Assembly: GCA_024673055.1 (NCBI GenBank)
Contig: GCA_024673055.1_4537.1
Source of the DNA: a phage
DNA length: 64,000 nucleotides
Direction: 5' to 3' (one strand)
Shown: positions 1 to 64,000 of the stretch, piece by piece
How positions within the stretch are numbered: the stretch's first letter is position 1
Layout of the letters: every line of letters begins with the position of its first letter
The notes under the pieces: generated by a model
What the model saw: the letters and a program-made list of their open reading frames with translations, nothing else
What the model was told of the DNA's origin: nothing
The model's database searches: none
Made by a program: the position numbers and the translations under genes

Positions 1-82
1 ATTATTTCCTTGTTAATGGGAAGGAGTATGCTGTAGCAAAGACCTTGGTTGATAAGGGTAAAACGTGGAAAGTGGAGGCACT

Positions 83-289
83 ATGATCCCTGTAGCTGGG
101 TGGGTGGTATTGGCAACACTTAATGGGAATGTTACTGTGGAGACTAAAACCATCTTCAAAGCACCAGAAGATTGCTATAACTCCTTGGTAACTTGGCCTC
201 GTGATGAGGATGATAAGGCAGAGTATCAGTGTTTTTACATTGAGGGTAAGCCTGTAGAATTTGAGGTTAAAGTGAAGGAGGAAAAATGA
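83..289 (+). CDS. hypothetical protein
   Basis: Track ORF 65..289; GGAGG at 74-78 favours ATG 83; stop overlaps next start (ATGA). Confidence 0.4.
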   Translation: MIPVAGWVVLATLNGNVTVETKTIFKAPEDCYNSLVTWPRDEDDKAEYQCFYIEGKPVEFEVKVKEEK

Positions 290-756
290 GAATTAAAGTA
301 ACTAAAGCTTACGATGATAACCCGAAGTTTATCTCTTTGAATAAGAGTTATGGTGTCGAAAACGGCGATGAGTTCGAGGTTATCGATCTTTTTGAGGATC
401 ACGGGTATATTGTCAAAGCCCCAATCACAGAGCAGGCTATTATCATCTTACGCACAGAGGCTGTTGAGGTAGGTTCTGATGAACCTCAATATGACAGCCC
501 ATACATGACAGAGTGGATTGTGGCTGTAGATGTTGGAGGCAGGGTTTCTGTATTGAAAGCTCCTAATCTCCATCCTAGTTTTACAGAGAACGGTTTGACA
601 GCTTTGGATTATGGGTTGCCAGAAGATGTTGAGAATACACCGCCAGGTATGTACCGTTGGATTTGCTCTTTCCATGAAGAGAAGGATTGGGAATCAGGAC
701 TTGTTGATGATTGGCATTTTGAAGTGGAAAGTTCTTTTTTGATCATGCCAGCTTAA
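286..756 (+). CDS. hypothetical protein
   Basis: 156-aa ORF, GGAGGA SD upstream, translationally coupled to neighbours. Confidence 0.55.
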   Translation: MRIKVTKAYDDNPKFISLNKSYGVENGDEFEVIDLFEDHGYIVKAPITEQAIIILRTEAVEVGSDEPQYDSPYMTEWIVAVDVGGRVSVLKAPNLHPSFTENGLTALDYGLPEDVENTPPGMYRWICSFHEEKDWESGLVDDWHFEVESSFLIMPA

Positions 757-766
757 AGGAGGCTAT

Positions 767-1111
767 ATGAAAGTTTGGATAGATGATATGCGGAACCCAG
801 CCGACTATGGACAGGAAGATGCAATTTGGTTTAAAACGTCACAAGAAGCTATGGCCTTTCTCAATGATCCTGCTAAACTGTATCGAAGAGTAACCGAGTG
901 GTCTTTTGACAATGATTTAGGTATGGAGTCAGACCAAGATGGGTATGATGTTTTCCTGCACCTGGAAGAACTTCTGGCGTTTGGTAAACCTTGCTTTGGT
1001 TCACCTACCATTTTCGTGCATACTTCTAATCCCGCCGCTGGGGATAAATTCATGCTTGCAAAAGAATCCATGCTGCGTTATGGTATTAAAATGATTCGTG
1101 TGCACTACTAA
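767..1111 (+). CDS. hypothetical protein
   Basis: 114-aa ORF with AAGGAGG SD 7 nt upstream of ATG. Confidence 0.55.
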   Translation: MKVWIDDMRNPADYGQEDAIWFKTSQEAMAFLNDPAKLYRRVTEWSFDNDLGMESDQDGYDVFLHLEELLAFGKPCFGSPTIFVHTSNPAAGDKFMLAKESMLRYGIKMIRVHY

Positions 1112-1120
1112 GGAGAAAAC

Positions 1121-1264
1121 ATGCATCATTCGGTTTGGTCGGAACAAGAAGAGGACGAAGGTTACTTTATCTACCGAGAAGAAGAGGATTGGCCCGACAC
1201 AAGTAATGATCTTTTACTTCCAGACACTAGTTTTTTCGAGGATAACTTAAGAGAGGAGGATTAG
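1121..1264 (+). CDS. small acidic hypothetical protein (47 aa)
   Basis: ATG 1121 preceded by AAGGAGAAAAC; fills gap between annotated ORFs; below 60-aa track cutoff. Confidence 0.3.
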   Translation: MHHSVWSEQEEDEGYFIYREEEDWPDTSNDLLLPDTSFFEDNLREED

Positions 1265-1270
1265 GAAACA

Positions 1271-1627
1271 ATGAGTGGTATTGAAAACAACATTTGTTAC
1301 CAACCTCTTACCTGGATTGGTGAGGGTCATTATGCGCAACGTGTTATCGTCTGTGCTGCGAATAAGTATATTTTGAATAATGGTGAAGAGTTAATTATTC
1401 CTTGTGTTCGACATGCAAATCCTGTACTATATGCACAGTTAAGCGTGTTGAAAGAAGCAGGTGTAATCAACAAAACTTTGTGCACACCAGATAATCAAGG
1501 CTTTATCGATCAGTATTACAATTGGTGGAGTCGTGCGGATGCTTACATCATCGCGGAAAATGCTGACCAGATCGACCATGAGCGTAATGGTCACGACCAT
1601 GAATTATTTAGCGAGGGATTATACTAA
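1271..1627 (+). CDS. hypothetical protein
   Basis: 118-aa ORF, GAGGAGGA SD, stop overlaps next start. Confidence 0.55.
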   Translation: MSGIENNICYQPLTWIGEGHYAQRVIVCAANKYILNNGEELIIPCVRHANPVLYAQLSVLKEAGVINKTLCTPDNQGFIDQYYNWWSRADAYIIAENADQIDHERNGHDHELFSEGLY

Positions 1628-2178
1628 TGTTTATTACAAGCGATTTGCATTTTATGCATAAACGTATTCGAGAGTTTGCTCCTGAATATCGTCCGTGGGA
1701 AGATATGGACCACATGACAGAAGCCTTGATCGAAGCATGGAACAAATGTGCTACTACTCCTGGTGTTAAGATGTGGCATTTGGGCGACTTCTGTTTCGGA
1801 ACTGAAGAAGATACCCGTAAAATTGCTTCCCGTCTCCAAGGAGATATCACCTACTGTGTTGGGAACCATGACTACAGCAAACACCGAGAAGTGCTTGCAG
1901 AGTATGGAGAAGTGGTGTATTATGACGAAGTGAAATATCAGAAGCTGTTCTTCGTCTTAAGCCATTACCCTATGGCCTCCTGGAATAAACAAGGTCGTGG
2001 ATCAATCATGCTACACGGGCATTCCCACGGATCTTTCCCTGATGAAGCTTATGGTAAAATGTTAGATGTGGGTTGGGATGCACACGGAAAAATCTTGCAT
2101 TTTGATGAGATAATTTCTATGATGAGTAAACGAGATATCGTGACTGTAGACCATCACAAAATAATCAAAGGAGAATAA
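1627..2178 (+). CDS. calcineurin-like metallophosphoesterase (candidate 2',3'/3'-phosphatase of RNA repair cassette)
   Basis: Motifs SDLHFMH (DxH), LGDFCFG, VGNHDY (GNHD), LHGHSHG (GHxH) typical of metallophosphoesterases; immediately upstream of RNA ligase. Confidence 0.7.
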   Translation: MFITSDLHFMHKRIREFAPEYRPWEDMDHMTEALIEAWNKCATTPGVKMWHLGDFCFGTEEDTRKIASRLQGDITYCVGNHDYSKHREVLAEYGEVVYYDEVKYQKLFFVLSHYPMASWNKQGRGSIMLHGHSHGSFPDEAYGKMLDVGWDAHGKILHFDEIISMMSKRDIVTVDHHKIIKGE

Positions 2179-2179
2179 T

Positions 2180-3112
2180 GTGGCTAAATTTAATTGCGAC
2201 GATTTGGTTGAAAAAGGTTTAGTTCATAAGAAAACATATAAAGAAGGAGAGTATTCTGGTCTATCTGTTCTTAAGTATAAGAACAAAGTTTTCTGGGATA
2301 ACTTATGGAGCATTGATTCTCGTCTTCTAGAATGTCGCGGAATCGTTGTTGATGCTGATGACAATGTTGTTATTTGGCCTTTCACTAAGATTTTTAATCG
2401 TTTTGAGAATGGCACAGATCTACCAGCGGATGAACTTGTAGATGTGGTTCGTAAAGTAAATGGTTTTATGGCCTCTGTAGGTGTATATAAAGGTCAACTT
2501 ATTGTATCGACAACAGGAAGCCTTGAATCAGATTTTGCAAGTATTGCAAAGAATCATATTGTTTCAGAGTGTGATGACATAGAACATTTCATCAAATGGA
2601 CAGAGAGTGCAAAAGCAACTTTCCTTTTTGAAATCTGTGATCCTTCTGATCCGCATATTGTCGAAGAAGAACCAGGTGCATACTTAATTGGTGCCAGAAT
2701 TCAAAATCCTGATGGGACAAGTTTTATGTTACCTGAAGGTGCTCTTGATGGAATTGCTTCTGTCACCAAATTTAAGCGTCCTGAAGTTCATCCAATGGTT
2801 AAGTTTTCAGATGTTGTTGAAATGTCTAAACATTGTAAACACGAAGGGTTTGTAGTTCGTGAAACAAACTATCCGTTCAACTTACTTTTAAAAATTAAAT
2901 CACCACACTATCTTACTAAGAAGTTTCTTATGCGCGGTGGAGATAAAAAGTGGGATCTGATTTGGGATAATCCAAAAAATGCCAAACAAATGGTTGACGA
3001 AGAATATTACGCTTTGTTAGAATGGATTCGAAATAATTTTACGAAGATTCAATGGGCTGCTTTAAATCAGCAAGAGCGACGTGAAAAAATCGAAAACTTT
3101 TTTGGAGGATAA
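2180..3112 (+). CDS. rnlA: RNA ligase 1 (T4 gp63/Rnl1 family)
   Basis: GTG start after AAGGAG; LECRGIVVD and KVNGFMASV (nucleotidyltransferase motif I lysine) and STTGSLESDFASIAKNHI align with recalled T4 Rnl1 LECRGIMFE / KEDGSLVST / KSKGSIKSEQALMANGIL. Confidence 0.7.
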   Translation: MAKFNCDDLVEKGLVHKKTYKEGEYSGLSVLKYKNKVFWDNLWSIDSRLLECRGIVVDADDNVVIWPFTKIFNRFENGTDLPADELVDVVRKVNGFMASVGVYKGQLIVSTTGSLESDFASIAKNHIVSECDDIEHFIKWTESAKATFLFEICDPSDPHIVEEEPGAYLIGARIQNPDGTSFMLPEGALDGIASVTKFKRPEVHPMVKFSDVVEMSKHCKHEGFVVRETNYPFNLLLKIKSPHYLTKKFLMRGGDKKWDLIWDNPKNAKQMVDEEYYALLEWIRNNFTKIQWAALNQQERREKIENFFGG

Positions 3113-3517
3113 ATGAAACAACTTATCATTTTACGTGGTGTTTCAGGTGCTGGTAAATCTACAGTAGCAGAAATTATTTCTGAAGGTTATTGGCCTATCT
3201 GTGAGGCAGATCAATATCATTACACAGAGAGTGGTGTTTACGATTGGAAGCCAGAAAATGTAGGTAAAGCACACGCATGGTGTCAGGGTATTGTTCGTGA
3301 TGCTATGGCATCTAATCTTAACAAGATTATTGTTTCTAATACTTCAACCACAGAGAAAGAACTTAAACCTTATCTAGCTCTTGCTGAAGAGTTTGGTTAT
3401 CAAGTTATCTCTTTAGTTGTTGAAAATAGGCACGGTAATGATTCAATTCACGAGGTTCCACAATATATCCGTGATCAGCAAGAGAAACGTCTTCGTGGTT
3501 CACTTAAACTTCAATAA
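3113..3517 (+). CDS. P-loop polynucleotide-kinase-like protein
   Basis: Walker A GVSGAGKST at N-terminus; 134 aa; resembles kinase domain of T4 Pnk; adjacent to Rnl1. Confidence 0.55.
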   Translation: MKQLIILRGVSGAGKSTVAEIISEGYWPICEADQYHYTESGVYDWKPENVGKAHAWCQGIVRDAMASNLNKIIVSNTSTTEKELKPYLALAEEFGYQVISLVVENRHGNDSIHEVPQYIRDQQEKRLRGSLKLQ

Positions 3518-3526
3518 GGAGAAATA

Positions 3527-3853
3527 ATGCAGATTTATACAGATGATCGTAAATATGAGACAATTTTAGATGAAGATACTGGACGAATTACCGTTCTCCG
3601 TCACGGTGAAGAGTGGCGTGATGAAACGGGAGACAATTATATCTTGTCTCTGATTCATCTTATTGAACAAATGCGTGATGATTACGCTGAACTGCATTAT
3701 GAAAATGAGGCTAATAAAGTAAAATTTGAAAATGAATTAGAAGAGAAAGAATCCGAAATGGTATATCTAAAAGAAGAGATCTCCCGTTTGGAGGAAGAGA
3801 TTGATGCTCTTCAAGAAGAGATTTACGAACTCAACAACGAACTTAACGCTTAA
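3527..3853 (+). CDS. hypothetical coiled-coil acidic protein
   Basis: 108-aa ORF, AAGGAG SD; C-terminal heptad-like EEEI repeats. Confidence 0.5.
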   Translation: MQIYTDDRKYETILDEDTGRITVLRHGEEWRDETGDNYILSLIHLIEQMRDDYAELHYENEANKVKFENELEEKESEMVYLKEEISRLEEEIDALQEEIYELNNELNA

Positions 3854-3862
3854 GGAGGGATT

Positions 3863-4054
3863 ATGAAAAAAGATATCGTTGTTGTTGGTTGGCTGACTTG
3901 CCCTTGTGGTAGTAATGACATAACTGTAAACACAGAGGGTGATAAAAATTATTTATTCTACGGGGATAAAATCACTTGCAATACCTGCGGACGTGTTGGT
4001 ATTATAGAAACCGATGATTGTTGTGCTTTTGAATCTTGGGATGAAGAAGAATGA
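3863..4054 (+). CDS. small zinc-ribbon protein
   Basis: CPCG...CNTCG paired Cys motifs; AAGGAGG SD. Confidence 0.45.
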   Translation: MKKDIVVVGWLTCPCGSNDITVNTEGDKNYLFYGDKITCNTCGRVGIIETDDCCAFESWDEEE

Positions 4055-4272
4055 GTACTGCATTTTATGTTCGTAGCGGAGACGAGGATTTTTTAGCTAC
4101 TTTTGATGACGGTGATCTTGAAGATATGTATGAAGATATGCTTGACTATGCCAAAGGGCAAGGTTTCACAAGCATTGATTACATGTTGGCAACATCTACA
4201 ACGTTACTCGACGCAGATTTGGATGAAGTGTGTAACAGATTGAAAATTTCAGTTTTTAAATGGGAGGACTAA
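4051..4272 (+). CDS. hypothetical acidic protein
   Basis: 73-aa ORF overlapping stop/start with neighbours. Confidence 0.4.
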   Translation: MSTAFYVRSGDEDFLATFDDGDLEDMYEDMLDYAKGQGFTSIDYMLATSTTLLDADLDEVCNRLKISVFKWED

Positions 4273-5387
4273 TGCAACAAACAAATCAAACGCTGTATGG
4301 TAAAGATTCAAAAGGAAAACTTAAACAGTGGACAGTGTATACAGATGGTGCAGTTGTTACTGTAGCTCATGGAAGAGTAGGTGGAAAAATCACAGAAAAA
4401 TCTTATACAGCAGAAGCAAAAAACATTGGTCGCTCCAATGAAACAACACCGGAAGAACAAGCTGAACTTGAAGCTTTTGCCAAATGGACAAAACAGTTAA
4501 AGAATGGTTATTATAAAACAAAAGAAGAAGCTGAAAACCATGTTCCTTCCACACCAATGAAATGCCAGGATTATAAAGATTATCCTGAAAGGGTTGTGTT
4601 CCCTGGTTATGCACAATACAAACTGAACGGGTTACGTTCTATGATTAACATGAAAGGAGAGTGTTTATCAAAAGCTGGGGAAGTGTATAACCTGCCACCT
4701 CATTGGAAAGGTATTCCAAACTTTATTAGTGAAGTTGTTGGTCATCCTCTTGATGGTGAAGTGTTTGCTGGGTTAGGTGTCCTTAGTCTGCAACAAATTA
4801 ACAGCGCCTGGAAGAAGCATAATGCAAATACACCTTTGCTGAATTATTACGTATACGATATTCCAGTTCCAGATCTACCGTTTGAAAAACGTGTTGATGT
4901 TCTTGCTGCTCTTAAGGCAGTAGTTGAAGATTATGGTCTTAATGAGCTTATTTGTGTAGTTCATACAGAGTATATTGAAAACCAAGAACAGTTTGATGCT
5001 TTCTATGAAAAAGCTTTACTTGAGAAAGCTGAAGGTGTAGTATATCGTAATGCTCACGGAGTTTACGAATTTGATAAACGTTCTTATGACGTTATTAAAC
5101 GTAAGCCTCGCCATACCCTTGAAGTTAAAGTAACAAATTCAAAAAGTGATAAAAATGGCGATGGAGTGTTGACAGGTGAGATGGAAAATGGTAAAGTAGT
5201 CGAATTCTTAATGCGTAAAGATGCTCATGAGACTATCAATTATCGTAAAGCAGAGAATGCTTCTACCTTGATTAATCAGTTTGTTGAAATAGAGTATGAA
5301 GAATTTTCAGATGAAGGTATTCCAACAAAACCTGTTGGTGTTCGTATTCGAGAAATGATCCCAGGCACTTGGGAACCAGCAGAATAA
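4272..5387 (+). CDS. ATP-dependent ligase-family nucleotidyltransferase (probable DNA ligase)
   Basis: Start ATG 4272 after GGGAGGA; motif I variant KLNGLR (KxDG-type), LDGEV, EGVVYR, DVIKRK spaced as in covalent nucleotidyltransferases. Confidence 0.5.
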   Translation: MQQTNQTLYGKDSKGKLKQWTVYTDGAVVTVAHGRVGGKITEKSYTAEAKNIGRSNETTPEEQAELEAFAKWTKQLKNGYYKTKEEAENHVPSTPMKCQDYKDYPERVVFPGYAQYKLNGLRSMINMKGECLSKAGEVYNLPPHWKGIPNFISEVVGHPLDGEVFAGLGVLSLQQINSAWKKHNANTPLLNYYVYDIPVPDLPFEKRVDVLAALKAVVEDYGLNELICVVHTEYIENQEQFDAFYEKALLEKAEGVVYRNAHGVYEFDKRSYDVIKRKPRHTLEVKVTNSKSDKNGDGVLTGEMENGKVVEFLMRKDAHETINYRKAENASTLINQFVEIEYEEFSDEGIPTKPVGVRIREMIPGTWEPAE

Positions 5388-5396
5388 GGAGGAAAA

Positions 5397-5591
5397 ATGT
5401 TCTTAGCCATTTTAATCGTTTTCAGTGTGCTTTCTTTTTATTGTATGAATGCTTCGGAAAGCTTTCCTAAGAATTCAAAGAAAAGAACCGTATGTATTGC
5501 GATTGATTCATGTATGTCTGGAGTTGGGTATGCGGTAGTTTCTTGTTTCTTAGCTTATCATTGTGCAAAATACCTGGAGGCATTTTTATGA
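5397..5591 (+). CDS. small hydrophobic protein
   Basis: 64-aa ORF with N-terminal hydrophobic segment; SD AGGAGG. Confidence 0.35.
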   Translation: MFLAILIVFSVLSFYCMNASESFPKNSKKRTVCIAIDSCMSGVGYAVVSCFLAYHCAKYLEAFL

Positions 5592-5770
5592 TAATTTTAG
5601 CAACAATTCTTATGATGTTGATAGCCATTGCTATTGTAATTCTGGCATCTTTTCCGGCGGATAAATGGTATTTCAATATTCCACGTATGCTTGTTTTCGG
5701 TTTCGCAGGAATTTACATGGGTGAGACTGTAGTAAATATTAGCAACTTTCTAGAAAGCTATTTTAAATAA
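5588..5770 (+). CDS. small membrane protein
   Basis: GGAGG SD then ATG 5588; two predicted TM helices (IILATILMMLIAIAIVILA, MLVFGFAGIYM). Confidence 0.4.
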   Translation: MIILATILMMLIAIAIVILASFPADKWYFNIPRMLVFGFAGIYMGETVVNISNFLESYFK

Positions 5771-5779
5771 GGAGTTATA

Positions 5780-6505
5780 ATGATCGAGAATTTTTTTAAA
5801 GATATTAAATTCGATACTGAATTTTTCAAAAATGCAGCAAAGCACGTAATTGATTGGAATGCCAAAGCACGAGGTGGTGAACAACCTGAATTCACTCAAG
5901 AGTTATTTATGTCCCAAATCGGGTTCGTTCGTGAAGAGCTTAAAGAGTATGAAACAGCCGCGAAAGTAAACGATCATGTAGAACTCTTGGATGCAGCAGC
6001 GGATATTTTTGTAGTATCTAGTTATCTTACTTACATGTTCTTTGGTGAAGAACATACGCTGAATTTCTTGGACTATGCTGTAGGCGATGTTTTTACTCCA
6101 ACTGTGTATACCGATTTCGATGCTTTGGAACAAACATTTACAGAGCCAGTTCAAATGGCGCTAATGGCTGCTGGTATTATGCGTATGTCTCGTGACACTC
6201 TGATCCGTTCAAAATATCCAGAAAAGAAAGTTATTAAAGAGGTATTGAAAAGTAATGATTCCAAGTATCCAACTAAACAACAGTTGCTGAAAACTTGGAA
6301 AACTTCAGATATCGATTCAGCCATTGCACAAGAATGCGCTGCAATTGAAGAACGAAATGCCAATCGTCCAGAAGGGGCATACACTGGTGTTCATGCCGTT
6401 TATAATGAAAAACAGAAAGTGTATGTGTTCTTTGATGATAAAGGTAAGATCATGAAGTGGTCAGGTTTCATTAAACCTAATATCGCAGGTATTATTAACA
6501 AGTAA
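5780..6505 (+). CDS. hypothetical protein (possible all-alpha MazG-like NTP pyrophosphohydrolase fold)
   Basis: 241-aa ORF; segment REELKEYETAAKVNDHVELLDAAADIFVV resembles MazG/HisE EExxE...D motif; weak. Confidence 0.45.
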   Translation: MIENFFKDIKFDTEFFKNAAKHVIDWNAKARGGEQPEFTQELFMSQIGFVREELKEYETAAKVNDHVELLDAAADIFVVSSYLTYMFFGEEHTLNFLDYAVGDVFTPTVYTDFDALEQTFTEPVQMALMAAGIMRMSRDTLIRSKYPEKKVIKEVLKSNDSKYPTKQQLLKTWKTSDIDSAIAQECAAIEERNANRPEGAYTGVHAVYNEKQKVYVFFDDKGKIMKWSGFIKPNIAGIINK

Positions 6506-6561
6506 TGTTGTAAGCAGCCCTTTACGGGCGGTAATGTGAGATGTATTAAATAGGAGGAAAC

Positions 6562-7440
6562 ATGTTTGTAAAATCTTTTAAATCTGCTCTGCCTATGGTT
6601 GTTGGTGACGATGCTTCTGTAGCATCCCTTAACAGCATTACAGATATTCCTCTGGAATTTGTAACAGCAGAAGGCTCCCAGTCACACACTATCGGTCTTG
6701 TTCGTTTCGAAGATGACTCTAAATTTGTAAAAGAGTTTTCAGATCTTGAACTGCTTAATGTAGGTCAATCTGTGAAGAAGGTAGATAAAAAGAAAGTTAA
6801 ACGTATTCTGAATGAACGTCTAGAAGAAATGCGTCAGGACATGGAGAGCGAAGGTAAAGAGTTTTATGTCGATAAAGAAGTAGTCAAAGCAATGAAGGAA
6901 GATATTGAATTTGCACTATTGCCTGAAACAGAACCTGAAGATTTCTTTAACTATGTTGTCTTGGATAAAACTACGAATCTTCTTTATGTTCTTAATGGAA
7001 GTAAAAAGGTCGCAGAAGAGATTACTTCTTTCCTCCGTTCCGTTCTGGGGACTTTCCCTTCGGTAGGTTTTAGTGTGCACGAAGAAGCTATTGTAAAAGG
7101 TTTTGGTGAATTGCTGGAGAATCATGAAGCAGATCGTATTACTCTCGGAAATTATATCAAAATGGAGGATAGCGAGGGCGTTGTTGTTTGGAGTAAAGAA
7201 TCCCTATACGAGTCTAAAGCTGTCGAACTAAAAGAGGATGGTAAAGATGTGGTTGCAATCGGTCTTGAATATGACGGTGTTGTAGATTTTGTAGTGGATA
7301 AAGAGTTTAAACTTTCTAAACTACGTTTTCCGAAATATTTTGCAGACGAAGAAGGTAGTATTGAAGCTTCAGTCCTTCTGTGCTTCAATGAGATTCGAGG
7401 TCTGATGGAAGATTTAACCAAAGCAACAATCCTTAAATAA
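6562..7440 (+). CDS. hypothetical acidic protein
   Basis: 292-aa ORF with AGGAGGA SD; no confident family assignment. Confidence 0.5.
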   Translation: MFVKSFKSALPMVVGDDASVASLNSITDIPLEFVTAEGSQSHTIGLVRFEDDSKFVKEFSDLELLNVGQSVKKVDKKKVKRILNERLEEMRQDMESEGKEFYVDKEVVKAMKEDIEFALLPETEPEDFFNYVVLDKTTNLLYVLNGSKKVAEEITSFLRSVLGTFPSVGFSVHEEAIVKGFGELLENHEADRITLGNYIKMEDSEGVVVWSKESLYESKAVELKEDGKDVVAIGLEYDGVVDFVVDKEFKLSKLRFPKYFADEEGSIEASVLLCFNEIRGLMEDLTKATILK

Positions 7441-7444
7441 GTTC

Positions 7445-7473
7445 TTGACTTGCGGGATTAGTTATGATATTAT
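7445..7473 (+). promoter_or_regulatory. sigma70-like early promoter (TTGACT-17-TATTAT)
   Basis: -35 TTGACT 7445-7450, 17-nt spacer, -10 TATTAT 7468-7473. Confidence 0.5.
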
Positions 7474-7502
7474 GCCTACCTACTTAATGAGGTAGGCTTT
7501 TT
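7474..7502 (+). terminator. stem-loop with U-tract overlapping promoter
   Basis: GCCTACC...GGTAGGC stem followed by TTTTT, directly after the -10 element. Confidence 0.45.
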
Positions 7503-7512
7503 AGGAGGCGTT

Positions 7513-7722
7513 ATGAAAAAGATTCTGACAGTCGTTCTTTTAGCTTTTAGTTTCACAGTAGCAGCAGGTCAAATTACTTTAATCTTGTCTGATTCTGAAG
7601 TTAATGGCAACACAAAATATTGCTACTATTCTAACGCTAACCAAGATGAAGTTATAGCAATCCCGAAAAGTCGTCAATGTCCGTATACTAAAACATTCTC
7701 AACAGAGGATGACGATGAATAA
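7513..7722 (+). CDS. small secreted protein (signal peptide)
   Basis: MKKILTVVLLAFSFTVAAG N-terminal signal-like sequence; AGGAGG SD. Confidence 0.5.
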   Translation: MKKILTVVLLAFSFTVAAGQITLILSDSEVNGNTKYCYYSNANQDEVIAIPKSRQCPYTKTFSTEDDDE

Positions 7723-8163
7723 TTAGGGGGAAATATTAGCGGTTATATTTTAATTAAACCTGAAGATCTTCATTTATATGTCAACGAAGAAACAATAGCT
7801 GCAATTGATTATGATCAGATCGCTTTCCAAGCAGCGTCTGCATTAGAGAAAAGAACAATCATTGCGAAGCACATCCCTTCAGGTGCTCAAAAGGAATTTA
7901 AAAATAAGACAGAGTTTTGGGGTAAAAGTAAGACTAAAATTGGAGGTTGGCTAGGAGATACAAATGCAGAAAGAGCCTCCAAAAACAAACGTCCCTTCAC
8001 AAAGGAAGAGTTCGAAATTATTGATAAGCAATACCCGCCAGAAGATATCGGACACACCTTCCAAGCAGCTAAAACAAAAGTCTTAGGTATTCTAAAACAT
8101 CTACGTTTAGAAAAATATTGCGGAGTTATTGGCGTAGGAAAAACTTTCAGACACGCCTTCAAA

Positions 8164-8853
8164 ATGCCTGTAGAATATAAGTCTGAACGATTAGATATCA
8201 AACCACTTCAGCTTTCAGAAACCAAAGATTATCTTGTGGAGTTCCACAATGGTGATGTTGTTACTGTAATAGAGGCTGACGATGAGTTAGAGAAGTATGG
8301 TTTCCAAGGTTATAAAGATTATAAAAGGACGGGTAAATTTTCTTATATCGTAGTGTCTATAGATAAAGATAGTTTACATACTCCTAGTATCCTTTTTAAT
8401 TTCTACAAAGAGGATGGAGTATTTAAAAATCCAGATATAATTCTTATTGACGAGTCTATTGGCGACATATGGATCGTAGATAAAGGTAAAAAGAAAGAAG
8501 TTAAAGGTTGGGGAAGTTATTGGTTAGCCTATCAGATGCTAATGGGAGATAAAACAGATAGTATCCGACCTTATCAAGATTTTGATATTAAGTTCGGAGA
8601 TATTACTTGTTTTAATCTTCTTTCAGCTTGTAAAACTCAAGCAGAACTTTTCCAAACAGTTAAAGATACTTACTACTCGTGGTTCCCAGATGGTGTTAAT
8701 TTTACTTCTTGGGATGGAGAAGAAGTCCATATGACAACAGATGAATGGATAGAAACAATTTTCCAGTTGGTATACATGAAACGCTGGGATAATGACGATA
8801 CAACATTTGAGAGTATGCTTCAGTCATACATCTCACAACAGGAGGCAGAGTGA
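8164..8853 (+). CDS. hypothetical protein; 5' end uncertain (open frame continues upstream to 7723 without ATG/GTG/TTG)
   Basis: Track ORF; ATG 8164 lacks SD; same frame stays open for 147 codons upstream. Confidence 0.45.
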   Translation: MPVEYKSERLDIKPLQLSETKDYLVEFHNGDVVTVIEADDELEKYGFQGYKDYKRTGKFSYIVVSIDKDSLHTPSILFNFYKEDGVFKNPDIILIDESIGDIWIVDKGKKKEVKGWGSYWLAYQMLMGDKTDSIRPYQDFDIKFGDITCFNLLSACKTQAELFQTVKDTYYSWFPDGVNFTSWDGEEVHMTTDEWIETIFQLVYMKRWDNDDTTFESMLQSYISQQEAE

Positions 8854-9809
8854 GCAGATTAACAGAAGAGCAGAAAGCAGATATCCTTAGTATGAGTGCA
8901 GAGGGTATGTCTTCTCGCAATATTGCAGCAATTGTTTTAGGTAGTCCAACAAGAAAAAGCACAGTAAATGATTTCCTTGCACGTTTCGGTGCAAGTAAAC
9001 AAGAGCCAGTTAAAAAGAAACAACCAGTTATTAAAATTATTGATGTTGAAACTGCACCAGAGATTGCATATACTTTCCGTCGATTCAAAGCCTTCATTTC
9101 TCCAGACCAGGTAATTCGTAGGGGTTATTTGTTATCTTACTCTTCTGCTGATTTGTATACAGGTGAAGTAGAAGGTAAGAACTTATCTTCTTATCCTCTT
9201 TTCGATATCGATCATACAGATGATTGGGAACTTTGCCAAGATCTTTGGAATCTTCTGAATGAAGCTGATGTTGTTGTGGCTCATAATGGATACAAGTTTG
9301 ACCGTGCATACATTAACCAACGCTTCGCATATCATGATATGGCTCCACCTTCTAACTATGTAGTTGTTGATACCTTGAAGGCAGCTAAGAAACAGTTTGC
9401 ACTTCCTTCCAATTCTCTTAAAGAAATGGGAGCGTATTTTGAAACAGAAAGTGAAAAACTGGATAACGAGGGGTTCCCTTTATGGAAAGCATGTTGTGAA
9501 GGTGATCGTGATGCTTTTGAACGTATGCAGATTTACAATGATGGTGATGTTGTTTCACTTCGTGATTTGTATATGAAAATCCTTCCGTGGATTCCACAGC
9601 ATCCTAACTTATCCGCTTATTACCCAGATGAGAAAGTCCGTTGTTCTCGTTGCGGCAGTGATCATGTTCACGTTGTTACTGGTAAGCAATACCACACTGC
9701 GGTAAGTTCTTTCGATATCATTCGTTGTGAATCTTGTGGAGGTTTGTCACGTAGTAGAGCAAACACCAGATCCAAAGATAAACGAGCAGCAACTATTATT
9801 GGAATCTAA
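8850..9809 (+). CDS. DnaQ/DEDD-family 3'-5' exonuclease with N-terminal HTH and C-terminal zinc ribbon
   Basis: Exo motifs IIDVETAP (DxE), VVVAHNGYKFDRAYIN, YNDGDVV; CSRCG...CESCGG Cys pairs. Confidence 0.6.
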   Translation: MSRLTEEQKADILSMSAEGMSSRNIAAIVLGSPTRKSTVNDFLARFGASKQEPVKKKQPVIKIIDVETAPEIAYTFRRFKAFISPDQVIRRGYLLSYSSADLYTGEVEGKNLSSYPLFDIDHTDDWELCQDLWNLLNEADVVVAHNGYKFDRAYINQRFAYHDMAPPSNYVVVDTLKAAKKQFALPSNSLKEMGAYFETESEKLDNEGFPLWKACCEGDRDAFERMQIYNDGDVVSLRDLYMKILPWIPQHPNLSAYYPDEKVRCSRCGSDHVHVVTGKQYHTAVSSFDIIRCESCGGLSRSRANTRSKDKRAATIIGI

Positions 9810-9815
9810 TAATCA

Positions 9816-9838
9816 GGGAGCTTATTGCTCCCTTTTTT
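9816..9838 (+). terminator. intrinsic terminator
   Basis: GGGAGC-TTAT-GCTCCC hairpin followed by TTTTTT. Confidence 0.6.
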
Positions 9839-9839
9839 A

Positions 9840-9868
9840 TTGACAAAAATTTGATATTAGTGTATACT
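9840..9868 (+). promoter_or_regulatory. sigma70-like promoter (TTGACA-17-TATACT)
   Basis: -35 TTGACA 9840-9845, spacer 17, -10 TATACT 9863-9868. Confidence 0.55.
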
Positions 9869-9895
9869 CTGCTAACCACAATAAAAGGAGGAAAT

Positions 9896-10123
9896 ATGAG
9901 CATTACATTAACAGGTAACGAAATTTTCGAACTGTTTGAAATGTTAGGTTTAAACTATACCATCGAGAAAGACCCAGATTTACTTGACGTTGAAATAACA
10001 ATTCAAGAAGATACAGCAATCTACAATGATGATGGTGATGTTATCTATCAAGGTAGGGTAGCTTATTATACAGATTACCCAGAAGAAGGCGCAGTAGGAA
10101 TTCAGGAGGAAAATTATGTCTAA
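9896..10123 (+). CDS. hypothetical protein
   Basis: ATG 9896 after AAGGAGGA; downstream of promoter. Confidence 0.5.
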   Translation: MSITLTGNEIFELFEMLGLNYTIEKDPDLLDVEITIQEDTAIYNDDGDVIYQGRVAYYTDYPEEGAVGIQEENYV

Positions 10124-10517
10124 TGCTTTTGATAATCAGGTTGACGGTGATCACTACACAAAAATGGCAATGCAACCTATTGAACTAGCTTATTTGGTTG
10201 GTGGCACACCTTGTTTTTGCAAATTGGCAAAATACGCAACACGTATTAAAGGTGAACGTCAGATTAACCTAGATAAAGCTATTCATTGTATTGAACTAGA
10301 AAGAACCCTTATGCAAAATAACACGTATATGGTTCGTGAAAATTATCCATCTATGACAAATGCAGCTAAACATGATCAAGCTATGCTTCTTATTGATTTC
10401 TTCACAAAAGATCCTTTAGTACGAGTAGCACTGAAACACATGTATAACTCTTCTTATGTAGATGCAGTTGAAGCTATTAAACAACTTAAGGAACGTATTA
10501 GTGGCGAGCAATACTAA
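10116..10517 (+). CDS. hypothetical protein
   Basis: 133-aa ORF, GGAGGA SD. Confidence 0.5.
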   Translation: MSNAFDNQVDGDHYTKMAMQPIELAYLVGGTPCFCKLAKYATRIKGERQINLDKAIHCIELERTLMQNNTYMVRENYPSMTNAAKHDQAMLLIDFFTKDPLVRVALKHMYNSSYVDAVEAIKQLKERISGEQY

Positions 10518-10605
10518 ACAATATGGAGCAGGAGAAGTTTATAAAATATTCAACCGAAAAGGTGATAAACTTTTACTAACTTTGACTATTCCAGAAACAA
10601 TGTGC

Positions 10606-10635
10606 AAGGCGGGGTTAGACCGCCTTTTGTTTTTT
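10606..10635 (+). terminator. intrinsic terminator
   Basis: AAGGCGG-GGTTAGA-CCGCCTT hairpin followed by TTTTGTTTTTT. Confidence 0.55.
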
Positions 10636-10705
10636 AAACACAATATCCCACCAGGGGAATATACAGCTAAAAAGGTGAGCAATATTGGCAGGTGAACCAA
10701 AAATA

Positions 10706-11260
10706 ATGTGGGGTGAAGGAACACCCTGGAAAACACAAGCTGAATTTTATACTTATCTTAGGGGATGTTTTAGAAAAGCATGGATGAGACACCCTAATAA
10801 AATTAAGGTTATCAATGCAAGGCGTTTTAAAGTTGATCGAGTAGATAAAGACGGCAATGTGATGATAGACAAGAAAACTGGAAAACCAAAACAAGTTTGG
10901 AATTGTGAGTGCGAAATATGTGGACATAGAGGAGGAATGAAAGACTTCCAAGTGGATCATATTCACGCAGCAAAACAACTTCAATGTTTTGATGATATTC
11001 CTCTTTTTGTTTTCCGTTTAATCTATGTGAAAGAAGAAGATTTGCGAATGGTTTGTAAATTGTGCAACTCTATTCTTGCTTATGCAGACAAGCAAGGCAT
11101 ATCTTTTGAAGAAGCAAAAGCTGAAAAAGAAGCGATAGCTTTGTGTAGAGCTAAGAAAGATAAAGCGTGGCTGAAGAAGCGTAAAATAGAACCTGAAAGC
11201 ACAGTAGCAAAACGCCGTAAACAAATAGTCAAAATCCTATTGCAGGAAATTGAAAGTTAG
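10706..11260 (+). CDS. HNH-family endonuclease
   Basis: CECEICGH...FQVDHIHAAKQ...CKLCNS His-Me finger/HNH-like Cys/His pattern. Confidence 0.5.
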   Translation: MWGEGTPWKTQAEFYTYLRGCFRKAWMRHPNKIKVINARRFKVDRVDKDGNVMIDKKTGKPKQVWNCECEICGHRGGMKDFQVDHIHAAKQLQCFDDIPLFVFRLIYVKEEDLRMVCKLCNSILAYADKQGISFEEAKAEKEAIALCRAKKDKAWLKKRKIEPESTVAKRRKQIVKILLQEIES

Positions 11261-11296
11261 TATAAGATAACTATACTGAAAGAGAGAGGAGGTTTT

Positions 11297-11905
11297 ATGC
11301 AGATAGTATGTGATTGGGATTTAGTTGTGGCTCCATTAGATGTTGCTTGGTTAGAATGGTTGAATAAGATTAGTGGACTTGGTGTTAAGATAGATACATT
11401 CACAAAAAATGCAGACTATGATCTTACCAACTACTTTCCTGGTTTCAGGGAGGAGTTCAATATAGATCCTTACGGATTTCTGGATAATCCTCATCTCTAT
11501 GATACAATGGGTTTTGTTTCAGGTATGCCAGATTTCTTAAAGTATGTTTCAAGGAAAGGTAGCAATCTTTTGATCGCAAGTGTGACAAAAGGTGGTCACT
11601 TAAGTTCTAAACATAAGCATGTTTTAAGAACGTTAGATACGATTGATTTTAGCAAAGGATCTGGTAACGGCTTTTTTGCTACGAAAGAAAAATACTTATT
11701 GCCTTGTGATATAGCAATAGATGACAGGGCTGATAACCTACTATATTTTCCAGATGAAGTGGTTAAAATATATTTTAATACGCCTTATAAAGATAACCAT
11801 CTAGAAGAACTAAAGAAAAAACCAAATGTTGTGATCACAGGTTTAGAAGATCAGTGGCTAACATGTTTGGATGTTTTTAACACTTTGAACAATTTTAAAA
11901 ACTAA
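11297..11905 (+). CDS. hypothetical protein (possible HAD-like nucleotidase)
   Basis: 202-aa ORF; N-terminal IVCDWDLV (DxD-like) and distal IDDRADN are weakly HAD-like. Confidence 0.4.
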   Translation: MQIVCDWDLVVAPLDVAWLEWLNKISGLGVKIDTFTKNADYDLTNYFPGFREEFNIDPYGFLDNPHLYDTMGFVSGMPDFLKYVSRKGSNLLIASVTKGGHLSSKHKHVLRTLDTIDFSKGSGNGFFATKEKYLLPCDIAIDDRADNLLYFPDEVVKIYFNTPYKDNHLEELKKKPNVVITGLEDQWLTCLDVFNTLNNFKN

Positions 11906-11914
11906 GGAGAAAAA

Positions 11915-12913
11915 ATGACAAAACAGATTTCGGCTAGTATTATTGCGCATTCCATCACTGAAGACGGAAAAGAGATTGTAACTTTTGAACTAGAATATCC
12001 ACGTATTATTCATTCAGAATTGATGACTCACCGCCTGTTCAGTCGTAATGCTGCTTCTAGCCGTGCTATACCTGTTAAAACACTGATTGAAATGGTGCGA
12101 AATCAACCTGCTCGTCCTTATCGTTTTGGGGCTAACCAACCTGGTATGCAGGATAAAGGTGTTGATCACGATGCTCTTATTGATGCAGGTTATACTGCTC
12201 AAGAGTGGTGGGATCTTGCCGCGCTTAGTGCAGCACGTTTTGCAGAAGAATTCTCTTTGGCAGGGTACCACAAACAAGTTGCAAACCGTCTTCTGGAACC
12301 TTTCCAACGAATTAAAACAGTTCTGACAGCAACAGAATATGAAAATTTCTGGTGGCTGCGTGATGACAAAGAAGCCGATCCTACTATCGAAGCTTTGGCT
12401 AAAGAGATGCACAAAGAGTATGAAGGATCTACACCAGAAGTGCTGAAACCAGGGCAATGGCACACACCTTATGTAGACCATTTCTATGATACTATTGGCA
12501 CAGAAGGTGACGATCATTTTGTTTTTGGTGGATACTACGTTCAAGATGAATCTGGAGAAGTTGTTGTGCTTACTTTGGAAGAAGCCAAAGCTATTTCAGC
12601 TTCGTGTTGTGCACAGGTTAGCTATCGTCGTTTGAATGCAACTAAAGATAAAGCTTTAGATATCTATGGTCGTTTGCTGACTGGGCGCAAGGTTCATGCT
12701 TCTCCGTTTGAACATCAAGCCACTCCAATGCAAGAAACATACGAACAATATGGAGAGAACTGTTTTGAAGATTTGTTTATCAATGCTCCTTGGGATTTTA
12801 ACTCTTGGGAGCCAGGCATTACCCATGTAGATCGTAATGGTAAGTTTTGGTCTGGCAATTTCAAAGGCTGGATTCAACATCGTCAACTTTTAACAAATCA
12901 TACTAAATGGTGA
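11915..12913 (+). CDS. thyX: ThyX-like flavin-dependent thymidylate synthase (divergent motif)
   Basis: THRLFSRNAASSR matches the ThyX RHRxxSxxxxSxR signature except R->T; occupies td position upstream of nrdA. Confidence 0.5.
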   Translation: MTKQISASIIAHSITEDGKEIVTFELEYPRIIHSELMTHRLFSRNAASSRAIPVKTLIEMVRNQPARPYRFGANQPGMQDKGVDHDALIDAGYTAQEWWDLAALSAARFAEEFSLAGYHKQVANRLLEPFQRIKTVLTATEYENFWWLRDDKEADPTIEALAKEMHKEYEGSTPEVLKPGQWHTPYVDHFYDTIGTEGDDHFVFGGYYVQDESGEVVVLTLEEAKAISASCCAQVSYRRLNATKDKALDIYGRLLTGRKVHASPFEHQATPMQETYEQYGENCFEDLFINAPWDFNSWEPGITHVDRNGKFWSGNFKGWIQHRQLLTNHTKW

Positions 12914-12929
12914 TCTGTTTAAATAGTTA

Positions 12930-12957
12930 TTGACTTTAGTATTAGTTTTAGTATAAT
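12930..12957 (+). promoter_or_regulatory. sigma70-like promoter (TTGACT-16-TATAAT)
   Basis: -35 TTGACT 12930-12935; -10 TATAAT 12952-12957. Confidence 0.55.
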
Positions 12958-12970
12958 ATAGCACAATACT

Positions 12971-12990
12971 GGGAGGAGGTGAGTCCTCCC
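12971..12990 (+). promoter_or_regulatory. leader stem-loop after promoter
   Basis: GGGAGGA-ggtgag-TCCTCCC perfect 7-bp stem immediately downstream of promoter. Confidence 0.45.
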
Positions 12991-13011
12991 ATTCAAAATG
13001 AAGGAGAAAAT

Positions 13012-13422
13012 ATGTCATTAGTAAATACTACAACTTGGGCTACCGTAAGCATGTCTACTGTAATGTCTACCCCTATCTGGAAACTAGAATCAAATAAACA
13101 CAATGGTAATATCCCACACGAGAAACAAAATGCTGTTATTAGAGCGTCGCTTGTAATGCTGGGTATGGCTGAAGATTCACACTATTCTGTTGAGCGTAAT
13201 GTGAATATCCGAAGCAATAACGATAAGCGAGTAGTGTTTGCAAATACAACGCTTTTCACTTTCCCTGTTTCACCTAATTGTGGTTTTAAACGAATCTACC
13301 AAGAAAATGATATTTTTCATTTTGGTGATGAAGAATTTACAGGTTGGGGTGCGTCACATATTAAGATGGATGATTTCGGTAACTCTTATGATCCTGCGAA
13401 AGCAGATGATACTAATCAATGA
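13012..13422 (+). CDS. hypothetical protein
   Basis: ATG 13012 after AAGGAG; track ORF 12979..13422 trimmed to SD-supported start. Confidence 0.5.
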   Translation: MSLVNTTTWATVSMSTVMSTPIWKLESNKHNGNIPHEKQNAVIRASLVMLGMAEDSHYSVERNVNIRSNNDKRVVFANTTLFTFPVSPNCGFKRIYQENDIFHFGDEEFTGWGASHIKMDDFGNSYDPAKADDTNQ

Positions 13423-13430
13423 GAGGGACA

Positions 13431-13673
13431 ATGACTGATAATAAATATGAAGGCTGTGAAATCGAAGTCTATTTTGATGAAACTGTTGGTTGTAATGTAA
13501 CTGTAATTCTAGACACTTCAAAACGTTTATCTCCTAAAAGACAAGAAGCAGACCGTCGAGCAAAAGCAAAAGGGTTTGATGACATAACTCATTTTGAAGG
13601 TTTTCTATATGCTAATGGACTTTTTAATGAAATGAAGTTCGGTTATGATGTAGATGTTTTGAATATGCATTAA
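13431..13673 (+). CDS. hypothetical protein
   Basis: ATG 13431 after GAGAGGGACA. Confidence 0.45.
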   Translation: MTDNKYEGCEIEVYFDETVGCNVTVILDTSKRLSPKRQEADRRAKAKGFDDITHFEGFLYANGLFNEMKFGYDVDVLNMH

Positions 13674-13689
13674 TAATAGGGAGGAGAAG

Positions 13690-15933
13690 TTGATTCGTTT
13701 TGTAACTAAATCTAACGGTAAGACAGAGGAGTTTAATCCAGAAAAACTTCGCAAGTGGTCTGAATTTGCAGCAGGTAAACTAAACTGGTCTGAAATTGAA
13801 TTAGAAGCTGTGAAGCGGTGTTATGACGGTGTGTCTACACGTGATCTGCATAAAGCAATGATTGCAGCGTGTATTGACAAGAAAACACAAGCTTACAGTG
13901 ATATGGCAGGAAGACTTCTTCTGGGTATGATTTACAAACAGGCTCATGGGGGATACCACAGTATCCCTTCACTGAATACCTTTTATCATGATATGGTAGA
14001 ACGTGGACATTGGGCTAAAATGGATTATACTGATGAAGAGATCAAAGAAATCGGTAAGATTGTAAAGCATAATAAAAATCTAACTTATGGTTATTCTGTT
14101 TTACGTCAGATGGTAGATAAATATCTTATTCGAGATGCAGTAAACGATGTTGTGCATGAGTCCCCACAGTTTCTTTTCATTGGTATCGCAATGAAGGTTA
14201 TGGAGATCCAACCAAAAGAACGCCGTATAGAAGATATTAAAAAACTTTATACTTATGTTAGCGATCTTAAGATTAATCTGCCATCGCCGTATCTGACAAC
14301 TCTACGAACTCCAATCAAAGGAAGTGCGTCTTGTTGTTTATTCCGTGCAGACGATACGGCAGAGTCTTTAGCCATTGCTAACTACTTAGCTCATGAGTAT
14401 ACGTTGAATAACGCAGGTATTGGTGTTAATCTTCAAACTCGTGCCACAGGTCAAGGTGTTAAGAATAATCGTATTATTCATGGTGGTCTTCTTCCGTATC
14501 TGAAATGGATGGAAGATAGTGTTGGAGCTTCGAAGCAAGCAAGCCGTGGAGGTAGTGCTACAGTTACCTTTACCATACTTGAACCAGATTTCGACGATCT
14601 GATTCGACTGAAGAATCCAACAACACCTATAGATAAACGAGTAGACAAACTGGATTATTCTATTGTTGTTAACCGTTCATTCTTGCGTCGAGCAGCAAAA
14701 AACGAAGATTGGATGTTAGTTAGTTGTGATGATGCTCCTGAACTTTATGAAGCTTTGTATAAAAGTGAAGAAGAGTTTGATGCAGTTTATGGCAAAGTAA
14801 GCCGTCGTCGCATTAAGAAAAAATTTGTTAAGGCTCGTGATCTTCTGACAGAGATTATTGTTCAACGTGCAGAAACAGGACGTATTTACATGTTCTTTGC
14901 TGACAACGTTAACAACCATACACCTTTCCTGGATACGGTGTATCAATCAAACCTGTGTCAAGAGATTTTCTTACCGACTAAAGCTTTCCACAATATGCCG
15001 GATCTCTTTACTGGTGAGAATACTGAAGATCAAGAATTGGCTTTATGTTTCTTATCTTCTATTGTTGCTGGTCGTGTATTACCTGAAGAATATGAAGATG
15101 TTGCATACTACACTGTATTGACAATTGACAACGTTATTGAAACAATGGATTATCCATTTAAACATAACGAAATAACTGCTAAAGCACGTAGATCTATTGG
15201 TGTAGGCATTACAAACTTAGCGCATTACTTGGCAAGTAATTTTGTAAATTATTCAGATGCTTATGCTAAAAAATTAATGCATGAACTTGCAGAACGTCAT
15301 TACTTTTGGTTGGCAAAAGCCTCTCTGCGTCTGGCTAAGGAAAAAGGTAATGCGGAGTGGATCGATAAGACCAAATGGCCTCAAGGTTGGCTACCAATTG
15401 ACACTTATGCTAAAACAGTAGATAGTATCGGTAATTTTGATCTTAAAATGGACTGGGAAGGCTTACGTGCTGAAATCATTGAACAAGGTGGTATCCGTAA
15501 CAGTGTCTTGGCTGCTATTGCACCCAATGAGTCCAGCAGTTTGGTAAGCAATACTACTAACTCTCTGTATCCTGTTCGTGATACCATTATGTATAAACAA
15601 AGTCAGAAAGGCAGTGTATTATTTATTGTTCCAGACTATGAAAAACTGAAAATGTTCTACCAATCTGCCTGGGATACTCCGGCTAAAGATCTTGCAGAAA
15701 TGTATGGTATCTTTACCAAGTTTACGGACCAAGGAATTTCTTGTGATTCTTGGTTAGATTATTCTAAATTGGTAGGGGGACGTTTATCAGTTAAAGAAGA
15801 GATGAAATTTATTTTGAACTTTGCTAGACTGGGTGGTAAGTCATTGTATTACCTTAATAGTAGAACAAAATCAGCAGACTCTTTAGCACAAGAAGATTCT
15901 GAAGACGAAGGATGTAGTGCCTGTAAAATGTAG
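13690..15933 (+). CDS. nrdA: ribonucleoside-diphosphate reductase large subunit (class Ia)
   Basis: 747 aa; N-terminal ATP-cone-like region; C-terminal CSAC tail; TTG start after GGGAGGAG. Confidence 0.9.
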   Translation: MIRFVTKSNGKTEEFNPEKLRKWSEFAAGKLNWSEIELEAVKRCYDGVSTRDLHKAMIAACIDKKTQAYSDMAGRLLLGMIYKQAHGGYHSIPSLNTFYHDMVERGHWAKMDYTDEEIKEIGKIVKHNKNLTYGYSVLRQMVDKYLIRDAVNDVVHESPQFLFIGIAMKVMEIQPKERRIEDIKKLYTYVSDLKINLPSPYLTTLRTPIKGSASCCLFRADDTAESLAIANYLAHEYTLNNAGIGVNLQTRATGQGVKNNRIIHGGLLPYLKWMEDSVGASKQASRGGSATVTFTILEPDFDDLIRLKNPTTPIDKRVDKLDYSIVVNRSFLRRAAKNEDWMLVSCDDAPELYEALYKSEEEFDAVYGKVSRRRIKKKFVKARDLLTEIIVQRAETGRIYMFFADNVNNHTPFLDTVYQSNLCQEIFLPTKAFHNMPDLFTGENTEDQELALCFLSSIVAGRVLPEEYEDVAYYTVLTIDNVIETMDYPFKHNEITAKARRSIGVGITNLAHYLASNFVNYSDAYAKKLMHELAERHYFWLAKASLRLAKEKGNAEWIDKTKWPQGWLPIDTYAKTVDSIGNFDLKMDWEGLRAEIIEQGGIRNSVLAAIAPNESSSLVSNTTNSLYPVRDTIMYKQSQKGSVLFIVPDYEKLKMFYQSAWDTPAKDLAEMYGIFTKFTDQGISCDSWLDYSKLVGGRLSVKEEMKFILNFARLGGKSLYYLNSRTKSADSLAQEDSEDEGCSACKM

Positions 15934-15944
15934 TAGGAGAACAG

Positions 15945-16601
15945 ATGAAGAAGGGTAAACGTAAAGTTACCGTTCTCACAGAGAGGGGAGAAATCCCCTT
16001 GATTGTGGATGTTGAACGTAGATTGTGGGAAGGTGGTGTTATCAATGGGAAAAGGGTTAATACATTCATAGACCCTTCCTATGCAGCTTGGAAAGGCATG
16101 TTTAATCGTGCATATCGTATGGAAAACATTAGACCAGGTTATAAAGATGTTACTGTGTGTGATGCTTGGTTCACCTTTTCAAACTTTGATAACTGGTATC
16201 AAGAACACAATGTGGAAGGCTTTGTTTTAGATAAAGATCTTGTTCTTGAAGGAAATACTGTTTATTGTCCTGAATATTGTAGGTTTGTTCCTCCTTATAT
16301 AAATACACTCTTAAATTATGCTAAGAGGTATGAAAGAAAATACTTACTAGGAGCACATGTTAGGAAAGATGGTAAGATTTATGCCAAAGCTTCTGGGAGT
16401 AAAGGAAAGCATTTAGGCTACTTCGCTACAGAGGAAGAGGCACACTTCGCTTGGCTAAAAGATAAAGCTAAGTCAATCAGGGAAACAGCGGATCGTTACA
16501 AAGAGGAAGAACATTTTTATCCAGAGGTGTACAACACTCTTGTAAACAAGGCGGATTTCTATTGGCACCTGGCGGAAACAAAAACAGTATTTCGAGGCTA
16601 A
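15945..16601 (+). CDS. HNH/AP2-type homing endonuclease inserted between nrdA and nrdB
   Basis: Position identical to T4 mobE; AP2-like GYFATEEEAHFAW segment; LDKDL...GN...PEYCRFV HNH-like core. Confidence 0.5.
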   Translation: MKKGKRKVTVLTERGEIPLIVDVERRLWEGGVINGKRVNTFIDPSYAAWKGMFNRAYRMENIRPGYKDVTVCDAWFTFSNFDNWYQEHNVEGFVLDKDLVLEGNTVYCPEYCRFVPPYINTLLNYAKRYERKYLLGAHVRKDGKIYAKASGSKGKHLGYFATEEEAHFAWLKDKAKSIRETADRYKEEEHFYPEVYNTLVNKADFYWHLAETKTVFRG

Positions 16602-16605
16602 ATAT

Positions 16606-16629
16606 AAAGGGGCTTCGGCCCCCTTTTAT
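16606..16629 (+). terminator. intrinsic terminator (UUCG tetraloop)
   Basis: GGGGC-TTCG-GCCCC followed by TTTTATT. Confidence 0.65.
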
Positions 16630-16644
16630 TGAGGAGAATTTTAA

Positions 16645-17730
16645 ATGGCAGCAATTAATTTACACAATGAAGTTTACAAAACAGGAAAATATCCAGTATT
16701 TTTGGGGGAGCAATTAGGGATCTTTGATTCTGTTAACGTAACTTATCCAGAAATGCACAAACTCTACAAACTTCAAAAAGCACAAGATTGGGATGAAAAC
16801 GAAGTTAATCTGGATCAGACACGTAAAGATTTCGTAGCTTGTTCTAAAAACAACTATGATGTTATGATTAAAAACTTATCGTTCCAATGGGAAAATGATT
16901 CTCTTGCAAAATCAATCATCACTTTGTTCTCTCCATTCTTGAGTAACAATGAAGCCTGTGCTATGATGATGAAGCAGAGTGAAATGGAAGTTCTCCATGC
17001 GTTAACGTATTCTGAAATAATCCGTCAATGTACTCCAGATCCAATTGAAGTCATCAATCAGATTATGATTAATGATAAAATTTTCAATCGTATGGGTATC
17101 ATTGCTGATATCATGGGTCAGTTGGAAGAAGCTGGTCATAAGTATGCTCTAGGATTGATTGAAGCTAACGATGAACTTCGATTACTGATTCTTAAAGGGA
17201 TGGTAGCCCTGATTGGATTAGAAGGTATTCAGTTTATATCTTCCTTCTCTGCTACTTTTGCTATGGCAGAACAACAACTGTTTGTTGGGGCTTGTAAACT
17301 GATCCAGAAAATTATGCTAGATGAAATCTTGCATGTTAAGATGGATTATGCTGTAATTGATGCATTGATGCATGACCCAATTTGGCGTAAAATTTACGAA
17401 GATAATATTGAAGAGTTGACTTTGATCCTCGACACTGTTGTTGAACAAGAGGAACAGTGGTGTGACTACCTGTTTAGTGAAGGTCGTTTTATTGTAGGTC
17501 TTAACGCCGAATTGTCTAAACAGTGGGTTTATTTCAATGCTGCTCCTATTTATCGTCGATTGAAAATGAAAGCCAAGTTTAAAGCACCTAAACATAGTCC
17601 TTTAGCTTGGATGGAAAAATGGTTGAATCCTGATTTGATTCAGTCAGCAGCCCAAGAGATTCAGTTAACTAATTACAAATTGAATTCAGCTAACAAAGAT
17701 CTCTCTGATGATGAGGAGCTTGACTTCTAA
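16645..17730 (+). CDS. nrdB: ribonucleoside-diphosphate reductase small subunit
   Basis: 361 aa; acidic C-terminal tail (LSDDEELDF); immediately downstream of nrdA/homing endonuclease. Confidence 0.85.
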   Translation: MAAINLHNEVYKTGKYPVFLGEQLGIFDSVNVTYPEMHKLYKLQKAQDWDENEVNLDQTRKDFVACSKNNYDVMIKNLSFQWENDSLAKSIITLFSPFLSNNEACAMMMKQSEMEVLHALTYSEIIRQCTPDPIEVINQIMINDKIFNRMGIIADIMGQLEEAGHKYALGLIEANDELRLLILKGMVALIGLEGIQFISSFSATFAMAEQQLFVGACKLIQKIMLDEILHVKMDYAVIDALMHDPIWRKIYEDNIEELTLILDTVVEQEEQWCDYLFSEGRFIVGLNAELSKQWVYFNAAPIYRRLKMKAKFKAPKHSPLAWMEKWLNPDLIQSAAQEIQLTNYKLNSANKDLSDDEELDF

Positions 17731-17939
17731 TGATTTTGAGATGTGTTGGTATAATCGACACATTCAAAGACGTTTTTGACAAAGAGGCTTCTTATGAAGC
17801 CTCCGAAATGAAGAATGGTTTTTGTGATGTATTCGGTAAACGCCTGAAGAAAAACGGCGATCCTTGGCTAGGAGTTATGTCTTGTGGTCATATTATTGTA
17901 AATGGTGTTGCCAAGTTTGAAATAATTAAGGAGGAATAA
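17730..17939 (+). CDS. hypothetical protein
   Basis: 69-aa ORF coupled to nrdB stop. Confidence 0.4.
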   Translation: MILRCVGIIDTFKDVFDKEASYEASEMKNGFCDVFGKRLKKNGDPWLGVMSCGHIIVNGVAKFEIIKEE

Positions 17940-18091
17940 TGGCTGAAAAACTTATTTTTTGTCCTGTGTGTGGTGGGACTGGACAGATGGAAGTGGAAAT
18001 TATGGTAACATTTCCTTGCCTGAATTGTCATGGTGAAGGACGAGTAGTAGTCTTTGAAAAAGAAGGGTTGGAGGTAGAAGATGGAGAGTGA
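17939..18091 (+). CDS. small zinc-ribbon protein (50 aa)
   Basis: AAGGAGGA SD; CPVCGG...CLNCHG; below track cutoff. Confidence 0.35.
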   Translation: MAEKLIFCPVCGGTGQMEVEIMVTFPCLNCHGEGRVVVFEKEGLEVEDGE

Positions 18092-18245
18092 AAAAGAGTA
18101 TGTCCGAATTCCACGAGAATTAACAGATCACATTGCAGAAGCAATAGCTTTCGAAGCTAGATGTTGTGGAGGCATTGCTTACGATATTTATGAAGCAATT
18201 ATTAAAGCTGCTCAAGAAGAGGAGGAGATGAAAAATGGGTATTGA
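18081..18245 (+). CDS. small hypothetical protein (54 aa)
   Basis: GGAGG SD then ATG 18081; fills otherwise empty coding gap. Confidence 0.3.
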   Translation: MESEKEYVRIPRELTDHIAEAIAFEARCCGGIAYDIYEAIIKAAQEEEEMKNGY

Positions 18246-18561
18246 TATCGAATGGCGTATGTTACAGGGTGCACCTTTTAATAAGTGGGAAGAGGTTGTA
18301 GGAGAAGATCCTAGAATTGAAGAAGAATTTGATGGAGATTTTAACTGGTTCTTACAAGAAGGTCTTGACTTAAGTCGCATCTCTCCTTTCTACGATGCTG
18401 ATGAGTCTTATTGCATATATGGTATTTATTTAGAAGGCGGAGAAGGAAGCGTAGCTGTAGATCTTGAGCAAGTAAATGAGAATGCAAAAGAAGCCTATGC
18501 AGAGCTACTTGAAAAATATAACATTAAAACGGAAACTATTATTTCTCAACATGTCTGGTAA
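18235..18561 (+). CDS. hypothetical acidic protein
   Basis: 108-aa ORF, GAGGAGGAG SD. Confidence 0.5.
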   Translation: MGIDIEWRMLQGAPFNKWEEVVGEDPRIEEEFDGDFNWFLQEGLDLSRISPFYDADESYCIYGIYLEGGEGSVAVDLEQVNENAKEAYAELLEKYNIKTETIISQHVW

Positions 18562-18570
18562 GGAGAGAAA

Positions 18571-19137
18571 ATGAAAGTAGAAAAAACAAAAATTGAAGGT
18601 GCGGTAATTATCAAACCAGACGTTTATAAAGATGATCGTGGTTTCTTTTTAGAAACATACAATGAACAAAAATACGAAGATATCATTGGTAAACAAACTT
18701 TCGTTCAAGATAATATGTCTAAATCAAACTTCGGTGTTTTGCGAGGAATGCACTTTCAAACAAATAACCCGCAAGGTAAGCTTGTTCGTTGTGTAAGTGG
18801 AGAAGTATTGGATTTCGCTGTAGATTTACGTAAAGATAGTCCAACTTACGGTGCTTGGGACGGTGTTGTTCTTCGTGCACGACACCATACGCAGTTTTGG
18901 CTTCCCCCTGGTTTGGCACATGGTTTTATAGTTTTGAGTATGGACGCTATCTTTGAATACAAATGCACAACTCCATACGACCCTTCTAGCGAACAAAGTT
19001 TACGTTGGGATGATCCTGACATAGGGATCGATTGGGGCTTCGATATGATTTTTGACGAAGGTTTTAAACCTATCTTATCAACAAAAGATGCAATGGCTAA
19101 ATCTTTTCAACAGTTGCGTAGTGAGGGTGTATGCTAA
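18571..19137 (+). CDS. rmlC: dTDP-4-dehydrorhamnose 3,5-epimerase
   Basis: Cupin-fold RmlC signature DDRGFFLET and GMHFQ; 188 aa. Confidence 0.8.
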   Translation: MKVEKTKIEGAVIIKPDVYKDDRGFFLETYNEQKYEDIIGKQTFVQDNMSKSNFGVLRGMHFQTNNPQGKLVRCVSGEVLDFAVDLRKDSPTYGAWDGVVLRARHHTQFWLPPGLAHGFIVLSMDAIFEYKCTTPYDPSSEQSLRWDDPDIGIDWGFDMIFDEGFKPILSTKDAMAKSFQQLRSEGVC

Positions 19138-19973
19138 CATATCTGGTATTGGGTGGTAATGGACAACTGGGACAAGCTTTACGTAAAGTGGTTCCTTCTA
19201 ATGTATCTTTAATTTATCCTAAAGAACGTGTAGATATTACAAATTTTGAAGCTGTGCGAAACGCTATTGTTGAAGATTATGTAGACGGTGTTATTAACTG
19301 CGCTGCTTATACGGCTGTAGATAAAGCAGAACATGATTTTGCTACTGCTTTGGCTGTTAATGCGTATGGACCTGCAAATATTGCGGCAGTGTGCAGCAAA
19401 CTTAAAATTGATTTTGTGCATATTTCTACAGACTATATTTTTAATTACTCTCACCCTATTTTTGAAGATACTACACCTAACCCAATAAACAATTATGGGT
19501 ATACGAAAGAACTTGGTGAAAAAATGGTGCGAGGAGTTAACCCAAATGCATATATTATTCGAACAGCCTCGGTATATAGCGAATTTGGAAATAACTTTCT
19601 AAAAACGATGTTGTCTCGCTATAATGATGGACAACGTGATTTTATTATTGTTGCTGATCAGTTCTCTTGTCCAACATATGCTCCAGATTTAGCAGAAGCT
19701 ATTTTTGAAGTATTAAAGACAGGTTGGTCAAGGTCTGTTAAGACTTACCATTTTGCAGGAAGCCATTTTATTTCTTGGGCGGAGTTTGCGGAAAAGATCT
19801 TGACACAGATGCCAGAACCTGTTAAGATATCGGCGGTATCAGCTTCAACCTATAATGCTCCAGCAGCACGTCCGGTGAAGTCACAACTAGTAACCAGTCA
19901 CTACCTTACAAAATCAGATTTAAATAAAGGTATTGAACAGTCTTTAGCAGTATTACTTAATAAGGAGAGGTAA
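19131..19973 (+). CDS. rmlD: dTDP-4-dehydrorhamnose reductase
   Basis: N-terminal GGNGQLG Rossmann motif; YTAVDKAE and STDYIF motifs characteristic of RmlD. Confidence 0.75.
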   Translation: MLTYLVLGGNGQLGQALRKVVPSNVSLIYPKERVDITNFEAVRNAIVEDYVDGVINCAAYTAVDKAEHDFATALAVNAYGPANIAAVCSKLKIDFVHISTDYIFNYSHPIFEDTTPNPINNYGYTKELGEKMVRGVNPNAYIIRTASVYSEFGNNFLKTMLSRYNDGQRDFIIVADQFSCPTYAPDLAEAIFEVLKTGWSRSVKTYHFAGSHFISWAEFAEKILTQMPEPVKISAVSASTYNAPAARPVKSQLVTSHYLTKSDLNKGIEQSLAVLLNKER

Positions 19974-20233
19974 TGGAATTTGTAATTTTTGGTAAACCTA
20001 ACTGTCAATTTTGCGAAATGTCAAAACAACTATTAACCATGCGCAATAAACAGTTTGAATATTTAAGTCTTGATCAAGACTATGATTTAGAATCAATGAC
20101 TAAAACAGTTGTTGATCTTACCGGAGTTCCTCCACGCACATTTCCACAAATTCTATCTGAAGTGAACGGGGAGGTAACATACGTAGGCGGTTTTACCGAA
20201 CTGCGTGATCTCATGGCTCAAATTGCGGAGTAA
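19973..20233 (+). CDS. nrdC: glutaredoxin-like protein (T4 NrdC-type)
   Basis: 86 aa; CQFC redox motif near N-terminus; size and layout as T4 NrdC. Confidence 0.7.
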   Translation: MEFVIFGKPNCQFCEMSKQLLTMRNKQFEYLSLDQDYDLESMTKTVVDLTGVPPRTFPQILSEVNGEVTYVGGFTELRDLMAQIAE

Positions 20234-20238
20234 CAATT

Positions 20239-20388
20239 ATGAAAAGTAAACAGAAACGTAAGATCTTTTCTCGTGCTTTGGCAAATGAGCTGAAGTCCAA
20301 CATAAAGAAAACGAAACCAAAACGTGAGACTTCTCCAGAACATCTGTTGTTTAACGAGTTGGATCACGGAGTAGGAGACGATGAATAG
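20239..20388 (+). CDS. small basic hypothetical protein (49 aa)
   Basis: ATG 20239 after GGAG; fills gap before lysozyme. Confidence 0.3.
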   Translation: MKSKQKRKIFSRALANELKSNIKKTKPKRETSPEHLLFNELDHGVGDDE

Positions 20389-20395
20389 GAAGTAA

Positions 20396-20896
20396 ATGGC
20401 TAAAGTAGTAGATGAGTTTGATATGCTACGAGTCGATGAAGGACTGAAGCTTACTGTTTACCAAGATCATCTTGGTTATTGGACAGTTGGCATAGGACAC
20501 CTTCTGACTAAAATAAAAGATAAAGCAAAGGCTATTCAAATCTTAGATAATCTTCTTGGTCGTAAGACTAATGGAGTTATCACAGAAAAAGAAGCCCGTC
20601 AAATCTTTGCTGACGATGTTGCAAAAGTGAAGAGAGACATAAAAAACAGTACTATCTTATCACCAATCTATGATAAGGTTAGTGATACTCGTAAATTGGG
20701 AATAATCAACATGGTTTTCCAGTTGGGGTTAAAAGGTGCTGAAGGGTTTCAAAATAGCTTGACTTTAATCAGCAATGCATATTATACTCAAGCAGGTAAA
20801 AACATGCGTAAAAGCCGATGGTATAGCCAGACGCCAAACCGTGCTGAACGAGTAATTAAAGTTCTGACTTCTGGAACTTTAGATGCTTACAACTAA
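20396..20896 (+). CDS. e: T4-type lysozyme (endolysin)
   Basis: MLRVDEGLKLTVYQD...GYWTVGIGHLLTK...NMVFQLG...KSRWYSQTPNRAERVI closely parallels T4 lysozyme including the catalytic Glu/Asp/Thr region. Confidence 0.9.
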   Translation: MAKVVDEFDMLRVDEGLKLTVYQDHLGYWTVGIGHLLTKIKDKAKAIQILDNLLGRKTNGVITEKEARQIFADDVAKVKRDIKNSTILSPIYDKVSDTRKLGIINMVFQLGLKGAEGFQNSLTLISNAYYTQAGKNMRKSRWYSQTPNRAERVIKVLTSGTLDAYN

Positions 20897-20898
20897 TA

Positions 20899-20920
20899 AA
20901 GGGGCTTCGGCCCCTTCTAA
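20899..20920 (+). terminator. stem-loop (UUCG tetraloop), weak U-tract
   Basis: GGGGC-TTCG-GCCCC followed by TTCTAAAA. Confidence 0.45.
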
Positions 20921-20933
20921 AAGGAGTGCTACT

Positions 20934-21692
20934 ATGGGAAATAAAACCGCAGCTAAAACACAACGGCAGAAACTGGCTAATTCAGCAAAGATTGAAAGCC
21001 GTTATGCAGCAAAAGCGGTAGGTAATGACGATTACCGTTTAGATGAATTTATGCCTGAAGGGGACCAAAATAAGATTGTTCAAAGCATGATTTGGAATGA
21101 TCTGACTGTTGTAAATGCTCCGGCAGGGACTGGTAAAACCTCTGTTGCTTTATGGAAAGCTTTGCAGATGCTTCGTTCAGGAGACTTCCGTAAACTACTT
21201 TTTATCAAGAACCCTACTGAAGTCGGAGATGATCAGATTGGTTTCTTGTCGGGGGATAAAACAGATAAACTAGCAGCACACTATGAATCTACAAAACGTA
21301 TTTTCCAGCAATTCATGACAGCCAACAAATTGGAAAACGATATTGGATCAGGTAAGATCGAATTGAATATTCCTAACTATTTGTTAGGGGCTACCCTGGA
21401 TAATACAATCGTCATTATTGACGAAGCACAACTTATGTCAACAGAAACACTTAAACTTCTTATTGAACGTGCAGGTATTAATACGCATGTTATTGTATTA
21501 GGCGATGTTCGCCAGACATATGCAATTAAAAAACGTAGCAATGGTCTGCATCAAATTTTGGAACTTTTATATCCAGAAAATGAAGAAGGTGTTCGTGAGC
21601 CAATTGTAGATTTTATTGGATACGTTGAACTGACAACGGACGATAATAAACGTGGACGTTTGTCTAAACTGATTACTGAAGTGTTTATTTAA
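20934..21692 (+). CDS. phoH: PhoH-like ATPase
   Basis: Walker A APAGTGKTS, Walker B IIDEAQ; start ATG 20934 after AAGGAG (track start 20883 overlaps lysozyme and terminator). Confidence 0.75.
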   Translation: MGNKTAAKTQRQKLANSAKIESRYAAKAVGNDDYRLDEFMPEGDQNKIVQSMIWNDLTVVNAPAGTGKTSVALWKALQMLRSGDFRKLLFIKNPTEVGDDQIGFLSGDKTDKLAAHYESTKRIFQQFMTANKLENDIGSGKIELNIPNYLLGATLDNTIVIIDEAQLMSTETLKLLIERAGINTHVIVLGDVRQTYAIKKRSNGLHQILELLYPENEEGVREPIVDFIGYVELTTDDNKRGRLSKLITEVFI

Positions 21693-21727
21693 TAACATGG
21701 CAGGGAAGCCATTTATAAGGAGGATTG

Positions 21728-22228
21728 ATGGGTGTAGCAACAATAGCTATCGGAAGAAGCGGTATAGATGAGTGCTATCAAACGGGACTCGTAAAACCTA
21801 ACGAATTTCGTCAAATTTGTGTAAACCATATTGAAAAAGAGATTGCTCTTACTTTAGAGAATATGACCCTCCGAGATAAACTGGAAATGTTTAAATGTTG
21901 GTGTCTAGGAGAAGATTGGCTTTTAAACCATTTTCAAGAACTTTCTGATAGTAAAGAAAGCTTGTTTGATTGTATAATAGGAATAGCTGGCTCCGATCCT
22001 AGCCTTCTGCACATAACAGAAGAAGAGGCGAAGTTACTGTTCTTAAGTAATTTGTTTAATAAGAAAGCACTGCTTGTTCGTGATTGCAGTGATCTTCTTA
22101 ATAACCCGCTCGCAACGTCTGATCAAATTTTTGTTGACAAAGAGACACTACGTGCGATAGAATACATCTGCAAATATGTGAATGGCGGGAAAGCGGTTCT
22201 TAAAACATTAACAGAGGAGGAAGAATAG
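21728..22228 (+). CDS. hypothetical protein
   Basis: AAGGAGGA SD then ATG 21728. Confidence 0.5.
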   Translation: MGVATIAIGRSGIDECYQTGLVKPNEFRQICVNHIEKEIALTLENMTLRDKLEMFKCWCLGEDWLLNHFQELSDSKESLFDCIIGIAGSDPSLLHITEEEAKLLFLSNLFNKKALLVRDCSDLLNNPLATSDQIFVDKETLRAIEYICKYVNGGKAVLKTLTEEEE

Positions 22229-22920
22229 TGACGACAATTATTGCAACCAAAAATAAGATTTTGAGTGACGGTAAGGTAACTTTTGGTGGACGTGTAGATT
22301 CTATTAATTTCAAAAAGGTCCGAAAAATTGGAGATTACCTTGTAGGTGGTGCTGGTCGTCTGACCTCCGTGCTTTCTTTCTTTCAATGGTTTGAACAAAA
22401 TCTACAGTGCGAAGCAGCACGTGATGCTGTCCCTGGTTTGATGATTCACTCTGATCCAGATAAAGAAGATGAAGAGTTTATTGCACTTGTTGTTCATCCA
22501 GACGGACGTATTTTCCTGCACGAAGGTAACAACCCAACACGTGCATATCCGATTGATGAAGAATATTATGCAGTAGGGAGTGGGTCAGATTTTGCTTTAG
22601 CTGCTCTTGATGCAGGGGCAACACCAGAACAGGCTATGGAAGTAGCTAAAAAGCGAGATGCTTTTTCTGGTGGTGAAACATTTATTGAAGAACAAGACGA
22701 GATTATTGAATTAACAGATGATGATTTAGAAAACTTCTCCAAAGAAGAATTGATCAATCTTTTGAAATTCGGTAATCCCTACGGTGAAGAAGAACCTCGT
22801 AACGTGGCAGGTAACGAGGCGGATACTGAAGAAAAATCTGTTGCAGAAAACAACTTGACTTCTAAATCTGAAAATATTAATCTCGTAAATGTGGCGGATT
22901 TCGAAGGAACCGCTATTTAA
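22228..22920 (+). CDS. HslV/proteasome-beta-like Ntn peptidase with acidic C-terminal extension
   Basis: N-terminal M-TTIIATK (Thr1 nucleophile after Met removal), GGAGRL, YYAVGSGSDFALAALDAG matches HslV GSGG/active-site region. Confidence 0.55.
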   Translation: MTTIIATKNKILSDGKVTFGGRVDSINFKKVRKIGDYLVGGAGRLTSVLSFFQWFEQNLQCEAARDAVPGLMIHSDPDKEDEEFIALVVHPDGRIFLHEGNNPTRAYPIDEEYYAVGSGSDFALAALDAGATPEQAMEVAKKRDAFSGGETFIEEQDEIIELTDDDLENFSKEELINLLKFGNPYGEEEPRNVAGNEADTEEKSVAENNLTSKSENINLVNVADFEGTAI

Positions 22921-22925
22921 CAAAC

Positions 22926-22945
22926 TGCCCCTTCGGGGGCATTTC
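22926..22945 (+). terminator. intrinsic terminator
   Basis: GCCCC-TTCG-GGGGC followed by ATTTCTT. Confidence 0.5.
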
Positions 22946-22965
22946 TTAAACATAGGAGATTAATA

Positions 22966-23400
22966 ATGTTACAAGTTCCTGCTAAGTTTGTTGAAGGCGC
23001 TATCCACTCTTACCGTCAAACATGTAAGAGGGCAAGAAACTGTTTAGATGGTCTGGTGGCAAAAACCTATACTGTTGAAAAGAAGAAACGTTGGTTTGGC
23101 AAAGATGTTTATGAAGTTAATATTTTTGGTGAACATAAACTAAACCATGACACTCCTGAAAACATGTTAGAAATATTTCTAAGAGATGACAAAATATCTC
23201 CTATGGATTACCAACTTTTAAAATTTTATGATTCTTCTTTGGCTATTGATAAGTTTGTTGAAGATATTCTGTCTAGAAAAACAGATAAAAACACTTATCC
23301 TCTAGAAGCTGATCAAATAGGATTATTAAACGAGATTTCATCCTTTAAAGAGTTGGATAATATTACAAAAGAGGAGATTTTAGATGGCATTAGATTATGA
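22966..23400 (+). CDS. hypothetical protein
   Basis: 144-aa ORF, AGGAGA SD. Confidence 0.5.
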   Translation: MLQVPAKFVEGAIHSYRQTCKRARNCLDGLVAKTYTVEKKKRWFGKDVYEVNIFGEHKLNHDTPENMLEIFLRDDKISPMDYQLLKFYDSSLAIDKFVEDILSRKTDKNTYPLEADQIGLLNEISSFKELDNITKEEILDGIRL

Positions 23401-23893
23401 TCGCCCAACGAGCGATTATTATCCGACACCGCAAAAAGCAATCAATAGTTTGTTTAGTGTTATAGATTTCAAAAATCTAAAGGAAGAAGGTTGGGTTTTT
23501 GCAGAACCTTGCAGAGGTGAAGCTGAAGCGATTTATCGCCATTTTCCTGAAGGTTCAGAATATTGCGAACTTGAAGAAGGTAAAGATTATTTTAGTCATG
23601 AATGGGAAAATCGTCCCGACATTATAATCACAAATCCTCCATTTAAGTTAGCAATGGAGTTCTTGGAAAAGAGCTTAAAAGAGGCGGATGTTTGTATTTA
23701 TCTTCTTCGGTTGGGTTTCTTGGAGTCAAAGAAACGACGAGAGTTCCATCAAAAGAATCCACCAACAAACCTTATAGTCCTTTCAGAACGGCCTTCGTTT
23801 GTTGCAGGTGGAACAGATAAGACAGCATACGCTTGGTATGTATACGACCCAAAGAATCGTTTGGGCCTCTCTCAACCATTTTATTTTGTTTAA
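23384..23893 (+). CDS. small amino-methyltransferase-like protein (phage Dam-like, NPPF motif)
   Basis: IIITNPPF (motif IV of N6A/N4C MTases) and FAEPCRGEAEA (SAM-binding-like); 169 aa. Confidence 0.5.
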   Translation: MALDYDRPTSDYYPTPQKAINSLFSVIDFKNLKEEGWVFAEPCRGEAEAIYRHFPEGSEYCELEEGKDYFSHEWENRPDIIITNPPFKLAMEFLEKSLKEADVCIYLLRLGFLESKKRREFHQKNPPTNLIVLSERPSFVAGGTDKTAYAWYVYDPKNRLGLSQPFYFV

Positions 23894-23905
23894 GGAGTGT
23901 GAACT

Positions 23906-24142
23906 ATGGGTAAACTAATTATGACAGTGGCTATTGATTTTGATGAAGTAGATGAAAGCCTCAACCTTTCACTTTCTACTGACGTAGATGGCGAAATGGA
24001 TAATATTGAAGCAGCTACTGCTCTTTTCTTCAAAAAAGCCATTGAAGTTTATGCCGAACATGCTGCAAATCAGGCAGTAGATTACGGTGGTATCGTGCGA
24101 GCTTTAGTTCACTCTACCGAGGGCAATGACTGGGAAGATTAA
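23906..24142 (+). CDS. hypothetical protein
   Basis: 78-aa ORF. Confidence 0.4.
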   Translation: MGKLIMTVAIDFDEVDESLNLSLSTDVDGEMDNIEAATALFFKKAIEVYAEHAANQAVDYGGIVRALVHSTEGNDWED

Positions 24143-24345
24143 TGGCTTACAATTATTACTGCATTTATGCACATGAAAAGAAAAAAGGTGACACTGGGAC
24201 TAACGTTTATGCAGAGTCCGAATCTCATGCAAAAGAGATTGGTGCTATCCTTTTATCACGCTGGACTGGAAATAATTACAGTGCAGAAGATATGTTTGCA
24301 GAAGTGGATTCTAGTATCCAAGAAGACAACATAACAACTACGTGA
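24142..24345 (+). CDS. hypothetical protein
   Basis: 67-aa ORF coupled to upstream stop. Confidence 0.4.
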   Translation: MAYNYYCIYAHEKKKGDTGTNVYAESESHAKEIGAILLSRWTGNNYSAEDMFAEVDSSIQEDNITTT

Positions 24346-24390
24346 TATACTTATACTCCCTTTTCGGAGGGAGTATTTTAAGGAGGGATT

Positions 24391-24585
24391 ATGCAGAGCG
24401 GAGAAGAACTTTTAGAGAAACAATTCTCAACGCGTCAACAAGCTTTAAGTTATATGGTTTTTCTAAGCAATCTTGATGTGAATGAGATACTTTTACGGCG
24501 CGAAGGTAATTTCTGGAGCGTTAAATATCATGCAACAAGGTCTGTAATCTACCTGGAAGAGGCGGAATTCTCTTTGGTAGAATGA
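24391..24585 (+). CDS. hypothetical protein
   Basis: AAGGAGGGA SD; preceded by stem-loop CTCCC-TTTTCG-GAGGGAG. Confidence 0.4.
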   Translation: MQSGEELLEKQFSTRQQALSYMVFLSNLDVNEILLRREGNFWSVKYHATRSVIYLEEAEFSLVE

Positions 24586-24599
24586 TCCGAGGAGTAGTT

Positions 24600-25172
24600 A
24601 TGCGTTCAACTTTCACTGGCAAAATAAATGCTGGTTTGATTTTTACAGCAGTAAGCATTCTTAGCAAAAAGTTTAAAGTTGTTAACTTACCTGTGTGTGT
24701 CGATTTCGATCATGTTTTTGATCCTTCGAACCCCACTCGTTGCATAGTAAGGAGCAATGTTGAAAACCCAACAGAAAATCTTTTTTATGTAACAAAACCA
24801 TCTCAAAGCATACTTAACCAGGTTGAGGCGAAATTGATACCTAACGGTAAATATTACTCCTTTTTACCTTGTAAGTCGGTTGAAGTAGAGAATAGCAGTA
24901 CTTTCGCTAACAACTTGTCTGTATTCGTTTTCTTTGTTTCACAGGAAGACGAAACAGATGAAATGGTAGCAACAGTGAGATCACTTTATGACTCTTTAGG
25001 GGTTGTTTATAGTCAACAAGTGTGCGAAAATAATAAAGCCTGTGTAGATTTCATTATCAACGGTATTTGTGTTTGTAGAGTAGAATCTTTTTGGCTGCAC
25101 GATACATATGTGACTGTAGCAGAGGTTATATCTGAACCAAGATTTAGTCATGCGGTTTCGTTAATAATTTGA
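24600..25172 (+). CDS. hypothetical protein
   Basis: GAGGAG SD then ATG 24600 (track start 24582 lacks SD). Confidence 0.5.
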   Translation: MRSTFTGKINAGLIFTAVSILSKKFKVVNLPVCVDFDHVFDPSNPTRCIVRSNVENPTENLFYVTKPSQSILNQVEAKLIPNGKYYSFLPCKSVEVENSSTFANNLSVFVFFVSQEDETDEMVATVRSLYDSLGVVYSQQVCENNKACVDFIINGICVCRVESFWLHDTYVTVAEVISEPRFSHAVSLII

Positions 25173-25182
25173 GGAGGAAGGA

Positions 25183-25512
25183 ATGGAAATTACTACAGAA
25201 CAAGCCCTTATCGACGAGGGTCGTAAAATCTTAGAAAAGTATTTAGGGGAGATTCATAAAACCCCTGGCTATTTGGGTTGGAGAATTGTTGAAGCTGTAG
25301 ATTTCCTTCCTCGTAACAGTAAAAACGTCGAAATGCGATCTCTTTTCTTATTAGTAAAGGTGGATGGGGATACACCTTTTAAAGATGCCGCAGAACATAT
25401 TGAAAAAGTTGAAGAGAAAGCTTATGCAGAATTTGCCGATCTTGTTTTAGAACAAGAGATTGAAGGAAAGGTGAATATTTTTATTTTCTTAGATTTTGAG
25501 GAGGATAAGTGA
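25183..25512 (+). CDS. hypothetical protein
   Basis: 109-aa ORF, GAGGAGGAAGG SD. Confidence 0.5.
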   Translation: MEITTEQALIDEGRKILEKYLGEIHKTPGYLGWRIVEAVDFLPRNSKNVEMRSLFLLVKVDGDTPFKDAAEHIEKVEEKAYAEFADLVLEQEIEGKVNIFIFLDFEEDK

Positions 25513-26252
25513 TCATACACAGAGAAATTACTGTTGAAAGCGATCAAGATCTTTTTATAATTGGAGATCTACACGGTTGTTATAATTTGTATGAAAAAGG
25601 AAAGGCAAAGTTAGGTATCCGAGATACAGATGTGGTTGTATCTCTAGGAGATCTTACTGACCGTGGAAAGCAAAACTTTCGTTGTGTTTTAGAATTTACT
25701 CGTAAACACAATCGCTACGCTATTCGTGGAAATCATGAAGACATGATGATTAAAGGTATGCTGGAAGGAGATCGTAGCTACTACGAGTGTTGGTATCAAA
25801 ATGGAGGATATACGGTCTTTGAAGAATGTGGTGAAGAAGGAGCTACAGCCTTAGCAATGATGACAGAAGATTTACCTGTTGTTCTCATTGTTAACTACAG
25901 AGGCATGAAACTTGCGTTTATTCATGGTGGGTATCCATCTTCTTTGGAATATCTCCCTGTAACAGATATTCCAGAATACATTTCGAAGATGACAAAAACA
26001 CAGGAAAACCGTTTTGCTGAAGCACTTATGTGGGACAGAGATATGGTAGACTGTGCTAAAGAGGGAATGAAACTTCCTGTTGTGATGGGTGTGGATTATG
26101 TGTTTCATGGACACTCTTATGTAAAAACACCTATTATCAATGCGAATCGTGTTTATATGGATACTGGATCTGTGTTCAATAATAACTTAACATTTGCTTA
26201 TTTCGATATGGACGGTGGTCTTCAATTTTATTCAACTCTTGAGGAGGATTAA
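25509..26252 (+). CDS. Ser/Thr protein phosphatase (lambda PPase-like metallophosphatase)
   Basis: GDLHG, GDLTDRG, RGNHE motifs in canonical order; GTG start after GAGGAGGA. Confidence 0.75.
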   Translation: MIIHREITVESDQDLFIIGDLHGCYNLYEKGKAKLGIRDTDVVVSLGDLTDRGKQNFRCVLEFTRKHNRYAIRGNHEDMMIKGMLEGDRSYYECWYQNGGYTVFEECGEEGATALAMMTEDLPVVLIVNYRGMKLAFIHGGYPSSLEYLPVTDIPEYISKMTKTQENRFAEALMWDRDMVDCAKEGMKLPVVMGVDYVFHGHSYVKTPIINANRVYMDTGSVFNNNLTFAYFDMDGGLQFYSTLEED

Positions 26253-26560
26253 TGTATAAGATTACAATTATTCAAAGTGTAGGTAATATCCGTAAAGAAG
26301 TTATCTTAGAAACAGAAGATGTTAATCTTGTTCGTGAGATTGTTCTTAAGGAAGATAACCTGCAAGCTGTAGAATCAGATGCACCGAATCTTATGGTGGA
26401 TCAAGAATATTCTGAACTTCGTCGTATTTTTGAAGAGATTCAGAAGAAAGAAACACAACCGACCATAAAACCTTTTGGTCCTTATGATCCGAGCAATCCT
26501 AGCAGTCCTTGGATCATGAGAAATACGGAACCGTATACACCTTTTGAAATTACTTGTTGA
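26252..26560 (+). CDS. hypothetical protein
   Basis: 102-aa ORF. Confidence 0.45.
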   Translation: MYKITIIQSVGNIRKEVILETEDVNLVREIVLKEDNLQAVESDAPNLMVDQEYSELRRIFEEIQKKETQPTIKPFGPYDPSNPSSPWIMRNTEPYTPFEITC

Positions 26561-26567
26561 GGTGATT

Positions 26568-27149
26568 ATGGCAGAACTGTTCTATACGGGAGTTGGAAGT
26601 AGAGACATATCCGAAGAAGAGTGGGCTTTGATGGTAGGCATAGGGAAATGGCTTTCAAACCTTGGGTTTAAATTAAGGTCTGGGAAGGCAGAGGGTAGTG
26701 ATTCTGCTTTTGAAACAGGTGTCCAAGAGTCTGAAAATCCTACTAACAAGGAGATTTATGTTCCTTGGGAAAATTTCAAAGGTAATCAGATTCCAGGGGA
26801 TGTTATTGTTCTTGCAAAACCAGATACAATGAACTATGCTATCTCTGTGCAATGGATCAAAGATGTTCACCCAGCCTATGAAAAGCTTAAGCAGGGTGCT
26901 AGAAAATTGCACCAACGTAATGTGCATCAAGTGTTAGGTAGAGATTTGGAAAATCCTGCTCCATCATGTTTCTTGTTGGCTTGTGCTAATACTGATAAAC
27001 ATGGAGATGCAAAAGGTGGAACAGCTACGGCTTGGAAGATAGCTAAAGCCAATAATGTTCCTTGTTTAAACATTCGTGGGAAAACAAAACAAGAGATTTA
27101 CGATTTTCTACGACCTTTGGTAATGAGGGCAATAACAAGTGATTCCTAA
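26568..27149 (+). CDS. SLOG/DprA-like Rossmann-fold protein
   Basis: GVGSRD and RSGKAEGSDSAFETG resemble DprA/SLOG SGxAxGxD nucleotide-binding motif; weak. Confidence 0.35.
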   Translation: MAELFYTGVGSRDISEEEWALMVGIGKWLSNLGFKLRSGKAEGSDSAFETGVQESENPTNKEIYVPWENFKGNQIPGDVIVLAKPDTMNYAISVQWIKDVHPAYEKLKQGARKLHQRNVHQVLGRDLENPAPSCFLLACANTDKHGDAKGGTATAWKIAKANNVPCLNIRGKTKQEIYDFLRPLVMRAITSDS

Positions 27150-27651
27150 ACGTAAACGTGGTGAACAAAGAACAAACTTGGCAGAAATCTTAGATTACAA
27201 CATGGTTAATGATGTGACAAAAGAAATTCTGCCTGTTGTAGAAGATATTCTTCAAAGAGGGTTACGATTCTGCTCGGATCGGGTGCATTTCATGTGGACA
27301 CATAAAAGTGACTCCGCTTTGAATTTCTATCCTTTGGATTATACTCTGAACAATACAGAGATGAAAGATATCAACAAATACTTAATGGGATATAAAGATA
27401 TAACCGAAACTGTTCTTGGAGAATTGGCAGAAATCTTGGCTAACGATATTCTTAGAAATATTAATAAGGCTCTTGACAGAAGCCCAGCAGGAGTAGTAGT
27501 ATCTTTTGCTGTGCCAGATATGGTTAAATATGAGTCTACAATACCTAATAAAGCTTATGCCTTTCTTCGGAGAGACGTTCGTGGAAATGTGTTGGAGATG
27601 GAGTCAAACTACAAGATTGAGGAGGTTTTATGGCAGAGTTCGGATCAGTAA
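27139..27651 (+). CDS. hypothetical protein
   Basis: 170-aa ORF; start uncertain (GTG 27139 or ATG 27199). Confidence 0.4.
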   Translation: MIPKRKRGEQRTNLAEILDYNMVNDVTKEILPVVEDILQRGLRFCSDRVHFMWTHKSDSALNFYPLDYTLNNTEMKDINKYLMGYKDITETVLGELAEILANDILRNINKALDRSPAGVVVSFAVPDMVKYESTIPNKAYAFLRRDVRGNVLEMESNYKIEEVLWQSSDQ

Positions 27652-27920
27652 CAAGTTTTGAAAGTAACTTCGTTACCGCTTGGGAAGCTTGGGATGAAAT
27701 GGGTGTTGGGGAACTTTATTTTTACAATGTAACACTACGTCCAGAGTATGCTTACCTGGTACCAGAAGGAACAGTTCAAATTGGCATGTATCTGTCTTCT
27801 CAAGATGGTGTTGTTCAATTTGAGTTTTATTCAAACACAACGGACAACGAATTTACATATCGTGCATTTCATGTCAACATGTCTTTAGGAGAGGAGAAAT
27901 TTTATGACGACCAAGTTTAA
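27630..27920 (+). CDS. hypothetical protein
   Basis: 96-aa ORF, GAGGAGG SD. Confidence 0.45.
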   Translation: MAEFGSVTSFESNFVTAWEAWDEMGVGELYFYNVTLRPEYAYLVPEGTVQIGMYLSSQDGVVQFEFYSNTTDNEFTYRAFHVNMSLGEEKFYDDQV

Positions 27921-28101
27921 AACAGTAGAAGAAGCCGTAAAAGCAGCTTATGAGGCTTTAGCGGAAGCAGAGCAGTTAGCAGATGAGACTGGTAAAGGTT
28001 TCCGTTTCTCCCCTGAATATGGGATGGGTGGCTATTATGATCCAGAAGATGAAAATGAGAATACTGGAACAAATTGGCATCCATCTTCTTTAAGTTGTTA
28101 A
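27904..28101 (+). CDS. hypothetical protein
   Basis: 65-aa ORF, GGAGAGGAG SD. Confidence 0.4.
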   Translation: MTTKFKTVEEAVKAAYEALAEAEQLADETGKGFRFSPEYGMGGYYDPEDENENTGTNWHPSSLSC

Positions 28102-28112
28102 TAGGAGGTAAA

Positions 28113-28388
28113 GTGGGAATCGAAGATATCAAAGGTTATAAGGCGCATACTGACGATAAGATTGGCAAGGTTAACGCTATTAAAGATGCAGAAGAGCGTT
28201 TAGGTTTAATCTTCAAAGCTTTAGAGGAAGAGTATTGTGAAGCATATCATGGGTCTTTTGACGGCACAGAAAAAGAATTAGATCTTGCATACGAACGTAT
28301 TGATCAAATCCGTTGTGCTATTAAACATTTAAAAGAAGCTAGTATGTGGGCTTGTCGTTCAGTTTTCCAACCAGAGGAGAAATACTAA
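28113..28388 (+). CDS. hypothetical protein
   Basis: AGGAGG then GTG 28113. Confidence 0.4.
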   Translation: MGIEDIKGYKAHTDDKIGKVNAIKDAEERLGLIFKALEEEYCEAYHGSFDGTEKELDLAYERIDQIRCAIKHLKEASMWACRSVFQPEEKY

Positions 28389-28606
28389 TGAGTGATCGTA
28401 ATGTTGAAGAATTAACTGAAAAAGCCCAAGCTATTATGGCTTTAGTGGACGAACTTACAAAAGAAGCTGAAGATGCTGGTTTTGGTCTTAGTTTAGAAAA
28501 TGACGCAATCTGTTTTGAAGATTGGCAATCCTCTTCTTGTTATGGTGAAGGTGATGATGGTTTCGTCGTTAATTCTCAAGGCGTTTGGCACAGTAGTAGC
28601 TGTTAA
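28388..28606 (+). CDS. hypothetical protein
   Basis: GAGGAGAAATACTA then ATG 28388. Confidence 0.4.
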   Translation: MSDRNVEELTEKAQAIMALVDELTKEAEDAGFGLSLENDAICFEDWQSSSCYGEGDDGFVVNSQGVWHSSSC

Positions 28607-28615
28607 GGAGAGATT

Positions 28616-28888
28616 GTGGAGTCTGAAGGCGAACTGCTGATAAAAAAGAAAGTTAAAGAGATGGAACAAGCACAAAGAAAGTTTCGTAAGGAGATTGAAG
28701 AACTTTGTGAACAGTTTCAGGAACAAGCTTGGATAGGTGACTACGGTAACGGAGAAACTTATTACCCTACAGGAACGCCAGCCGCAGATCACTATATTGA
28801 TTTCATTTGTGAAGATTATGGTGTAGAGTTGGATGAAAATGGTTTAACCACAAGAGGTGTTTGGATCTCTTCTTCCTTAATGTGTTAG
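28616..28888 (+). CDS. hypothetical protein
   Basis: GGAGAGATT then GTG 28616. Confidence 0.4.
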   Translation: MESEGELLIKKKVKEMEQAQRKFRKEIEELCEQFQEQAWIGDYGNGETYYPTGTPAADHYIDFICEDYGVELDENGLTTRGVWISSSLMC

Positions 28889-28897
28889 TAAATAATA

Positions 28898-28919
28898 ACC
28901 CGCTTCGGCGGGTTTTTTA
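28898..28919 (+). terminator. intrinsic terminator (UUCG tetraloop)
   Basis: ACCCGC-TTCG-GCGGGT followed by TTTTTT. Confidence 0.65.
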
Positions 28920-28922
28920 TTG

Positions 28923-28951
28923 ACAGGAATCTGGAAGCTTGATAAACTTAA
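28923..28951 (+). promoter_or_regulatory. sigma70-like promoter (TTGACA-17-TAAACT)
   Basis: -35 TTGACA 28923-28928 immediately after terminator; -10 TAAACT. Confidence 0.45.
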
Positions 28952-28978
28952 CCTATCAACCAATAGAGGAGAAATATT

Positions 28979-29920
28979 ATGGTGTTAATTGGTAGCCGTG
29001 CATTGCAAATTCATGCTATGGACATGGGAAAAGACTTGTATCGCCCTTGTGTAGATTTAGATTACCTGTGTACAGAACAAGAGTGGGAAGAATTATTAAA
29101 AATGTTCTCTCAAGAGGAGTTTGTTGAACTTGTAGAACGTAAAGGAAACAAAGGCCATGTCAAAATGATAGCTGGTGCACATTTGGAATACGATATTGCT
29201 TCTCAAGGAGATAGCACAGAAGCTTTGATTAGTTATTGTGAAGATTCTGATGATGTTCGTCGAACTTACGCTGGACATGTTGTTGCTCCTTTAGATGTGC
29301 TCTACCTTCTTAAAATGAGTCATCGTTTTAAAAAGGATAGTCCTCACTTCTTTAAAACTATGAAAGATATTCATTTCATGCGGTCACTGGGCGCAAAGAT
29401 CCCAGAAAATCTTAAGAGTATTTATGAGTTGCGTGAGAAAGAAACATACACTTACTCTCATCCGAACTTAAACGTAAAAAGTAAAGACTTCTTTAAAGGT
29501 GATGAGGTTCCGTATGTTTATGATCATGATTCTATCCATGAAGCAATCTCGGTAATGGATGCTCCAGCATATAAATCTTATATGAAAGATGGAAGTGAAG
29601 TTATGACCAGCAAAGAAAAGTTTTTTGCTCAACCAAAACATGTGCGCCTGTTAGGTGTTTATGAAGAAGCGTGTGTTTTGGCTTTGGAACGTTCACAAAT
29701 CCCTTTCGGTGAAGAGATCGGAGGTCCAACCCCTAAGCAAAGTTTTATAATGGCTTTATCTAAAGTCTGCACATCCATCACTAGTGGTTGGTTTAGGGAA
29801 TATGCTTGGGAAAACTTTTATGTTGTTACTAAGCTATATGAAAACATGGGCGAAAACGATTATGTTGAACGTTTTAAAGCTAATCAACATGTAGTTAAGC
29901 CTTTTGAAGGAGGTTATTAA
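28979..29920 (+). CDS. hypothetical protein (possible minimal nucleotidyltransferase fold)
   Basis: 313-aa ORF; N-terminal LIGSRAL...DLD loosely resembles pol-beta-type NTase GS...DxD; weak. Confidence 0.45.
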   Translation: MVLIGSRALQIHAMDMGKDLYRPCVDLDYLCTEQEWEELLKMFSQEEFVELVERKGNKGHVKMIAGAHLEYDIASQGDSTEALISYCEDSDDVRRTYAGHVVAPLDVLYLLKMSHRFKKDSPHFFKTMKDIHFMRSLGAKIPENLKSIYELREKETYTYSHPNLNVKSKDFFKGDEVPYVYDHDSIHEAISVMDAPAYKSYMKDGSEVMTSKEKFFAQPKHVRLLGVYEEACVLALERSQIPFGEEIGGPTPKQSFIMALSKVCTSITSGWFREYAWENFYVVTKLYENMGENDYVERFKANQHVVKPFEGGY

Positions 29921-29921
29921 T

Positions 29922-30317
29922 ATGTGTGGATATCTTTCAGAAAGTTATTTCAAAGTGACCCATGAGGATTTAGAAAAAGCACGATTGAAACTGACAGCTA
30001 TTATTGAATACTCTAATACTGTTGATCACAGATTAAAGACTACTAAAGTATCTGTTCCTTGTTGGTTAGGTTTACGGCATAAAACAATGTCTCAGCATGA
30101 CCATGTTGTTCGAGAGATGCATGGTTGGTGTTGGTTTCACGATGTGGCTCTGCATTTTGGTTATATTACAGAAGAAGAGCATAGATTCTGTGAACTAACA
30201 TATCGTATTCCAACCCTTCACGATTTAGATTTGTGGAAGAAAGCAAACGAGATTTTTCTTACAGAAAGTGATTGGCGTAAAGTTATGGCTTGTCTTGAAT
30301 GGAGGGGTAATGAGTAA
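29922..30317 (+). CDS. hypothetical protein
   Basis: AAGGAGG then ATG 29922. Confidence 0.45.
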   Translation: MCGYLSESYFKVTHEDLEKARLKLTAIIEYSNTVDHRLKTTKVSVPCWLGLRHKTMSQHDHVVREMHGWCWFHDVALHFGYITEEEHRFCELTYRIPTLHDLDLWKKANEIFLTESDWRKVMACLEWRGNE

Positions 30318-30993
30318 AACAGTTTTGTCTATGTTTGACGGATCTGGGATCATGGTGTTACGTTATGCCGAAGCAGGTCACAAGTGTTTTTGTGTAAACG
30401 CTGATGAAGGGGATCACGGTAAATACGAGGTTAGGATGGAGCACCCAAACATAACCTATGTGAATGCCTGGATAGATTCTACATTCAACCCTGAAGATCA
30501 TGGGATACCTAAACCCGATATTATTTTTGGATTTCCACCCTGCACTATGTTAGCAGGTAGTGGTAGCAAACACGAACGTAGCACAGAGGAATTAGATGAA
30601 GCTTTAGCTAATATTCGTGTAGTGGAAGCTTTGGGTAACAAATATAATGTTCCTTGGATGATTGAGAACCCAGTAGGTAAACTTTCAACCTTATGGCGTA
30701 AACCCGATTTTTACTTTGATCCTTATGAGTATGGTGGGTATTTGTTTGAAGAGGAAGGAAGCTTTCATCCTAAAATGCCTACCCGTGATGGGTATACAAA
30801 GAAAACTTGTATTTGGCACGGCAATGGTTTTGTTCAACCAGTGAAGAAACCAGTAGATCATATAGGCTGCTTCTGGGGTTGGAAAAGCTTAGGTGGAGCT
30901 AGTGCAAAAACAAAACAACTTAGATCACTAACCGCACGTGGTTTTGCTCGTGCAGTGTTTTTGTCTAACAATCTTCTAGATAAGGAGAAATAA
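30310..30993 (+). CDS. cytosine-C5 methyltransferase-like protein (minimal, PCT variant)
   Basis: Start ATG 30310 after GGAGG; FDGSG (motif I-like), FGFPPCTMLAG (motif IV PC(Q)-like), IENPVGKL (motif VI ENV-like); no obvious target-recognition domain. Confidence 0.45.
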   Translation: MSKTVLSMFDGSGIMVLRYAEAGHKCFCVNADEGDHGKYEVRMEHPNITYVNAWIDSTFNPEDHGIPKPDIIFGFPPCTMLAGSGSKHERSTEELDEALANIRVVEALGNKYNVPWMIENPVGKLSTLWRKPDFYFDPYEYGGYLFEEEGSFHPKMPTRDGYTKKTCIWHGNGFVQPVKKPVDHIGCFWGWKSLGGASAKTKQLRSLTARGFARAVFLSNNLLDKEK

Positions 30994-31646
30994 TGTCAAA
31001 TTCAAAACCAGTGGTTGCTTATCAAGTAGATCGTAATGATGGTGAAGGAAGTGTTGTTATTTTCAGTACACACGGTCTTGAGGCTCGTCGAAAAGGTGCA
31101 TATCGTTTAGAATGTGAGTTTGAAGACTGCACAAGCCACCGTGTCAAACAATTCGATCAATATGCTGATAAAGGCTTCGTCCCTATCAAAGCGTTACTGG
31201 AAGATGGTTGGTGGGTATATTCTGCTTTTGATTACTCAAAACTGGAGGAGTCAGCTTCGTGCGCCTCCGAGATCGAATATGATGATTACTATGACACTCT
31301 ATACCTTCCAGAATGGCTTGTCTTTTCTCCTGATGAGAGAAGTGTCTGGAAAACGTGGGAAGAAATGGAGAGACATGCGTATAGCATCAATGAAGCTTTA
31401 GATCGTAAAGCTTGGTTTATTGAGGCAGTAAAGGCGGCATACCCCCAATTCTCATTCTGTGATTTCACTGGTGGCCCAGGATACATTACACATACAGCCT
31501 CTTTTGAGTTTCCTGGTTCACGTTATAAGGGTAATGTTTATTGGGACTGGGATGAAAATAAACAACCTTCGGCTCAAGACTTCCGTTGCTATGTTTGTCA
31601 AGGTGATCAAGAAGCCCTTGACAAATACCTTGAAAGTCTGGTATAG
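30993..31646 (+). CDS. hypothetical protein
   Basis: 217-aa ORF, AAGGAGAAATA SD. Confidence 0.5.
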   Translation: MSNSKPVVAYQVDRNDGEGSVVIFSTHGLEARRKGAYRLECEFEDCTSHRVKQFDQYADKGFVPIKALLEDGWWVYSAFDYSKLEESASCASEIEYDDYYDTLYLPEWLVFSPDERSVWKTWEEMERHAYSINEALDRKAWFIEAVKAAYPQFSFCDFTGGPGYITHTASFEFPGSRYKGNVYWDWDENKQPSAQDFRCYVCQGDQEALDKYLESLV

Positions 31647-31654
31647 TGCCGATA

Positions 31655-31690
31655 TCTGAACAAAGCCTCCTGTTTCAGGGGGCTTTTCTT
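31655..31690 (+). terminator. probable intrinsic terminator
   Basis: GCCTCC-tgtttca-GGGGGC stem-loop followed by TTTTCTTTT. Confidence 0.45.
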
Positions 31691-31704
31691 TTATAGGAGG
31701 GAAT

Positions 31705-32190
31705 ATGTTTCAAGTAAATGTCAATGTGCATAATAGTTACTCTGATTGTGAAACGTGTGGCTATAATTCATCTAATGTTATTCGTATTAGTGGCGATTTA
31801 GGAGAAGCTTCTTTTGGAGAAGAAGCAAGTTGCTTTAGTGGTATGGATGCAGAATGGAATGATATTGCACATTGGTTAGTGAGCAAACTAAAAGAAAAAG
31901 AGAAACCATTTCCTACTCTGCTTGATCGTTCTCTTGTGGAAGATGCAGGTAAAGCATATGCAGACTATGCGTATGCAGACGGGAAATATTTGGAAGATGA
32001 TAAGGCTAACCATTTGCTTTATGTTTACTATGAAGCTGAATCTGCCTACGATAATTATTACAGCATGTCTAACATCCTACGTCTGTTTGCAGAGTTTGAT
32101 ATTTATTTCGAAGTAGAATTTTCAGAAGATGATACTTACGAGTACAATTCTTATGATCCATTTGAGGAGGAAGAATGCCAAGACGAGTGA
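31705..32190 (+). CDS. hypothetical acidic protein
   Basis: 161-aa ORF, AGGAGGGAATATG. Confidence 0.5.
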   Translation: MFQVNVNVHNSYSDCETCGYNSSNVIRISGDLGEASFGEEASCFSGMDAEWNDIAHWLVSKLKEKEKPFPTLLDRSLVEDAGKAYADYAYADGKYLEDDKANHLLYVYYEAESAYDNYYSMSNILRLFAEFDIYFEVEFSEDDTYEYNSYDPFEEEECQDE

Positions 32191-32990
32191 TTTTTGTAAG
32201 TGGTGCAGGTTTAAGTGCAGACAGTGGGATTCGAACATTTAGAACAGACACAGATAGTGGTCGTGCTTTATGGGAAGAATATGATTTAGAAGAGGTCTGC
32301 GATATTGGAGCTTTCCAAGCAGGTTATCGTGTTAGAACATCTCCAGATCTTCCAGTGGTCGGTGGTGTAGACGAGAACGGTATGGATTTGTATGCCAAAA
32401 CACACGAATTTTATAACAAAAGACGTGTTGAGCTTAAAGATGTACAACCTAATGCTGCACATATTCAAATAGCAAAGTGGTTTAAGGAATATCCTAACCA
32501 AATAGTAAACTTGACAACAAACGTTGATGATCTACTAGAGCGAGCAGGTGTAGACAGAGATTCTGTTATTCACGTACACGGATATCTTCCTGAAGTAGTT
32601 TACCGTATGCATCCTGGAGATTACAAAACACTGGTAGATATTGGTTACAATAGTATAAACATAGATGATTATAACTGGGTGAAGCCTAATGTTGTATTTT
32701 TTGGTGAGGCTGCACCTTTGTATGCAGATATGGCTCACTTGTTCGATACTTTGACCATGCAAGATTTGGTTGTAGTAGTAGGATGTTCAAACCAAGTTAT
32801 CAATTTTAATTGGGAATTATTTCCTGCACTTAGTATGGGTACAAAAATGGTTGTAGTTAACCCTGGAGTTAATTACGAAGAAACACTTCTCTATGAAGAT
32901 CGTGGAGTTTTTGTTTACCGAGAAAAAGCTGCAACAGCCTTCAGCAATGAAGGTTTCATTAAAATGGTCGAAGACCACTTAAACAAATAA
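32175..32990 (+). CDS. SIR2-family (sirtuin-like) NAD-binding protein lacking zinc module
   Basis: FVSGAGLSADSGIRTFR matches sirtuin GAGxSxxSGIPxFR; NVDDLLERAG and HVHG motifs present; no CxxC zinc ribbon. Confidence 0.65.
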   Translation: MPRRVIFVSGAGLSADSGIRTFRTDTDSGRALWEEYDLEEVCDIGAFQAGYRVRTSPDLPVVGGVDENGMDLYAKTHEFYNKRRVELKDVQPNAAHIQIAKWFKEYPNQIVNLTTNVDDLLERAGVDRDSVIHVHGYLPEVVYRMHPGDYKTLVDIGYNSINIDDYNWVKPNVVFFGEAAPLYADMAHLFDTLTMQDLVVVVGCSNQVINFNWELFPALSMGTKMVVVNPGVNYEETLLYEDRGVFVYREKAATAFSNEGFIKMVEDHLNK

Positions 32991-32998
32991 ACCACTCA

Positions 32999-33024
32999 AG
33001 GGGGCTTCGGCCCCTTTCTTATTA
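32999..33024 (+). terminator. intrinsic terminator (UUCG tetraloop)
   Basis: GGGGC-TTCG-GCCCC followed by TTTCTTATT. Confidence 0.6.
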
Positions 33025-33034
33025 GGAGAATAAA

Positions 33035-33307
33035 ATGACTGAAGAAATCCGTGATTACTACCTTGCACATTACGTTTACTACTTTGCCAATGCTACACAA
33101 AAAGGGGAAGGTAATCTTTACTTGGCAACAGGACATGGAACAGGCGTTAGGAAATCAAATATTGATAATGCCTTGGCTCAAGTGGCTGCGGGGCTAGAAG
33201 ATAAACTTCAAACACCTGTAGTTGTAGTGATGCAAAATATAAGTTACCTAGCAAGTTGTACTGAAACCGAATTTAACGCGTCTGAGACGCAATCTAACGA
33301 AGAATAA
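33035..33307 (+). CDS. hypothetical protein
   Basis: 90-aa ORF, AGGAGAATAAA SD; last + strand gene before strand switch. Confidence 0.45.
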   Translation: MTEEIRDYYLAHYVYYFANATQKGEGNLYLATGHGTGVRKSNIDNALAQVAAGLEDKLQTPVVVVMQNISYLASCTETEFNASETQSNEE

Positions 33308-33310
33308 AAC

Positions 33311-33337
33311 AAAGGCACCCAAGTGGGTGCCTTTTCT
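33311..33337. terminator. bidirectional terminator at convergence point
   Basis: GGCACCC-AAGT-GGGTGCC hairpin flanked by T-tracts on both strands between converging gene blocks. Confidence 0.6.
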
Positions 33338-33376
33338 ATTTTAGAGCGTCTCTGTTCGATTTAGGTGGGTTCTAGC

Positions 33377-33607
33377 TTACTTGTGTAGTGCTCTCTCGTA
33401 TAACTCAATGATCAATTCATCCTCTACTGTAATACGCGCCATTTGATCCGTCTTAAGTATTGTTGGTTGGTAGTGGTGCATTTCACTATTGATACTACAA
33501 TCCCATTCGTCATAACCTAAATACTCTCCTACATGGACCTTAACCATAAAGGGAAACGGGTTATCTACCAAAAATGCCATACAACCTTCTTCGATTTTAT
33601 TTAACAC
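33377..33607 (-). CDS. hypothetical protein
   Basis: Track ORF; start ambiguous. Confidence 0.35.
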   Translation of the reverse strand: MLNKIEEGCMAFLVDNPFPFMVKVHVGEYLGYDEWDCSINSEMHHYQPTILKTDQMARITVEDELIIELYERALHK

Positions 33608-33698
33608 ACGACCTCCTATTGCTACAGATATGAAAAAACCCGCCGAAGCGGGTTCTATTGCTACGATAGGATCACTATCCTATAGTATTGTTTCTGTG

Positions 33699-33980
33699 TC
33701 AAGCCTTAGCGTAGAAAAACTTCTCATATTCAGATTTTGTTACGATTGTGGGGCAATCTTTTGTTCCATCCTCGATAACAGGGGCTTCTACCATTCTGGT
33801 GTTGAATAAGCAATAAGTTCCACGCATGTAAATACCCAGTTTTGTTTCTACGATGTGCTCTTTACTTACACTTGAAAACTTAATCTCACCATCGGAGTCT
33901 CTTATAGCAATAAGCGCATGTTCAGGCCAATCTTTTCCTTTTGCTCCTAAAGCATTATACAATTCTTGAACGAGTTCCAT
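33699..33980 (-). CDS. hypothetical protein
   Basis: 93-aa track ORF in same-strand array. Confidence 0.45.
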   Translation of the reverse strand: MELVQELYNALGAKGKDWPEHALIAIRDSDGEIKFSSVSKEHIVETKLGIYMRGTYCLFNTRMVEAPVIEDGTKDCPTIVTKSEYEKFFYAKA

Positions 33981-33992
33981 ATGACCTCCTTA

Positions 33993-34166
33993 TTAAATAA
34001 CAAATTTTTCTTCTTCTGGCTTATCGTAATCTGGAGAATAAACATGTGCGGGATTAAAACCTTTAAAATTTCCGCGACCTTTACGTGGACAGTTGAATGT
34101 GCGAGCTTGATGATCCCCAAAAGATTTCCCACAATGCATACATTTAAAATCAGTGCGTTTAGTCAT
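33993..34166 (-). CDS. small zinc-ribbon protein
   Basis: AAGGAGA SD then ATG 34166; CMHCG...CPRKG Cys pairs. Confidence 0.4.
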   Translation of the reverse strand: MTKRTDFKCMHCGKSFGDHQARTFNCPRKGRGNFKGFNPAHVYSPDYDKPEEEKFVI

Positions 34167-34218
34167 GCCATATCTCCTTTTAAAAGGCTGCACCTATTGA
34201 AGATGCAGCTTTGATAGA

Positions 34219-34320
34219 TTATTTAGATGAGTCTAAAATGTCTTTTACTTTTGCCGTGATAACGTCTTGATATTTGTTAATAAGATAGCCTACAACTACA
34301 CCTACGATAAATGAAACCAT
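34219..34320 (-). CDS. small membrane protein (33 aa)
   Basis: AAGGAGAAATA then ATG; single hydrophobic helix; below track cutoff. Confidence 0.3.
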   Translation of the reverse strand: MVSFIVGVVVGYLINKYQDVITAKVKDILDSSK

Positions 34321-34329
34321 TATTTCTCC

Positions 34330-34938
34330 TTATTTAAGTGGTGAGAGAACAATCTCTCGGTTTTTTAAGAACCAAAGCACGTCATCTTGATCATAGTCTG
34401 ATCCCTCTGTAGTAGAATTTTTGATAGAATCAAAAAACCAACGAGGTATACCAAAACAACTTCCAGATGACTGCATGTCTTTCTGCGACATTTTAAATGT
34501 GATTGGAAAATCACAATTATCAATCTCTCGGATATCTGCTGAAGATAAGATTGTAACTTCGACCAGTTCGTCGTTAGATGTAGTATCGTTGTCTTCCTGA
34601 ATAATGTCAAATGCTTTTTGCACATCTTTTGCATCTAATGTTAAACCTGTGGCTTTCTGAAAAGCCGAAACAAAAATTAGAGCTTCTTCAGAGCAAGGGG
34701 CTTCCAGCAAATGAGCCATAATAGGTGACAAGCAAATGTTAAGATCTTTGTCATACCAACGAACAATCCACACAGGCGTTGCTCCGTTTTGTTTGTCACG
34801 AGCCAAAATTGTAACGTGCTGACCTTCTTCTGGTATATGATACAAACCAGAAAAACCAGGACCCGTAGTAGATTTTTTGACACGCGCTACGTGTCCAACT
34901 TCTAAAGGATCTTTACCATCCCAAATCTTCTCTTCCAT
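34330..34938 (-). CDS. hypothetical protein
   Basis: 202-aa ORF with AGGAGG SD. Confidence 0.55.
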   Translation of the reverse strand: MEEKIWDGKDPLEVGHVARVKKSTTGPGFSGLYHIPEEGQHVTILARDKQNGATPVWIVRWYDKDLNICLSPIMAHLLEAPCSEEALIFVSAFQKATGLTLDAKDVQKAFDIIQEDNDTTSNDELVEVTILSSADIREIDNCDFPITFKMSQKDMQSSGSCFGIPRWFFDSIKNSTTEGSDYDQDDVLWFLKNREIVLSPLK

Positions 34939-34946
34939 ATAACCTC

Positions 34947-35210
34947 CTAAATAACATCTTTGAAATAGTGAATCACTTCAATATTATGGTACAAAGTGCT
35001 TCGCTCTTTTGTGTACTCTGTTTTAGTAACAAACACTTTTGCAATACCGTACTTATGCGCTGGTAGGCTTGGATTGGTTTGCATAATTTCTTTCACTACA
35101 CTTATAGTTTCGTGCTCGGATTCCCAATAAGTGAAGTAACCCTCACTATCAACGATTAAAGACTCGTTTTCAAGATCTACAAAACAGAAAAATATTGACG
35201 GATGGCTCAT
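34947..35210 (-). CDS. hypothetical protein
   Basis: 87-aa track ORF. Confidence 0.45.
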   Translation of the reverse strand: MSHPSIFFCFVDLENESLIVDSEGYFTYWESEHETISVVKEIMQTNPSLPAHKYGIAKVFVTKTEYTKERSTLYHNIEVIHYFKDVI

Positions 35211-35374
35211 TCTTTTTCTTCAACCTTCCTCAAAGCTTTTTGATCGAATATAGCGTGTTGCAACTCCCCGTTTTCATCAAACCAAGTTACTTTACAAGAT
35301 TCACCATAACTTTCTATTACTGTCATTTGTTTGTTTGCACCTTTAAGACAAACAACATCACCTACTTGCATCAT
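35207..35374 (-). CDS. small hypothetical protein (55 aa)
   Basis: AAGGAAC then ATG 35374; fills gap between ORFs. Confidence 0.3.
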   Translation of the reverse strand: MMQVGDVVCLKGANKQMTVIESYGESCKVTWFDENGELQHAIFDQKALRKVEEKE

Positions 35375-35820
35375 GATTGAGTTCCTTTTTGTTTTTCAAT
35401 AGCTGCACGAATTTCTGCTAAAGGCTCTGCTACCAGATCTTCAACTTCTTGGATTTGTTCATTCATTACGTCACGAACCATTTGAATCCGCTCTTCAAGG
35501 GAAACAGCAAGTTCATCTGCATAAGCCATATTAAGAACGTGGTAGAAATTTTCTTGTGCACTTAAAGCACCAGATAACAAATAATCCTGATCTTCCTCTG
35601 GTAAAAGCATGTGTTGCTCATATTCAGCAAAAGTGTTTTTGTTAATCTCAAGTAAAGCACCCATCATAACATCATACTGATAATCTTTATGACCAGGGTT
35701 GTTTAAAATAACATCTTCAAAGATATTAAGAAGAATCTTAGTAACAAAAGCATTGTTTTCGGCACCTTCCATCTGACGGATTACCGTGATTACTTCTTTT
35801 TCTTTAGCGTTTTGGCTCAT
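35371..35820 (-). CDS. hypothetical protein
   Basis: 149-aa track ORF. Confidence 0.5.
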   Translation of the reverse strand: MSQNAKEKEVITVIRQMEGAENNAFVTKILLNIFEDVILNNPGHKDYQYDVMMGALLEINKNTFAEYEQHMLLPEEDQDYLLSGALSAQENFYHVLNMAYADELAVSLEERIQMVRDVMNEQIQEVEDLVAEPLAEIRAAIEKQKGTQS

Positions 35821-36010
35821 AGTGTTTCTCCTCTGATTCTATTTGGATATAACCTGTGGTTTTGCACGGGTTACACTCGTAAATTTGACCTACGTCCGCC
35901 ATAACATATCCTGCACCACCACAATAGGGGCAAGGCATAGGAGGACAAGGTATGGACGTAGTGATTGTTACGACATTATCAATTTCCAACATTTTCGCCA
36001 TTACTACCAT
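35804..36010 (-). CDS. small zinc-ribbon protein
   Basis: CPPMPCPYCGG...CNPCKTTG. Confidence 0.45.
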   Translation of the reverse strand: MVVMAKMLEIDNVVTITTSIPCPPMPCPYCGGAGYVMADVGQIYECNPCKTTGYIQIESEEKHYEPKR

Positions 36011-36252
36011 TCCGCTATTAACGTCAAACCAAGTGCATCGTTAAAACGCTCAACATTTGAGTATAGGTATGGAGGGGTTATTTGCTCTAAAATTTGTGCT
36101 GCTTCCACTTGGTGTTCTATGTTTTGAGAAGTTCGGGCATAAACTAAGACACCCATTTTATTCAAAATAAAAACAGAATCAGACCCATCCAGCTTATCAA
36201 CGGCTGCATACATTTTAGTCATATTTTCTCCTGGATTACCATTCAGCAACAA
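36004..36252 (-). CDS. hypothetical protein
   Basis: 82-aa track ORF; C-terminal ...LIAEW shared with next ORF. Confidence 0.4.
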   Translation of the reverse strand: MLLNGNPGENMTKMYAAVDKLDGSDSVFILNKMGVLVYARTSQNIEHQVEAAQILEQITPPYLYSNVERFNDALGLTLIAEW

Positions 36253-36451
36253 GATTAGGATTCATAGCAAAAGCTTTGAAAGTTGTTATGTCATGACTAA
36301 CATTAAAACTAACACCTTTTACTTTCTCTAATATTTGAACTTTCGTCTCTCCGTCCCACGGTAGGATGATAACACCATCTTCTGTGATCAACCACCAATG
36401 GTTCTCTCCATCTCGTGAATCTTTTGCTTTGTATAGAAAATTGGAACTCAT
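36236..36451 (-). CDS. hypothetical protein
   Basis: 71-aa track ORF; C-terminal ...LVAEW. Confidence 0.4.
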   Translation of the reverse strand: MSSNFLYKAKDSRDGENHWWLITEDGVIILPWDGETKVQILEKVKGVSFNVSHDITTFKAFAMNPNLVAEW

Positions 36452-36811
36452 TCTTCCTCCTGTTCGGTATTATTCACCTGTGAGACACAATGTAACACAA
36501 GCTTTGTGAGTTTGTCAAGGATCTAATTACATTCTATAGAAGAAGAGGGTTAATAACTATAGGAATAGTCTGACTATACGTGCAATACTAGTTAAGAGTT
36601 AGATTGATAGGTAAGACTTATCTTAAACGGATAATTGATAGGTGAGTCAGCATTGACTTTTTCAAAAAAATATGGTACCCTAAACATATGTTTACGAGCG
36701 ATAGCGAGTAGTAGATTTCTATATAATAATGTTTCATGTTACTCACGATAGTGAGGTATGAAACGTAAGTGAAGGTAGATAAACTATGATCATCTATCTA
36801 CCATCTATTAA

Positions 36812-37021
36812 TCAATATAGATCTAATGTTAGACTAACAGTTATCCAACAAACAATAGCAGTCCATATAACAAGTAATGATCTACAAACTACATCCCATT
36901 CAAATACATTGTATGTTAACCATTCTCCCATCACAACAGAAGAACCCAACCAACATCCAACAACAACTATAATCCAATAAAAGAATCCTACAGTAGAGTA
37001 TACAGCAAAAGCTTTTAACAT
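36812..37021 (-). CDS. small membrane protein
   Basis: GGAGGA SD; two hydrophobic helices. Confidence 0.35.
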   Translation of the reverse strand: MLKAFAVYSTVGFFYWIIVVVGCWLGSSVVMGEWLTYNVFEWDVVCRSLLVIWTAIVCWITVSLTLDLY

Positions 37022-37434
37022 CTTTCCTCCAGAAGTTGTTCAACAGTTTGACGAGTATGATTGTCCCAGTAAACCTTAGTGAAGTCAAGAGTTCCTTGTT
37101 CGTTTCTCTTAGTTTCGAAGAAGTATCCGCCTTCTCTTTCTACTCTGTCTCTAATGTGCTCTATGAGGTGCTTTTTACAAGATGCTGATAAACAATAGTC
37201 ATATTCCCCACGAAGCAATGCTATAGCTGCAAGTCTGTTATCACCAACTTGAGATATTGTCCAAGAAAGCATACTACCTTTTATACCTAAAGGTGTTTGT
37301 CGAATGGAATATCCACCATGCCGACTGATAGAAATTATGGCAAGTGGTTCTCCTGTTAGAGATCTTCCTAATGCACCTTCTGTTGGACTTCCTTCAACAA
37401 TACGTTTGAAAAAAGCTTTGATCTTACCTAACAT
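37015..37434 (-). CDS. hypothetical protein
   Basis: 139-aa track ORF. Confidence 0.5.
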   Translation of the reverse strand: MLGKIKAFFKRIVEGSPTEGALGRSLTGEPLAIISISRHGGYSIRQTPLGIKGSMLSWTISQVGDNRLAAIALLRGEYDYCLSASCKKHLIEHIRDRVEREGGYFFETKRNEQGTLDFTKVYWDNHTRQTVEQLLEERC

Positions 37435-37453
37435 AAGTCCCCCTTAAAACTTA

Positions 37454-37585
37454 CTTGTTTAAAGTATCTCTTACTTGTTCTGCTTGACGTTTAGTAATAA
37501 AAGTCCCAACCGAAACGTTAAATTCATTGACTACAGAGAACGATCCATCACGATTCTCACGAATATTAAACAATTTCTTACTCAT
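37454..37585 (-). CDS. small hypothetical protein (43 aa)
   Basis: GAAGGAGG SD then ATG 37585. Confidence 0.3.
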
Positions 37586-37781
37586 TTCTACCTCCTTCGA
37601 TGCTTTGTGCCGTACCATCCCAAGCCATTAGAATATTTGCCAATAGTTCACGAGGCTCTTTAAACCAAACTTCCATTTCATCAAGAATCTCGTCCGTGTC
37701 GTAAGTATAACCTGGAACACCAAGTTCGCATTTCTTAAGATAGCTTTCTAACCAGCGGTGATAATTCTTAACCCCATTCAT
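37578..37781 (-). CDS. hypothetical protein
   Basis: 67-aa track ORF. Confidence 0.4.
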   Translation of the reverse strand: MNGVKNYHRWLESYLKKCELGVPGYTYDTDEILDEMEVWFKEPRELLANILMAWDGTAQSIEGGRNE

Positions 37782-38154
37782 ACTGTGCTACCTTTTCTTT
37801 TACCCAATCTACACGATCTTTATCATAATGTTGAGTGCCAAGGAAAAGACCATTGTGGAAACTTTCCTCACCGAAAGGATAAATCGGATCTAAACCATCT
37901 TCTTCAAATAACATTTTTAGTCTCTGTGATGTAGATTTCTTAGTTTCTGAGTTGTAGTTTGTGGTTATAAGCCAATCTTCCAAACAACGACACAAACCTT
38001 GACGAGAATCCCAAGGAAAAACACAATCTCCAACAGGAGCTTTTTCCGCCCATTCTAACCAACCTTTAAAAAAGTTATACAATATGTAGTCTTCAGTGTA
38101 ATACATTAGCGCCTCCTTTACATATACAATAACACCCCGCAGAACGGGGTGCAA
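37768..38154 (-). CDS. paralog family A (GLC...YPF...WVK family)
   Basis: Shares GLCRCL, IYPFG, RVDWVKEKV motifs with six other ORFs. Confidence 0.5.
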   Translation of the reverse strand: MHPVLRGVIVYVKEALMYYTEDYILYNFFKGWLEWAEKAPVGDCVFPWDSRQGLCRCLEDWLITTNYNSETKKSTSQRLKMLFEEDGLDPIYPFGEESFHNGLFLGTQHYDKDRVDWVKEKVAQYEWG

Positions 38155-38157
38155 CTG

Positions 38158-38769
38158 TTATTTAATCTGTTTAAAAATTTCGTTTGGAACGGTACCGTTT
38201 AAAATACCTTCTACGATCTCTTGTGCAGACGTGTAAGAGAGTCCAAAAGAAGCTACGCCTAAAATTGCCTCCTTTAAAGGATCTGGCAGGGGTTCAAAAT
38301 TACCTGCAACAAAGCCACCTGCACAAGCAGCACCTTCATCATCCCAGAAAACAACTGCTACGTCGTTACCATGCGAAGTTGTGCGATGTGCAATAACTTC
38401 AACTTCTGTTCCTTCTTTAGGAACAGAATAAGAACTGTCCCAAGAATATCTTTCCAAATCAGGAACAAAGATAACCTTTTCACCTACTGGCGGCAGTTCA
38501 CAACGATAATACCAAGAATTTTTTTCGTTCATTGTTTTATTTTCCTCCGCGTCTTCAAAAGTAACGATCCAATCGTAGCCGTAAGAAAACGGATATTTTA
38601 GATCTAAAGAATAAGTTTGACCTAGATCGTCCTCAACAAGAACCATCCTGTCAAAGTTTGCGATGTTAGGATTATGTTTAATGATAGGGTATGTTTCCCC
38701 TACAGTAAATTGCCCCAAATGGTAAAGTTCATCTCTCCAAGTAATTTGGATATGAGTGCATTGAATCAT
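38158..38769 (-). CDS. hypothetical protein
   Basis: 203-aa track ORF. Confidence 0.55.
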   Translation of the reverse strand: MIQCTHIQITWRDELYHLGQFTVGETYPIIKHNPNIANFDRMVLVEDDLGQTYSLDLKYPFSYGYDWIVTFEDAEENKTMNEKNSWYYRCELPPVGEKVIFVPDLERYSWDSSYSVPKEGTEVEVIAHRTTSHGNDVAVVFWDDEGAACAGGFVAGNFEPLPDPLKEAILGVASFGLSYTSAQEIVEGILNGTVPNEIFKQIK

Positions 38770-38773
38770 AAAA

Positions 38774-39046
38774 TCACCCCCAAGAAATATTTATATATCT
38801 TACAATGTTTGCACTGTCTAAAGCCATGTTTGCACCACACCCACGCTCGCGCCAGTAACTAACAATACCTTCACAGATACTCTCTTGTATCTTCTTATCA
38901 CTTGGCATTTCTAGTATAAGACTTGGGTTGTGGATGTTTATGTTATAATATCCTTCCTCTGCGGCTTGAGCTACCAATTTACTTACTTTTTCAAAGTACG
39001 GGGAATTAGTGGCATCTGCCATTGTTTTTAAGGTTTGTCTATCCAT
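38774..39046 (-). CDS. hypothetical protein
   Basis: 90-aa track ORF. Confidence 0.45.
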   Translation of the reverse strand: MDRQTLKTMADATNSPYFEKVSKLVAQAAEEGYYNINIHNPSLILEMPSDKKIQESICEGIVSYWRERGCGANMALDSANIVRYINISWG

Positions 39047-39444
39047 TATTCTGCCTCATCGTAGAAGAAATCCAACTCTTGTTCCAGTTGTTTAACTTGA
39101 TCCTTAACCCACTGTACACGTTTTTCATTAAACATGCAACGTTTTTCCTTACACTCTTGCTCAAAAGATTTTGCTGTGTTAAATGGGAAAGTTGTATCTA
39201 AACCAGCGTTTTCAAAACTGGCTAATTGCATACCATAAACAGAATATGCTAAAGAATGCTCTGCCCGAAATTCATCACTTATATACATACGCAGACCTCG
39301 GCATAAGCCAACATCAGCGTAACCACTTTCTCTTGGAAAGAGACGGAGGTGTTCTAACCAATTATTATAGAAATCTAAAAGAATCCTTTTACACTTCAAA
39401 TCGATTGTCATAAAAAGTTTCTCCTTCATCAAACAAGTTGGCAA
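39046..39444 (-). CDS. paralog family B (GLC...PF...WVK family)
   Basis: VGLCRGL, TFPFN, RVQWVKDQV motifs; start uncertain. Confidence 0.45.
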   Translation of the reverse strand: MPTCLMKEKLFMTIDLKCKRILLDFYNNWLEHLRLFPRESGYADVGLCRGLRMYISDEFRAEHSLAYSVYGMQLASFENAGLDTTFPFNTAKSFEQECKEKRCMFNEKRVQWVKDQVKQLEQELDFFYDEAE

Positions 39445-39811
39445 GATTGTTCACGGCAATCTGGGTGGAAAGAAGACAACTGTTTGCAGACACATAAGCA
39501 CGAGCTATTTTGTAAACATAGGCTTTCGTATTACAATTGTCTAGGATCGGAAGACTTTCGTCGATAGCATCTATAACACTAAACATCACATCTAAAACTT
39601 TAATGGTGAGTGTTGTATTTGTATCTTCGTAACCTTTTTCAATCAGACCTGAATAGAAAGTATAGTCCTCAACAGTTCGTCGTTTAAATTGGCGCATAAA
39701 ATCGGAACCATCTGTAGCAGAATTGAACAAATTTTCAAAAAATACGTCCCATCCGGCAAAAAGTGCTGACAGCATGATTAAGTGATCTACAGATTCATTT
39801 TCTTGTTTCAT
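39389..39811 (-). CDS. hypothetical protein
   Basis: 140-aa track ORF. Confidence 0.45.
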   Translation of the reverse strand: MKQENESVDHLIMLSALFAGWDVFFENLFNSATDGSDFMRQFKRRTVEDYTFYSGLIEKGYEDTNTTLTIKVLDVMFSVIDAIDESLPILDNCNTKAYVYKIARAYVSANSCLLSTQIAVNNLANLFDEGETFYDNRFEV

Positions 39812-39819
39812 ATCCTCTC

Positions 39820-40497
39820 CTATTTAATGTTCAGTCTGGCACACAAACGAGAAACAGTTTTAGCATCCCATTTACCACCACGTGCTGTTGCTATTTTCTT
39901 ACTATTGAATTTTTCAGCAATAGTTTTGTAAGGTGTATTTAAATCTCTAAGGATCTCCAAACGTTCACGGAATGTCTCTGCAAAAGCGTCTGCTTTAACA
40001 GAGTTGTATTCCATTTTTCCTTTTCTACGTGCAGCGGCAGTTTTAGGATTAGCACTGCCTAATAAAACACCTTTGCTTTTTGCTACAGCAAGACCCTTTT
40101 TAATACGATCAGCAATACCTCTAACTTCTTGTTCAGCCAGAACAGACAGAAGCTGTATAACCATTTTATCTGCGTCTGGCATGATGGCTATCTTAACATC
40201 GATCATTTCTAGAAGAGTTGCTACGGAGGCGTTGTTACGACCCAAGCGGTCAACTTTAGCTACCAATAAAGTTGCTCCGGTAGCTTTACACATTTCAACC
40301 GCTTTAACCAGTTCCTTACGTTGCTTCCAATCGCCCTTACCCGAATAGTATTCAGAAAATTGACCAATAACTTCCGCATCAGGCACAGAGTCTAAGAAGT
40401 AACGGATATCGTTCTCCTGGCTCTGCATACCATACTGGGCTTCACCTTTCTTCTGTTTAGACAAACGGCTGTAAACAACAAACTTTTTCATGATCAA
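39820..40497 (-). CDS. serine recombinase (resolvase/invertase family)
   Basis: VYSRLSKQ (catalytic Ser region), LLVAKVDRLGRN, LLSVLAEQEVRGIADRIKKGLAVAKSKG align with Hin/Gin/resolvase core; C-terminal HTH-like tail. Confidence 0.7.
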   Translation of the reverse strand: MIMKKFVVYSRLSKQKKGEAQYGMQSQENDIRYFLDSVPDAEVIGQFSEYYSGKGDWKQRKELVKAVEMCKATGATLLVAKVDRLGRNNASVATLLEMIDVKIAIMPDADKMVIQLLSVLAEQEVRGIADRIKKGLAVAKSKGVLLGSANPKTAAARRKGKMEYNSVKADAFAETFRERLEILRDLNTPYKTIAEKFNSKKIATARGGKWDAKTVSRLCARLNIK

Positions 40498-40501
40498 CTC
40501 C

Positions 40502-40729
40502 TCAATCGTTATCAGGATTCCATTTTACAAACTTGAAGCAGTTATTGTCAAGGAATTTATTGGCATCTTTTTCCTGTTTCCAAACGGTGCATTGTTCTTT
40601 AAGGGCTATCTGCTCATTCTGCACGTCTGATACCGCATTAGCAAAGAGGATCAGAAATCCCAAAAAGACCAACATCAATAACAGATTAAAGAAAGTTTGA
40701 AAACTCATGCATCCTCCCATTTGATCCAC
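40502..40729 (-). CDS. small membrane protein (paralog of 46911..47147)
   Basis: TM helix; WKQEKDANKFLDNNC matches LKHERNAEKFLDLEC in the paralog. Confidence 0.4.
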   Translation of the reverse strand: MDQMGGCMSFQTFFNLLLMLVFLGFLILFANAVSDVQNEQIALKEQCTVWKQEKDANKFLDNNCFKFVKWNPDND

Positions 40730-40956
40730 AGAATCATTTCTTCAACGTAAACCTCTTTACCTTTGTTATTGATGAAAGTGTATTCTATGAACTCCGCTGT
40801 ATACTTTTTGTTGTATTGCTCCGCTGCTGGGATCGGACACTTTGTCATACGTGTCTCAACCCATTGACGATGAATCGTTGCCTTGTTTTTGGGGTCAAAC
40901 GGGTGTAAATAGTGCGGTTCTCCCTCTTGACTATGCCCCATTTTATTCTTCTTCGC
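40705..40956 (-). CDS. hypothetical protein
   Basis: Track ORF trimmed to ATG with GGAGGAGG SD (40956). Confidence 0.4.
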   Translation of the reverse strand, partial: AKKNKMGHSQEGEPHYLHPFDPKNKATIHRQWVETRMTKCPIPAAEQYNKKYTAEFIEYTFINNKGKEVYVEEMILWIKWEDA

Positions 40957-41287
40957 CATGCTGCACCTCCTCCAGACGGTCATACACCCAAGCAAGACGA
41001 TCGAAGTTTTTGTGTTGGGTGCCGGACTTCTTCTCAATCCAATAACAAGGAATCCAACCTGACAGATCCCACTCGCCATCGAACGGATAGTTCCATTCTA
41101 AACCTTCCGCTTCAAACTGCTCTACCATTTCATCAGAGAGGGAAAGATACAAATCTTGGTCTTCCCCGCAATACACTTCCACTGCATGACACAAACCGCA
41201 AGCTTTGATGTTTTCGGGTGGATTTTGACTCATAGCTTGATCCAACCACCACTCATAGAATTCCAACAACATGATACTTGATTTCAT
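40943..41287 (-). CDS. paralog family C (GLC...YPF family)
   Basis: LLEFYEWWL, CGLCHAV, NYPFDG motifs. Confidence 0.5.
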   Translation of the reverse strand: MKSSIMLLEFYEWWLDQAMSQNPPENIKACGLCHAVEVYCGEDQDLYLSLSDEMVEQFEAEGLEWNYPFDGEWDLSGWIPCYWIEKKSGTQHKNFDRLAWVYDRLEEVQHGEEE

Positions 41288-41655
41288 TTGTCTTCCCCTT
41301 TCTCCATAAGCGGCGAAGCCGCGATCATCGACTTATAGACAACTTCGGCTGTTCGGGTTAGCCCCGTCCAGTCCTTCGCTGCCTCCAACATTTCTGAGGT
41401 AGGCTCTTTCGGGACCAAGACATACCCTTCTGGGATACACATTCCACTCTCTTTCTTTTCAGCTTCTTCCGACATAACTTGCCACACTCCGTAGCTGCAA
41501 TTCTCGAACAAACAATAGAGTTCAGATCCTTCATCATCCACGACAATGAAACAGTTCTCATCTGCTACTTTGGCGTTGTAAATCCGACCTATGGTCAAAT
41601 AGTCTCGGACATTAATAAACTTAGAGGCAAGAAACTTCACACGAATGTTTTTCAT
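41284..41655 (-). CDS. hypothetical protein
   Basis: 123-aa track ORF. Confidence 0.5.
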   Translation of the reverse strand: MKNIRVKFLASKFINVRDYLTIGRIYNAKVADENCFIVVDDEGSELYCLFENCSYGVWQVMSEEAEKKESGMCIPEGYVLVPKEPTSEMLEAAKDWTGLTRTAEVVYKSMIAASPLMEKGEDK

Positions 41656-41891
41656 TTCTTAAACTCCGAAAAGCAACCCAAAGAGATGACCCCGCCATTA
41701 TAGACGATAGCAAACTGGCACCCTGTTTTTGTGTCTGTGATGATGTAATCTAAAGCCCCAGTCATGCCAGTTTGAACAAAGCGATCCTTGGTTACAACTT
41801 TTGAGTCCGAGAAGCCGTTAACTTTCGGCACAGTGTCTGCCATAACAGCAGGAGTCACCAGAAACAATGCAATCAGTAATGCCTTTTTCAT
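41652..41891 (-). CDS. small secreted protein (signal peptide)
   Basis: MKKALLIALFLVTPAVMA signal-like N-terminus. Confidence 0.5.
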   Translation of the reverse strand: MKKALLIALFLVTPAVMADTVPKVNGFSDSKVVTKDRFVQTGMTGALDYIITDTKTGCQFAIVYNGGVISLGCFSEFKK

Positions 41892-41902
41892 AAATCCTCC
41901 AG

Positions 41903-42217
41903 TTAGCCTTGAAATGAATTGCGACGACCAATACGGGCACAGCGATCACCTTCATAAGAGGTGAAATCCAAACTCACTCGGAAGCCAGGGTGGGTATCAG
42001 AGATCCCCACATTCTTCACCCACATCTCGAAACTGCCGATATGTAAGGTCATAATGTTTACATACCATTCCAGCGTCACTTCTGTGCCGTCTACACCTGT
42101 GATGTAAAACTCACGAGCGAAATGGGTGTCGTGCTTCTCTTTCTGACGCTCATACTTAGCGATTGCACCTTTCTCAACAGCCGCTTTCAGGATCACTTCT
42201 AATTCTTCTATTTGCAT
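41903..42217 (-). CDS. hypothetical protein
   Basis: 104-aa track ORF. Confidence 0.5.
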   Translation of the reverse strand: MQIEELEVILKAAVEKGAIAKYERQKEKHDTHFAREFYITGVDGTEVTLEWYVNIMTLHIGSFEMWVKNVGISDTHPGFRVSLDFTSYEGDRCARIGRRNSFQG

Positions 42218-42272
42218 GTTCTCTCTCCTCTTGTTGTTGATGCAATCACTATAATATGTCTGACACTCTCTG

Positions 42273-42488
42273 TCAAATGTTTTCTGCTTCCAGTACTACT
42301 CTCTGGATCTGCACATCGTCAATGTTTGCAAGACAAGTCCCTAAGATAAGCCCTGCTCGGAAAGGGGCTTGGAATTTGGAGGAAGCCCCCACTCGAATAG
42401 AATACTCCACACCGCACATAACATAATCTACACGGTACATATTCAAGCCCATGAACATGAGTTCTTCTTCCGACTCTTCGATTTGCAT
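42273..42488 (-). CDS. hypothetical protein
   Basis: 71-aa track ORF (preferred over overlapping 42319..42510). Confidence 0.4.
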   Translation of the reverse strand: MQIEESEEELMFMGLNMYRVDYVMCGVEYSIRVGASSKFQAPFRAGLILGTCLANIDDVQIQRVVLEAENI

Positions 42489-42500
42489 TTTTATCTCCTC

Positions 42501-43055
42501 TTAGTTCCAACTAACGATGATGTGTTTGATAACCCCAAAAACGCTATATTCCGCTGTTGTCAACGTTACATCTAAACCTTTTGCACGCAACATTGTGGCT
42601 ACTACATTCACCCCTTCTTTCTGTTTATCCATCTCTTCGTAAGAAGAAGGGCTGTTACACAAACCAAAACTCGAAGGTTCAAAATATTTTTGGAATTTCC
42701 CCTGTTCTGCATAATCTTCAATCTCCGGCAGAATACAGTCTACCATTTCAGTAAAATGGGAATTTGCTTGCAGTGCTTTACTACGTAGTTTATCACGTAA
42801 ACTTCCCACAAACCCTTCCTGATCTTCTGTTTGCTCTTCTTCACAGAAAGGATGAAGTTCAGCCCAGTCCCAAACGTCTCCCTCTAAAGCAAACGTTGTG
42901 TTGTAGTTGAAGAAGGTGCAACGTGGAAGTTCCCCGTTGAAAGAGTCCTTCAGCAAAATGTATTTCTTACCATTTGCGTGGAAGAGTTCCCCTTTGATAA
43001 CCTTGCCTTTCTCGATATCGCTGTTGGTGGAACGGGTGCAGATAAACTGTTTCAT
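42501..43055 (-). CDS. hypothetical protein
   Basis: 184-aa track ORF. Confidence 0.55.
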   Translation of the reverse strand: MKQFICTRSTNSDIEKGKVIKGELFHANGKKYILLKDSFNGELPRCTFFNYNTTFALEGDVWDWAELHPFCEEEQTEDQEGFVGSLRDKLRSKALQANSHFTEMVDCILPEIEDYAEQGKFQKYFEPSSFGLCNSPSSYEEMDKQKEGVNVVATMLRAKGLDVTLTTAEYSVFGVIKHIIVSWN

Positions 43056-43109
43056 GATTTTCTCCTCTCTGTTTCGATGAGATGATTATGACAAAGACAG
43101 ATCCCTCTG

Positions 43110-43436
43110 TCAACCAATTATTTCTTCTGCTACACGTTCTTTTACCCAGTTCACGCGATCCACATTCAAATGACAACGGCTTCTTTCTGCTTCTAAGGTG
43201 TACTTTCCAAAATTACTGTTGAAAGGCAGCACCATAACCAAACCTTTGTGGTAGAACTGCTCATGCATTTCATCCAGTACAGGTTCGTATCGTTCGCTTT
43301 CTCCCATATCGTAAAAATCATAGAGGTTCGTGCACAAACCTGTGCAACGGGTGAACGGTTCGCCTTCAGGAGCACCAGCTTCCAACCATGCCAAATACGT
43401 GCGGTAAAATGTTAATAGTTCTTCGCTCATTTCCAC
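43110..43436 (-). CDS. paralog family D
   Basis: LTFYRTYLAWLEAGAP, TGLCTNL, VLPFN, RVNWVKERV. Confidence 0.5.
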   Translation of the reverse strand: MEMSEELLTFYRTYLAWLEAGAPEGEPFTRCTGLCTNLYDFYDMGESERYEPVLDEMHEQFYHKGLVMVLPFNSNFGKYTLEAERSRCHLNVDRVNWVKERVAEEIIG

Positions 43437-43639
43437 TCTCCTTCATGATAGTAAACCTCAAAAGAATAGTAAGTGAACATGCTCATTGTAACACCTGCCA
43501 TTTCTGGATCAAAGGGAGTGTTGTTATACATGTCAACCACTGCCTGACCCGCTGCTTTGGCATGTGCTGCCGAATCACAGGCACAAACATCTTTCTCCCA
43601 CGGAAACTTGCCATCGTACTTAAGACGGACAATCCACAT
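43427..43639 (-). CDS. hypothetical protein
   Basis: 70-aa track ORF. Confidence 0.45.
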   Translation of the reverse strand: MWIVRLKYDGKFPWEKDVCACDSAAHAKAAGQAVVDMYNNTPFDPEMAGVTMSMFTYYSFEVYYHEGEWK

Positions 43640-43641
43640 GC

Positions 43642-43869
43642 TTATTCCTCCATCTCAAACCATTCAGGGAACACTTTACGGAAGACACGGGTTGTTTCCA
43701 AAAGGAATTCCAATTCTTTTTCCAGATCTGCGTTCCAATCGTGCACTTTAACATTGATTGCCAATGCACTTGCACGGCGACTTAATTCTTGACAGATTGG
43801 ATCACGCAGAACTATTGAGTCGTAAAACTGACAAACGGCCTCAAGTTCATACCAGTTATAATCCGACAT
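43642..43869 (-). CDS. hypothetical protein
   Basis: 75-aa track ORF. Confidence 0.45.
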   Translation of the reverse strand: MSDYNWYELEAVCQFYDSIVLRDPICQELSRRASALAINVKVHDWNADLEKELEFLLETTRVFRKVFPEWFEMEE

Positions 43870-44195
43870 TATTCATCCTCCTCTGCAATACGATCTCTTA
43901 CCCAATTAATCCTGTCCACGTTCAGGTGACATACCTCTGCATCTGATTCTAAGACATATGCATCGTAGTTCTCATTGAAAGGGAGTTCTTGACTCAACCC
44001 TTTGTAGTAAAACTGTGAGTGCATTTCGTCTGACAAGGTTGTTATAAGGAGATTGTAGCCATCTGCGTGCACATAATCGAACAAGTTGGCACACAAACCG
44101 CAATCTCGCCGAAAAGGTTTACCATCAGGAGCACCAACATCAATCCATGCTAGATAAATTTTATAAAACTCCATCAACCCTGCGCTTGTTTTCAT
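43869..44195 (-). CDS. paralog family E
   Basis: MEFYKIYLAWIDVGAP, CGLCANL, LPFN, RINWVRDRI. Confidence 0.5.
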   Translation of the reverse strand: MKTSAGLMEFYKIYLAWIDVGAPDGKPFRRDCGLCANLFDYVHADGYNLLITTLSDEMHSQFYYKGLSQELPFNENYDAYVLESDAEVCHLNVDRINWVRDRIAEEDE

Positions 44196-44433
44196 TTAGC
44201 CACCTCGTTAGTTTTTCTTGCTCTTTGTTTGCGCGTTCTAAGCTTCTAAACTTTAAACAAAGGGAACGAGAATCCCTACCCATGCACAAGCTTTCATCTA
44301 AGCTGTGCTCCCCAACCAACCAAAGAGAATATGTTTGAACATCTAACCCATAGTTTCTGTCTTTCCATAATCTCACCCCAAGAACATCAAAAGGCGCTTC
44401 CGCGACTAAAGAAAGAAACCGATCTTTATTCAT
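44161..44433 (-). CDS. hypothetical protein
   Basis: 90-aa track ORF. Confidence 0.4.
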   Translation of the reverse strand: MNKDRFLSLVAEAPFDVLGVRLWKDRNYGLDVQTYSLWLVGEHSLDESLCMGRDSRSLCLKFRSLERANKEQEKLTRWLNENKRRVDGVL

Positions 44434-44495
44434 ATTACACCACCTTTCTCACGTTGATAATGTATGTATACCATACATAAAATAAATGTCAAGGC

Positions 44496-44696
44496 TTATC
44501 GACACAGATAGTTGTAACGATCTGCTTTATCCTCTGCTTCAGCAAAGTCAGCAATCAAGGAAGTTTTGAGTTCTTCCAACTCTTTCACCCAAGAGTCGTA
44601 ATCGTTCTGTGTTTCTCCAATAGTTTGGAGAAAACAATCGTCGTAGCCAATAGACATGGCTAACTCGATAATACGTTCCAGTTTTTCTTCCATCAC
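44496..44696 (-). CDS. hypothetical protein
   Basis: 66-aa track ORF. Confidence 0.4.
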   Translation of the reverse strand: MMEEKLERIIELAMSIGYDDCFLQTIGETQNDYDSWVKELEELKTSLIADFAEAEDKADRYNYLCR

Positions 44697-45055
44697 TTCT
44701 CTCCTTCTACAGACTTCTGTTTAACATAGAAGTAAGCACCACGAGCAAGATACAAATCATGTTCAATATCGCTCACAGGAAAACCATCTGGATTTTTAAA
44801 ACCATCTTCTACAGCCAAAATGAGAGATCGTAAACTGATAGCTAACAACTCCATTTGATCTTGTAGTTTTCTATTTTCTGCGTAAAGGTTTTTGCATTTT
44901 TGTTCTGCATTTTTCCATTGTTCTAATGCATGATCATAGCGGTGCATAAGAATAGCTTTTTCTTGTTCACGCTTAAAAGTTTCTTCACAAATGAAATCCG
45001 TGCCTAAACCAGTTTCTTCATCTTTGACAAATACTTCAACAAAATCTTTAGACAT
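44693..45055 (-). CDS. hypothetical protein
   Basis: Track ORF trimmed to ATG 45055 with AGGAGA SD. Confidence 0.45.
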   Translation of the reverse strand: MSKDFVEVFVKDEETGLGTDFICEETFKREQEKAILMHRYDHALEQWKNAEQKCKNLYAENRKLQDQMELLAISLRSLILAVEDGFKNPDGFPVSDIEHDLYLARGAYFYVKQKSVEGEK

Positions 45056-45056
45056 A

Positions 45057-45320
45057 TTATCTCCTATTTGCTTTTGGATACTCCCAACCCTCTGGGAGAT
45101 CTTCTTTACACATCCACTCAAAAGGCCAGCGACAATAACTGTGCCACTTCCCATCGAGATACAAGCAATCTTCATCTACTGGTCCACAAGGGTTGATAAC
45201 TACAACACACCCTTTCGCTCGCCAATATTGAACTATTTCAGGGTAAAAACAAGAAACGTCGGTCCACTCCCAAATACGCTCATCATTCAAACGATATGCT
45301 GCTGGCAATGTTTCTTCCAT
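45057..45320 (-). CDS. hypothetical protein
   Basis: 87-aa track ORF. Confidence 0.45.
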   Translation of the reverse strand: MEETLPAAYRLNDERIWEWTDVSCFYPEIVQYWRAKGCVVVINPCGPVDEDCLYLDGKWHSYCRWPFEWMCKEDLPEGWEYPKANRR

Positions 45321-45324
45321 ATTA

Positions 45325-45771
45325 TTAAACCTCTGTCAAAGAGAACCGCCAATCCTTACTACTACCTACACCAAGGAAGATATAGTCTCCGGTACTAACG
45401 GAATATCTCCAAGCGGGAATCCAATCAGGAATCTCTGGCTTATGGCTGTAGCCATAACGCTCGCCACTCGAATCTGTTGCAATATAATTAACAAATTCAG
45501 GAACCTCTAAAATTTCACCTTGATACTCTACACGCTTGAAGCCATCTTCCACTTCTTTCTCACCTTCTACCAGACAAGCAAGAAGTTTGATGTGAGGGCA
45601 AGTGAAATCTTGTCCTGGATAACGTGAACGGATATCAGTTAACAATGCGATCACAGCATCCGATAACTCTTTATAATCCTCATATCTTACAAATGTGCCT
45701 TCTGTCGGATCATCAGGACATAAACGCCAAACATCGTTGCAGTTTACAGCATAATGTCGCATTTTAGTCAT
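45325..45771 (-). CDS. hypothetical protein
   Basis: 148-aa track ORF. Confidence 0.5.
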   Translation of the reverse strand: MTKMRHYAVNCNDVWRLCPDDPTEGTFVRYEDYKELSDAVIALLTDIRSRYPGQDFTCPHIKLLACLVEGEKEVEDGFKRVEYQGEILEVPEFVNYIATDSSGERYGYSHKPEIPDWIPAWRYSVSTGDYIFLGVGSSKDWRFSLTEV

Positions 45772-45781
45772 AAATACCCCC

Positions 45782-46180
45782 TTATCGTTGCGTACAATCA
45801 GCTTCTAGAGTAAGAACATTCGTTATTGTTTTATCATTTTTTAGAAATGCAAACCAAGCCAAAGTGTCTCGATACTCTGTGCGCATCATTACTACTTCAG
45901 TAGTGCCAATAAACTGTTGTGAACCGTACATAGCACTACCATCTTTACTTTTTTCTCCTGTGTATTGCAGAATGCCACTCATCAAAGCACCACCTGAATT
46001 TTTAAGGATAAAGGAGTTATCTTTATTAATGACAACAGAAGCCATTTTCTTAGGACCAGAAATCACTTCACCTTTCAGATTTTTAACAACCACATCTGAC
46101 ACACACTCATAAACTTGAGACGCATTTGCTGTTCCAAGTGATGCAATGAGTAACAATAAACCTACAATGATCTTTTTCAT
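45782..46180 (-). CDS. secreted protein (signal peptide)
   Basis: MKKIIVGLLLLIASLGTANA signal peptide. Confidence 0.5.
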   Translation of the reverse strand: MKKIIVGLLLLIASLGTANASQVYECVSDVVVKNLKGEVISGPKKMASVVINKDNSFILKNSGGALMSGILQYTGEKSKDGSAMYGSQQFIGTTEVVMMRTEYRDTLAWFAFLKNDKTITNVLTLEADCTQR

Positions 46181-46275
46181 ATAAACTCTCCTCTTTATTT
46201 ACCCGACGCGCCCCTGTTGGGCGGAAAGGGTTGTACGCAAAATTTTTAGCTCCAATCGTCGGGTGTCCCGACTCC

Positions 46276-46482
46276 TTACGCTTTTAATGTTTTAACAGAA
46301 TGACAAGCTTTGCAAACCATAACCGGAACAAGTTCATCTCCATTATCCGCATAAATCACTGTTTTCTTCATTCTGCCACCACATGAACAATACTCCGTAT
46401 GATCCACTGGAATATTAAATATTCCGTAATCACTTTCATACTGTTTCTTACATATGGACACTGCTTTTGTAAAACAAGACAT
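46276..46482 (-). CDS. small zinc-ribbon protein
   Basis: CKKQ...CSCGG...CKAC. Confidence 0.45.
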   Translation of the reverse strand: MSCFTKAVSICKKQYESDYGIFNIPVDHTEYCSCGGRMKKTVIYADNGDELVPVMVCKACHSVKTLKA

Positions 46483-46484
46483 AC

Positions 46485-46706
46485 CTACTCCGAAAGAACA
46501 TTCACTTCATCAGAGAAAAATACGTAATCACAACCTTCCCAAACATCTTCTTCAAACCACTCCCATCCCTCAACTTTGGACATTTCTTCTATCGTAACAA
46601 AGAATGTTGTCATATCATCGCTAACAAGATGTGCTTCAACAACAAAAGGAATCTGAACATTCTCAAAACCAACATAACCCAATACATCGCAAACTCTAAT
46701 TTTCAT
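46485..46706 (-). CDS. DYVFF-family small protein (paralog of 49962..50192)
   Basis: Shares W-rich acidic C-terminus ...EGCDYVFFSDE with ...EGEDYVFFPHE. Confidence 0.45.
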   Translation of the reverse strand: MKIRVCDVLGYVGFENVQIPFVVEAHLVSDDMTTFFVTIEEMSKVEGWEWFEEDVWEGCDYVFFSDEVNVLSE

Positions 46707-46707
46707 A

Positions 46708-46908
46708 TTATGCTCCTTTGTAGATTATGTTGGTGCGTTCACACTCTGCCACCAGCAAGCGATTAGCGATGTTGTCCATAGGAACATCAATCTCTACGCT
46801 CCAGGCATTGATATACACTTCTTCAATCTTTGCTCCAAGCGTTTGTGCGATCAGGGCAACAGCCCCAGCATATTCAAGTTTAATCTCTATTACCATTTTG
46901 CACCTCAA
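46708..46908 (-). CDS. hypothetical protein
   Basis: 66-aa track ORF. Confidence 0.4.
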   Translation of the reverse strand: MRCKMVIEIKLEYAGAVALIAQTLGAKIEEVYINAWSVEIDVPMDNIANRLLVAECERTNIIYKGA

Positions 46909-46910
46909 GG

Positions 46911-47147
46911 TTATTTATCTTGCTTGTATCTTACAAGGCGATCACACTCTAGGTCAAGAAATTTCTCCGCATTTCGTTCATGTTTGAGCACAATACATTG
47001 TTCTTTCCAGTCTGTAGCTCTTTGCTGCGCTGCTCCTGGGTCAAAATCCCAAAGCCATGCCGCGAAAAGAACAACCATAACAATTATCAAGAAACTAAAC
47101 ACTATTGGCATTGCACATCCTCCTGTGTAGCATGATCTTTTACCCAT
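46911..47147 (-). CDS. small membrane protein (paralog of 40502..40729)
   Basis: TM helix plus conserved KEQC...AEKFLDLEC segment. Confidence 0.4.
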   Translation of the reverse strand: MGKRSCYTGGCAMPIVFSFLIIVMVVLFAAWLWDFDPGAAQQRATDWKEQCIVLKHERNAEKFLDLECDRLVRYKQDK

Positions 47148-47416
47148 TTTATACGGGCAGCATTCAAATGTAATAGCCCGTTTCTTTGTGCAAAATCATA
47201 TTTAAACCAGTCTCCGTCATCAAACGGGTATTCTTCAGACAACCCTGCTTCTCGAAATTGCATTTGCATTTCATAATTTAGATCATCGTAACCACCAGTC
47301 CAAAGGTAGAGGCAACTACATAATCCTTTATCGTGCCAGAAAGGATTATTATCTGGAGCACCAGCTAATAGCCAGTTATGATATGCCTGATAAAATTCTT
47401 TAAGTTCTTCTGACAT
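47102..47416 (-). CDS. paralog family F
   Basis: LKEFYQAYHNWLLAGAP, KGLCSCL, EYPFD, RIKWVKDH. Confidence 0.5.
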   Translation of the reverse strand: MSEELKEFYQAYHNWLLAGAPDNNPFWHDKGLCSCLYLWTGGYDDLNYEMQMQFREAGLSEEYPFDDGDWFKYDFAQRNGLLHLNAARIKWVKDHATQEDVQCQ

Positions 47417-47614
47417 TTAACCTCCTGTATACAGTGTTGAAAGATACACAGCAAAAGCATTCTCGGCTGTTTTCACCTCCTCTTCAAGATCTTCACGCTC
47501 TGCTGGCGTTAATGCATTCCGCACAGCAGCGTCTGCTTCTCGGATTTTTCTTACTAAACGTGAAACATCTTTCAATTGTTGAAAAGTAGCCATAATCTTT
47601 CTCCTTTTAGTCAA
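47417..47614 (-). CDS. hypothetical protein
   Basis: 65-aa track ORF. Confidence 0.4.
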   Translation of the reverse strand: MTKRRKIMATFQQLKDVSRLVRKIREADAAVRNALTPAEREDLEEEVKTAENAFAVYLSTLYTGG

Positions 47615-47858
47615 ACCAGTTGTATTCAGAAGGGTAACGAGCGTAGTTTGGCTTGTACCCCAGCCTTTTCATCTTGACAGACATACGAGTGAAGCCAAAG
47701 GTTGTTTTGCCCTTAGACATAAACTTCTTCCCACTCTTCATTGGCTTCTTAGGGTCTTTGATCGTCTGGTGTAACGCTCGCGCAAGCCATAAAGTGTATG
47801 CGCTCGGCACTTGATTAACTTTCATCTTGTTACCTTTCATCATTTCACCTCGGACCAA
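47607..47858 (-). CDS. hypothetical basic protein
   Basis: 83-aa track ORF; lysine-rich. Confidence 0.4.
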   Translation of the reverse strand: MVRGEMMKGNKMKVNQVPSAYTLWLARALHQTIKDPKKPMKSGKKFMSKGKTTFGFTRMSVKMKRLGYKPNYARYPSEYNWFD

Positions 47859-48139
47859 TCAATAGTGATCCACTCGTATGCCCCGTTCAGATCCATTTCT
47901 TTATAAACAATAAGCCCACGCTCACGAAGAATTGCTACTGCTTCATCCATCCATTTCACCTGATTGTAGATTTCCCCTGGGTGAGTAGGAGAATTATCCA
48001 AACCAAAATCGGATGGCGTGAAATTCCTTGAAGAGTTTCCCGCTCGTGCTTCAGCAAAACAAGTCTCGATCACTTCTTCAACAGGGAAGTTGAAGGAAGC
48101 TTCTTTTGCAATACGGCGTAACTGTTCGGTCAGATTCAT
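47840..48139 (-). CDS. hypothetical protein
   Basis: 99-aa track ORF. Confidence 0.45.
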   Translation of the reverse strand: MNLTEQLRRIAKEASFNFPVEEVIETCFAEARAGNSSRNFTPSDFGLDNSPTHPGEIYNQVKWMDEAVAILRERGLIVYKEMDLNGAYEWITIDWSEVK

Positions 48140-48166
48140 CTTATTCTCCTTTCGTTGTGCGAAACA

Positions 48167-48604
48167 TTATAACAGATCTAATGCTTTCAACTCTTCTTTC
48201 AATGATTCAGGCAGGTCACATTCAATGTCAATCAGAGATAACAAGTGACCAACAATGCCTTCCAGATGTTGATACTCACTATAACTTATAAATTCAGAAT
48301 TGTAAACAGAAACATCCTTAGTTTCTTTCACAACTTCCCCCGCAGACACGCACATAAAAAAGTTACGCTCTCCGCGAGCTAACAATATCTCCCAACTTCT
48401 GAACGGATACTGTCCAGCTTCAATAATATCCCCGCTGTCCAATAAAGTCAATGAGCAAACAGACCCTGATTCACTAACATCTTCGACGCGGAAACAAGAC
48501 CCTTCAATCAAAGCTGCCATTTTGAAATTTTCATCCGAGATCACAGAGAAAGCTTCACAGGCAGCTTTACTTTTGAAACAGTAAACAGCATTAACTTTAA
48601 ACAT
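48167..48604 (-). CDS. hypothetical protein
   Basis: 145-aa track ORF. Confidence 0.5.
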   Translation of the reverse strand: MFKVNAVYCFKSKAACEAFSVISDENFKMAALIEGSCFRVEDVSESGSVCSLTLLDSGDIIEAGQYPFRSWEILLARGERNFFMCVSAGEVVKETKDVSVYNSEFISYSEYQHLEGIVGHLLSLIDIECDLPESLKEELKALDLL

Positions 48605-48616
48605 AACATTCCCCTT

Positions 48617-49153
48617 TTAAACAAAAGATACTCCGATGGTAGCAACAACCAAACGTTTATAAACTTCAACCTCTTCTGTAGGATTAGCCATTTTATGCTC
48701 TGCTGCTTCTTTCAAAGCTTCTTCATAACTTTCAAATCCAGAAATACAGGTGTCATCAGTCATTACAACATACCACTCTTCTTTTGTTGTATCAACAGGT
48801 TCTTCTTGGGGTTTTCCACGACCACCACGAATACCACCGTCAACAAAATAATCTATATGAGCAGAATTGATTATGTAACGATCCCCATCACTAGCAGTGA
48901 TAATACCGTCTCTCCCTATCACAACAATTGACAAGATATTACCATTTGCATCAGTGCTCAACACCTCGAAAAAATTCTCTCCGATGATAGCCGCAATACT
49001 GTTATCAAAGGTAGAATATAGTCGCATATAATCCTCATCCTGGAAACGGTAGACATGACCTTCTTTAAACATTGTATGCTCCTTCTTGTTCAAGAGTGAA
49101 AGGAATGATTTCACCATAGCTGTATCGCATAGCATCAACTTCTGCTTCTGCAC
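48617..49153 (-). CDS. hypothetical protein
   Basis: 178-aa track ORF. Confidence 0.5.
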   Translation of the reverse strand: MQKQKLMLCDTAMVKSFLSLLNKKEHTMFKEGHVYRFQDEDYMRLYSTFDNSIAAIIGENFFEVLSTDANGNILSIVVIGRDGIITASDGDRYIINSAHIDYFVDGGIRGGRGKPQEEPVDTTKEEWYVVMTDDTCISGFESYEEALKEAAEHKMANPTEEVEVYKRLVVATIGVSFV

Positions 49154-49259
49154 GTTGTGCTAGTTCTAATGTTGCACAGATCTTGTAAGGGACAGTGCTG
49201 CATTGGCTCCAGCCTGGGGTATTCTTTGTTACTAAATATACAGTAGTTCCTTTATTCAT
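49065..49259 (-). CDS. hypothetical protein
   Basis: 64-aa track ORF; overlaps upstream gene by 89 nt, uncertain. Confidence 0.3.
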   Translation of the reverse strand: MNKGTTVYLVTKNTPGWSQCSTVPYKICATLELAQRAEAEVDAMRYSYGEIIPFTLEQEGAYNV

Positions 49260-49713
49260 AACTTTCTCCTCCTAGTTCATCATACCATTTCAAAGCGTCT
49301 TTTGGAAGCATACCAAAATCTTCTTTCAGTTCTTTTTCAATCTCTTCTTGCATTTCCATCAGCGTTTTCAGTTGACGGACTTTTTTGTGCATAGCCACAT
49401 TCCTTTCATTAAGGTTTGTCACTACATTATTTGCACGACTCGGTGGGAATGACAAAGGTTTCACGGGAAGATAATCTTCAATATTATCTAATGCATTACG
49501 AAAATTATGATCCAAGAAACGCACATCTACACGATTGTAATCGGCAGCTACAACAGTGAACACTTTAAACGGCACATTGGATAAAGTATGTTGCACACAG
49601 ACAGTACCCATATTGCCTTCAATTTTACTATTAACTTCCAGCAAACCTGTATGAGCACTAACATAATCGTGAACACATTGCACATAAGCTGCCAGTATAG
49701 TGAATTGTCTCAT
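49252..49713 (-). CDS. hypothetical protein
   Basis: 153-aa track ORF. Confidence 0.5.
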   Translation of the reverse strand: MRQFTILAAYVQCVHDYVSAHTGLLEVNSKIEGNMGTVCVQHTLSNVPFKVFTVVAADYNRVDVRFLDHNFRNALDNIEDYLPVKPLSFPPSRANNVVTNLNERNVAMHKKVRQLKTLMEMQEEIEKELKEDFGMLPKDALKWYDELGGESYE

Positions 49714-49958
49714 TTTCTACCTCCCCATAATGCTAACATTTTATTGAAAATGGAAACGCGTCGTGCGCGAGATGCCATATCATAATTCATTCTTTCCGTC
49801 TCTGCAAGAAATTGATCTACTGTAATCAACGCTTCCGTCTTCTCTTTCAGAGTTTGCACATTCATCCATTCACATTCAGAGTACCAGTTATCGAAATACA
49901 AACTATCAAGAAGATCCATTGCTGCTTCATTCTGTTGTGGTGTGATCATTGCACACAA
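49710..49958 (-). CDS. hypothetical protein
   Basis: 82-aa track ORF. Confidence 0.45.
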   Translation of the reverse strand: MCAMITPQQNEAAMDLLDSLYFDNWYSECEWMNVQTLKEKTEALITVDQFLAETERMNYDMASRARRVSIFNKMLALWGGRK

Positions 49959-49961
49959 CCT

Positions 49962-50192
49962 TTAATAGACAATTTCATATTCGTGAGGAAAGAAAACATA
50001 ATCTTCCCCTTCTCGTGCATCTATCTCGTCCCAAAACCATTCCTGCACTTCCATCATCTTCGAGAATCGCACATGAGCAAGCCCACTGTATTCCACTGTA
50101 GCTTCCAACACAAGTGGAAATTTTGCATGTGCCAATCCTTTATAACCACCATCATTCTCAATACGAATTTTCATGCGTTTCATGTTATGCAT
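49962..50192 (-). CDS. DYVFF-family small protein
   Basis: Paralog of 46485..46706. Confidence 0.45.
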   Translation of the reverse strand: MHNMKRMKIRIENDGGYKGLAHAKFPLVLEATVEYSGLAHVRFSKMMEVQEWFWDEIDAREGEDYVFFPHEYEIVY

Positions 50193-50394
50193 CCTTCAGA
50201 CCCTTAATGAAGTAACGACTAACCGGATTCCCTCGGAAGTATTCGTTAATGAAATCGATAACACACGTTTCACTGCCTGTCACAACGGACGGCTTACAGT
50301 TTTGGAATTCTACAGCTACACGGCTGGCTTTAGCCAGTGCTTGCACACGTGTAGGATCAGTCAAGAACATTGTGACAGTTTTCAAATTCTTCAT
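50185..50394 (-). CDS. hypothetical protein
   Basis: 69-aa track ORF. Confidence 0.4.
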   Translation of the reverse strand: MKNLKTVTMFLTDPTRVQALAKASRVAVEFQNCKPSVVTGSETCVIDFINEYFRGNPVSRYFIKGLKDA

Positions 50395-50443
50395 TTCATC
50401 TCCTCATTGGCTATCTGTTATGTCATCCATTATACAAACATCT

Positions 50444-50818
50444 TTATTCAATGCAAGCATTATTTGCATCTTCAATTCTGTCTTTCACCCACTGAAGACG
50501 TAACGTGTTGGTATGACACGCCAAGTTTATACACTCTGAAAGGTAATCCATGCAATCTGCATTGAACGGAAGATTGTAGTCCAACCCTGCACATGTAAAT
50601 TGTTTCCTCATTTCATATTTCAAACGGTCCAACAAACTATCCCGCCATCTTCTATCTTCTTCTCTAGTTGTCTCACCAACAAAATCATCTACATAATCTA
50701 CCAGACAACCGCATAAGCCACTCGTTGTGCGATTCATTGCAGGATAGTTGGCAATCCATGCTTTATAGAAGCGAAGTAATGTTGCACTACTCAACGGAAC
50801 ATTTTTACTCTCTTGCAT
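50444..50818 (-). CDS. paralog family G (first gene of the minus-strand block)
   Basis: LLRFYKAWI, SGLCGCL, NLPFN, RLQWVKDRI. Confidence 0.5.
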   Translation of the reverse strand: MQESKNVPLSSATLLRFYKAWIANYPAMNRTTSGLCGCLVDYVDDFVGETTREEDRRWRDSLLDRLKYEMRKQFTCAGLDYNLPFNADCMDYLSECINLACHTNTLRLQWVKDRIEDANNACIE

Positions 50819-51157
50819 GATAATCTCCTCTCATCGTTAGCCATCTTTCATGGCAATCATCAATCACCAACATCATACGATCAATCTTAAGGAATTACAA
50901 TCGAATTATCATAGGGGATTCCTATCAATTATCCTATATATACCGATTATTTTTGACACCCCACTCTTGTATAAAAAGTAACCCAAAATATCTACGGGGA
51001 GAGATTATTTCGACACACCCTGTTTCATGGCAATCATGGCAAGAATATCTAATAGAATCAATATGATATGGCAAAAATCATGGCGCATACGTAAGAAGTG
51101 CTTAACGCGAATTTTCGGGCCGTCAGGTCCACGCAGCGACAATTCCCAAATATCATG

Positions 51158-51181
51158 CGAATGAGAATAATTATCATTCGT
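51158..51181. repeat. palindromic operator-like box (Fur-box-like)
   Basis: GCGAATGAGAATAATTATCATTCG near-perfect inverted repeat. Confidence 0.45.
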
Positions 51182-51336
51182 ATTCAATGACTTATGCAAG
51201 GCTCATGCCAACATAGCGACAAGGTGGGCCACTTGATTATAAATCACACAAACACTTATTTATCAATGGTTTGGCAACTTCATCATATGACGGAACAATG
51301 TCAACTAATCCCGCCCATGACAGACGGACTATTATT

Positions 51337-51358
51337 TATATGAGAATGATTATTATTT
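51337..51358. repeat. palindromic operator-like box
   Basis: ATATGAGAATGATTATTATTTA, same core as 63829 repeats. Confidence 0.4.
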
Positions 51359-52247
51359 AAACGTTTATTAACATAAAAACCAGAATAAATCAAGAATTTT
51401 CTGATTTTATTTACGTTTAAGAGAACGTGCTCAACATCCTACCGGATCGCCGTTGGCAATCCTCGGGTATTTACGCCCCCATAATTATTGCCATGCTAAT
51501 TATTTCCTTATGTAATTACCACAATGATTATTGTTATTGCGCTAATGTTATGATCTTGGTAATTACATATAATGCTAATAATAAGCCAGCGCAATAAGTG
51601 TAAGCGTCATTACGCTTGCAATTATTGCAAGCTACGCAGTAACAAGAAATAACCATCACCGATGGTTATGATTGTTGGGGTGTAGTTGGCTTATTATTAG
51701 CTCGCTATGTGTCCGGCATAGCGTGCTAATGATAATCCTGGGAATGATTCGTTTTGTAATGATTTCATTCAGTCACTATTATGGCAATAGTTATTATTTT
51801 AATGGTTTCGTTTGTTATTGTTCGTTAGTTGGTTGTTTTGTCGTGTTATCGTTATCTTGCTTAGTATTCATCATGGTTTGATTGTTTGTCGTTATCAATC
51901 ATCTTGCTATTATTCCTTTGATTATGATTAGTTTGCTTATTGTTTTAGGTTGTTGGTTAGTTAGTTGTTGCGAACTATTATCAACATTATAGTTATGCAC
52001 TTATATTGCATAGATAAACATGGATAGATGATAATGGTTATCATTGCACTAGAAAGGAGGTAAAAGGGTGTTTTTGATGGTTTGTTGTTGGTTGTTGATC
52101 GATTTTAACCGCTATAAATGGCTCTCTAACAGCCTGTTACCCTGGGAGGTATGGTTATTCGTTTAATGGTTGATTAGCTCGATACCGCGATTTATTCAAT
52201 TTTGTTCTGTGTCGGTTTTTCATAGGCGAAAGCTATCAACATTGTTC

Positions 52248-52277
52248 GGGCAAAAAGAAAGGGCGCTTGGTGCGCCC
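52248..52277 (-). terminator. intrinsic terminator ending the small-gene array
   Basis: GGGCGC-ACCAA-GCGCCC hairpin (read on - strand) followed by TTTCTTTTT; same hairpin recurs at 52826 and 58301. Confidence 0.55.
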
Positions 52278-52293
52278 CTTGTTTTGTTGTCGC

Positions 52294-52713
52294 TTATAAC
52301 GCTTCATAGATTGAGTAGATCCGGTTTGCAAGGTCATTACGAAAGCGGAATTTTTCATCACGTTTGATCATCAGATCCTTAAAACCGCATTCTTTCAGTG
52401 CTTCATTAACTTTATGGCGGCAAACGTTCATATTATCCTGCGCGTCACCAATAAACTTATTACTGTGATGCATTGCTTTGATCTCTTCCTCCAATACCAG
52501 GGCAACTACACGGATCGGATCAAGCTGATATGCGGTAACATCCATGCGGCATTGTAAACGGCTTTTAACATCGTTTACCGGATACACTGCAACCTCTTCC
52601 CCGTCAACGTTCACGATAACCAATTTACCATCGATTTCGAAGCCTTTGGCGGCGCTACCGTGACAAAAAGCGTTATCGAAGGAGTAAGCTGGATTATTTG
52701 ATTTAATGTTCAT
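52294..52713 (-). CDS. hypothetical protein
   Basis: 139-aa track ORF. Confidence 0.5.
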   Translation of the reverse strand: MNIKSNNPAYSFDNAFCHGSAAKGFEIDGKLVIVNVDGEEVAVYPVNDVKSRLQCRMDVTAYQLDPIRVVALVLEEEIKAMHHSNKFIGDAQDNMNVCRHKVNEALKECGFKDLMIKRDEKFRFRNDLANRIYSIYEAL

Positions 52714-52825
52714 GGTGTTGTCCTTTGTTTCGTTTCGTTGTTTGCTGCCAGTGAGTTAAATATAATATAACGCCGATCCCCTGTCAATAGGGGATAGCGC
52801 ATTATTTACATTTCTTTACGTTAAA

Positions 52826-52842
52826 GGGCGCTTGGTGCGCCC
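52826..52842 (-). terminator. stem-loop (copy of GGGCGCTTGGTGCGCCC)
   Basis: Identical 17-bp hairpin downstream of 52853..53221. Confidence 0.4.
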
Positions 52843-52852
52843 TTGTATAATC

Positions 52853-53221
52853 TTACTTTGTGCTGTTGTAAACGTTATCGCGTTCAACCATCACGGCAAG
52901 GCGGATCAGTTGATCAGTTGTATCGCGTAAATTGTCGGGCCATGTTTTACTGTTCCAGCTATCCAGGTTTGACTGTATATAGGTTTCAATGGCTTGATCC
53001 ATATTATCAAACAAGTTTTCCTCCAGGCTCTCGGCTGTTTCACACTGGAAAGCATTAGCGACACTATTAATCAATAAGCAAGCCAGTAAATCAGCATTAC
53101 GCCAATTTTTACGGATAGTTTCATCTGTCAGATAACCAACGAGATTAACCTTTGCGCCAGTGGTTGACGTTGCGATCACTTCTTGTGCTTTTTCAAGTGC
53201 TTTAATTGCTGATTTGCTCAT
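52853..53221 (-). CDS. hypothetical protein
   Basis: 122-aa track ORF. Confidence 0.5.
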   Translation of the reverse strand: MSKSAIKALEKAQEVIATSTTGAKVNLVGYLTDETIRKNWRNADLLACLLINSVANAFQCETAESLEENLFDNMDQAIETYIQSNLDSWNSKTWPDNLRDTTDQLIRLAVMVERDNVYNSTK

Positions 53222-53299
53222 CTTCTTTTCCTCTTTGTGGGCTTGCTGTATTGCTCGCCCTACGCAATAACTATAAGTTAACAGGAGAAATAAAGCAAG

Positions 53300-53533
53300 C
53301 TATTTTTTATAAAATTTTTCTGCTGTGATATTCTTCCCAGTAGGCTTAACCACTTGCAAGATCTTATCATGTGCCGAACGTCCAAAAGAGTAAGATCCGT
53401 ACACGGTAAACCAATAATCCCCGTTCGGTTGAACGGTTACGGCGGCGTACGGTGTACCTCTTTCATTATCCCCGATAAAGTGAGAAACATTACCGTTAAC
53501 ATTTGGTTTAGTGCTTTTAATTTGTTCGATCAT
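53300..53533 (-). CDS. hypothetical protein
   Basis: 77-aa track ORF. Confidence 0.45.
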   Translation of the reverse strand: MIEQIKSTKPNVNGNVSHFIGDNERGTPYAAVTVQPNGDYWFTVYGSYSFGRSAHDKILQVVKPTGKNITAEKFYKK

Positions 53534-53551
53534 GATATAACTCCTAAATCA

Positions 53552-53610
53552 GGCGGGAAACATTCCCGCCCTACGTGATAAATGATAATGTAAGCGTGAT
53601 CCGGTGTCAA
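53552..53610 (-). promoter_or_regulatory. promoter + stem-loop cassette (PeSL-like)
   Basis: On - strand: TTGACA (53605-53610) ... -10 ... hairpin GGCGGGAA-tgt-TTCCCGCC (53552-53570) in leader. Confidence 0.5.
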
Positions 53611-53785
53611 TAGGTAGGATTGTAAAGATTTGATAGTTTATCTCTTTGATGTTTTGTTGTTTGATAGATGTTAGCTATCAATATATAGCGGGGTCGTCCG
53701 GTGATTATCTTCCCCTGCTCCCAGGTGCCGCCCGTTCAATAAGTATAACAAAAAACAGGACAAAAACAAGCCCTGTTTATTTATC

Positions 53786-53920
53786 TTAAAACCAGTTGCC
53801 AACCGTTTCCAATAGGTCACTGACTACCAGGACAACATTAATCAGCACATGTTCAACCATGAAAGGGATAAGCGCCAGCGTTGCTACTACGATCCCCATT
53901 GTGATGATTACCTTTCTCAT
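53786..53920 (-). CDS. small membrane protein (44 aa)
   Basis: ATG 53920; hydrophobic helix; below track cutoff. Confidence 0.3.
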   Translation of the reverse strand: MRKVIITMGIVVATLALIPFMVEHVLINVVLVVSDLLETVGNWF

Positions 53921-53922
53921 GG

Positions 53923-54207
53923 TTAGCGGCTTACGTAAGCTTTACCGTTTACGGTCATCGGTATGGCCTCAAGGTCTGGATCTTCCTTAAGGTCGCGTGC
54001 AAGCTCACCGCAGCGGATACCCTCGAATCCGTAGTACTCTGTTGTGCCGTCCTGGAAAGTTTTAGCGGCAAGGCATAGGCGATAATTAACGCCGATCCGG
54101 TTCACTGCGTTAATATCGGTTAACGTGATGGATTCTGGCAACTCTTTCGCCATTACAGGCGCGTTAATACCAACAACCAGGGCAACTACTGCGATCATCT
54201 TTTTCAT
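53923..54207 (-). CDS. secreted protein (signal peptide)
   Basis: MKKMIAVVALVVGINAPVMA signal peptide. Confidence 0.5.
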   Translation of the reverse strand: MKKMIAVVALVVGINAPVMAKELPESITLTDINAVNRIGVNYRLCLAAKTFQDGTTEYYGFEGIRCGELARDLKEDPDLEAIPMTVNGKAYVSR

Positions 54208-54262
54208 GCTTTCTAGCCTCTTCCTATTGCGTTTAATGGGGCGTTACCGCCGCGCTTATGGT

Positions 54263-54499
54263 TTATTGATTGATGTTATAATGAAAATTATTTTCTTCAA
54301 TAGCTTTTAAAATAAAAGCCGTGATCGCTTTCGTGTCTACTTGTTCGAACGTATCGGAATAGCACCAATAATGATCATCCCCTACTTTCGGCGGGTAAAC
54401 CTGGACAAGGAGATCGCCACCTGGTTGATCTATAAGCTCAACATGCAAGCCGGATGATTCAGCGGTTTTAACGGCGGTTAATACTGTTGCAATACTCAT
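54263..54499 (-). CDS. hypothetical protein
   Basis: 78-aa track ORF. Confidence 0.45.
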   Translation of the reverse strand: MSIATVLTAVKTAESSGLHVELIDQPGGDLLVQVYPPKVGDDHYWCYSDTFEQVDTKAITAFILKAIEENNFHYNINQ

Positions 54500-54543
54500 A
54501 ATCTTTTCCTTTCTGATGTGGGGCGTTGCCGCCCCTTTGTTGA

Positions 54544-54843
54544 TTAGATCGCTGTTTCCAGTAGTTCGGCTAACGTCTTACCGCCTGATAGTTGGTCTAA
54601 CGTTTGCTCTTCTGGCAAGAAATTAGCTGATATTAATCCGACTTGATTTCCTTTGTGCCAATTAGCTTGACGGATGATTCCATCCTTTAAAGATTTTACC
54701 GCCATTGTGCAACCGTCGCCAAATGATTCATTTTTATGATCCATCACTTCATAAGCGCCCAGCTTGCTACTGTTAGGCACCATTAACGCGAATACATCAC
54801 CAACAACCAGTTTTTCTACGGTAATAATAGCGATAGTTTCCAT
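54544..54843 (-). CDS. hypothetical protein
   Basis: 99-aa track ORF. Confidence 0.45.
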   Translation of the reverse strand: METIAIITVEKLVVGDVFALMVPNSSKLGAYEVMDHKNESFGDGCTMAVKSLKDGIIRQANWHKGNQVGLISANFLPEEQTLDQLSGGKTLAELLETAI

Positions 54844-54921
54844 TTTACTTTCCTCATTATCGGCGGCACCATTGCCGCCCTACGCATTAAATATAAGTTA
54901 TCTAAGAGATTAGATCAAGGA

Positions 54922-55113
54922 TTATTTTGTAAAGATTACAGCTTCATCAAAATTTTCAACATAGTAAGCAAGCTCTTCATTTGCTGCAACCATTCCTAAA
55001 AGTTGGCTATAAGATAAACCTTTGATCCCTTCCTCGTTGTTTAATGCTTCGATGATTTCATCAACGGGCGCAAAAAACATGTTATTCGATTCCAGATAGG
55101 TGATAGTTTTCAT
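54922..55113 (-). CDS. hypothetical protein
   Basis: 63-aa track ORF. Confidence 0.4.
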   Translation of the reverse strand: MKTITYLESNNMFFAPVDEIIEALNNEEGIKGLSYSQLLGMVAANEELAYYVENFDEAVIFTK

Positions 55114-55134
55114 AATGTTTACCTTTTACAGTGA

Positions 55135-55190
55135 GCGGCACCATTGCCGCCCTACGTGGTAAATATTAGCACACTGGCGATCTGTGTCAA
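55135..55190 (-). promoter_or_regulatory. promoter + stem-loop cassette (PeSL-like)
   Basis: - strand TTGACA (55185-55190), -10 near 55162-55167, hairpin GCGGCA-ATGG-TGCCGC (55135-55150). Confidence 0.55.
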
Positions 55191-55196
55191 TACTTT

Positions 55197-55583
55197 TTAT
55201 TCAATATAAATCAAATTATCTTCACCAATGTAAGCCGACACGTCCGGCATGAATTTAGCGGCATTTGTTAGGCGGTTCGCCGTGTTAGTGGTGTATATTT
55301 CAGGTCGATCCCAAAAGCCTACGCCGTGACTGTTACGGGTAAAATGTAAATCATTTCCGATCTGGTTGGCTGTTGCGCCGTCGCTCATTGCCTCAGAGAT
55401 AGCGGCAAGATTAGCATTAATAAAGGCTGTTACATCCTGGGCGATCCGTTTGTCCGCGCTAGGAGAAAAATCATAATCGTCTAAGTTATCAATAAAATTA
55501 CCTTCATGATCCCTTGCTGATTCAGCAAAAATAAAGGCTTCTTTATAGCCGTTGATGACTTCGTTAATGATTTCTGTTTTCAT
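55197..55583 (-). CDS. hypothetical protein
   Basis: 128-aa track ORF. Confidence 0.5.
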   Translation of the reverse strand: MKTEIINEVINGYKEAFIFAESARDHEGNFIDNLDDYDFSPSADKRIAQDVTAFINANLAAISEAMSDGATANQIGNDLHFTRNSHGVGFWDRPEIYTTNTANRLTNAAKFMPDVSAYIGEDNLIYIE

Positions 55584-55804
55584 GCTGTACGCTCGACAAT
55601 AATAATGGTTTGCGGGATCTCGTTTTCTGCAACTATCAAGGCTTTTTTCTGCGTAATAGATATTTTAACACGTTGTAAACTAGCGGTAAAGTCTTTCATT
55701 TCATTGTGTGCGGACTTCGTGCAATGCCAGATCTCAGGCTTACCAATTTGTAAGCCGCGTAAAAATTCCGTTTTTCCTATTTTGTTCGTGATCATTTGTT
55801 TCAC
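55580..55804 (-). CDS. hypothetical protein
   Basis: 74-aa track ORF. Confidence 0.45.
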   Translation of the reverse strand: MKQMITNKIGKTEFLRGLQIGKPEIWHCTKSAHNEMKDFTASLQRVKISITQKKALIVAENEIPQTIIIVERTA

Positions 55805-55805
55805 C

Positions 55806-55910
55806 TTAACCGATACCGTGGGAAGATAGGATCATGTTAGCCATAGTTGCAACCACTCCAACCGATAACGCCAGGCCCACTATTACAACCGTGAAAATTT
55901 TCTCTAACAT
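55806..55910 (-). CDS. small membrane protein (34 aa)
   Basis: ATG 55910; hydrophobic; below cutoff. Confidence 0.3.
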   Translation of the reverse strand: MLEKIFTVVIVGLALSVGVVATMANMILSSHGIG

Positions 55911-55928
55911 GATTCTACCCTCATTAAT

Positions 55929-55990
55929 GGGCGTTGCCTTATTGCCCCGCCCTACGAAATACATTCTACCCGATTTATAATTGTTGTCAA
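55929..55990 (-). promoter_or_regulatory. promoter + stem-loop cassette (degenerate)
   Basis: TTGACA at 55985-55990 (- strand); imperfect GC-rich hairpin. Confidence 0.4.
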
Positions 55991-55991
55991 A

Positions 55992-56261
55992 TTATTTTTT
56001 CAAGCTTGACCACTCAAAACACGGGGCGATCTCGTTAAAACTTGCACCCTGTAAAGCACATAATTTTTTAGCAATAGCCGCCGTAACCTGGCGTTGTACG
56101 CGCGGATCTGCTACTGATTGGAGAAAGTAGGCGGCTTTATATGTGATCATGCTTTCGCCTGTTTCCTTGTTAACATGATGCACTATTTTAGCCTTATCAT
56201 CTTTTACCAGGATGTAACCGGATTCGATGGCCTTGATTGCAACGTCCAATGATATTTTCAT
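55992..56261 (-). CDS. hypothetical protein
   Basis: 89-aa track ORF. Confidence 0.45.
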   Translation of the reverse strand: MKISLDVAIKAIESGYILVKDDKAKIVHHVNKETGESMITYKAAYFLQSVADPRVQRQVTAAIAKKLCALQGASFNEIAPCFEWSSLKK

Positions 56262-56308
56262 GATTTACCTCTTTATTGACGGCGGGGAATACTCCCCCGC
56301 CTCATTAA

Positions 56309-56479
56309 TTATTCTTCATCGTCGCTGTTATAGTATTCAATGCCATTTTCATCGGTTACGGTGATGTTAACGCCACCGATAGCAACACGATCACGGGCAA
56401 ACGTCATAGCTTCATTTAAATCTTCAGACCAAAAAATATTGTGACCTTTGCGCGATACATAAAACATAGTCGGGATCAT
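56309..56479 (-). CDS. hypothetical protein (56 aa)
   Basis: Track ORF 56309..56563 trimmed: N-terminal 28 codons are translation of the conserved cassette hairpin (YHIGRRNGP). Confidence 0.4.
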   Translation of the reverse strand: MIPTMFYVSRKGHNIFWSEDLNEAMTFARDRVAIGGVNITVTDENGIEYYNSDDEE

Positions 56480-56498
56480 GATTTGTTTCTCTTCTGTT

Positions 56499-56563
56499 GT
56501 GAGCGGTGGACCATTCCGCCGCCCTATGTGGTAAACTTTACTACGTTGTTTGCGTGCTGTCAA
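56499..56563 (-). promoter_or_regulatory. promoter + stem-loop cassette
   Basis: TTGACA 56558-56563 (- strand); hairpin GGCGGTGGACCATTCCGCCGCC. Confidence 0.5.
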
Positions 56564-56564
56564 A

Positions 56565-56849
56565 TTATTTTTTAATGTTTTGCCCTACAAAATTAATCAT
56601 TTCCTTAAGCTGTCTCTCTGTCATGATCGTACCTGGTAACTCTTCTTTAATTTCTTCCGGTAAATAGATATTACCGCGCCAGGTTAACAAACAACCGTTT
56701 TGATCTTCGCAGATAGAATAAGAAAACATCCACTCGCAATCATTTTCAAGCTCCCAAAAACACAAAAAGTCTTCTTTCCCTAAGTTTTCAACGGTTAAAC
56801 ATAATCCGCGACGTGCTGCATAATTAGTTAGGCTTTTTGTAATTTTCAT
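56565..56849 (-). CDS. hypothetical protein
   Basis: 94-aa track ORF. Confidence 0.45.
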   Translation of the reverse strand: MKITKSLTNYAARRGLCLTVENLGKEDFLCFWELENDCEWMFSYSICEDQNGCLLTWRGNIYLPEEIKEELPGTIMTERQLKEMINFVGQNIKK

Positions 56850-56870
56850 GATTTTTCTCTCTTCTTGTGA

Positions 56871-56926
56871 GCGGCACCATTGCCGCCCTACAAGATATAT
56901 ATTATCAGACTAGGCGGACTTGTCAA
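56871..56926 (-). promoter_or_regulatory. promoter + stem-loop cassette
   Basis: Hairpin GCGGCA-CCAT-TGCCGC 56871-56886; TTGACA 56921-56926 (- strand). Confidence 0.55.
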
Positions 56927-56927
56927 A

Positions 56928-57038
56928 CTATTTTTTCTTTTTCTTTGCTTCCAACCGTCTAAAGTTACGGCTTGACTTATTGCGCAAGGCGCTTAGATCG
57001 TCGTACCCTTTCCATGCTTGCATATCTTTCGGATTCAT
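56928..57038 (-). CDS. small basic protein (36 aa)
   Basis: AAGGGGATAAC then ATG 57038; lysine-rich C-terminus. Confidence 0.3.
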   Translation of the reverse strand: MNPKDMQAWKGYDDLSALRNKSSRNFRRLEAKKKKK

Positions 57039-57047
57039 GTTATCCCC

Positions 57048-57209
57048 TTACTTGTTAGCCGGATCATATACCAGGACCGCGCCGCTTGCTTTCACGCTTT
57101 CCGCTTCATAGTTGCGCAGATCGTTTTCTGTAAGATTGAGCGCGATCACTTCCTCGATCTCAACGCCAGCGGCAAGGGCGATCTCTTTGATAATATCTGT
57201 TGTTTTCAT
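57048..57209 (-). CDS. small hypothetical protein (53 aa)
   Basis: ATG 57209; no internal stops. Confidence 0.3.
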   Translation of the reverse strand: MKTTDIIKEIALAAGVEIEEVIALNLTENDLRNYEAESVKASGAVLVYDPANK

Positions 57210-57219
57210 GGTGTGCACC

Positions 57220-57339
57220 TTATAAGATGATTAATAAGATAGTGACAACGAAAGCGATTATACTGATGGCAAATGTCATCTTTTTACCTTCGGATACTGC
57301 CGGATTCTCTACCGTGTATTCTACTGTGTACTTGCTCAT
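57220..57339 (-). CDS. small membrane protein (39 aa)
   Basis: GAGGATTACACG then ATG 57339; C-terminal TM helix. Confidence 0.3.
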   Translation of the reverse strand: MSKYTVEYTVENPAVSEGKKMTFAISIIAFVVTILLIIL

Positions 57340-57362
57340 CGTGTAATCCTCTCGTTTGCTTT

Positions 57363-57420
57363 GGGAACTATTCCCGCCGCCCTATGAATTAAATATACAC
57401 TATCTCAAAATGATTGCAAG
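57363..57420 (-). promoter_or_regulatory. promoter + stem-loop cassette (TTGCAA -35 variant)
   Basis: Hairpin GGGAACTATTCCC; TTGCAA at 57415-57420 (- strand). Confidence 0.4.
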
Positions 57421-57436
57421 CCTTTTTCTAAATTAT

Positions 57437-57721
57437 TTATGCAGTAAACAAACCATCATTTACAACGGCGGCGATGATCTCCCGTGCCATTGATTCAGGG
57501 AAAGGGGCGCTATAATCCTGGCTTGTCTCATCGGTATCGGTGATCCAATGATAAGCTAACGAGTAAAAGCCTTTACTAACTGTTTTCAGTGAGATGATGA
57601 TCACTCGGTCAAGCTTATTGGTGAATGTTGCCGTTAATGTGTTACCCTCCTGCGTCATGTTGGACAAGTAAGCTGGATCATTAATCAGGGAAAACATTAG
57701 CACGGTGTTAGCTTTACTCAT
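57437..57721 (-). CDS. hypothetical protein
   Basis: Track ORF trimmed to second ATG (57721) downstream of cassette hairpin. Confidence 0.45.
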   Translation of the reverse strand: MSKANTVLMFSLINDPAYLSNMTQEGNTLTATFTNKLDRVIIISLKTVSKGFYSLAYHWITDTDETSQDYSAPFPESMAREIIAAVVNDGLFTA

Positions 57722-57741
57722 GATTGCATCCTCAAAGGGGC

Positions 57742-57795
57742 GCGGCACCATTGCCGCCCTACACGATAACTATAACACAATGTAAAACAGGATCA
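57742..57795 (-). promoter_or_regulatory. promoter + stem-loop cassette (TTGATC -35 variant)
   Basis: Hairpin GCGGCA-CCAT-TGCCGC 57742-57757. Confidence 0.4.
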
Positions 57796-57999
57796 ACCTT
57801 TATTTTTCCACGGTGTTAGTTTGTTAATCATTGGTGATAAATAGCGTTTACCAACGTAAAACAGCACGCCAACTGATGCAACGGCGGCGACCTCATGCAT
57901 AGCCGACGGGAAACGGGTATCATAATAAGATCCAATAATAGCAATAGCGGCAACGGCTGCAACGTCGATAATGATTTTCTCTTGTTTTGCGGTGATCAT
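57793..57999 (-). CDS. small membrane protein
   Basis: 68 aa; two hydrophobic helices. Confidence 0.45.
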   Translation of the reverse strand: MITAKQEKIIIDVAAVAAIAIIGSYYDTRFPSAMHEVAAVASVGVLFYVGKRYLSPMINKLTPWKNKG

Positions 58000-58021
58000 A
58001 ATATTTACCTTTTTGTATGGT

Positions 58022-58078
58022 GGGGAACTATTCCCCGCCTGATGTAATACAGTTTAACAGGTCCGGTTATGGTGTCAA
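58022..58078 (-). promoter_or_regulatory. promoter + stem-loop cassette
   Basis: Hairpin GGGGAACTATTCCCC; TTGACA 58073-58078 (- strand). Confidence 0.5.
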
Positions 58079-58084
58079 CCACTT

Positions 58085-58270
58085 TTAAAGATATTTTATG
58101 CTAATGACGTTTTCAGGTTTTACCTTGTTATGATGTGCATCAACATAGATTAAACCATCGTCAGAAAAGCCCAGGATCACGCCCTGCGCGATAAAACCGT
58201 ACTCGTCACGGTAACGCACGGCTATTTTTAATGTTGCGTTGTAGGCTGTTTTAAGCTCGTTTAAAGTCAT
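58085..58270 (-). CDS. hypothetical protein
   Basis: 61-aa track ORF. Confidence 0.4.
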   Translation of the reverse strand: MTLNELKTAYNATLKIAVRYRDEYGFIAQGVILGFSDDGLIYVDAHHNKVKPENVISIKYL

Positions 58271-58300
58271 TTTTGTTTATCCTCTACATGTAAAAAGAAA

Positions 58301-58317
58301 GGGCGCTTGATGCGCCC
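58301..58317 (-). terminator. stem-loop (third copy of GGGCGCTTGATGCGCCC) with U-tract
   Basis: Hairpin followed on - strand by TTTCTTTTT. Confidence 0.45.
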
Positions 58318-58325
58318 TTGTTATG

Positions 58326-58472
58326 TTAATCCTCTAAATCCATCCAATTATATTTGTCACTCTTCCCGCGCTTTGTTTTATTGCGCTTGTCGCCTTTGCG
58401 GATCACTTCCTCGTTCCAGGCCTTGCGGATCTTGGAAGATTGGATTTTTTCTGCGCGATTAGATGTATTCAT
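58326..58472 (-). CDS. small basic protein (48 aa)
   Basis: ATG 58472 downstream of cassette; lysine/arginine-rich. Confidence 0.3.
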   Translation of the reverse strand: MNTSNRAEKIQSSKIRKAWNEEVIRKGDKRNKTKRGKSDKYNWMDLED

Positions 58473-58492
58473 TTTGTTTCCTCTTTATATGA

Positions 58493-58545
58493 GCGGCACC
58501 ATTGCCGCTATATTATTAATTTAAACTTTTTTGTAAAATTGTCAA
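58493..58545 (-). promoter_or_regulatory. promoter + stem-loop cassette
   Basis: Hairpin GCGGCA-CCAT-TGCCGC 58493-58508; TTGACA 58540-58545. Confidence 0.5.
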
Positions 58546-58551
58546 GGTTTA

Positions 58552-58905
58552 TCATTCATAAGAGCAAGCAAGGATCACGCCTGCAATATAAAGCCAATAA
58601 TTTTCCCTTTCTCGTTGGATTTTATCATCGCTGCTATTCTCTTTAATGTATCCCCAGGATGTTAACAAGCGATCAATTTCCCAATATTCGAAAGCGATAT
58701 TAATATCTGATGGCAAACCTTGTAACCATGATGCAAGTGCTTTAACAATACTATAATTAAAACGTGATTGGTTATCAGGGTACCAGTACTCGGAATTAAA
58801 ACGGCGCATCAATTCCGCGATCTTCTCTTTTTCGGTTGTAATACCGTAATCATTAAAATCGATAGCGGCAAGGATGTACTCTTTAATTGCATTTTGTGCT
58901 TTCAT
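58552..58905 (-). CDS. hypothetical protein
   Basis: 117-aa track ORF. Confidence 0.5.
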   Translation of the reverse strand: MKAQNAIKEYILAAIDFNDYGITTEKEKIAELMRRFNSEYWYPDNQSRFNYSIVKALASWLQGLPSDINIAFEYWEIDRLLTSWGYIKENSSDDKIQRERENYWLYIAGVILACSYE

Positions 58906-58923
58906 GGTTTTTCTCTCTTTTTA

Positions 58924-58980
58924 GCGGGAACTATTCCCGCCCTACGTGTAACAGTTTACTGAAAATTAAATCCGTGTCAA
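58924..58980 (-). promoter_or_regulatory. promoter + stem-loop cassette
   Basis: Hairpin GCGGGAA-CTA-TTCCCGC; TTGACA 58975-58980. Confidence 0.5.
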
Positions 58981-58983
58981 GCT

Positions 58984-59205
58984 TTATTTTGTTACTACCA
59001 TTTGGTACCCTGTCTCAATGTTAGTAAACACTGTTATCCCGTCCTGGCGTTCACTCATTAACATACAAGGCGCTAACATCCTTTCTACTGCCTTGCACTC
59101 GTTGTAAACGGCGGTTATATCTCCTGCGGCCTTGTCTTCTGTGGTGAATGTATCGTTTACGTAAACTTGACCAGCAACAACGGTGACAATAGCGAAAGTG
59201 ATCAT
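58984..59205 (-). CDS. hypothetical protein
   Basis: 73-aa track ORF; shares first 5 codons (MITFA) and upstream 20 nt with next gene. Confidence 0.45.
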   Translation of the reverse strand: MITFAIVTVVAGQVYVNDTFTTEDKAAGDITAVYNECKAVERMLAPCMLMSERQDGITVFTNIETGYQMVVTK

Positions 59206-59279
59206 GGTGTTTCCTTGTCAGTAGTGGTTTCTCTTCTCTATAGCGCCCATTATAAGGCGCTATAACGAAAAGTCAACGA

Positions 59280-59447
59280 TTATTTTTTAAGGCTTAAAGT
59301 GCCTAGCTTATCAGCGTGACGCAGACCAGGGAAGATCCATTTTCCTGATTCATCTTTTACAGGTGCTTTAAACGTAGCGCCCAGGTTGGCGGCGTTAACT
59401 TTACGGGCAACGTTGCGAGCGGCTTCACGGGTAGCGAAAGTGATCAT
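59280..59447 (-). CDS. small hypothetical protein (55 aa)
   Basis: ATG 59447; N-terminus MITFA duplicated from 58984..59205. Confidence 0.35.
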   Translation of the reverse strand: MITFATREAARNVARKVNAANLGATFKAPVKDESGKWIFPGLRHADKLGTLSLKK

Positions 59448-59472
59448 GGTGTTTTCCTCTTCTCTTTGTTAG

Positions 59473-59558
59473 GCGGTGGACCATTCCGCCGCCTTGATGT
59501 AATACAGTTTACTTTATTTTATTAAGATTGCAAGCGGTTTTATGAAATAATTGTCAAA
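59473..59558 (-). promoter_or_regulatory. promoter + stem-loop cassette
   Basis: Hairpin GGCGGTGGACCATTCCGCCGCC; TTGACA 59553-59558. Confidence 0.5.
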
Positions 59559-59755
59559 GTAAAATCATAAGACTGATTTAATTTATATTGTACTTTATTG
59601 CCGTAGTAGTCACCTTTACGTAAAGATCCGCGAATACCTATCACATCCTTTACATCTTTAAGATTTTTTACGCCTGTAATGTCTTTATTGAAATACTCGT
59701 CATCTGAAAATAAAACTTGACTTGCATTTTTTAACAGTGTGCGGATATTGGCCAT
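59540..59755 (-). CDS. hypothetical protein
   Basis: 71-aa track ORF. Confidence 0.4.
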   Translation of the reverse strand: MANIRTLLKNASQVLFSDDEYFNKDITGVKNLKDVKDVIGIRGSLRKGDYYGNKVQYKLNQSYDFTLTIIS

Positions 59756-59780
59756 CGTAATAATCTCTCTTCTGTTGTGA

Positions 59781-59836
59781 GCGGCACCATTGCCGCCCTA
59801 CGTAATACAGTTTACTCTTTTTCTTTCCGGTGTCAA
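59781..59836 (-). promoter_or_regulatory. promoter + stem-loop cassette
   Basis: Hairpin GCGGCA-CCAT-TGCCGC 59781-59796; TTGACA 59831-59836. Confidence 0.55.
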
Positions 59837-59845
59837 CAATCTTTT

Positions 59846-60073
59846 TCAGATTAATTCGTCCAGGCATAACAGGCGATCAACGTTGAGATCGGTTAGGCTG
59901 ATGGTTGGCACCTGGTAGGATTCGATGTACTCAACGCTTGCATATTCCCCAAAATTAGCAACAGCCCACTTATTCAAGATCTCACATACATCATTAATCT
60001 TTTTGTTTGTTACAACGGCAATGACCTGGGAAGTGCCAACGGTGCCAGATACGCGAACAATATTGATAGCCAT
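59846..60073 (-). CDS. hypothetical protein
   Basis: 75-aa track ORF. Confidence 0.45.
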   Translation of the reverse strand: MAINIVRVSGTVGTSQVIAVVTNKKINDVCEILNKWAVANFGEYASVEYIESYQVPTISLTDLNVDRLLCLDELI

Positions 60074-60085
60074 AATCTTTAATCT

Positions 60086-60154
60086 CTCTGTTTTGGCGGG
60101 AAACCACTTCCCGCCCTATGTGATACATCTTACACTAATTTTAAACGTTGTCAA
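60086..60154 (-). promoter_or_regulatory. promoter + stem-loop cassette
   Basis: Hairpin GGCGGGAA-ACCAC-TTCCCGCC 60086-60106; TTGACA 60149-60154. Confidence 0.55.
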
Positions 60155-60163
60155 CTGTTTTTA

Positions 60164-60403
60164 TTACATTCCAACCATCGCGGCACGGATCGCAGTAGTG
60201 CTATATTTGAAACCGTCTGGCGTTTTATCTTGTCCAGTTTGTTCCAGAAAAAGCATCATATCCCGCGCCGCATCATTACGATTAGCATTAGCGTTAATAA
60301 AATCTTGGGCCAACCGGTATAACGATTCATCGTTATTAATCCAAAGGCTTACATTCCAATGATTTTTGTTTTTGTGACCGTTGTACATTTTAGATTTAGC
60401 CAT
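60164..60403 (-). CDS. hypothetical protein
   Basis: 79-aa track ORF. Confidence 0.45.
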   Translation of the reverse strand: MAKSKMYNGHKNKNHWNVSLWINNDESLYRLAQDFINANANRNDAARDMMLFLEQTGQDKTPDGFKYSTTAIRAAMVGM

Positions 60404-60427
60404 GATTTTTCTCTCTTTTTCAGTGAG

Positions 60428-60486
60428 GCGGGAAGTGTTCCCGCTCTCTATGTAATATAGTTTACTCTTTCTATTCGTGCTGTCAA
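60428..60486 (-). promoter_or_regulatory. promoter + stem-loop cassette
   Basis: Hairpin GCGGGAAGTGTTCCCGC; TTGACA 60481-60486. Confidence 0.5.
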
Positions 60487-60492
60487 TGCTTT

Positions 60493-60876
60493 TTATAAAT
60501 CTTTTTTACGTTTTACATCGCTCGCATGACTGTATACAGTGATCCCATTGTCACGGCAAAAACGGGAAAGGTAGGCATAATTTGAAAACTCTTTACCTTC
60601 CAGGTTGATAACCTTGCTAAACTCTTCTAGGGCAACGGTATCAAAATGATCACCATAGCCATATTGAAACGGAACGTTAACCACCTCGATCAGTTTACCG
60701 CCGATCTCAACGTCAACCATTAAAGAAAAATATGTGTTACCGTAGGACCGTTGAAACCAGCGACGGGCGCTAATATGCACCGCCTCAATGCTGGATAATT
60801 CAATTTTAGCCGTGTTAGCCATGGTAGCATAAGCGGAAACATTAATATTAATAGCCATGATGATAACCTTTTTCAT
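60493..60876 (-). CDS. hypothetical protein
   Basis: 127-aa track ORF. Confidence 0.5.
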   Translation of the reverse strand: MKKVIIMAININVSAYATMANTAKIELSSIEAVHISARRWFQRSYGNTYFSLMVDVEIGGKLIEVVNVPFQYGYGDHFDTVALEEFSKVINLEGKEFSNYAYLSRFCRDNGITVYSHASDVKRKKDL

Positions 60877-60880
60877 TGTT

Positions 60881-60940
60881 GGCGGGAAACCACTTCCCGC
60901 CTTATGTGGTAAACTATACCAGAAGTTTAAACAGTGTCAA
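60881..60940 (-). promoter_or_regulatory. promoter + stem-loop cassette
   Basis: Hairpin GGCGGGAAACCACTTCCCGCC; TTGACA 60935-60940. Confidence 0.5.
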
Positions 60941-60946
60941 CCGTTT

Positions 60947-61309
60947 TTATTCGTAAATTTTACCGCTTTCGGCCCATACCATAACGCGGCGCATACTATC
61001 CCAAGTGTTTTGATCCAAGTTTAAGCCGTGCAACTCTTCGGTACTTCCCAGACCAGGTACCGCCTTGTTGTAAGTTGCATATAAGCGCCCTTGATACTCA
61101 TACGCCAGGGTGAGATCCGTTTGAATCATCTTTTTAAGCATAGCATTAAGCATCATATTAGCGGCATGTTGATCACGTTTTAGCGGTAACATATCAATAA
61201 GGGCGCGATAAGCTGAAACATGAATATCAACCGTTTCACGTGGTAAATTTTTCATATCATCGCGGAAAGATACCAGATTAAACATGATAGTATTGATTTG
61301 CTTGCTCAT
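60947..61309 (-). CDS. hypothetical protein
   Basis: 120-aa track ORF. Confidence 0.5.
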   Translation of the reverse strand: MSKQINTIMFNLVSFRDDMKNLPRETVDIHVSAYRALIDMLPLKRDQHAANMMLNAMLKKMIQTDLTLAYEYQGRLYATYNKAVPGLGSTEELHGLNLDQNTWDSMRRVMVWAESGKIYE

Positions 61310-61330
61310 TGTGTTACCCTTTTTTGTTTT

Positions 61331-61391
61331 GGCGGTGGACCATTCCGCCGCCCTATGTGATACATCTTATCAGATTAAAAAACGTTGTCAA
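61331..61391 (-). promoter_or_regulatory. promoter + stem-loop cassette
   Basis: Hairpin GGCGGTGGACCATTCCGCCGCC; TTGACA 61386-61391. Confidence 0.5.
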
Positions 61392-61400
61392 GAATATTTT

Positions 61401-61496
61401 TTAGAAAATAATAGCCGCTACTACAACCCAAAATGGAACGGCGAAAATGATAGCGTTAATCGTTCCAACCGTCAAGCTATTTTCTTTATTAATCAT
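61401..61496 (-). CDS. small membrane protein (31 aa)
   Basis: ATG 61496; hydrophobic C-terminal half. Confidence 0.3.
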   Translation of the reverse strand: MINKENSLTVGTINAIIFAVPFWVVVAAIIF

Positions 61497-61525
61497 TGCA
61501 AACCTCTTGCATAATTTCACTATGA

Positions 61526-61582
61526 GCGGCACCATTGCCGCCCTACGTGGTAAATATTATGCCAGTGGCGGCGATATGTCAA
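61526..61582 (-). promoter_or_regulatory. promoter + stem-loop cassette
   Basis: Hairpin GCGGCA-CCAT-TGCCGC 61526-61541; TTGACA 61577-61582. Confidence 0.55.
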
Positions 61583-62145
61583 AGACTATTTTCAAAGTTT
61601 TCTAGCGCGATCCTTTTTTCTTCCTCTGTCGGCTGATAATCAGGAAAAGCATCAACACACAACAACGGCGGGATCTCTTCGTACTCTTCCTCTTCCGTTG
61701 TCTCCTCGTCTTCCTCCTGGGCTATGGCTGCAATTTTGGCTAATTTTCTTTCAGCTTGAATCAATTTACCATCAAGTACGTTTTTTGCCATGTTGTAAGC
61801 GGTCCAGGTGATGCGCTTACTTTCCAGGGCTTGATCGAGCGCCGCTATCTTGCTGGGGTATTCATCCAGGACACGAAAAGCCGGATCAATTTTGTACAAA
61901 GGATTATCTTTCGCGCCGTCGCTCGCATCTTCCGCACTGGATAAATCAGCGTTACCATTTGCCAGCCAACCAGGGCGCACATAACGCGCTTTTACGTTGC
62001 CGTTACTACGTGCTAATCTGTTACCTATTTGCTCACCGCTATATCCCGTGGATTCATCGATAAGATGATCGGGAATGATGCGCGGATCATCTGCTTCATG
62101 TTTTACCCAAGACTGGATCACATATTCGCGGCCCATATTAACCAC
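61579..62145 (-). CDS. hypothetical protein with acidic C-terminal region
   Basis: 188-aa track ORF. Confidence 0.5.
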   Translation of the reverse strand: MVNMGREYVIQSWVKHEADDPRIIPDHLIDESTGYSGEQIGNRLARSNGNVKARYVRPGWLANGNADLSSAEDASDGAKDNPLYKIDPAFRVLDEYPSKIAALDQALESKRITWTAYNMAKNVLDGKLIQAERKLAKIAAIAQEEDEETTEEEEYEEIPPLLCVDAFPDYQPTEEEKRIALENFENSL

Positions 62146-62395
62146 CTTTTTTCAACAATTGGCATACTTTAAAAAGACTTGCTGAATCCTTGCAAGGGTA
62201 GAAAGATGTACGATAATCACGTACGCCAACCTTGCGGATCTCGATGTTTTCGCATGTTGTTTGATCAAAGATATTTATTTCATCCCGCCCCCTTATATAA
62301 ACATAGTGGGGATGTATTAACGCATATTTTGCTAATCTGTAAAAAGCGTTATCTTTGAACGCGATCACGTGACCTTTTAATTTGATGTAAAACAT
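62138..62395 (-). CDS. hypothetical protein
   Basis: 85-aa track ORF. Confidence 0.45.
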   Translation of the reverse strand: MFYIKLKGHVIAFKDNAFYRLAKYALIHPHYVYIRGRDEINIFDQTTCENIEIRKVGVRDYRTSFYPCKDSASLFKVCQLLKKGG

Positions 62396-62413
62396 TCTAC
62401 CACCTTACAAATA

Positions 62414-62468
62414 GCGGGAACTATTCCCGCTTTATGTAACATATTAACAAATTAGTCGTTAATGTCAA
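62414..62468 (-). promoter_or_regulatory. promoter + stem-loop cassette
   Basis: Hairpin GCGGGAA-CTA-TTCCCGC; TTGACA 62463-62468. Confidence 0.5.
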
Positions 62469-62471
62469 ACC

Positions 62472-62744
62472 TTAAAGCAAAAACGCTACATCTTGCGCTT
62501 TTAGTGTAGTGTCGATCATTTTCGGGCTTTTATAATCCACAAAGCGCGCGGTTTTTTCAATAGCAAAACCGAGATAATCTTGCTTGTTGAAATTACATTC
62601 TTTCTTAAATGTTTCCCGTGCAATGGCAATCGCTGCGTCCAGGGATAAACGCCCGTCAATATTGATATTAGCGAAAGATCCGCCACCGCTCATAGGTTTA
62701 CCAGTTGTGCCAGCTACGATCATTGTTGCGCTATATGATGCCAT
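62472..62744 (-). CDS. hypothetical protein
   Basis: Track ORF 62472..62801 trimmed: first 19 codons (MYHIGRRNGP...) are the translated cassette hairpin. Confidence 0.45.
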   Translation of the reverse strand: MASYSATMIVAGTTGKPMSGGGSFANINIDGRLSLDAAIAIARETFKKECNFNKQDYLGFAIEKTARFVDYKSPKMIDTTLKAQDVAFLL

Positions 62745-62766
62745 GATGATAATCTCTCTGTTGTGA

Positions 62767-62827
62767 GCGGCTGGACCATTCCGCCGCCCTATGTGATACA
62801 TCTTATCAGGTTGTTGTTTGTTGTCAA
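62767..62827 (-). promoter_or_regulatory. promoter + stem-loop cassette
   Basis: Hairpin GGCTGGACCATTCCGCCGCC; TTGACA 62822-62827. Confidence 0.5.
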
Positions 62828-62833
62828 TACTTT

Positions 62834-63031
62834 TTATTCTATCCCTGCAATTTGATTAACGCGCTTGCATTTTGTAGCGTGCTGGTCTTCTGTAATGACT
62901 CCCATTTCTAACAAGGAATCAATAAAAGATAAAACCGTTTCATGATCATCCTGGGGATGACTGAACTCAGTAAAACCATTTACCACGACGCTGATTTGTC
63001 CTGCTTTCGCTACTATGTGCAATGTTGCCAT
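62834..63031 (-). CDS. hypothetical protein
   Basis: 65-aa track ORF; first (most upstream) gene of the array. Confidence 0.4.
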   Translation of the reverse strand: MATLHIVAKAGQISVVVNGFTEFSHPQDDHETVLSFIDSLLEMGVITEDQHATKCKRVNQIAGIE

Positions 63032-63304
63032 GATTTTAACTCCAGGTGATGAATGATGTTTTTTGTTGGTGGACGGTGGATTATGGAGATCCTCACCTTT
63101 GCCCGTCCTGCATTGCGCCCGCCTGTTGTTTATTGTCGTTGTGCCGCGCCCCCCTCGACAAGATGAATACTACGCTACCAGGTGAGGAACGTCAACCACT
63201 TTTTCAATCTTTTTTATTTTCTTTTTGCTTGCTATGTATAAAGGAAAAGGCTATCATCTTTCTACCGCGCCAACCAGGGCGCACAACAAAGAAAGGGCGA
63301 CACC

Positions 63305-63571
63305 ATGACAAATACTACATTACACCTTATGCACTCATTGGGCTGGCAAGGCGGCACGGTGCACCAGGTCGCAAGCGCAACGGGCTTAAAGGTTGAAACC
63401 GTTCTCAACCTGGGCGATCATAAGGTGGAAGAAATAGAAAACTTTGATCCGTTCGCTGATGGTTATTTATGGGCTTGCAGTGGCGGCGGGGAAAGCAAGA
63501 TCCCACCAGGGGCGCGGGGCGATATGCATTTTTGGTTAGGTGTCCTATCCTGGCAAGAAAACAAAAAATAA
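63305..63571 (+). CDS. hypothetical protein (GC-rich ORF)
   Basis: 88-aa ORF; upstream AAAGGGCG weak SD; noticeably more GC-rich than the early module. Confidence 0.35.
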   Translation: MTNTTLHLMHSLGWQGGTVHQVASATGLKVETVLNLGDHKVEEIENFDPFADGYLWACSGGGESKIPPGARGDMHFWLGVLSWQENKK

Positions 63572-63575
63572 TCTT

Positions 63576-63605
63576 GACAAGCCCAGGGATCGGGCTTATA
63601 CTGTT
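63576..63605 (+). promoter_or_regulatory. sigma70-like promoter (TTGACA-17-TATACT)
   Basis: -35 TTGACA 63576-63581; -10 TATACT 63599-63604. Confidence 0.45.
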
Positions 63606-63828
63606 TTACATACAGAAGAGGAAGCGCCACCCCACGGCGTAAAGGCGGGGCTAACATACCAGGGCGCTGGTTGGAAGGTTGATCGCCGGTAGGCTGGGCG
63701 CTATATATTTGTAAAGAAATGTAAAGATAAAATAATCGCTTGCTTTCCTGGCTGGATCTGTTATTCTTATTACATGGCGAGGGGACACGGGAGCGCGAGA
63801 CAAACACCGCCCCTGCGCGTCATTCTCT

Positions 63829-63937
63829 AAATGAGAATGATTATCATTTACCTTATCAAATAAGAATCAATCTCATTTATAAACCTAAATGCGAATCATT
63901 ATCATTTGCATTTCCACATGAGAACTCTTCTCATTCT
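63829..63937. repeat. four tandem palindromic 22-bp boxes at 29-bp periodicity (iteron/operator-like, Fur-box-like)
   Basis: AAATGAGAATGATTATCATTTA (63829), AAATAAGAATCAATCTCATTTA (63858), AAATGCGAATCATTATCATTTG (63887), ACATGAGAACTCTTCTCATTCT (63916). Confidence 0.55.
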
Positions 63938-64000
63938 CACCTGCATAAAAATTTTTGTAAACTTTAAATTTTGGTTTTGTACTTTCATTTTTGTAAAAGC

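Follow-up and report, generated by a model that had tools for sequence, protein, structure and literature searches.

Where does a gene begin when its reading frame lacks every usual start codon? This question is raised by a locus in a contig of phage DNA which we analyzed as one window, i.e., the whole stretch of 64,000 nucleotides. The frame of an ORF at positions 8164 to 8853 is open from 7723 onward, directly behind the TAA stop (7720-7722) of the preceding ORF. The 147 codons in between (7723-8163) contain no stop and no in-frame ATG, GTG or TTG. They contain ATT codons in frame at 7735, 7747, and 7753, and a GGGGGA motif is located at 7726-7731. A first, sequence-only reading had pointed out the long frame without canonical start, its in-frame relation to the TAA, the G-rich motif, and the improbability of such a stretch by chance; re-reading the DNA agrees on each point. 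At the composition of the window (39% G+C) the probability that 147 random codons are free of stops is 5e-5. Three explanations had been offered: initiation at a non-canonical codon, for example ATT 7735, stop-codon read-through or recoding, or an uncorrected sequence error. All features described here are located on the plus strand.

The codon usage of the stretch, singled out by the sequence-only reading as a check, is gene-like with 0.29 bits/codon vs. 0.34 in the rest of the gene. All remaining long start-less leaders of the window have a codon-usage score of 0 or below. Substitutions between the window and phage phi92 in codons 2-143 are distributed 42:29:82 by codon position; these counts were used instead of an NG86 dN/dS ratio, which is unusable for the N-terminal part of this comparison because dS is saturated. 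A tblastn search with the 372-aa translation from ATT 7735 retrieved 1233 phage records, of which 901 have a query coverage of 80% or more. With matches extending over residues 1 to about 370, the identity is 78% for phi92, about 42% for Certrevirus and PVP-SE1-like phages, 37% for rV5-like phages, and about 30% for ICP1 and PAK_P5-like phages. The upstream 143 codons are kept as protein down to 25-30% identity. The homologues align from residue 1, counted from ATT 7735, and not from the equivalent of 8164, the outcome which the sequence-only reading had named as speaking against its own view.

Judged from homology and structure prediction, positions 7735-8853 constitute a single gene which codes for a 372-residue 5'-3' exonuclease of the flap endonuclease (FEN) family and terminates with TGA at 8851-8853; the start-less stretch encodes its N-terminal half. 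The translation matches PHROG 107 ('exonuclease') with E=1e-55 across residues 10-367. Pfam returned no match at E<0.01 for either the full-length or the truncated product, and therefore PHROGs, AlphaFold2, and Foldseek served to assign the fold. Records of distant homologues of the exonuclease do list PF02739, and a PDB profile match to a 5'-3' exonuclease is weak (E=0.055). AlphaFold2, supplied with an alignment of 60 sequences, predicts the 372 aa with a pLDDT of 96.4 over the whole chain and places four strands ahead of Met144 (residues 16-25, 39-46, 93-100, and 127-137). Foldseek relates the model to the T5 D15 FEN and E. coli ExoIX with probabilities of 0.98-1.0 and E-values of 4e-5 to 1e-3.

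Several acidic residues are candidates for the catalytic site. Two aspartates of the leader stand out: across alignments of 11 and of 60 sequences D25 never varies and D27 almost never. The residues invariant in all 60 sequences are D25, E180, D182, D183, D210, D212, D272, and D275. The ExD, DxD, and DxxD pairs E180/D182, D210/D212, and D272/D275 resemble in their spacing the metal-binding carboxylates of T5 FEN, to which, judging by this spacing, they may correspond. According to alignment and model, a start at Met144 would eliminate the catalytic-type aspartate D25, also D27, and the four strands, i.e., half of the predicted core sheet. We compared the protein with a family comprising T5 D15 FEN, E. 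coli ExoIX, the 5' nuclease domain of Pol I, and T7 gp6-like phage exonucleases. Its predicted fold is like that of T5 D15 FEN and ExoIX (TM to target about 0.6). It differs in that it exceeds T5 FEN or ExoIX by about 80-100 residues, carries insertions, and shares 10-13% identity with solved structures. By this model the enzyme belongs to the FEN/5'-3' exonuclease fold family, as a divergent member of increased size.

Which codon, then, initiates this protein? The proposed initiation codon, ATT at 7735-7737, is preceded at a distance of 4 nt by the Shine-Dalgarno sequence (SD) AGGGGG (7725-7730), which equals AGGAGG with one G.U wobble. Its duplex with the tail of the 16S rRNA (anti-SD) has an energy of -9.3 kcal/mol vs. 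a median of -9.1 for 47 long genes of the window. The same arrangement with a 4-nt spacing is found in both neighboring genes, AGGAGG-CGTT-ATG at 7513 and AGGAGG-CAGA-GTG at 8850, and relatives carry GGAGG or GAGGA at the SD position. Measured from the last G, this gap of 4 nt is shorter than usual in E. coli, though common to the neighbor genes. The G-run of the SD (7726-7730) consists of five or six G among 99%-identical Phapecoctavirus isolates (L003, L189, and L191), a variation which is tolerated in the 12-nt spacer.

The start codon was then viewed across homologues from about 190 loci in viral contigs, metagenome contigs, and GenBank. For each distinct homologue all in-frame ATG, GTG, TTG, ATT, ATC, ATA, and CTG codons upstream of D25 were ranked solely by their SD duplex energy. 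One site, 21-27 codons before D25, stands out in each homologue with an identity of 37% or more. At identities of at least 50% the codon with the best SD is ATT, ATC, ATA or CTG in 22 out of 22 distinct homologues, and never a canonical one; in this non-canonical group the top site is positioned 23-25 codons before D25. The SD energies at this site range from -7.3 to -12.9 kcal/mol, and the runner-up has -6.1 or weaker. Below 50% identity the codon is TTG (rV5-like phages and L185), GTG (PVP-SE1/SSE121-like phages) or ATG (Certrevirus and others). At the level of single nucleotides 'ATG GGT TAT CC' of Certrevirus aligns with 'ATC GGT TAC AT' and 'ATT AGC GGT TAT AT'. The alignment of homologue starts, the SD spacing shared with the neighbors, and the codons of the relatives agree with non-canonical initiation as proposed by the sequence-only reading, and we conclude that translation very probably starts at ATT 7735.

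In a neighbor-joining tree the non-canonical group forms a single clade with a TTG-starting sister, and within it the four codons have interchanged several times. Based on these sequences, the lineage has kept a non-canonical codon down to about 50% protein identity. Taken alone, the three Ile codons ATT, ATC, and ATA together with the Leu codon CTG would equally fit an internal sense codon; this reading is excluded solely because relatives carry in-frame stops and frame shifts upstream. Further, third positions are saturated, with moderately related members of the clade differing at about half of them, and yet the absence of ATG throughout the clade is by itself no proof of selection against ATG, because G is rare at third positions and independent lineages are few. 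The data do reject the usual selection for an efficient start. A two-step change from ATA to CTG in L015, passing through ATG with subsequent reversion to a weak codon, was considered as an argument for selection and abandoned: third positions differ by 51% between L111 and L015, first positions by 11%, and such a path is not improbable enough. Outside of the clade the orthologues in rV5-like phages (L006, L033), PVP-SE1/SSE121-like phages (L118, L152), and L185 mostly use TTG or GTG and not ATG. Weak initiation of this nuclease may thus have been preferred already before the clade starting with ATH (i.e., ATT, ATC or ATA) arose.

The genes around the exonuclease bear on how ribosomes reach the ATT. 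Upstream, an ORF of 69 aa (7513-7722) with an N-terminal signal-peptide-like segment belongs to PHROG 4641 (function unknown) and ends 12 nt before the ATT. Most of the clade has this ORF conserved in front of the exonuclease gene, and the phi92 record assigns a SignalP signal peptide to its homologue. A consensus scan identified a sigma-70-like promoter at 7445-7473 (TTGACT, 17 nt, TATTAT, with TG before the second hexamer; 10 of 12 matches). Transcription of the small ORF, the exonuclease gene, and the genes behind it probably begins at this predicted promoter. A terminator-like hairpin with T-run occupies 7474-7502 (8-bp stem with 5 GC pairs, followed by TTTTT), and the promoter ends exactly where the hairpin (7474-7497 plus T-run) begins. 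By this layout transcripts from the promoter would start inside the 5' arm and escape the hairpin, and read-through from the upstream RdgC-like gene would be terminated. Downstream, a DnaQ/RNase H-like exonuclease gene (PF13482; 8850-9809; SD -10.3) starts with a GTG which overlaps the stop codon of the FEN-type gene. The overlap of TGA and GTG reads GTGA at 8850-8853 and is preceded by AGGAGG, an arrangement which suggests coupled translation of the two nuclease genes.

Does such coupling also operate at the ATT? Ribosomes which finish the 69-aa ORF might stay on the mRNA, where the SD would retain them for a second initiation at the near-cognate ATT. The output of nuclease would then be a fixed small fraction of the translation of the upstream ORF and would not depend on de novo binding of 30S subunits. 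This would refine initiation at ATT 7735 and not replace it. It is favored by the upstream stop, which in all members of the clade precedes the start by 8-15 nt and often overlaps the SD (TAGGAGG), even in L182 where a methyltransferase gene replaces the small ORF, and by the whole unit apparently being under one promoter. On the other hand, genes in this genome are tightly spaced as a rule, and so are homologues with ATG starts, i.e., the spacing is not specific to a weak codon. Further, the SD is of full strength and usable by de novo initiation, and in E. coli accurate re-initiation is also subject to IF3 (PMC2268962). On balance we doubt that the ATT is served mainly in this manner. A major contribution of coupling to initiation is at present a tentative idea, held with less than even confidence.

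Initiation a few codons downstream, at the in-frame near-cognates ATT 7747 or ATT 7753, or at several such codons, appears quite unlikely. Comparable ATT/ATA codons do recur at codons 5 and 7 in relatives. The SD energy for both codons is, however, -2.4 kcal/mol, far from the -9.3 calculated for ATT 7735, the conserved SD is 16-22 nt away from them, and the ATG of homologues aligns to 7735 and to neither of the two.

Yet the prevalent annotation differs from ATT 7735, since most GenBank/RefSeq records start the gene at the equivalent of ATG 8164-8166, the internal Met144 codon. Accordingly, the protein would have 229 aa and 7723-8163 would be untranslated or a decayed remnant. ATG 8164 is indeed the first canonical start. 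As already noted in the sequence-only reading it has no SD (duplex energy +0.4 kcal/mol) and it is not a credible start. Moreover, a remnant would hardly be stop-free over 147 codons, retain protein conservation including an invariant D25, and supply half of a confidently predicted FEN fold. We consider this annotation as exceedingly unlikely to be correct.

With phAPEC8-like E. coli myophages (genus Phapecoctavirus) the region shares 99-99.9% identity, and the window itself belongs to a phage of this type. We inspected the annotations in 10 GenBank/RefSeq records and found the gene truncated in nine. Five Phapecoctavirus records (phAPEC8, ETEC-TG, anhysbys, EF1-1, and ESCO25) start at the equivalent of ATG 8164 (229 aa). 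The phi92 record starts at an internal GTG with the remark 'No RBS identified; weak Prodigal statistics', and that of Antha likewise at an internal GTG. The phiWec181 record uses an internal TTG. In the PATM record the region is in pieces, one of them on the wrong strand. ESCO13 alone (KX552041.2, AQM50955.1) annotates the CDS from the equivalent of ATT 7735, with a ribosome-binding site 3 nt upstream. This entry concerns the same gene and the same ATT, and does so solely as a database annotation; the ESCO13 genome announcement makes no mention of an ATT start. The phAPEC8 and ETEC-TG records contain, in addition, small spurious ORFs inside the upstream stretch. These out-of-frame ORFs (7862-7954 and 7964-8086) are listed as 'hypothetical proteins' and are by-products of the truncation of the real gene.

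An observation apart concerns host labels. MG065650.1, MG065639.1, MH252123.1, OR584014.1, and others are designated as phages of Campylobacter, Klebsiella, Acinetobacter, Pseudomonas, Serratia or Salmonella. In this region these records are 99+% identical to E. coli Phapecoctavirus or have the junction of Justusliebigvirus (phi92-type); OR584014.1 shares its junction with phiWec181. Either these phages may infect a wide range of hosts, or the host names given in such records may not be trustworthy.

The second option of the sequence-only reading was stop-codon read-through or recoding. In a wider form, the exonuclease would be an extension of the upstream ORF or fused to it, owing to read-through at TAA 7720-7722, to frameshifting or to a reassigned stop. 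In the window both frames do coincide, and a public gene call, P0005, reports a fusion of 444 aa. However, the frame offset of the upstream ORF is 0 or 2 among relatives (2 in phi92 and L009), and the indel between five and six G in the spacer of 99%-identical isolates alters the frame, leaving the ATT and everything downstream unchanged. In L104, L105, L107, and L013 the sequence TAGGAGGAGTAA is followed immediately by ATC, which places a TAA directly before the ATC. Five relatives, with either TAGGAGGAGTAA or TAGGAGGATTAA immediately ahead of ATC, have two stops after the upstream ORF, TAG and then an in-frame TAA. A signal peptide fused to a DNA nuclease also makes no functional sense. The P0005 fusion is an artifact of the gene caller, as the underlying DNA has a plain TAG. 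It is by accident that the exonuclease frame is in register with the upstream stop in the window; therefore read-through or recoding fails as an explanation and is hardly conceivable.

P0005 (L181, a Logan SRR30397360 contig) could be taken for a natural loss of the upstream stop. This reading is rejected: the TAG is present and was read as Gln under an alternative code. Evidently, the start-less open frame pushed the gene caller to this alternative genetic code.

The third option, a sequencing or assembly error which replaced a true ATG or hides the real start by a frameshift, has nothing in its favor beyond the oddity itself and can practically be dismissed, as the 60-nt junction recurs in 127 GenBank phage genomes, 54 of which match it with an identity of 99% or more, and in many independent metagenome contigs, and divergent relatives have other non-canonical codons at the same place.

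Initiation at ATT 7735 being the preferred reading, we asked how singular it is. A scan of the 64-kb window for other long start-less leaders with coding-like usage found none besides the exonuclease gene, and a scan for SD-preceded ATH or CTG codons upstream of a poor first canonical start found no second gene. Thus, at least in this window, the phage makes no general use of such starts. Further, codons 2-143 (7738-8163) are free of ATG, GTG, and TTG, which has a probability of about 3.5e-4 under the codon usage of the window; among 39 other long genes the maximum for a run of this kind is 117 codons. Selection against internal starts was considered as a cause and rejected, because relatives do not keep this property. 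It is probably due to chance, plus the manner in which the finding was noticed. Folding of the RNA from 7690-7790 yielded no significant structure (z = -0.96), and for this reason no structural RNA switch is claimed.

As to mechanism, the AGGGGG SD, 4 nt upstream, would place the 30S subunit at ATT 7735, the initiator tRNA would pair with the near-cognate AUU, and the protein would begin with fMet. The initiator tRNA reads AUU, AUC, AUA, and CUG as near-cognates. A tRNA scan of the window found none, and the mixture of AUH and CUG fits near-cognate reading by the ordinary tRNAfMet better than reading by a special tRNA. Most simply, a weak codon behind a normal SD would hold a potentially harmful nuclease at a low dose, and ribosomes which terminate at the upstream ORF, 12 nt away, may assist initiation by restarting at the ATT. 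We infer a low amount of nuclease because AUU-class codons initiate far below AUG in E. coli and IF3 discriminates against them. In E. coli non-canonical codons yield about 0.01-2% of the output of AUG (Hecht et al., bioRxiv 10.1101/063800), and raised IF3 inhibits initiation at such codons (PMC2268962). Non-canonical start codons are disfavored under competition and nutrient limitation (PMC5499595). The phage lineage would have kept its start weak. Whether it was maintained in order to limit dosage is, in our judgment, evenly balanced.

A search of the literature retrieved no specific description of this start codon, and neither proteomic nor ribosome-profiling data on phages of this group. 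Known already are non-canonical initiation as a phenomenon and the ATT start in one database record; hence no new mechanism is proposed. What appears undescribed in searchable papers is the conservation throughout a clade with turnover of the codon, and the scale of mis-annotation. A clade of large E. coli/enterobacterial phages (22 distinct sequences) seems to keep a non-canonical start on one enzyme gene, swapping ATT, ATC, ATA, and CTG. This offers a compact natural system for studying how a weak start, a strong SD, and coupling to an upstream ORF set the dose of a protein, and whether IF3 takes part. In practical terms, phages with this gene are under development for therapy and biocontrol, and most of their public genomes carry it with a wrong annotation. 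Usually the 'exonuclease' is truncated to 229-344 aa or small ORFs are listed which are spurious, and one public metagenome protein set contains a false recoded fusion. Standard gene callers will make such errors again.

Confirmed natural starts of the AUU class are very few; in E. coli they are limited to infC, which codes for IF3, and pcnB (Hecht et al., bioRxiv 10.1101/063800). The comparison with these two genes is the closest at hand. One may go beyond a passive throttle and view the conserved AUH/CUG start as a switch which senses IF3, a phage counterpart of infC regulation. Synthesis of the nuclease would then rise only when initiation fidelity drops during infection, e.g., at a lower ratio of IF3 to ribosomes or after translation of the upstream ORF, and a potentially genome-damaging FEN would be timed to the phase of replication or recombination. 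We consider such a switch improbable. Unlike infC, the phage gene codes for a nuclease and not for a translation factor, and has no obvious autoregulatory loop. Also unlike infC and pcnB, its start codon drifts within the clade among ATT, ATC, ATA, and CTG. What it shares with both is the architecture, a normal SD followed by an AUU-class start, and the retention of a non-canonical start across relatives, i.e., it is not a one-off. By analogy with infC and pcnB, low output and sensitivity to IF3 would be expected for the phage exonuclease, too.

Follow-up and report, generated by a model that had tools for sequence, protein, structure and literature searches.

The open reading frame (ORF) at 11915..12913 (+) of the window, by which we mean the whole 64,000-nucleotide stretch of phage DNA that was analysed, encodes a circularly permuted homologue of the ThyX-type flavin-dependent thymidylate synthases. 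Judging by its homology, active-site conservation and genomic context, the product is probably a functional enzyme of this type, in permuted form, which would make dTMP for phage DNA. The gene and its name are already present in databases, so its annotation as such is known; what appears to be new is the clade-wide permutation, the replacement of Arg78 by Thr and of Tyr91 by Ala (numbering of Thermotoga maritima ThyX), the shortened active-site loop and the new terminal modules.

Locus and relationship to ThyX

The ORF is complete, with an ATG start and 332 codons plus stop as read from the sequence. Its Shine-Dalgarno sequence shares nucleotides with the stop codon of the NT5C-like ORF that precedes the gene; this ORF scores 23.8 bits against PF06941, just under the threshold of 24.8, and its counterpart in phage vB_Ec-G1 is annotated '5'-3' deoxyribonucleotidase'. 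On the other side, a gap of 777 nt holding two small ORFs lies between the thyX-like gene and nrdA, and the order of the block (NT5C-like ORF, thyX-like gene, two small ORFs, nrdA, HNH endonuclease ORF and nrdB; Table 1) is that of a nucleotide-metabolism cluster. The window is of the genus Phapecoctavirus, i.e. a phAPEC8-like Escherichia coli myovirus of the Stephanstirmvirinae, and bases 11000-16000 are 98-99% identical to many Phapecoctavirus phages, among them nieznany (NC_052659), where the counterpart gene is annotated "FAD-dependent thymidylate synthase". The first-pass annotation had assigned the gene to the position of T4 td; the nrdA/nrdB neighbourhood agrees with this, but the window is not T4-like and the comparison with T4 holds as an analogy only. 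Promoter and terminator scans near the thyX-like gene returned 12 sites versus 9.6 +/- 3.2 in shuffled sequences, i.e. no enrichment.

Table 1. Features of the thyX-like gene (aa numbers refer to its product) and of its neighbourhood in the window
Feature	aa	Position (nt)	Strand	Basis or remark
Upstream ORF (202 aa), NT5C-like 5'(3')-deoxyribonucleotidase		11297..11905	+	Pfam PF06941
Shine-Dalgarno AAGGAG		11904..11909	+	5 nt before ATG; sequence read directly
N-terminal clade-specific strand	1-19	11915..11971	+	Model secondary structure (strand 6-14)
Module equivalent to canonical ThyX 60-200	20-175	11972..12439	+	Thy1, hhalign and PDB profile alignments
ThyX motif, THRLFSRNAASSR	38-50	12026..12064	+	Thr38 for Arg78
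Ala51 in place of Tyr91	51	12065-12067	+	8 residues of the T. maritima active-site loop missing directly after it
Linker and module equivalent to canonical ThyX 1-59	176-271	12440..12727	+	PDB profile, doubled-sequence and re-permutation tests
HASPFEH (=H53...E58-H59)	261-267	12695-12715	+	PDB profile alignment, hhalign
C-terminal clade-specific extension	272-332	12728..12910	+	Alignment and conservation
nrdA		13690-15933	+	ORF; annotation of the 98.6%-identical phage nieznany
HNH endonuclease ORF		15945-16601	+	ORF; annotation of nieznany
nrdB		16645-17730	+	ORF; annotation of nieznany

The protein is a true relative of ThyX with the ThyX fold, and its signature is no chance motif. The Pfam Thy1 HMM (PF02511), the search that had been proposed as a check, gave 33.3 bits (gathering threshold 24.8), the match in native order being confined to profile positions 59-190 of 191, on aa 22-174. 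PHROG 85 ('thymidylate synthase') matched with an E-value of 2.9e-108, and the NCBIfam thyX equivalog TIGR02170 scored 31.1 bits against its cut-off of 87.9. A phmmer search of PDB sequences with the single protein did not find ThyX; a family profile built from alignment A1 (55 family members) matched the ThyX structures of T. maritima and Mycobacterium tuberculosis. The AlphaFold2 model based on the same alignment (pLDDT 87.9, pTM 0.87) obtained significant scores with ThyX structures only, which is the result that the first-pass annotation had looked for from structure prediction. As regards a ThyA-type fold, there was no match to the Pfam family Thymidylat_synt at E-values up to 10 and no ThyA among the structural matches.

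Circular permutation of the ThyX chain

The partial nature of the Thy1 and PDB matches is explained by circular permutation of the fold, and four sequence tests concur in indicating such a permutation relative to ThyX. In canonical ThyX, the hairpin, the helices and the His53 loop form the N-terminal part and precede the RHR motif; here, the equivalents of canonical residues 1-59, including the His53 loop, occupy aa 176-271 and follow the counterpart of residues 60-200. When the family profile was compared with the PDB, positions 20-49 aligned with T. maritima residues 61-90, positions 108-171 with 135-200 and positions 211-261 with 15-60 (there is a 12-residue tag on the PDB chain), which places the pieces in the order B-C-A relative to ThyX. 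Against a doubled T. maritima sequence, HMMER returned one contiguous domain spanning the C-to-N junction (HMM 108-261 to residues 135-220 plus 1-60) at 22.2 bits, compared to 14.3 bits with a single copy. Similarly, hhalign produced one alignment to the doubled sequence, in which query positions 19-269 run along residues 59-220 and then 1-61 (212 columns, 87% probability, E 4e-6), compared to 132 columns with the single sequence (query 19-175 to residues 59-200, E 1.6e-4). In the T. maritima sequence used for the doubled and single comparisons, residues 15-90 and 134-200 are confirmed by the PDB alignments, and the argument does not depend on the remainder.

Furthermore, a construct re-permuted in silico (aa 176-271 followed by aa 20-175) matched Thy1 in one stretch, profile positions 14-190, at 41.2 bits (native 33.3), and TIGR02170 at 39.1 bits over positions 17-203 (native 31.1), whereas the score of a control construct cut elsewhere dropped to 27.5 bits. 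In the structural model, the last helix of the "60-200" module is followed by strands 188-194, 201-210 and 216-219, helices 221-234 and 244-255 and the HASPFEH loop. The N-terminus of ThyX runs strand-strand-helix-helix-loop, and as this is the same order, the model secondary structure of the C-terminal module fits the permutation.

The new termini fall between the PFEH loop and the next strand, and each of them carries a clade-specific extension. The N-terminal one (aa 1-19) has no canonical ThyX counterpart, the hhalign alignment beginning at aa 19, and contains the nearly invariant Ser13. The module that follows holds Glu35, the THR motif, Arg125, Asn144 and Arg149. It is joined by a linker with an invariant W-H-x-P-Y (aa 182-186) to the module that comprises the two-strand hairpin, two helices and the His53 loop, and within which Ser236 is located. 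The C-terminal extension, equally without counterpart in ThyX alignments, consists of a variable part and a conserved G-N-x-x-G-W-x-Q-x-R (Gly314, Asn315, Gln321 and the invariant Arg323). No description of a circularly permuted ThyX was found in a literature search whose coverage mostly excluded subscription journals, and which is hence no proof that none exists.

Active-site residues and their conservation

Residues 38-50 read T-H-R-L-F-S-R-N-A-A-S-S-R and fit the ThyX-like signature HRxxSxxxxSxR that the first-pass annotation had recognised in this ORF upstream of nrdA. The RHRX7S motif takes the form T-H-R-X7-S, in which the His, the second Arg and the Ser are retained. Conservation was assessed in 143 sequences, comprising the query, seven distant homologues from phages and one representative of each of 135 clusters at 50% identity. 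The reported change of the first Arg of RHR to Thr is directly readable as Thr38 and proves to be a hallmark of the whole family (141 of 143 members). A second reported change, of a 'conserved Gln' to Ala, does not hold up: the position before the second Ser is Leu87 in T. maritima (RHRIASYNELSGR) and there is no universal Gln, so that this difference carries little weight. The more telling second change is that of Tyr91 to Ala51, directly after the last Arg of the motif. The first-pass annotation mentioned neither the circular permutation nor the missing Tyr91 and the shortened active-site loop, nor did it recognise the Thr as fixed throughout a very large family that already carries a ThyX annotation.

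Residues were mapped to T. maritima ThyX in the register of the hhalign alignment. The dUMP-binding set S88, R90, R147, R174 and Q75, whose roles are described in part in PMC11940539, corresponds to Ser48, Arg50, Arg125 (at or next to R147), Arg149 and, for Q75, Glu35, all of which are invariant or nearly so. On the flavin/folate side, His261, Ser236, Asn45 and Glu266 stand at the positions of H53, S30, N85 and E58 and are conserved. Further pairs are His39 with H79, Arg40 with R80, Ser43 with S83, Asn144 with N169, Ser263 with T55 and His267 with H59. Conversely, Thr38 takes the place of Arg78, Ala51 that of Tyr91, and the eight residues 92-99 of the loop are deleted. The positions aligned to Asn163, Arg165 and His178, which serve in flavin binding in ThyX, also differ, being occupied by Thr138, Thr140 and Glu153. 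Nine residues are identical in all 143 sequences (His39, Arg50, Ala51, Arg149, His183, Pro185, Ser236, His261 and Arg323) and six in 142 of them (Ser48, Lys120, Arg125, Asn144, Glu266 and His267). On the evidence of this alignment, Thr38 and Ala51 are fixed signatures of the family and no lesion of a single gene.

According to a 2025 structural study (PMC11940539), the T. maritima Arg78 faces the N1/C2=O of the reduced flavin, is conserved and stabilises FADH-, while Tyr91 forms hydrogen bonds with both Arg90 and His53, and flavin oxidation is approximately 1000-fold slower when it is mutated; Ser30, Ser88, Asn85 and His53 contact flavin or folate. Tyr91 is also the proposed acid catalyst and gate of the active-site loop. 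As judged from the aligned positions, the family retains the nucleotide site and the His53 side, and the two altered residues are those tied to flavin chemistry and loop gating. Loss of the FAD- or dUMP-binding residues had been named beforehand as evidence against a ThyX; here, the dUMP-binding residues and the equivalents of S30, H53, N85 and E58 are kept, and those of Arg78 and Tyr91 are replaced.

Family, predicted function and alternatives

The protein was detected by tblastn in 1,035 phage records (994 at >=80% query coverage), and the family includes N4 (gp30), ICP1 (gp193), rV5-like, Pakpunavirus and phiCbK-like phages, BcepSaruman and the N4-like roseophages. An exhaustive profile search returned 5,962 clusters at 50% identity, 4,070 of them at an E-value of 1e-30 or better. 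Phage Mt1B1_P17 has a protein 100% identical to the window protein itself, and other Phapecoctavirus proteins share 99% identity with it. Inteins occur in family members at three of the most conserved motifs, and split versions of the gene recur. In Flavobacterium phage FPSV-D7, the homologue is split by a homing-endonuclease ORF; Rfam revealed no group I intron around this ORF, and a group I intron was consequently rejected in favour of a free-standing endonuclease insertion.

The 'thymidylate synthase' names given across the clade all derive from similarity. N4 gp30 was named a putative thymidylate synthase (thyX) in the 2009 paper on N4-like roseophages (PMC2784036), and gp106 has the name thymidylate synthase in the rV5 paper. 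The literature covered, from which subscription journals were mostly absent, yielded neither biochemical nor genetic work on the activity of a clade member, N4 gp30 and Phapecoctavirus included, and no ThyX-type hydroxymethylase either. Near-identical genes are labelled variously 'hypothetical protein', 'thymidylate synthase' or 'ThyX'. Owing to the permutation, profile annotation covers two thirds of the ThyX domain and the thyX equivalog cut-off is missed, and it is this partial match and missed cut-off that lead to the inconsistent labels.

The genomic context of the family gene is consistently one of deoxynucleotide synthesis. A B12-dependent RNR gene is located near it in Pakpunavirus SPA05; a dNMP kinase gene lies immediately upstream and an RNR gene downstream in CcrMagneto (phiCbK-like), Bajun (a Brevundimonas phage) and Mesorhizobium phage Cp1R7A-A1; N4 has a dCTP deaminase gene 1 kb upstream of gp30; and a dCMP deaminase is part of the context in roseophages (PMC2784036). 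The whole annotation of nieznany (98.6% identical) contains no thyA, DHFR, dUTPase, dCMP deaminase or other thymidylate synthase, and since no other is annotated, the thyX-like gene is the only candidate thymidylate synthase of this phage. A ThyX-type enzyme needs no DHFR.

Scanning one genome per bacterial species identified 315 loci. Those in Moraxella have phage-like surroundings. In Pseudanabaena, cobH-cobI and recO flank the gene on one complete chromosome, purU and a peroxiredoxin gene adjoin it in a second genome and sufBCD in a third; on a 1.9-Mb contig of Vulcanimicrobiota, it lies between xanthine-dehydrogenase-like genes and pth. Synteny is common to only two of the Pseudanabaena loci, and conserved synteny was therefore dropped as an argument for a cellular gene; the case consists of non-phage neighbours in three contexts. 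Such chromosomal copies would look as expected of a housekeeping thymidylate synthase.

If the gene encodes a dTMP-forming enzyme, the product would bind flavin, form the usual multi-subunit active site and convert dUMP, methylene-tetrahydrofolate and reduced flavin to dTMP without DHFR. Functional enzymes of the ThyX type contain FAD, are homotetramers whose subunits share the active site, and use NAD(P)H along with CH2H4folate. The absence of Arg78 and Tyr91, the differences at the positions of Asn163, Arg165 and His178 and a score far below the thyX equivalog cut-off weaken this prediction. The functions of the lost Arg and Tyr may have been assumed by clade-specific invariant residues, with Arg30, Lys120, His183, Gln321 and Arg323 as candidates, which is plausible because it is at the active-site loop that the new extensions begin.

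The same features might instead point to a ThyX-derived enzyme of other chemistry, e.g. a flavin-dependent C5-hydroxymethylase or other C5-modifier of dUMP (or dCMP). Such an enzyme would not reduce the exocyclic-methylene intermediate but would let it go to water or a different nucleophile, and so provide a modified base for phage DNA. 5-Hydroxymethyl-dUMP can be recovered when ThyX reactions are quenched. The ThyX mechanism runs via an exocyclic methylene intermediate (PMC8989533), the family-wide changes of Arg78 and Tyr91 and the shortened loop affect residues with the roles given above (PMC11940539), and the score is well below the equivalog cut-off. We nevertheless consider this unlikely. 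Phages carrying the family gene (Vequintavirus and phi92-like isolates, Phapecoctavirus itself being absent from the data) are exceptionally sensitive to restriction-modification (RM), which argues against thymine hypermodification in carrier phages, and N4 and similar phages have ordinary thymine. Additionally, no hypermodification genes adjoin the gene in the loci examined, and the known phage hydroxymethylases are of the ThyA type; the gene is the sole annotated thymidylate-synthase-like gene in nieznany, and copies are found among housekeeping genes of bacterial chromosomes. The first-pass annotation had left the choice between a flavin-dependent thymidylate synthase and a diverged pyrimidine-modifying enzyme; genomic context, RM sensitivity and the chromosomal copies favour the former and disfavour the latter.

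It is very improbable that the enzyme methylates ribonucleotide or RNA uracil instead of dUMP, in the manner of the ThyX-fold UMP/dUMP methylase PolB (PDB 4p5a) of polyoxin biosynthesis, which has the canonical linear order and an antibiotic-biosynthesis setting, whereas the window gene is set among genes of dNTP synthesis. The loss of Arg78 and Tyr91 and the score under the equivalog cut-off could also be expected of a catalytically dead ThyX relic or of a protein with a binding or regulatory role only (e.g. sequestering dUMP or flavin); this would be hard to reconcile with approximately 20 active-site-equivalent positions that show little or no variation among 143 members sharing no more than 50% identity (the family comprises about 6,000 such clusters), with inteins in conserved motifs and with the retention of the gene in small streamlined genomes such as that of N4, and we regard it as the least probable reading.

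With a dTMP-forming ThyX-type enzyme as the preferred reading, the conclusion for phage biology is an ordinary one: dTMP is most likely made by an enzyme that the phage itself encodes. More tentatively, the sequences hint that the clade could represent a distinct, undescribed class of flavin-dependent thymidylate synthases, a permutant with a rewired active site in which the Arg and Tyr are dispensable by virtue of clade-specific residues. If so, distinct kinetics or gating, flavin or reductant preference and inhibitor profile would be possible, and thousands of phages (including N4, ICP1, rV5-like, Pakpunavirus and phiCbK-like ones), together with some bacteria (Pseudanabaena, Vulcanimicrobiota), would rely on this class as their main thymidylate synthase. 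ThyX is an unusual flavin-mediated methylene-transfer enzyme and an antibacterial target, and mechanistic models assign to Arg78 the stabilisation of the flavin hydroquinone anion and to Tyr91 acid catalysis and loop gating. A very large natural family that lacks both residues, keeps the dUMP and His53 sites and has a permuted chain would offer a ready test of these models, as well as an example of how a circular permutation is accommodated when several subunits contribute to one active site. The interest would be mainly to ThyX enzymologists and to those who maintain annotation models.

Compared to the canonical ThyX proteins (PF02511; T. maritima TM0449, M. tuberculosis ThyX, PBCV-1 A674R and H. 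pylori ThyX), which have the linear order, the window protein is permuted, is extended at its new termini by 19 and about 60 residues, has Thr for Arg78 and Ala for Tyr91, lacks eight loop residues and differs at the positions of N163, R165 and H178. There is no essential difference from its phage orthologues in PHROG 85: N4 gp30, rV5 gp106, ICP1 gp193, the Pakpunavirus 'thyX' and the phiCbK-like 'putative thymidylate synthase' are of the same family, are 32-73% identical over their full length, share the permuted architecture and the Thr and Ala signature, and are annotated by similarity only. In T4, likewise a lytic phage, td adjoins nrdA/nrdB in gene order, a place analogous to that of the window gene. 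The ThyA-type T4 Td has an analogous role but an unrelated fold and mechanism, and ThyA yields dihydrofolate and requires DHFR.

Split and interrupted forms of the permuted ThyX

In Flavobacterium phage FPSV-D7 (MW421580), the homologue of the permuted ThyX is encoded by two ORFs with a GIY-YIG homing-endonuclease ORF between them (locus L010, 2998-4931). The split point falls exactly at the circular-permutation junction, i.e. where the old ThyX C-terminus leads into the old N-terminus, and the residues are all present in the two-ORF homologue, none being lost at the split. A group I intron was searched for at this position using Rfam and none was found. Two-piece or truncated versions were also identified in BFVD, namely those of phage ECP26 (245 and 97 aa) and phage IME-SM1 (239 aa).

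Additionally, intein-like insertions, the types of which were assigned by eye alone, occur in family members 550-650 aa long, at three sites that all lie within the most conserved motifs: inside or after MTHR (where the insert includes an HNH-like segment), after YPRxxH and directly ahead of ELMTHR, and between the His53-equivalent histidine and SSPFEH. The cluster representatives with such insertions form three groups (P0252, P0260, P0302 and P0308; P0261, P0278, P0299 and P0362; and P0270, P0298, P0307 and P0383).

A possibly interrupted gene was also noted beyond the window in phage nieznany (NC_052659), the close relative from which annotation was borrowed. The annotation of the large subunit of its anaerobic ribonucleotide reductase (43290-47364 of L003, the nieznany segment 28939-78000) is spread over several ORFs in a row (gp166, gp167 and gp169) with an unrelated ORF between. 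This arrangement points to either a fragmented gene or the insertion of an intron or endonuclease.

Features of the window and of related loci
Feature	Sequence	Position	Remarks
Second HNH ORF	window	10685-11260	
NT5C-like 5'(3')-deoxyribonucleotidase ORF	window	11297-11905	directly upstream of the ThyX-like gene, overlaps its ribosome-binding site
HNH homing-endonuclease-like ORF	window	15945-16601	218 aa, between nrdA and nrdB
FPSV-D7 homologue, first ORF	L010	2998-3717	239 aa, ends just past WHIPFI
FPSV-D7 GIY-YIG homing-endonuclease ORF	L010	3731-4555	
FPSV-D7 homologue, second ORF	L010	4542-4931	129 aa, has SSPFEH and GFIQYR
Permuted ThyX, Pseudanabaena	L086	3995-4822	
Permuted ThyX, Pseudanabaena	L082	3995-4816	
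Permuted ThyX, Pseudanabaena	L075	3995-4810	
Permuted ThyX, Vulcanimicrobiota	L071	3992-4852	

Chromosomal copies in bacteria

Shorter permuted ThyX proteins (271-286 aa) are encoded in Pseudanabaena and Vulcanimicrobiota amid ordinary cellular genes and outside prophages, the sets of neighbours being cobH/cobI/recO, purU/peroxiredoxin/purF and rdgB/sufBCD in Pseudanabaena and xanthine-dehydrogenase-like/pth in Vulcanimicrobiota. The C-terminal extension of these copies is shorter, while the motif G/N-F-x-G-x-x-x-Y-R is retained.

Gene neighbourhood and organisation of the window

The deoxyribonucleotidase-like ORF scored 23.8 bits against Pfam PF06941, slightly below the threshold of 24.8. 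The top sigma-70-like match of the region (12930-12957; TTGACT, 16 nt, TATAAT; 11/12) is located 17 nt past the stop codon of the ThyX-like gene and ahead of two small ORFs and nrdA; the count of such sites in the region was not above that in shuffles. On a larger scale, the GC skew of the window flips from positive to negative at about 34 kb (the change falling within about 32000-36000), near which the cumulative skew peaks, and the switch from plus- to minus-strand genes in the nieznany annotation (record position ~36.1 kb) corresponds to ~35.2 kb of the window.

Just downstream of nrdB, at ~18570-21850 (nieznany 19511-22789, shifted by an offset of 938), lies a four-gene dTDP-sugar (rhamnose-type) pathway, annotated in nieznany as dTDP-glucose 4,6-dehydratase, glucose-1-phosphate thymidylyltransferase, 3,5-epimerase and reductase, with a glutaredoxin gene after it. 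Four glycosyltransferase genes are located elsewhere in the genome, apart from this block. The pathway represents a second sink for thymidine nucleotides within the same gene block.

Follow-up and report, generated by a model that had tools for sequence, protein, structure and literature searches.

When phages co-infect a cell, free-standing homing endonucleases influence where recombination boundaries fall and which markers are inherited, which makes them relevant to phage-cocktail design and phage evolution. In T4 phage, mobE lacks a promoter of its own, is transcribed together with nrdA and has proved mobile in crosses (Wilson & Edgell 2009, PMC2790892). A recently named family of such genes, IPA-HNH, has gp59, gp115-116 and gp209 of ICP1 as its founders, and 18% of its members lie near RNR genes (Barth, Dunham & Seed 2023, PMC10448857). 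In the main text of that report, from which the words histidine and lysine are absent, domain architecture is the basis for assigning function, and a nuclease assay is not described. The family comprises 38,104 representative clusters. Within the wider His-Me finger superfamily, reviews record PacI as an active member that has no catalytic histidine. Here we describe a gene between nrdA and nrdB of a phAPEC8-like coliphage. The window, the whole 64,000-nucleotide stretch of DNA that was analysed, is contig GCA_024673055.1_4537.1 of GenBank assembly GCA_024673055.1.

A 218-aa ORF between nrdA and nrdB

The locus has the following layout.

13690..15933, + strand: nrdA, class Ia ribonucleotide reductase large subunit (TTG start, 747 aa)
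15945..16601, + strand: predicted IPA-HNH family homing endonuclease gene, free-standing, 218 aa (ORF listing, phrog_953)
16609..16630, + strand: intrinsic terminator, GGGGC-TTCG-GCCCC and a T-rich tail (hairpin 16609-16622), 3′ of the 218-aa ORF
16645..17730, + strand: nrdB, ribonucleotide reductase small subunit, 361 aa (RBS GAGGAG at 16631-16636)

The nrdA product matched Pfam PF02867 (Ribonuc_red_lgC, 5.8e-97), PF00317, a weak ATP-cone and phrog_84 (4.6e-269), and the nrdB product matched PF00268 (Ribonuc_red_sm, 6.3e-33) and phrog_86 (3.3e-103). The 218-aa ORF begins 11 nt downstream of the nrdA stop codon, behind an AGGAG of its own at 15935-15939. An Rfam search of 13000-18500 gave no match at E ≤ 1, which ruled out an intron-encoded or structured-RNA context; with no intron in this interval, the ORF that separates nrdA from nrdB is free-standing, as the initial annotation had stated. 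No paralogue was found elsewhere in the 64-kb window by tblastn and profile search.

The hairpin at 16609-16622 was the sole terminator-like site in a scan of 13300-18100, with none between nrdA and the ORF. It is invariant across all aligned genomes, and in alleles without the ORF (naive alleles) the same terminator stands directly 3′ of nrdA. Promoter-like matches numbered 17, which does not exceed the level in shuffled sequence (15.5). By analogy with T4, the 11-nt gap, the ORF’s own RBS and a terminator only after the ORF suggest a MobE-like mode of expression. Because the ORF lies 5′ of the nrdA terminator, its transcription is probably due to read-through from nrdA, and its translation probably starts from its own AGGAG.

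Assignment of the 218-aa protein to IPA-HNH

The protein matched phrog_953 (1.6e-56) and, by BLASTP, ICP1 ORF59/gp59 (E 3e-23, 33% identity over residues 48-201), and the matched stretch included LDKD..GN.VYCPEYCR.VP..IN. With tblastn, ICP1 genomes were matched, including ORF59 of ICP1_2011_A, which adjoins the DNA polymerase gene. These similarities place the ORF in the IPA-HNH family. A name search of the supplementary tables of Barth et al. did not find Stephanstirmvirinae phages. The ORF is under strong purifying selection (omega 0.06-0.08).

The initial annotation had likened the locus to the T4 nrdA-mobE-nrdB arrangement. The position between nrdA and nrdB is indeed the same, but the protein families are unrelated. 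A diverged MobE homologue kept at an ancestral nrdA-mobE-nrdB locus would explain why both genes occupy the slot directly after nrdA and why both are apparently promoterless and read from nrdA. However, BLASTP of the 218-aa protein against MobE gave E 0.32, hhalign against the MobE/ICP1 gp28 profile gave a probability of 0.3%, and the two fall into different PHROGs (953/374 for the 218-aa protein, 655 for MobE). Pfam HNH matches MobE but not the 218-aa ORF, and MobE has 141 aa without AP2, as opposed to 218 aa with AP2. T4 has no IPA-HNH genes (Barth et al., PMC10448857), and in this phage subfamily naive genomes simply have an empty gap. Descent from MobE is therefore highly improbable, and we regard it as refuted at the sensitivity available.

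A putative nuclease core without the catalytic histidine

Two modules were delimited within the ORF.

16074..16319, + strand: putative nuclease core, residues 44-125 (family conservation, predicted topology)
16335..16469, + strand: AP2/ERF-type DNA-binding domain, residues ~131-175 (family profile against PDB, Pfam AP2)

The AP2-like feature that had been noted in the ORF is real: the family profile matched WRI1 (5.3e-6), AtERF1 (5e-3) and ERF096 (7e-3) in PDB, and Pfam AP2 matched 38 of 91 family members (best 1.1e-6). The AF2 model of the protein has a pLDDT of 87. At the N terminus is a four-strand beta module that is otherwise present only in close relatives. The accompanying description of the ORF as HNH-like held in part, as there is a divergent HNH-like core, but the canonical catalytic histidine is absent and no HNH model matched. 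This was the case for Pfam and NCBIfam HNH models searched against the ORF, and for HNH models including Pfam HNH_3 searched against the family members (0/91 at E ≤ 0.1). Using phmmer against PDB sequences, we obtained chance-level matches only, and neither phmmer nor the profile search of PDB gave a sequence-level match to PacI.

In an alignment of 163 family sequences, R55, Y66, F81, W84, D96-K97-D98, C112 and N120 of the core are invariant, Y107 is kept in 162 sequences and C72 in 83% of members, and this conservation spans members down to ~30% identity. The predicted topology of the core consists of helices followed by beta(94-96), a loop, beta(113-115) and alpha(117-122). All 163 sequences have Lys97 at the position of the catalytic histidine of the HNH motif, such that the DH dipeptide becomes DK. 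The putative metal ligands D96, D98 and N120 are invariant, and their 24-residue spacing fits HNH. PD-(D/E)xK and GIY-YIG cores, considered on account of the D-K-D and the Tyr and Arg invariants, were dropped because the predicted topology is helices and then beta-loop-beta-alpha, and the best structural match is an HNH enzyme. As judged from the alignment, the conservation of D96-K97-D98, N120, C112 and Y107 is an active-site pattern that includes the Asp/Asn/Tyr set of PacI. Both the His-to-Lys signature of IPA-HNH and its putative PacI-like fold are observations of the present analysis.

Loss of the histidine and the lack of an HNH model match could also mean that the core is dead. Jablonska et al. 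read His-Me groups that have neither the histidine nor an equivalent tyrosine as having lost nuclease function, and some phage AP2 proteins, the CasPRs, do no more than silence transcription by binding DNA. The ORF would then encode a domesticated or neofunctionalised DNA-binding protein, in which AP2 and the dead core serve as a site-specific repressor or as an anti-defence or anti-competitor factor, and its patchy occurrence would reflect accessory-gene turnover. We consider this unlikely. CasPRs combine AP2 with CapR, a different core, and the persistence of the core residues named above down to ~30% identity argues against a dead enzyme. In addition, the recoded nrdA tail, decay remnants and fixed site described below are predictions of homing that are superfluous for a regulator.

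Presence/absence polymorphism and transfer between genera

Comparison with relatives defined three further features.

nrdA-nrdB junction: naive sequence, ...GGTTGTGAAGCTTGCAAGATGTGATGAAACTAGGGGCTTCGGCCCC...
15934..16607, + strand: insert relative to the naive allele, 674 bp, made up of AGGAG (15935-15939), the ORF and a 6-nt spacer (alignments, mismatch map)
15873..16653, + strand: patch common to the window and PD114 at ~97% identity (three-way informative-site analysis)

In the naive state, the nrdA-nrdB gap of Stephanstirmvirinae is empty, with the terminator after nrdA. The check for presence/absence polymorphism that had been put forward for this locus was clearly positive: the junction is naive in 44 records of relatives and carries the ORF in 22, and decay remnants are present in ZCKP1 and DE16. 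The 674-bp insert stands in for 8 nt (TGAAACTA) of the naive allele. The insertion site is fixed, and relatives down to 50% identity occupy exactly the same site. An unrelated 112-aa ORF (phrog_17458) is also polymorphic in the nrdA-nrdB gap of relatives; it was considered as a relative of T4 NrdB.1 and rejected, as there was no relatedness.

The ORF has also been transferred between genera. PD114, a phi92-like phage of a different genus from the window phage, switches to the window type between 15856 and 15872 and returns to the type of its own genus between 16654 and 16662. The two phages share 78.6% identity in nrdA, 97.0% in the cassette and 77.6% in nrdB, and between these diverged genomes dS is 0.13 for the ORF compared with 1.6-1.9 for the flanks. 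On the basis of the informative sites, we take 15873-16653 to be a horizontally exchanged unit that includes co-converted flanks.

Recoding of the nrdA tail

15901..15933, + strand: recoded nrdA 3′ tail (...EDSEDEGCSACKM*), in ORF-bearing and remnant alleles

Naive nrdA tails end ...DGGCEACKM* or ...EESGCEACKM*. Relative to the empty allele of ECO340P1, which is otherwise ~100% identical, differences are confined to 15901-15933 and the insertion. Tails were compared across 10 genomes. Every ORF-bearing or remnant allele examined has a recoded nrdA tail, and different ORF lineages carry three distinct versions of it, whereas the naive tail is conserved across two genera. The recoded junction occurs only in ORF-bearing and remnant genomes. 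A match to the tail only was found in three ORF-less phi92-like phages, and a near-identical coding tail is also present in the ORF-less arall type. We propose that the recoded tail is an immunity polymorphism at a putative target site.

These tails also bear on whether the cassette drives its own spread. The segments bordering the insert (15856-15900 and 16608-16662) are conserved even across genera, the PD114 breakpoints lie in or beside them, and the 112-aa ORF is polymorphic in the same gap, all of which would fit a passive accessory cassette, nuclease or not, that spreads by ordinary homologous recombination via conserved flanks. Such a cassette is improbable, however, as it fails to explain the lineage-specific recoded tails in the face of one naive tail shared by two genera, the strong purifying selection on the ORF, or the use of exactly the same site by relatives down to 50% identity.

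A second HNH-type ORF resembles a core gene

10706..11260, + strand: HNH/endonuclease-VII-like ORF (CxxC...DH...CxxCN pattern; phrog_1985, 8.5e-66)

The initial annotation had named this ORF as another candidate mobile element. It exists and has an HNH-type pattern, but it does not behave as a mobile element. There is an alternative TTG start at 10685, and its Pfam matches to HNH (0.031) and Endonuclease_7 (0.036) are both under the cut-off. Of 70 related records, 68 carry this region uninterrupted at an identity of at least 95%. The ORF is present as one copy per genome; in the sister genus Justusliebigvirus it has the same neighbours, and its ~76% amino-acid identity is like the divergence of the backbone. 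Near-universal and syntenic, it is a core gene by the synteny criterion of the initial annotation and is separate from the mobile element.

A model for homing at the nrdA-nrdB junction

We conclude that the 218-aa ORF is probably an intact free-standing IPA-HNH homing endonuclease gene that is active or was recently active. After insertion right after the nrdA stop and 5′ of the nrdA terminator, the gene would be expressed with nrdA. During mixed infection, AP2, probably together with the N-terminal beta module, would recognize the naive nrdA-nrdB junction of an ORF-less relative, and the His-less beta-beta-alpha-metal-like core may nick or cut the junction DNA. Metal would most likely be bound by D96/D98 and N120, with either Y107 in the inter-strand loop or K97 as the likely general base, by analogy with PacI. 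Once the broken DNA is repaired on the template of the ORF-bearing genome, the recipient would have acquired the ORF along with short flanks. Recoding of the last 33 nt of nrdA would protect the carrier itself, since it alters the DNA but keeps the essential C-terminal CxxC tail.

A more specific combined reading is tentative. It is possible that IPA-HNH is a second His-less, PacI-like beta-beta-alpha-metal lineage with Y107/K97 as general base or nucleophile, that the target in this phage subfamily is the DNA for the NrdA CxxC tail and the stop/terminator junction, and that synonymous or conservative recoding confers immunity. If so, the locus would hold a nearly complete natural homing cycle of naive, invaded, decayed (ZCKP1, DE16) and resistant-empty (arall type) alleles.

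The 218-aa ORF is a good but ordinary case of a type of phage mobile element that is already known. The locus is compact and brings together, in nature, alleles that are naive, invaded, decayed and possibly resistant. Many of these alleles are in culturable E. coli K-12 phages, among them nieznany (ORF-bearing) and tuntematon and ukendt (naive), whose records give the same host strain; within Phapecoctavirus, AV125 is also ORF-bearing, like the phage described here, and ECO340P1 is also naive. The locus could give the first biochemical and genetic characterization of the large IPA-HNH family, including whether DNA is cut by a His-less HNH core.

Comparison with known systems

The closest counterparts are the ICP1 IPA-HNH genes, which are likewise free-standing, have a divergent HNH-like module that is invisible to Pfam followed by AP2, and neighbour an essential DNA-metabolism gene. 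The ORF described here differs in belonging to a phage of the coliphage subfamily Stephanstirmvirinae and in its extra N-terminal beta module. In HNH_3-AP2 homing endonucleases (His-Me finger group 2, I-HmuI-like; Magnani et al. 2004), which occur in phages, the nuclease module is just N-terminal of AP2, as here, but those enzymes have the DH dipeptide and match HNH_3, whereas the 218-aa ORF has DK and no HNH_3 match. PacI (PDB 3m7k/3ldy; His-Me finger group 20) has two Cys4 zinc sites, whereas C112 is the only invariant cysteine here, and is a homodimeric restriction enzyme without AP2, unlike the AP2-bearing ORF. T4 MobE shares the free-standing position directly 3′ of nrdA and 5′ of nrdB, but it is a canonical HNH enzyme that nicks within nrdB of T2 (PMC2790892), whereas the allele-specific polymorphism here is in the nrdA tail. 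T4 also has nrdB.1 and an intron with I-TevIII, neither of which is in the window. Thus, the nrdA-nrdB gap has been colonized independently by unrelated endonuclease families in T4-like and in phAPEC8/phi92-like phages.

An AP2-bearing endonuclease gene between nrdA and nrdB

The DNA comes from a phAPEC8-like coliphage of the genus Phapecoctavirus (subfamily Stephanstirmvirinae), and its 4-kb nrd region is 98–99% identical to several phAPEC8-like genomes. The ORF listing bore out the coordinates and description of three genes in the initial annotation, with both RNR assignments unambiguous:

13690–15933, + strand: nrdA
15945–16601, + strand: 218-aa endonuclease ORF
16645–17730, + strand: nrdB

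These genes lie head-to-tail. The endonuclease ORF begins 11 nt after the nrdA stop, preceded by AGGAG at 15935–15939, and is followed by a terminator-like hairpin with a T run (16609–16622), the sole one in 13300–18100, after which come the nrdB ribosome-binding site (RBS) and ATG. As no Rfam family matched the nrd region, we regard the ORF as free-standing rather than intron-encoded. Directly after the nrd genes come genes resembling those of a dTDP-sugar pathway (18571–19973): in the ORF listing, 18571–19137 looks like a dTDP-4-dehydrorhamnose 3,5-epimerase and 19131–19973 like an RmlD-type reductase, and the equivalent positions of related contigs L014 and L016 match Pfam dTDP_sugar_isom, RmlD_sub_bind and NTP_transferase. 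Two records, ‘Campylobacter phage B15’ and ‘Acinetobacter phage vB_AbaM_ABPW7’ (MG065650.1 and OP562383.1), are approximately 99% identical to the E. coli phage locus, and their host labels may be unreliable.

To PHROGs the product is an ‘HNH endonuclease’ (phrog_953, 1.6e-56; phrog_374, 1.1e-40), and scans of it with Pfam and NCBIfam gave no match. Searched with a profile, a set of 1.84 billion representatives yielded 38,104 relatives at E ≤ 1e-3. Among 163 sequences (the query, the homologues from the first round and the top 150 representatives), R55, Y66, F81, W84, D96-K97-D98, C112 and N120 were invariant and Y107 was kept in 162, giving the consensus L-D-K-D-x8-Y-s-P-x2-C-x-F-v-P-x3-N. 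Residues ~131–175, in the C-terminal part, form an AP2/ERF DNA-binding domain. Here the family profile matched the plant AP2/ERF structures WRI1 (5.3e-6) and AtERF1 (5e-3), and Pfam AP2 was matched by 38 of 91 family members, HNH models by none of the 91. Of the HNH/AP2-like features originally proposed, AP2 holds, and a strict H-N-H signature is absent from the protein. By tblastn, relatives occur in 1,524 phage records, mainly from Vibrio phages (ICP1 among them), Pseudomonas phages and Rheinheimera ‘Barba’ phages. The ICP1 match (BLASTP E 3e-23) is ORF59 (gp59), which adjoins the DNA polymerase gene and is among the founders of the ‘IPA-HNH’ family of homing endonucleases, defined by a divergent HNH-like module invisible to Pfam together with an AP2 domain (Barth, Dunham & Seed 2023, PMC10448857). 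Homology to gp59, the Pfam-invisible module and the AP2 domain place the endonuclease ORF, by sequence, in the IPA-HNH family.

Confident AlphaFold models of the whole protein (pLDDT 87.3, pTM 0.77) and of core residues 40–130 (pLDDT 86.9) predict helices followed by β(94–96), a loop, β(113–115) and α(117–122). PacI is a known HNH/His-Me finger enzyme without a catalytic His, in which a Tyr in the inter-strand loop replaces the role of His and metal is bound by one Asp and one Asn (reviews). The ORF similarly has Lys at the His position, the invariant Asp and Asn, and the near-invariant Tyr107 in the corresponding loop. This pattern supports a core that may work like a His-less HNH nuclease; the fold match to an HNH enzyme is modest, however, and makes the protein a possible member of the HNH/His-Me finger superfamily.

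Mobility of the element

The presence/absence polymorphism that the initial annotation had proposed looking for was found among relatives. A naive junction, in which 8 nt and the terminator separate the nrdA stop from nrdB, occurs in 44 records at 80% or more coverage, and the endonuclease ORF DNA in 22. In ECO340P1, which has the empty allele, the sequence to either side matches that of the window at approximately 100% identity, with all differences within 15901–15933 or the insertion up to 16607. Decay is also seen: of the ORF, only ~35 nt at the start and ~130 nt at the end survive in ZCKP1 and only ~20 nt in DE16, each with a carrier-type nrdA tail.

In PD114, a phi92-like phage (Justusliebigvirus), identity to the window is 78.6% for nrdA and 77.6% for nrdB but rises to 97.0% across 15886–16640, with dS of 0.13 in the ORF against 1.59 and 1.89 in the flanks. 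With PHB05 as the native-genus reference, informative sites in PD114 are of its own-genus type to 15855, of the window type over 15873–16653 and of its own-genus type again from 16663. These sequence comparisons identify an inter-genus transfer of ~780 bp, which displaced a native 111-aa ORF. The opposite case is seen in REC and ESCO5, whose ORF allele is only 81% identical to that of the window (dS 1.1) in a backbone that is ~98% identical. As to selection, omega is 0.06–0.08 for the endonuclease ORF, a value that nrdA and nrdB share. Homologues of 62% and 50% identity occupy the same nrdA–nrdB gap in metagenomic phage contigs, and a 35–40% homologue is located outside it.

Recoding of the nrdA tail

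Naive alleles of both genera have a common GGTTGTGARGCTTGYAAGATGTRA-TGAAACTAGGGG, encoding ...GCEACKM*, despite only ~78% identity in the genes around it. In all ORF-bearing and remnant alleles examined the tail differs from this: the window, like PD114, REC, ZCKP1 and DE16, has ...EDSEDEGCSACKM*, and EF1-1 and MirsaeidiM_Esher1 have ...EDNLKES[GS]CEGCSM*, with the CxxC pair retained in every tail compared. The ORF alleles of the latter two phages encode 210 aa (L010:2356–2988) and 219 aa (L011:2356–3015), and they pair with this third kind of tail and a different RBS spacer, which indicates, at the sequence level, that the site harbours multiple independent lineages of the element.

The recoded junction is limited to genomes with the ORF or its remnants, except for a tail-only match in arall, cardinal and phiWec187, phi92-like phages that lack the ORF. 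In arall, the one of the three inspected directly (L012 around 1060–1110), the naive downstream sequence TGAAACTAGGGGG follows the recoded coding tail (EDSEDEGCSACKM). This allele is a candidate for either a resistant-empty state or an ancestral variant where the element first inserted. The carrier-specific tails and the distribution of the recoded junction lead us to propose a recognition site overlapping the nrdA tail, stop codon and terminator junction; on this proposal the recoded tail would protect carrier genomes.

Other inserts and the second ORF

A second, unrelated polymorphic insert in the nrdA–nrdB gap is a 111/112-aa ORF (phrog_17458), found in ZCKP1 (L002:2753–3091), REC (L003:3257–3595), PHB05 (L007:1337–1672) and arall (L012:1140–1475). 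It lies after the terminator with a 14-nt overlap with the nrdB start, occurs in those examined phi92-like phages that have no endonuclease ORF as well as in some Phapecoctavirus, and in PD114 was replaced upon entry of the endonuclease cassette. It is absent from the window (16636–16645) and has no similarity to T4 NrdB.1. Relatives also have a second homing-endonuclease hot spot directly 3′ of thyX, where two metagenomic contigs carry a 142-aa Pfam HNH_3 ORF (L015:578–1006) and a 139-aa LAGLIDADG ORF (L016:570–989); in the window this position is no more than a 65-nt gap (12914–12978).

A further ORF had also been put forward as a candidate mobile element:

10706–11260 (window 10685–11260): HNH/endonuclease-VII-like ORF, CxxC...DH...CxxCN, phrog_1985

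Its pattern is canonical-looking, and its Pfam HNH and Endonuclease_7 matches are sub-threshold. Of 70 relatives, 68 have the region intact, and in Justusliebigvirus the protein occurs once, at ~76% identity and with unchanged neighbours. Judged by sequence, its behaviour is that of a core gene passed on vertically, conserved in single copy across Stephanstirmvirinae, so the mobile-element claim is unsupported. Many myophages of Pseudomonas and Acinetobacter (551 records) also have single-copy homologues, a pattern that suggests a housekeeping nuclease role (for example, packaging or resolution) rather than homing.

Comparison with T4 MobE and known homing endonucleases

We compared the locus with the T4 nrdA-mobE-nrdB.1-nrdB region, whose arrangement it had been said to recapitulate. 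MobE (141 aa) matches Pfam HNH and phrog_655 and is a mobile, promoterless gene co-transcribed with nrdA (Wilson & Edgell 2009, PMC2790892). The likeness lies in the position of the ORF between nrdA and nrdB. Homology was ruled out at the sensitivity of two comparisons: MobE and the endonuclease ORF have no similarity by BLASTP (E 0.32), and profile–profile comparison of the ORF with a MobE/ICP1-gp28 alignment gave a probability of 0.3%. As T4 also lacks IPA-HNH genes (PMC10448857), the resemblance is a parallel, probably a functional one by analogy, and the gap holds two unrelated endonuclease families, MobE in T4 and the endonuclease ORF here.

Free-standing homing endonuclease genes adjoining RNR genes are well known, from MobE (PMC2790892) to IPA-HNH genes, which are enriched beside DNA polymerase (29%), RNR (18%) and terminase (14%) genes (PMC10448857), and database records already label this ORF ‘HNH endonuclease’. 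What is new is its placement in the IPA-HNH family rather than with MobE, the mapped inter-genus patch with its allele series, the nrdA tail-recoding pattern and the observation that the IPA-HNH core is His-less and PacI-like, a point not discussed in Barth et al. (PMC10448857).
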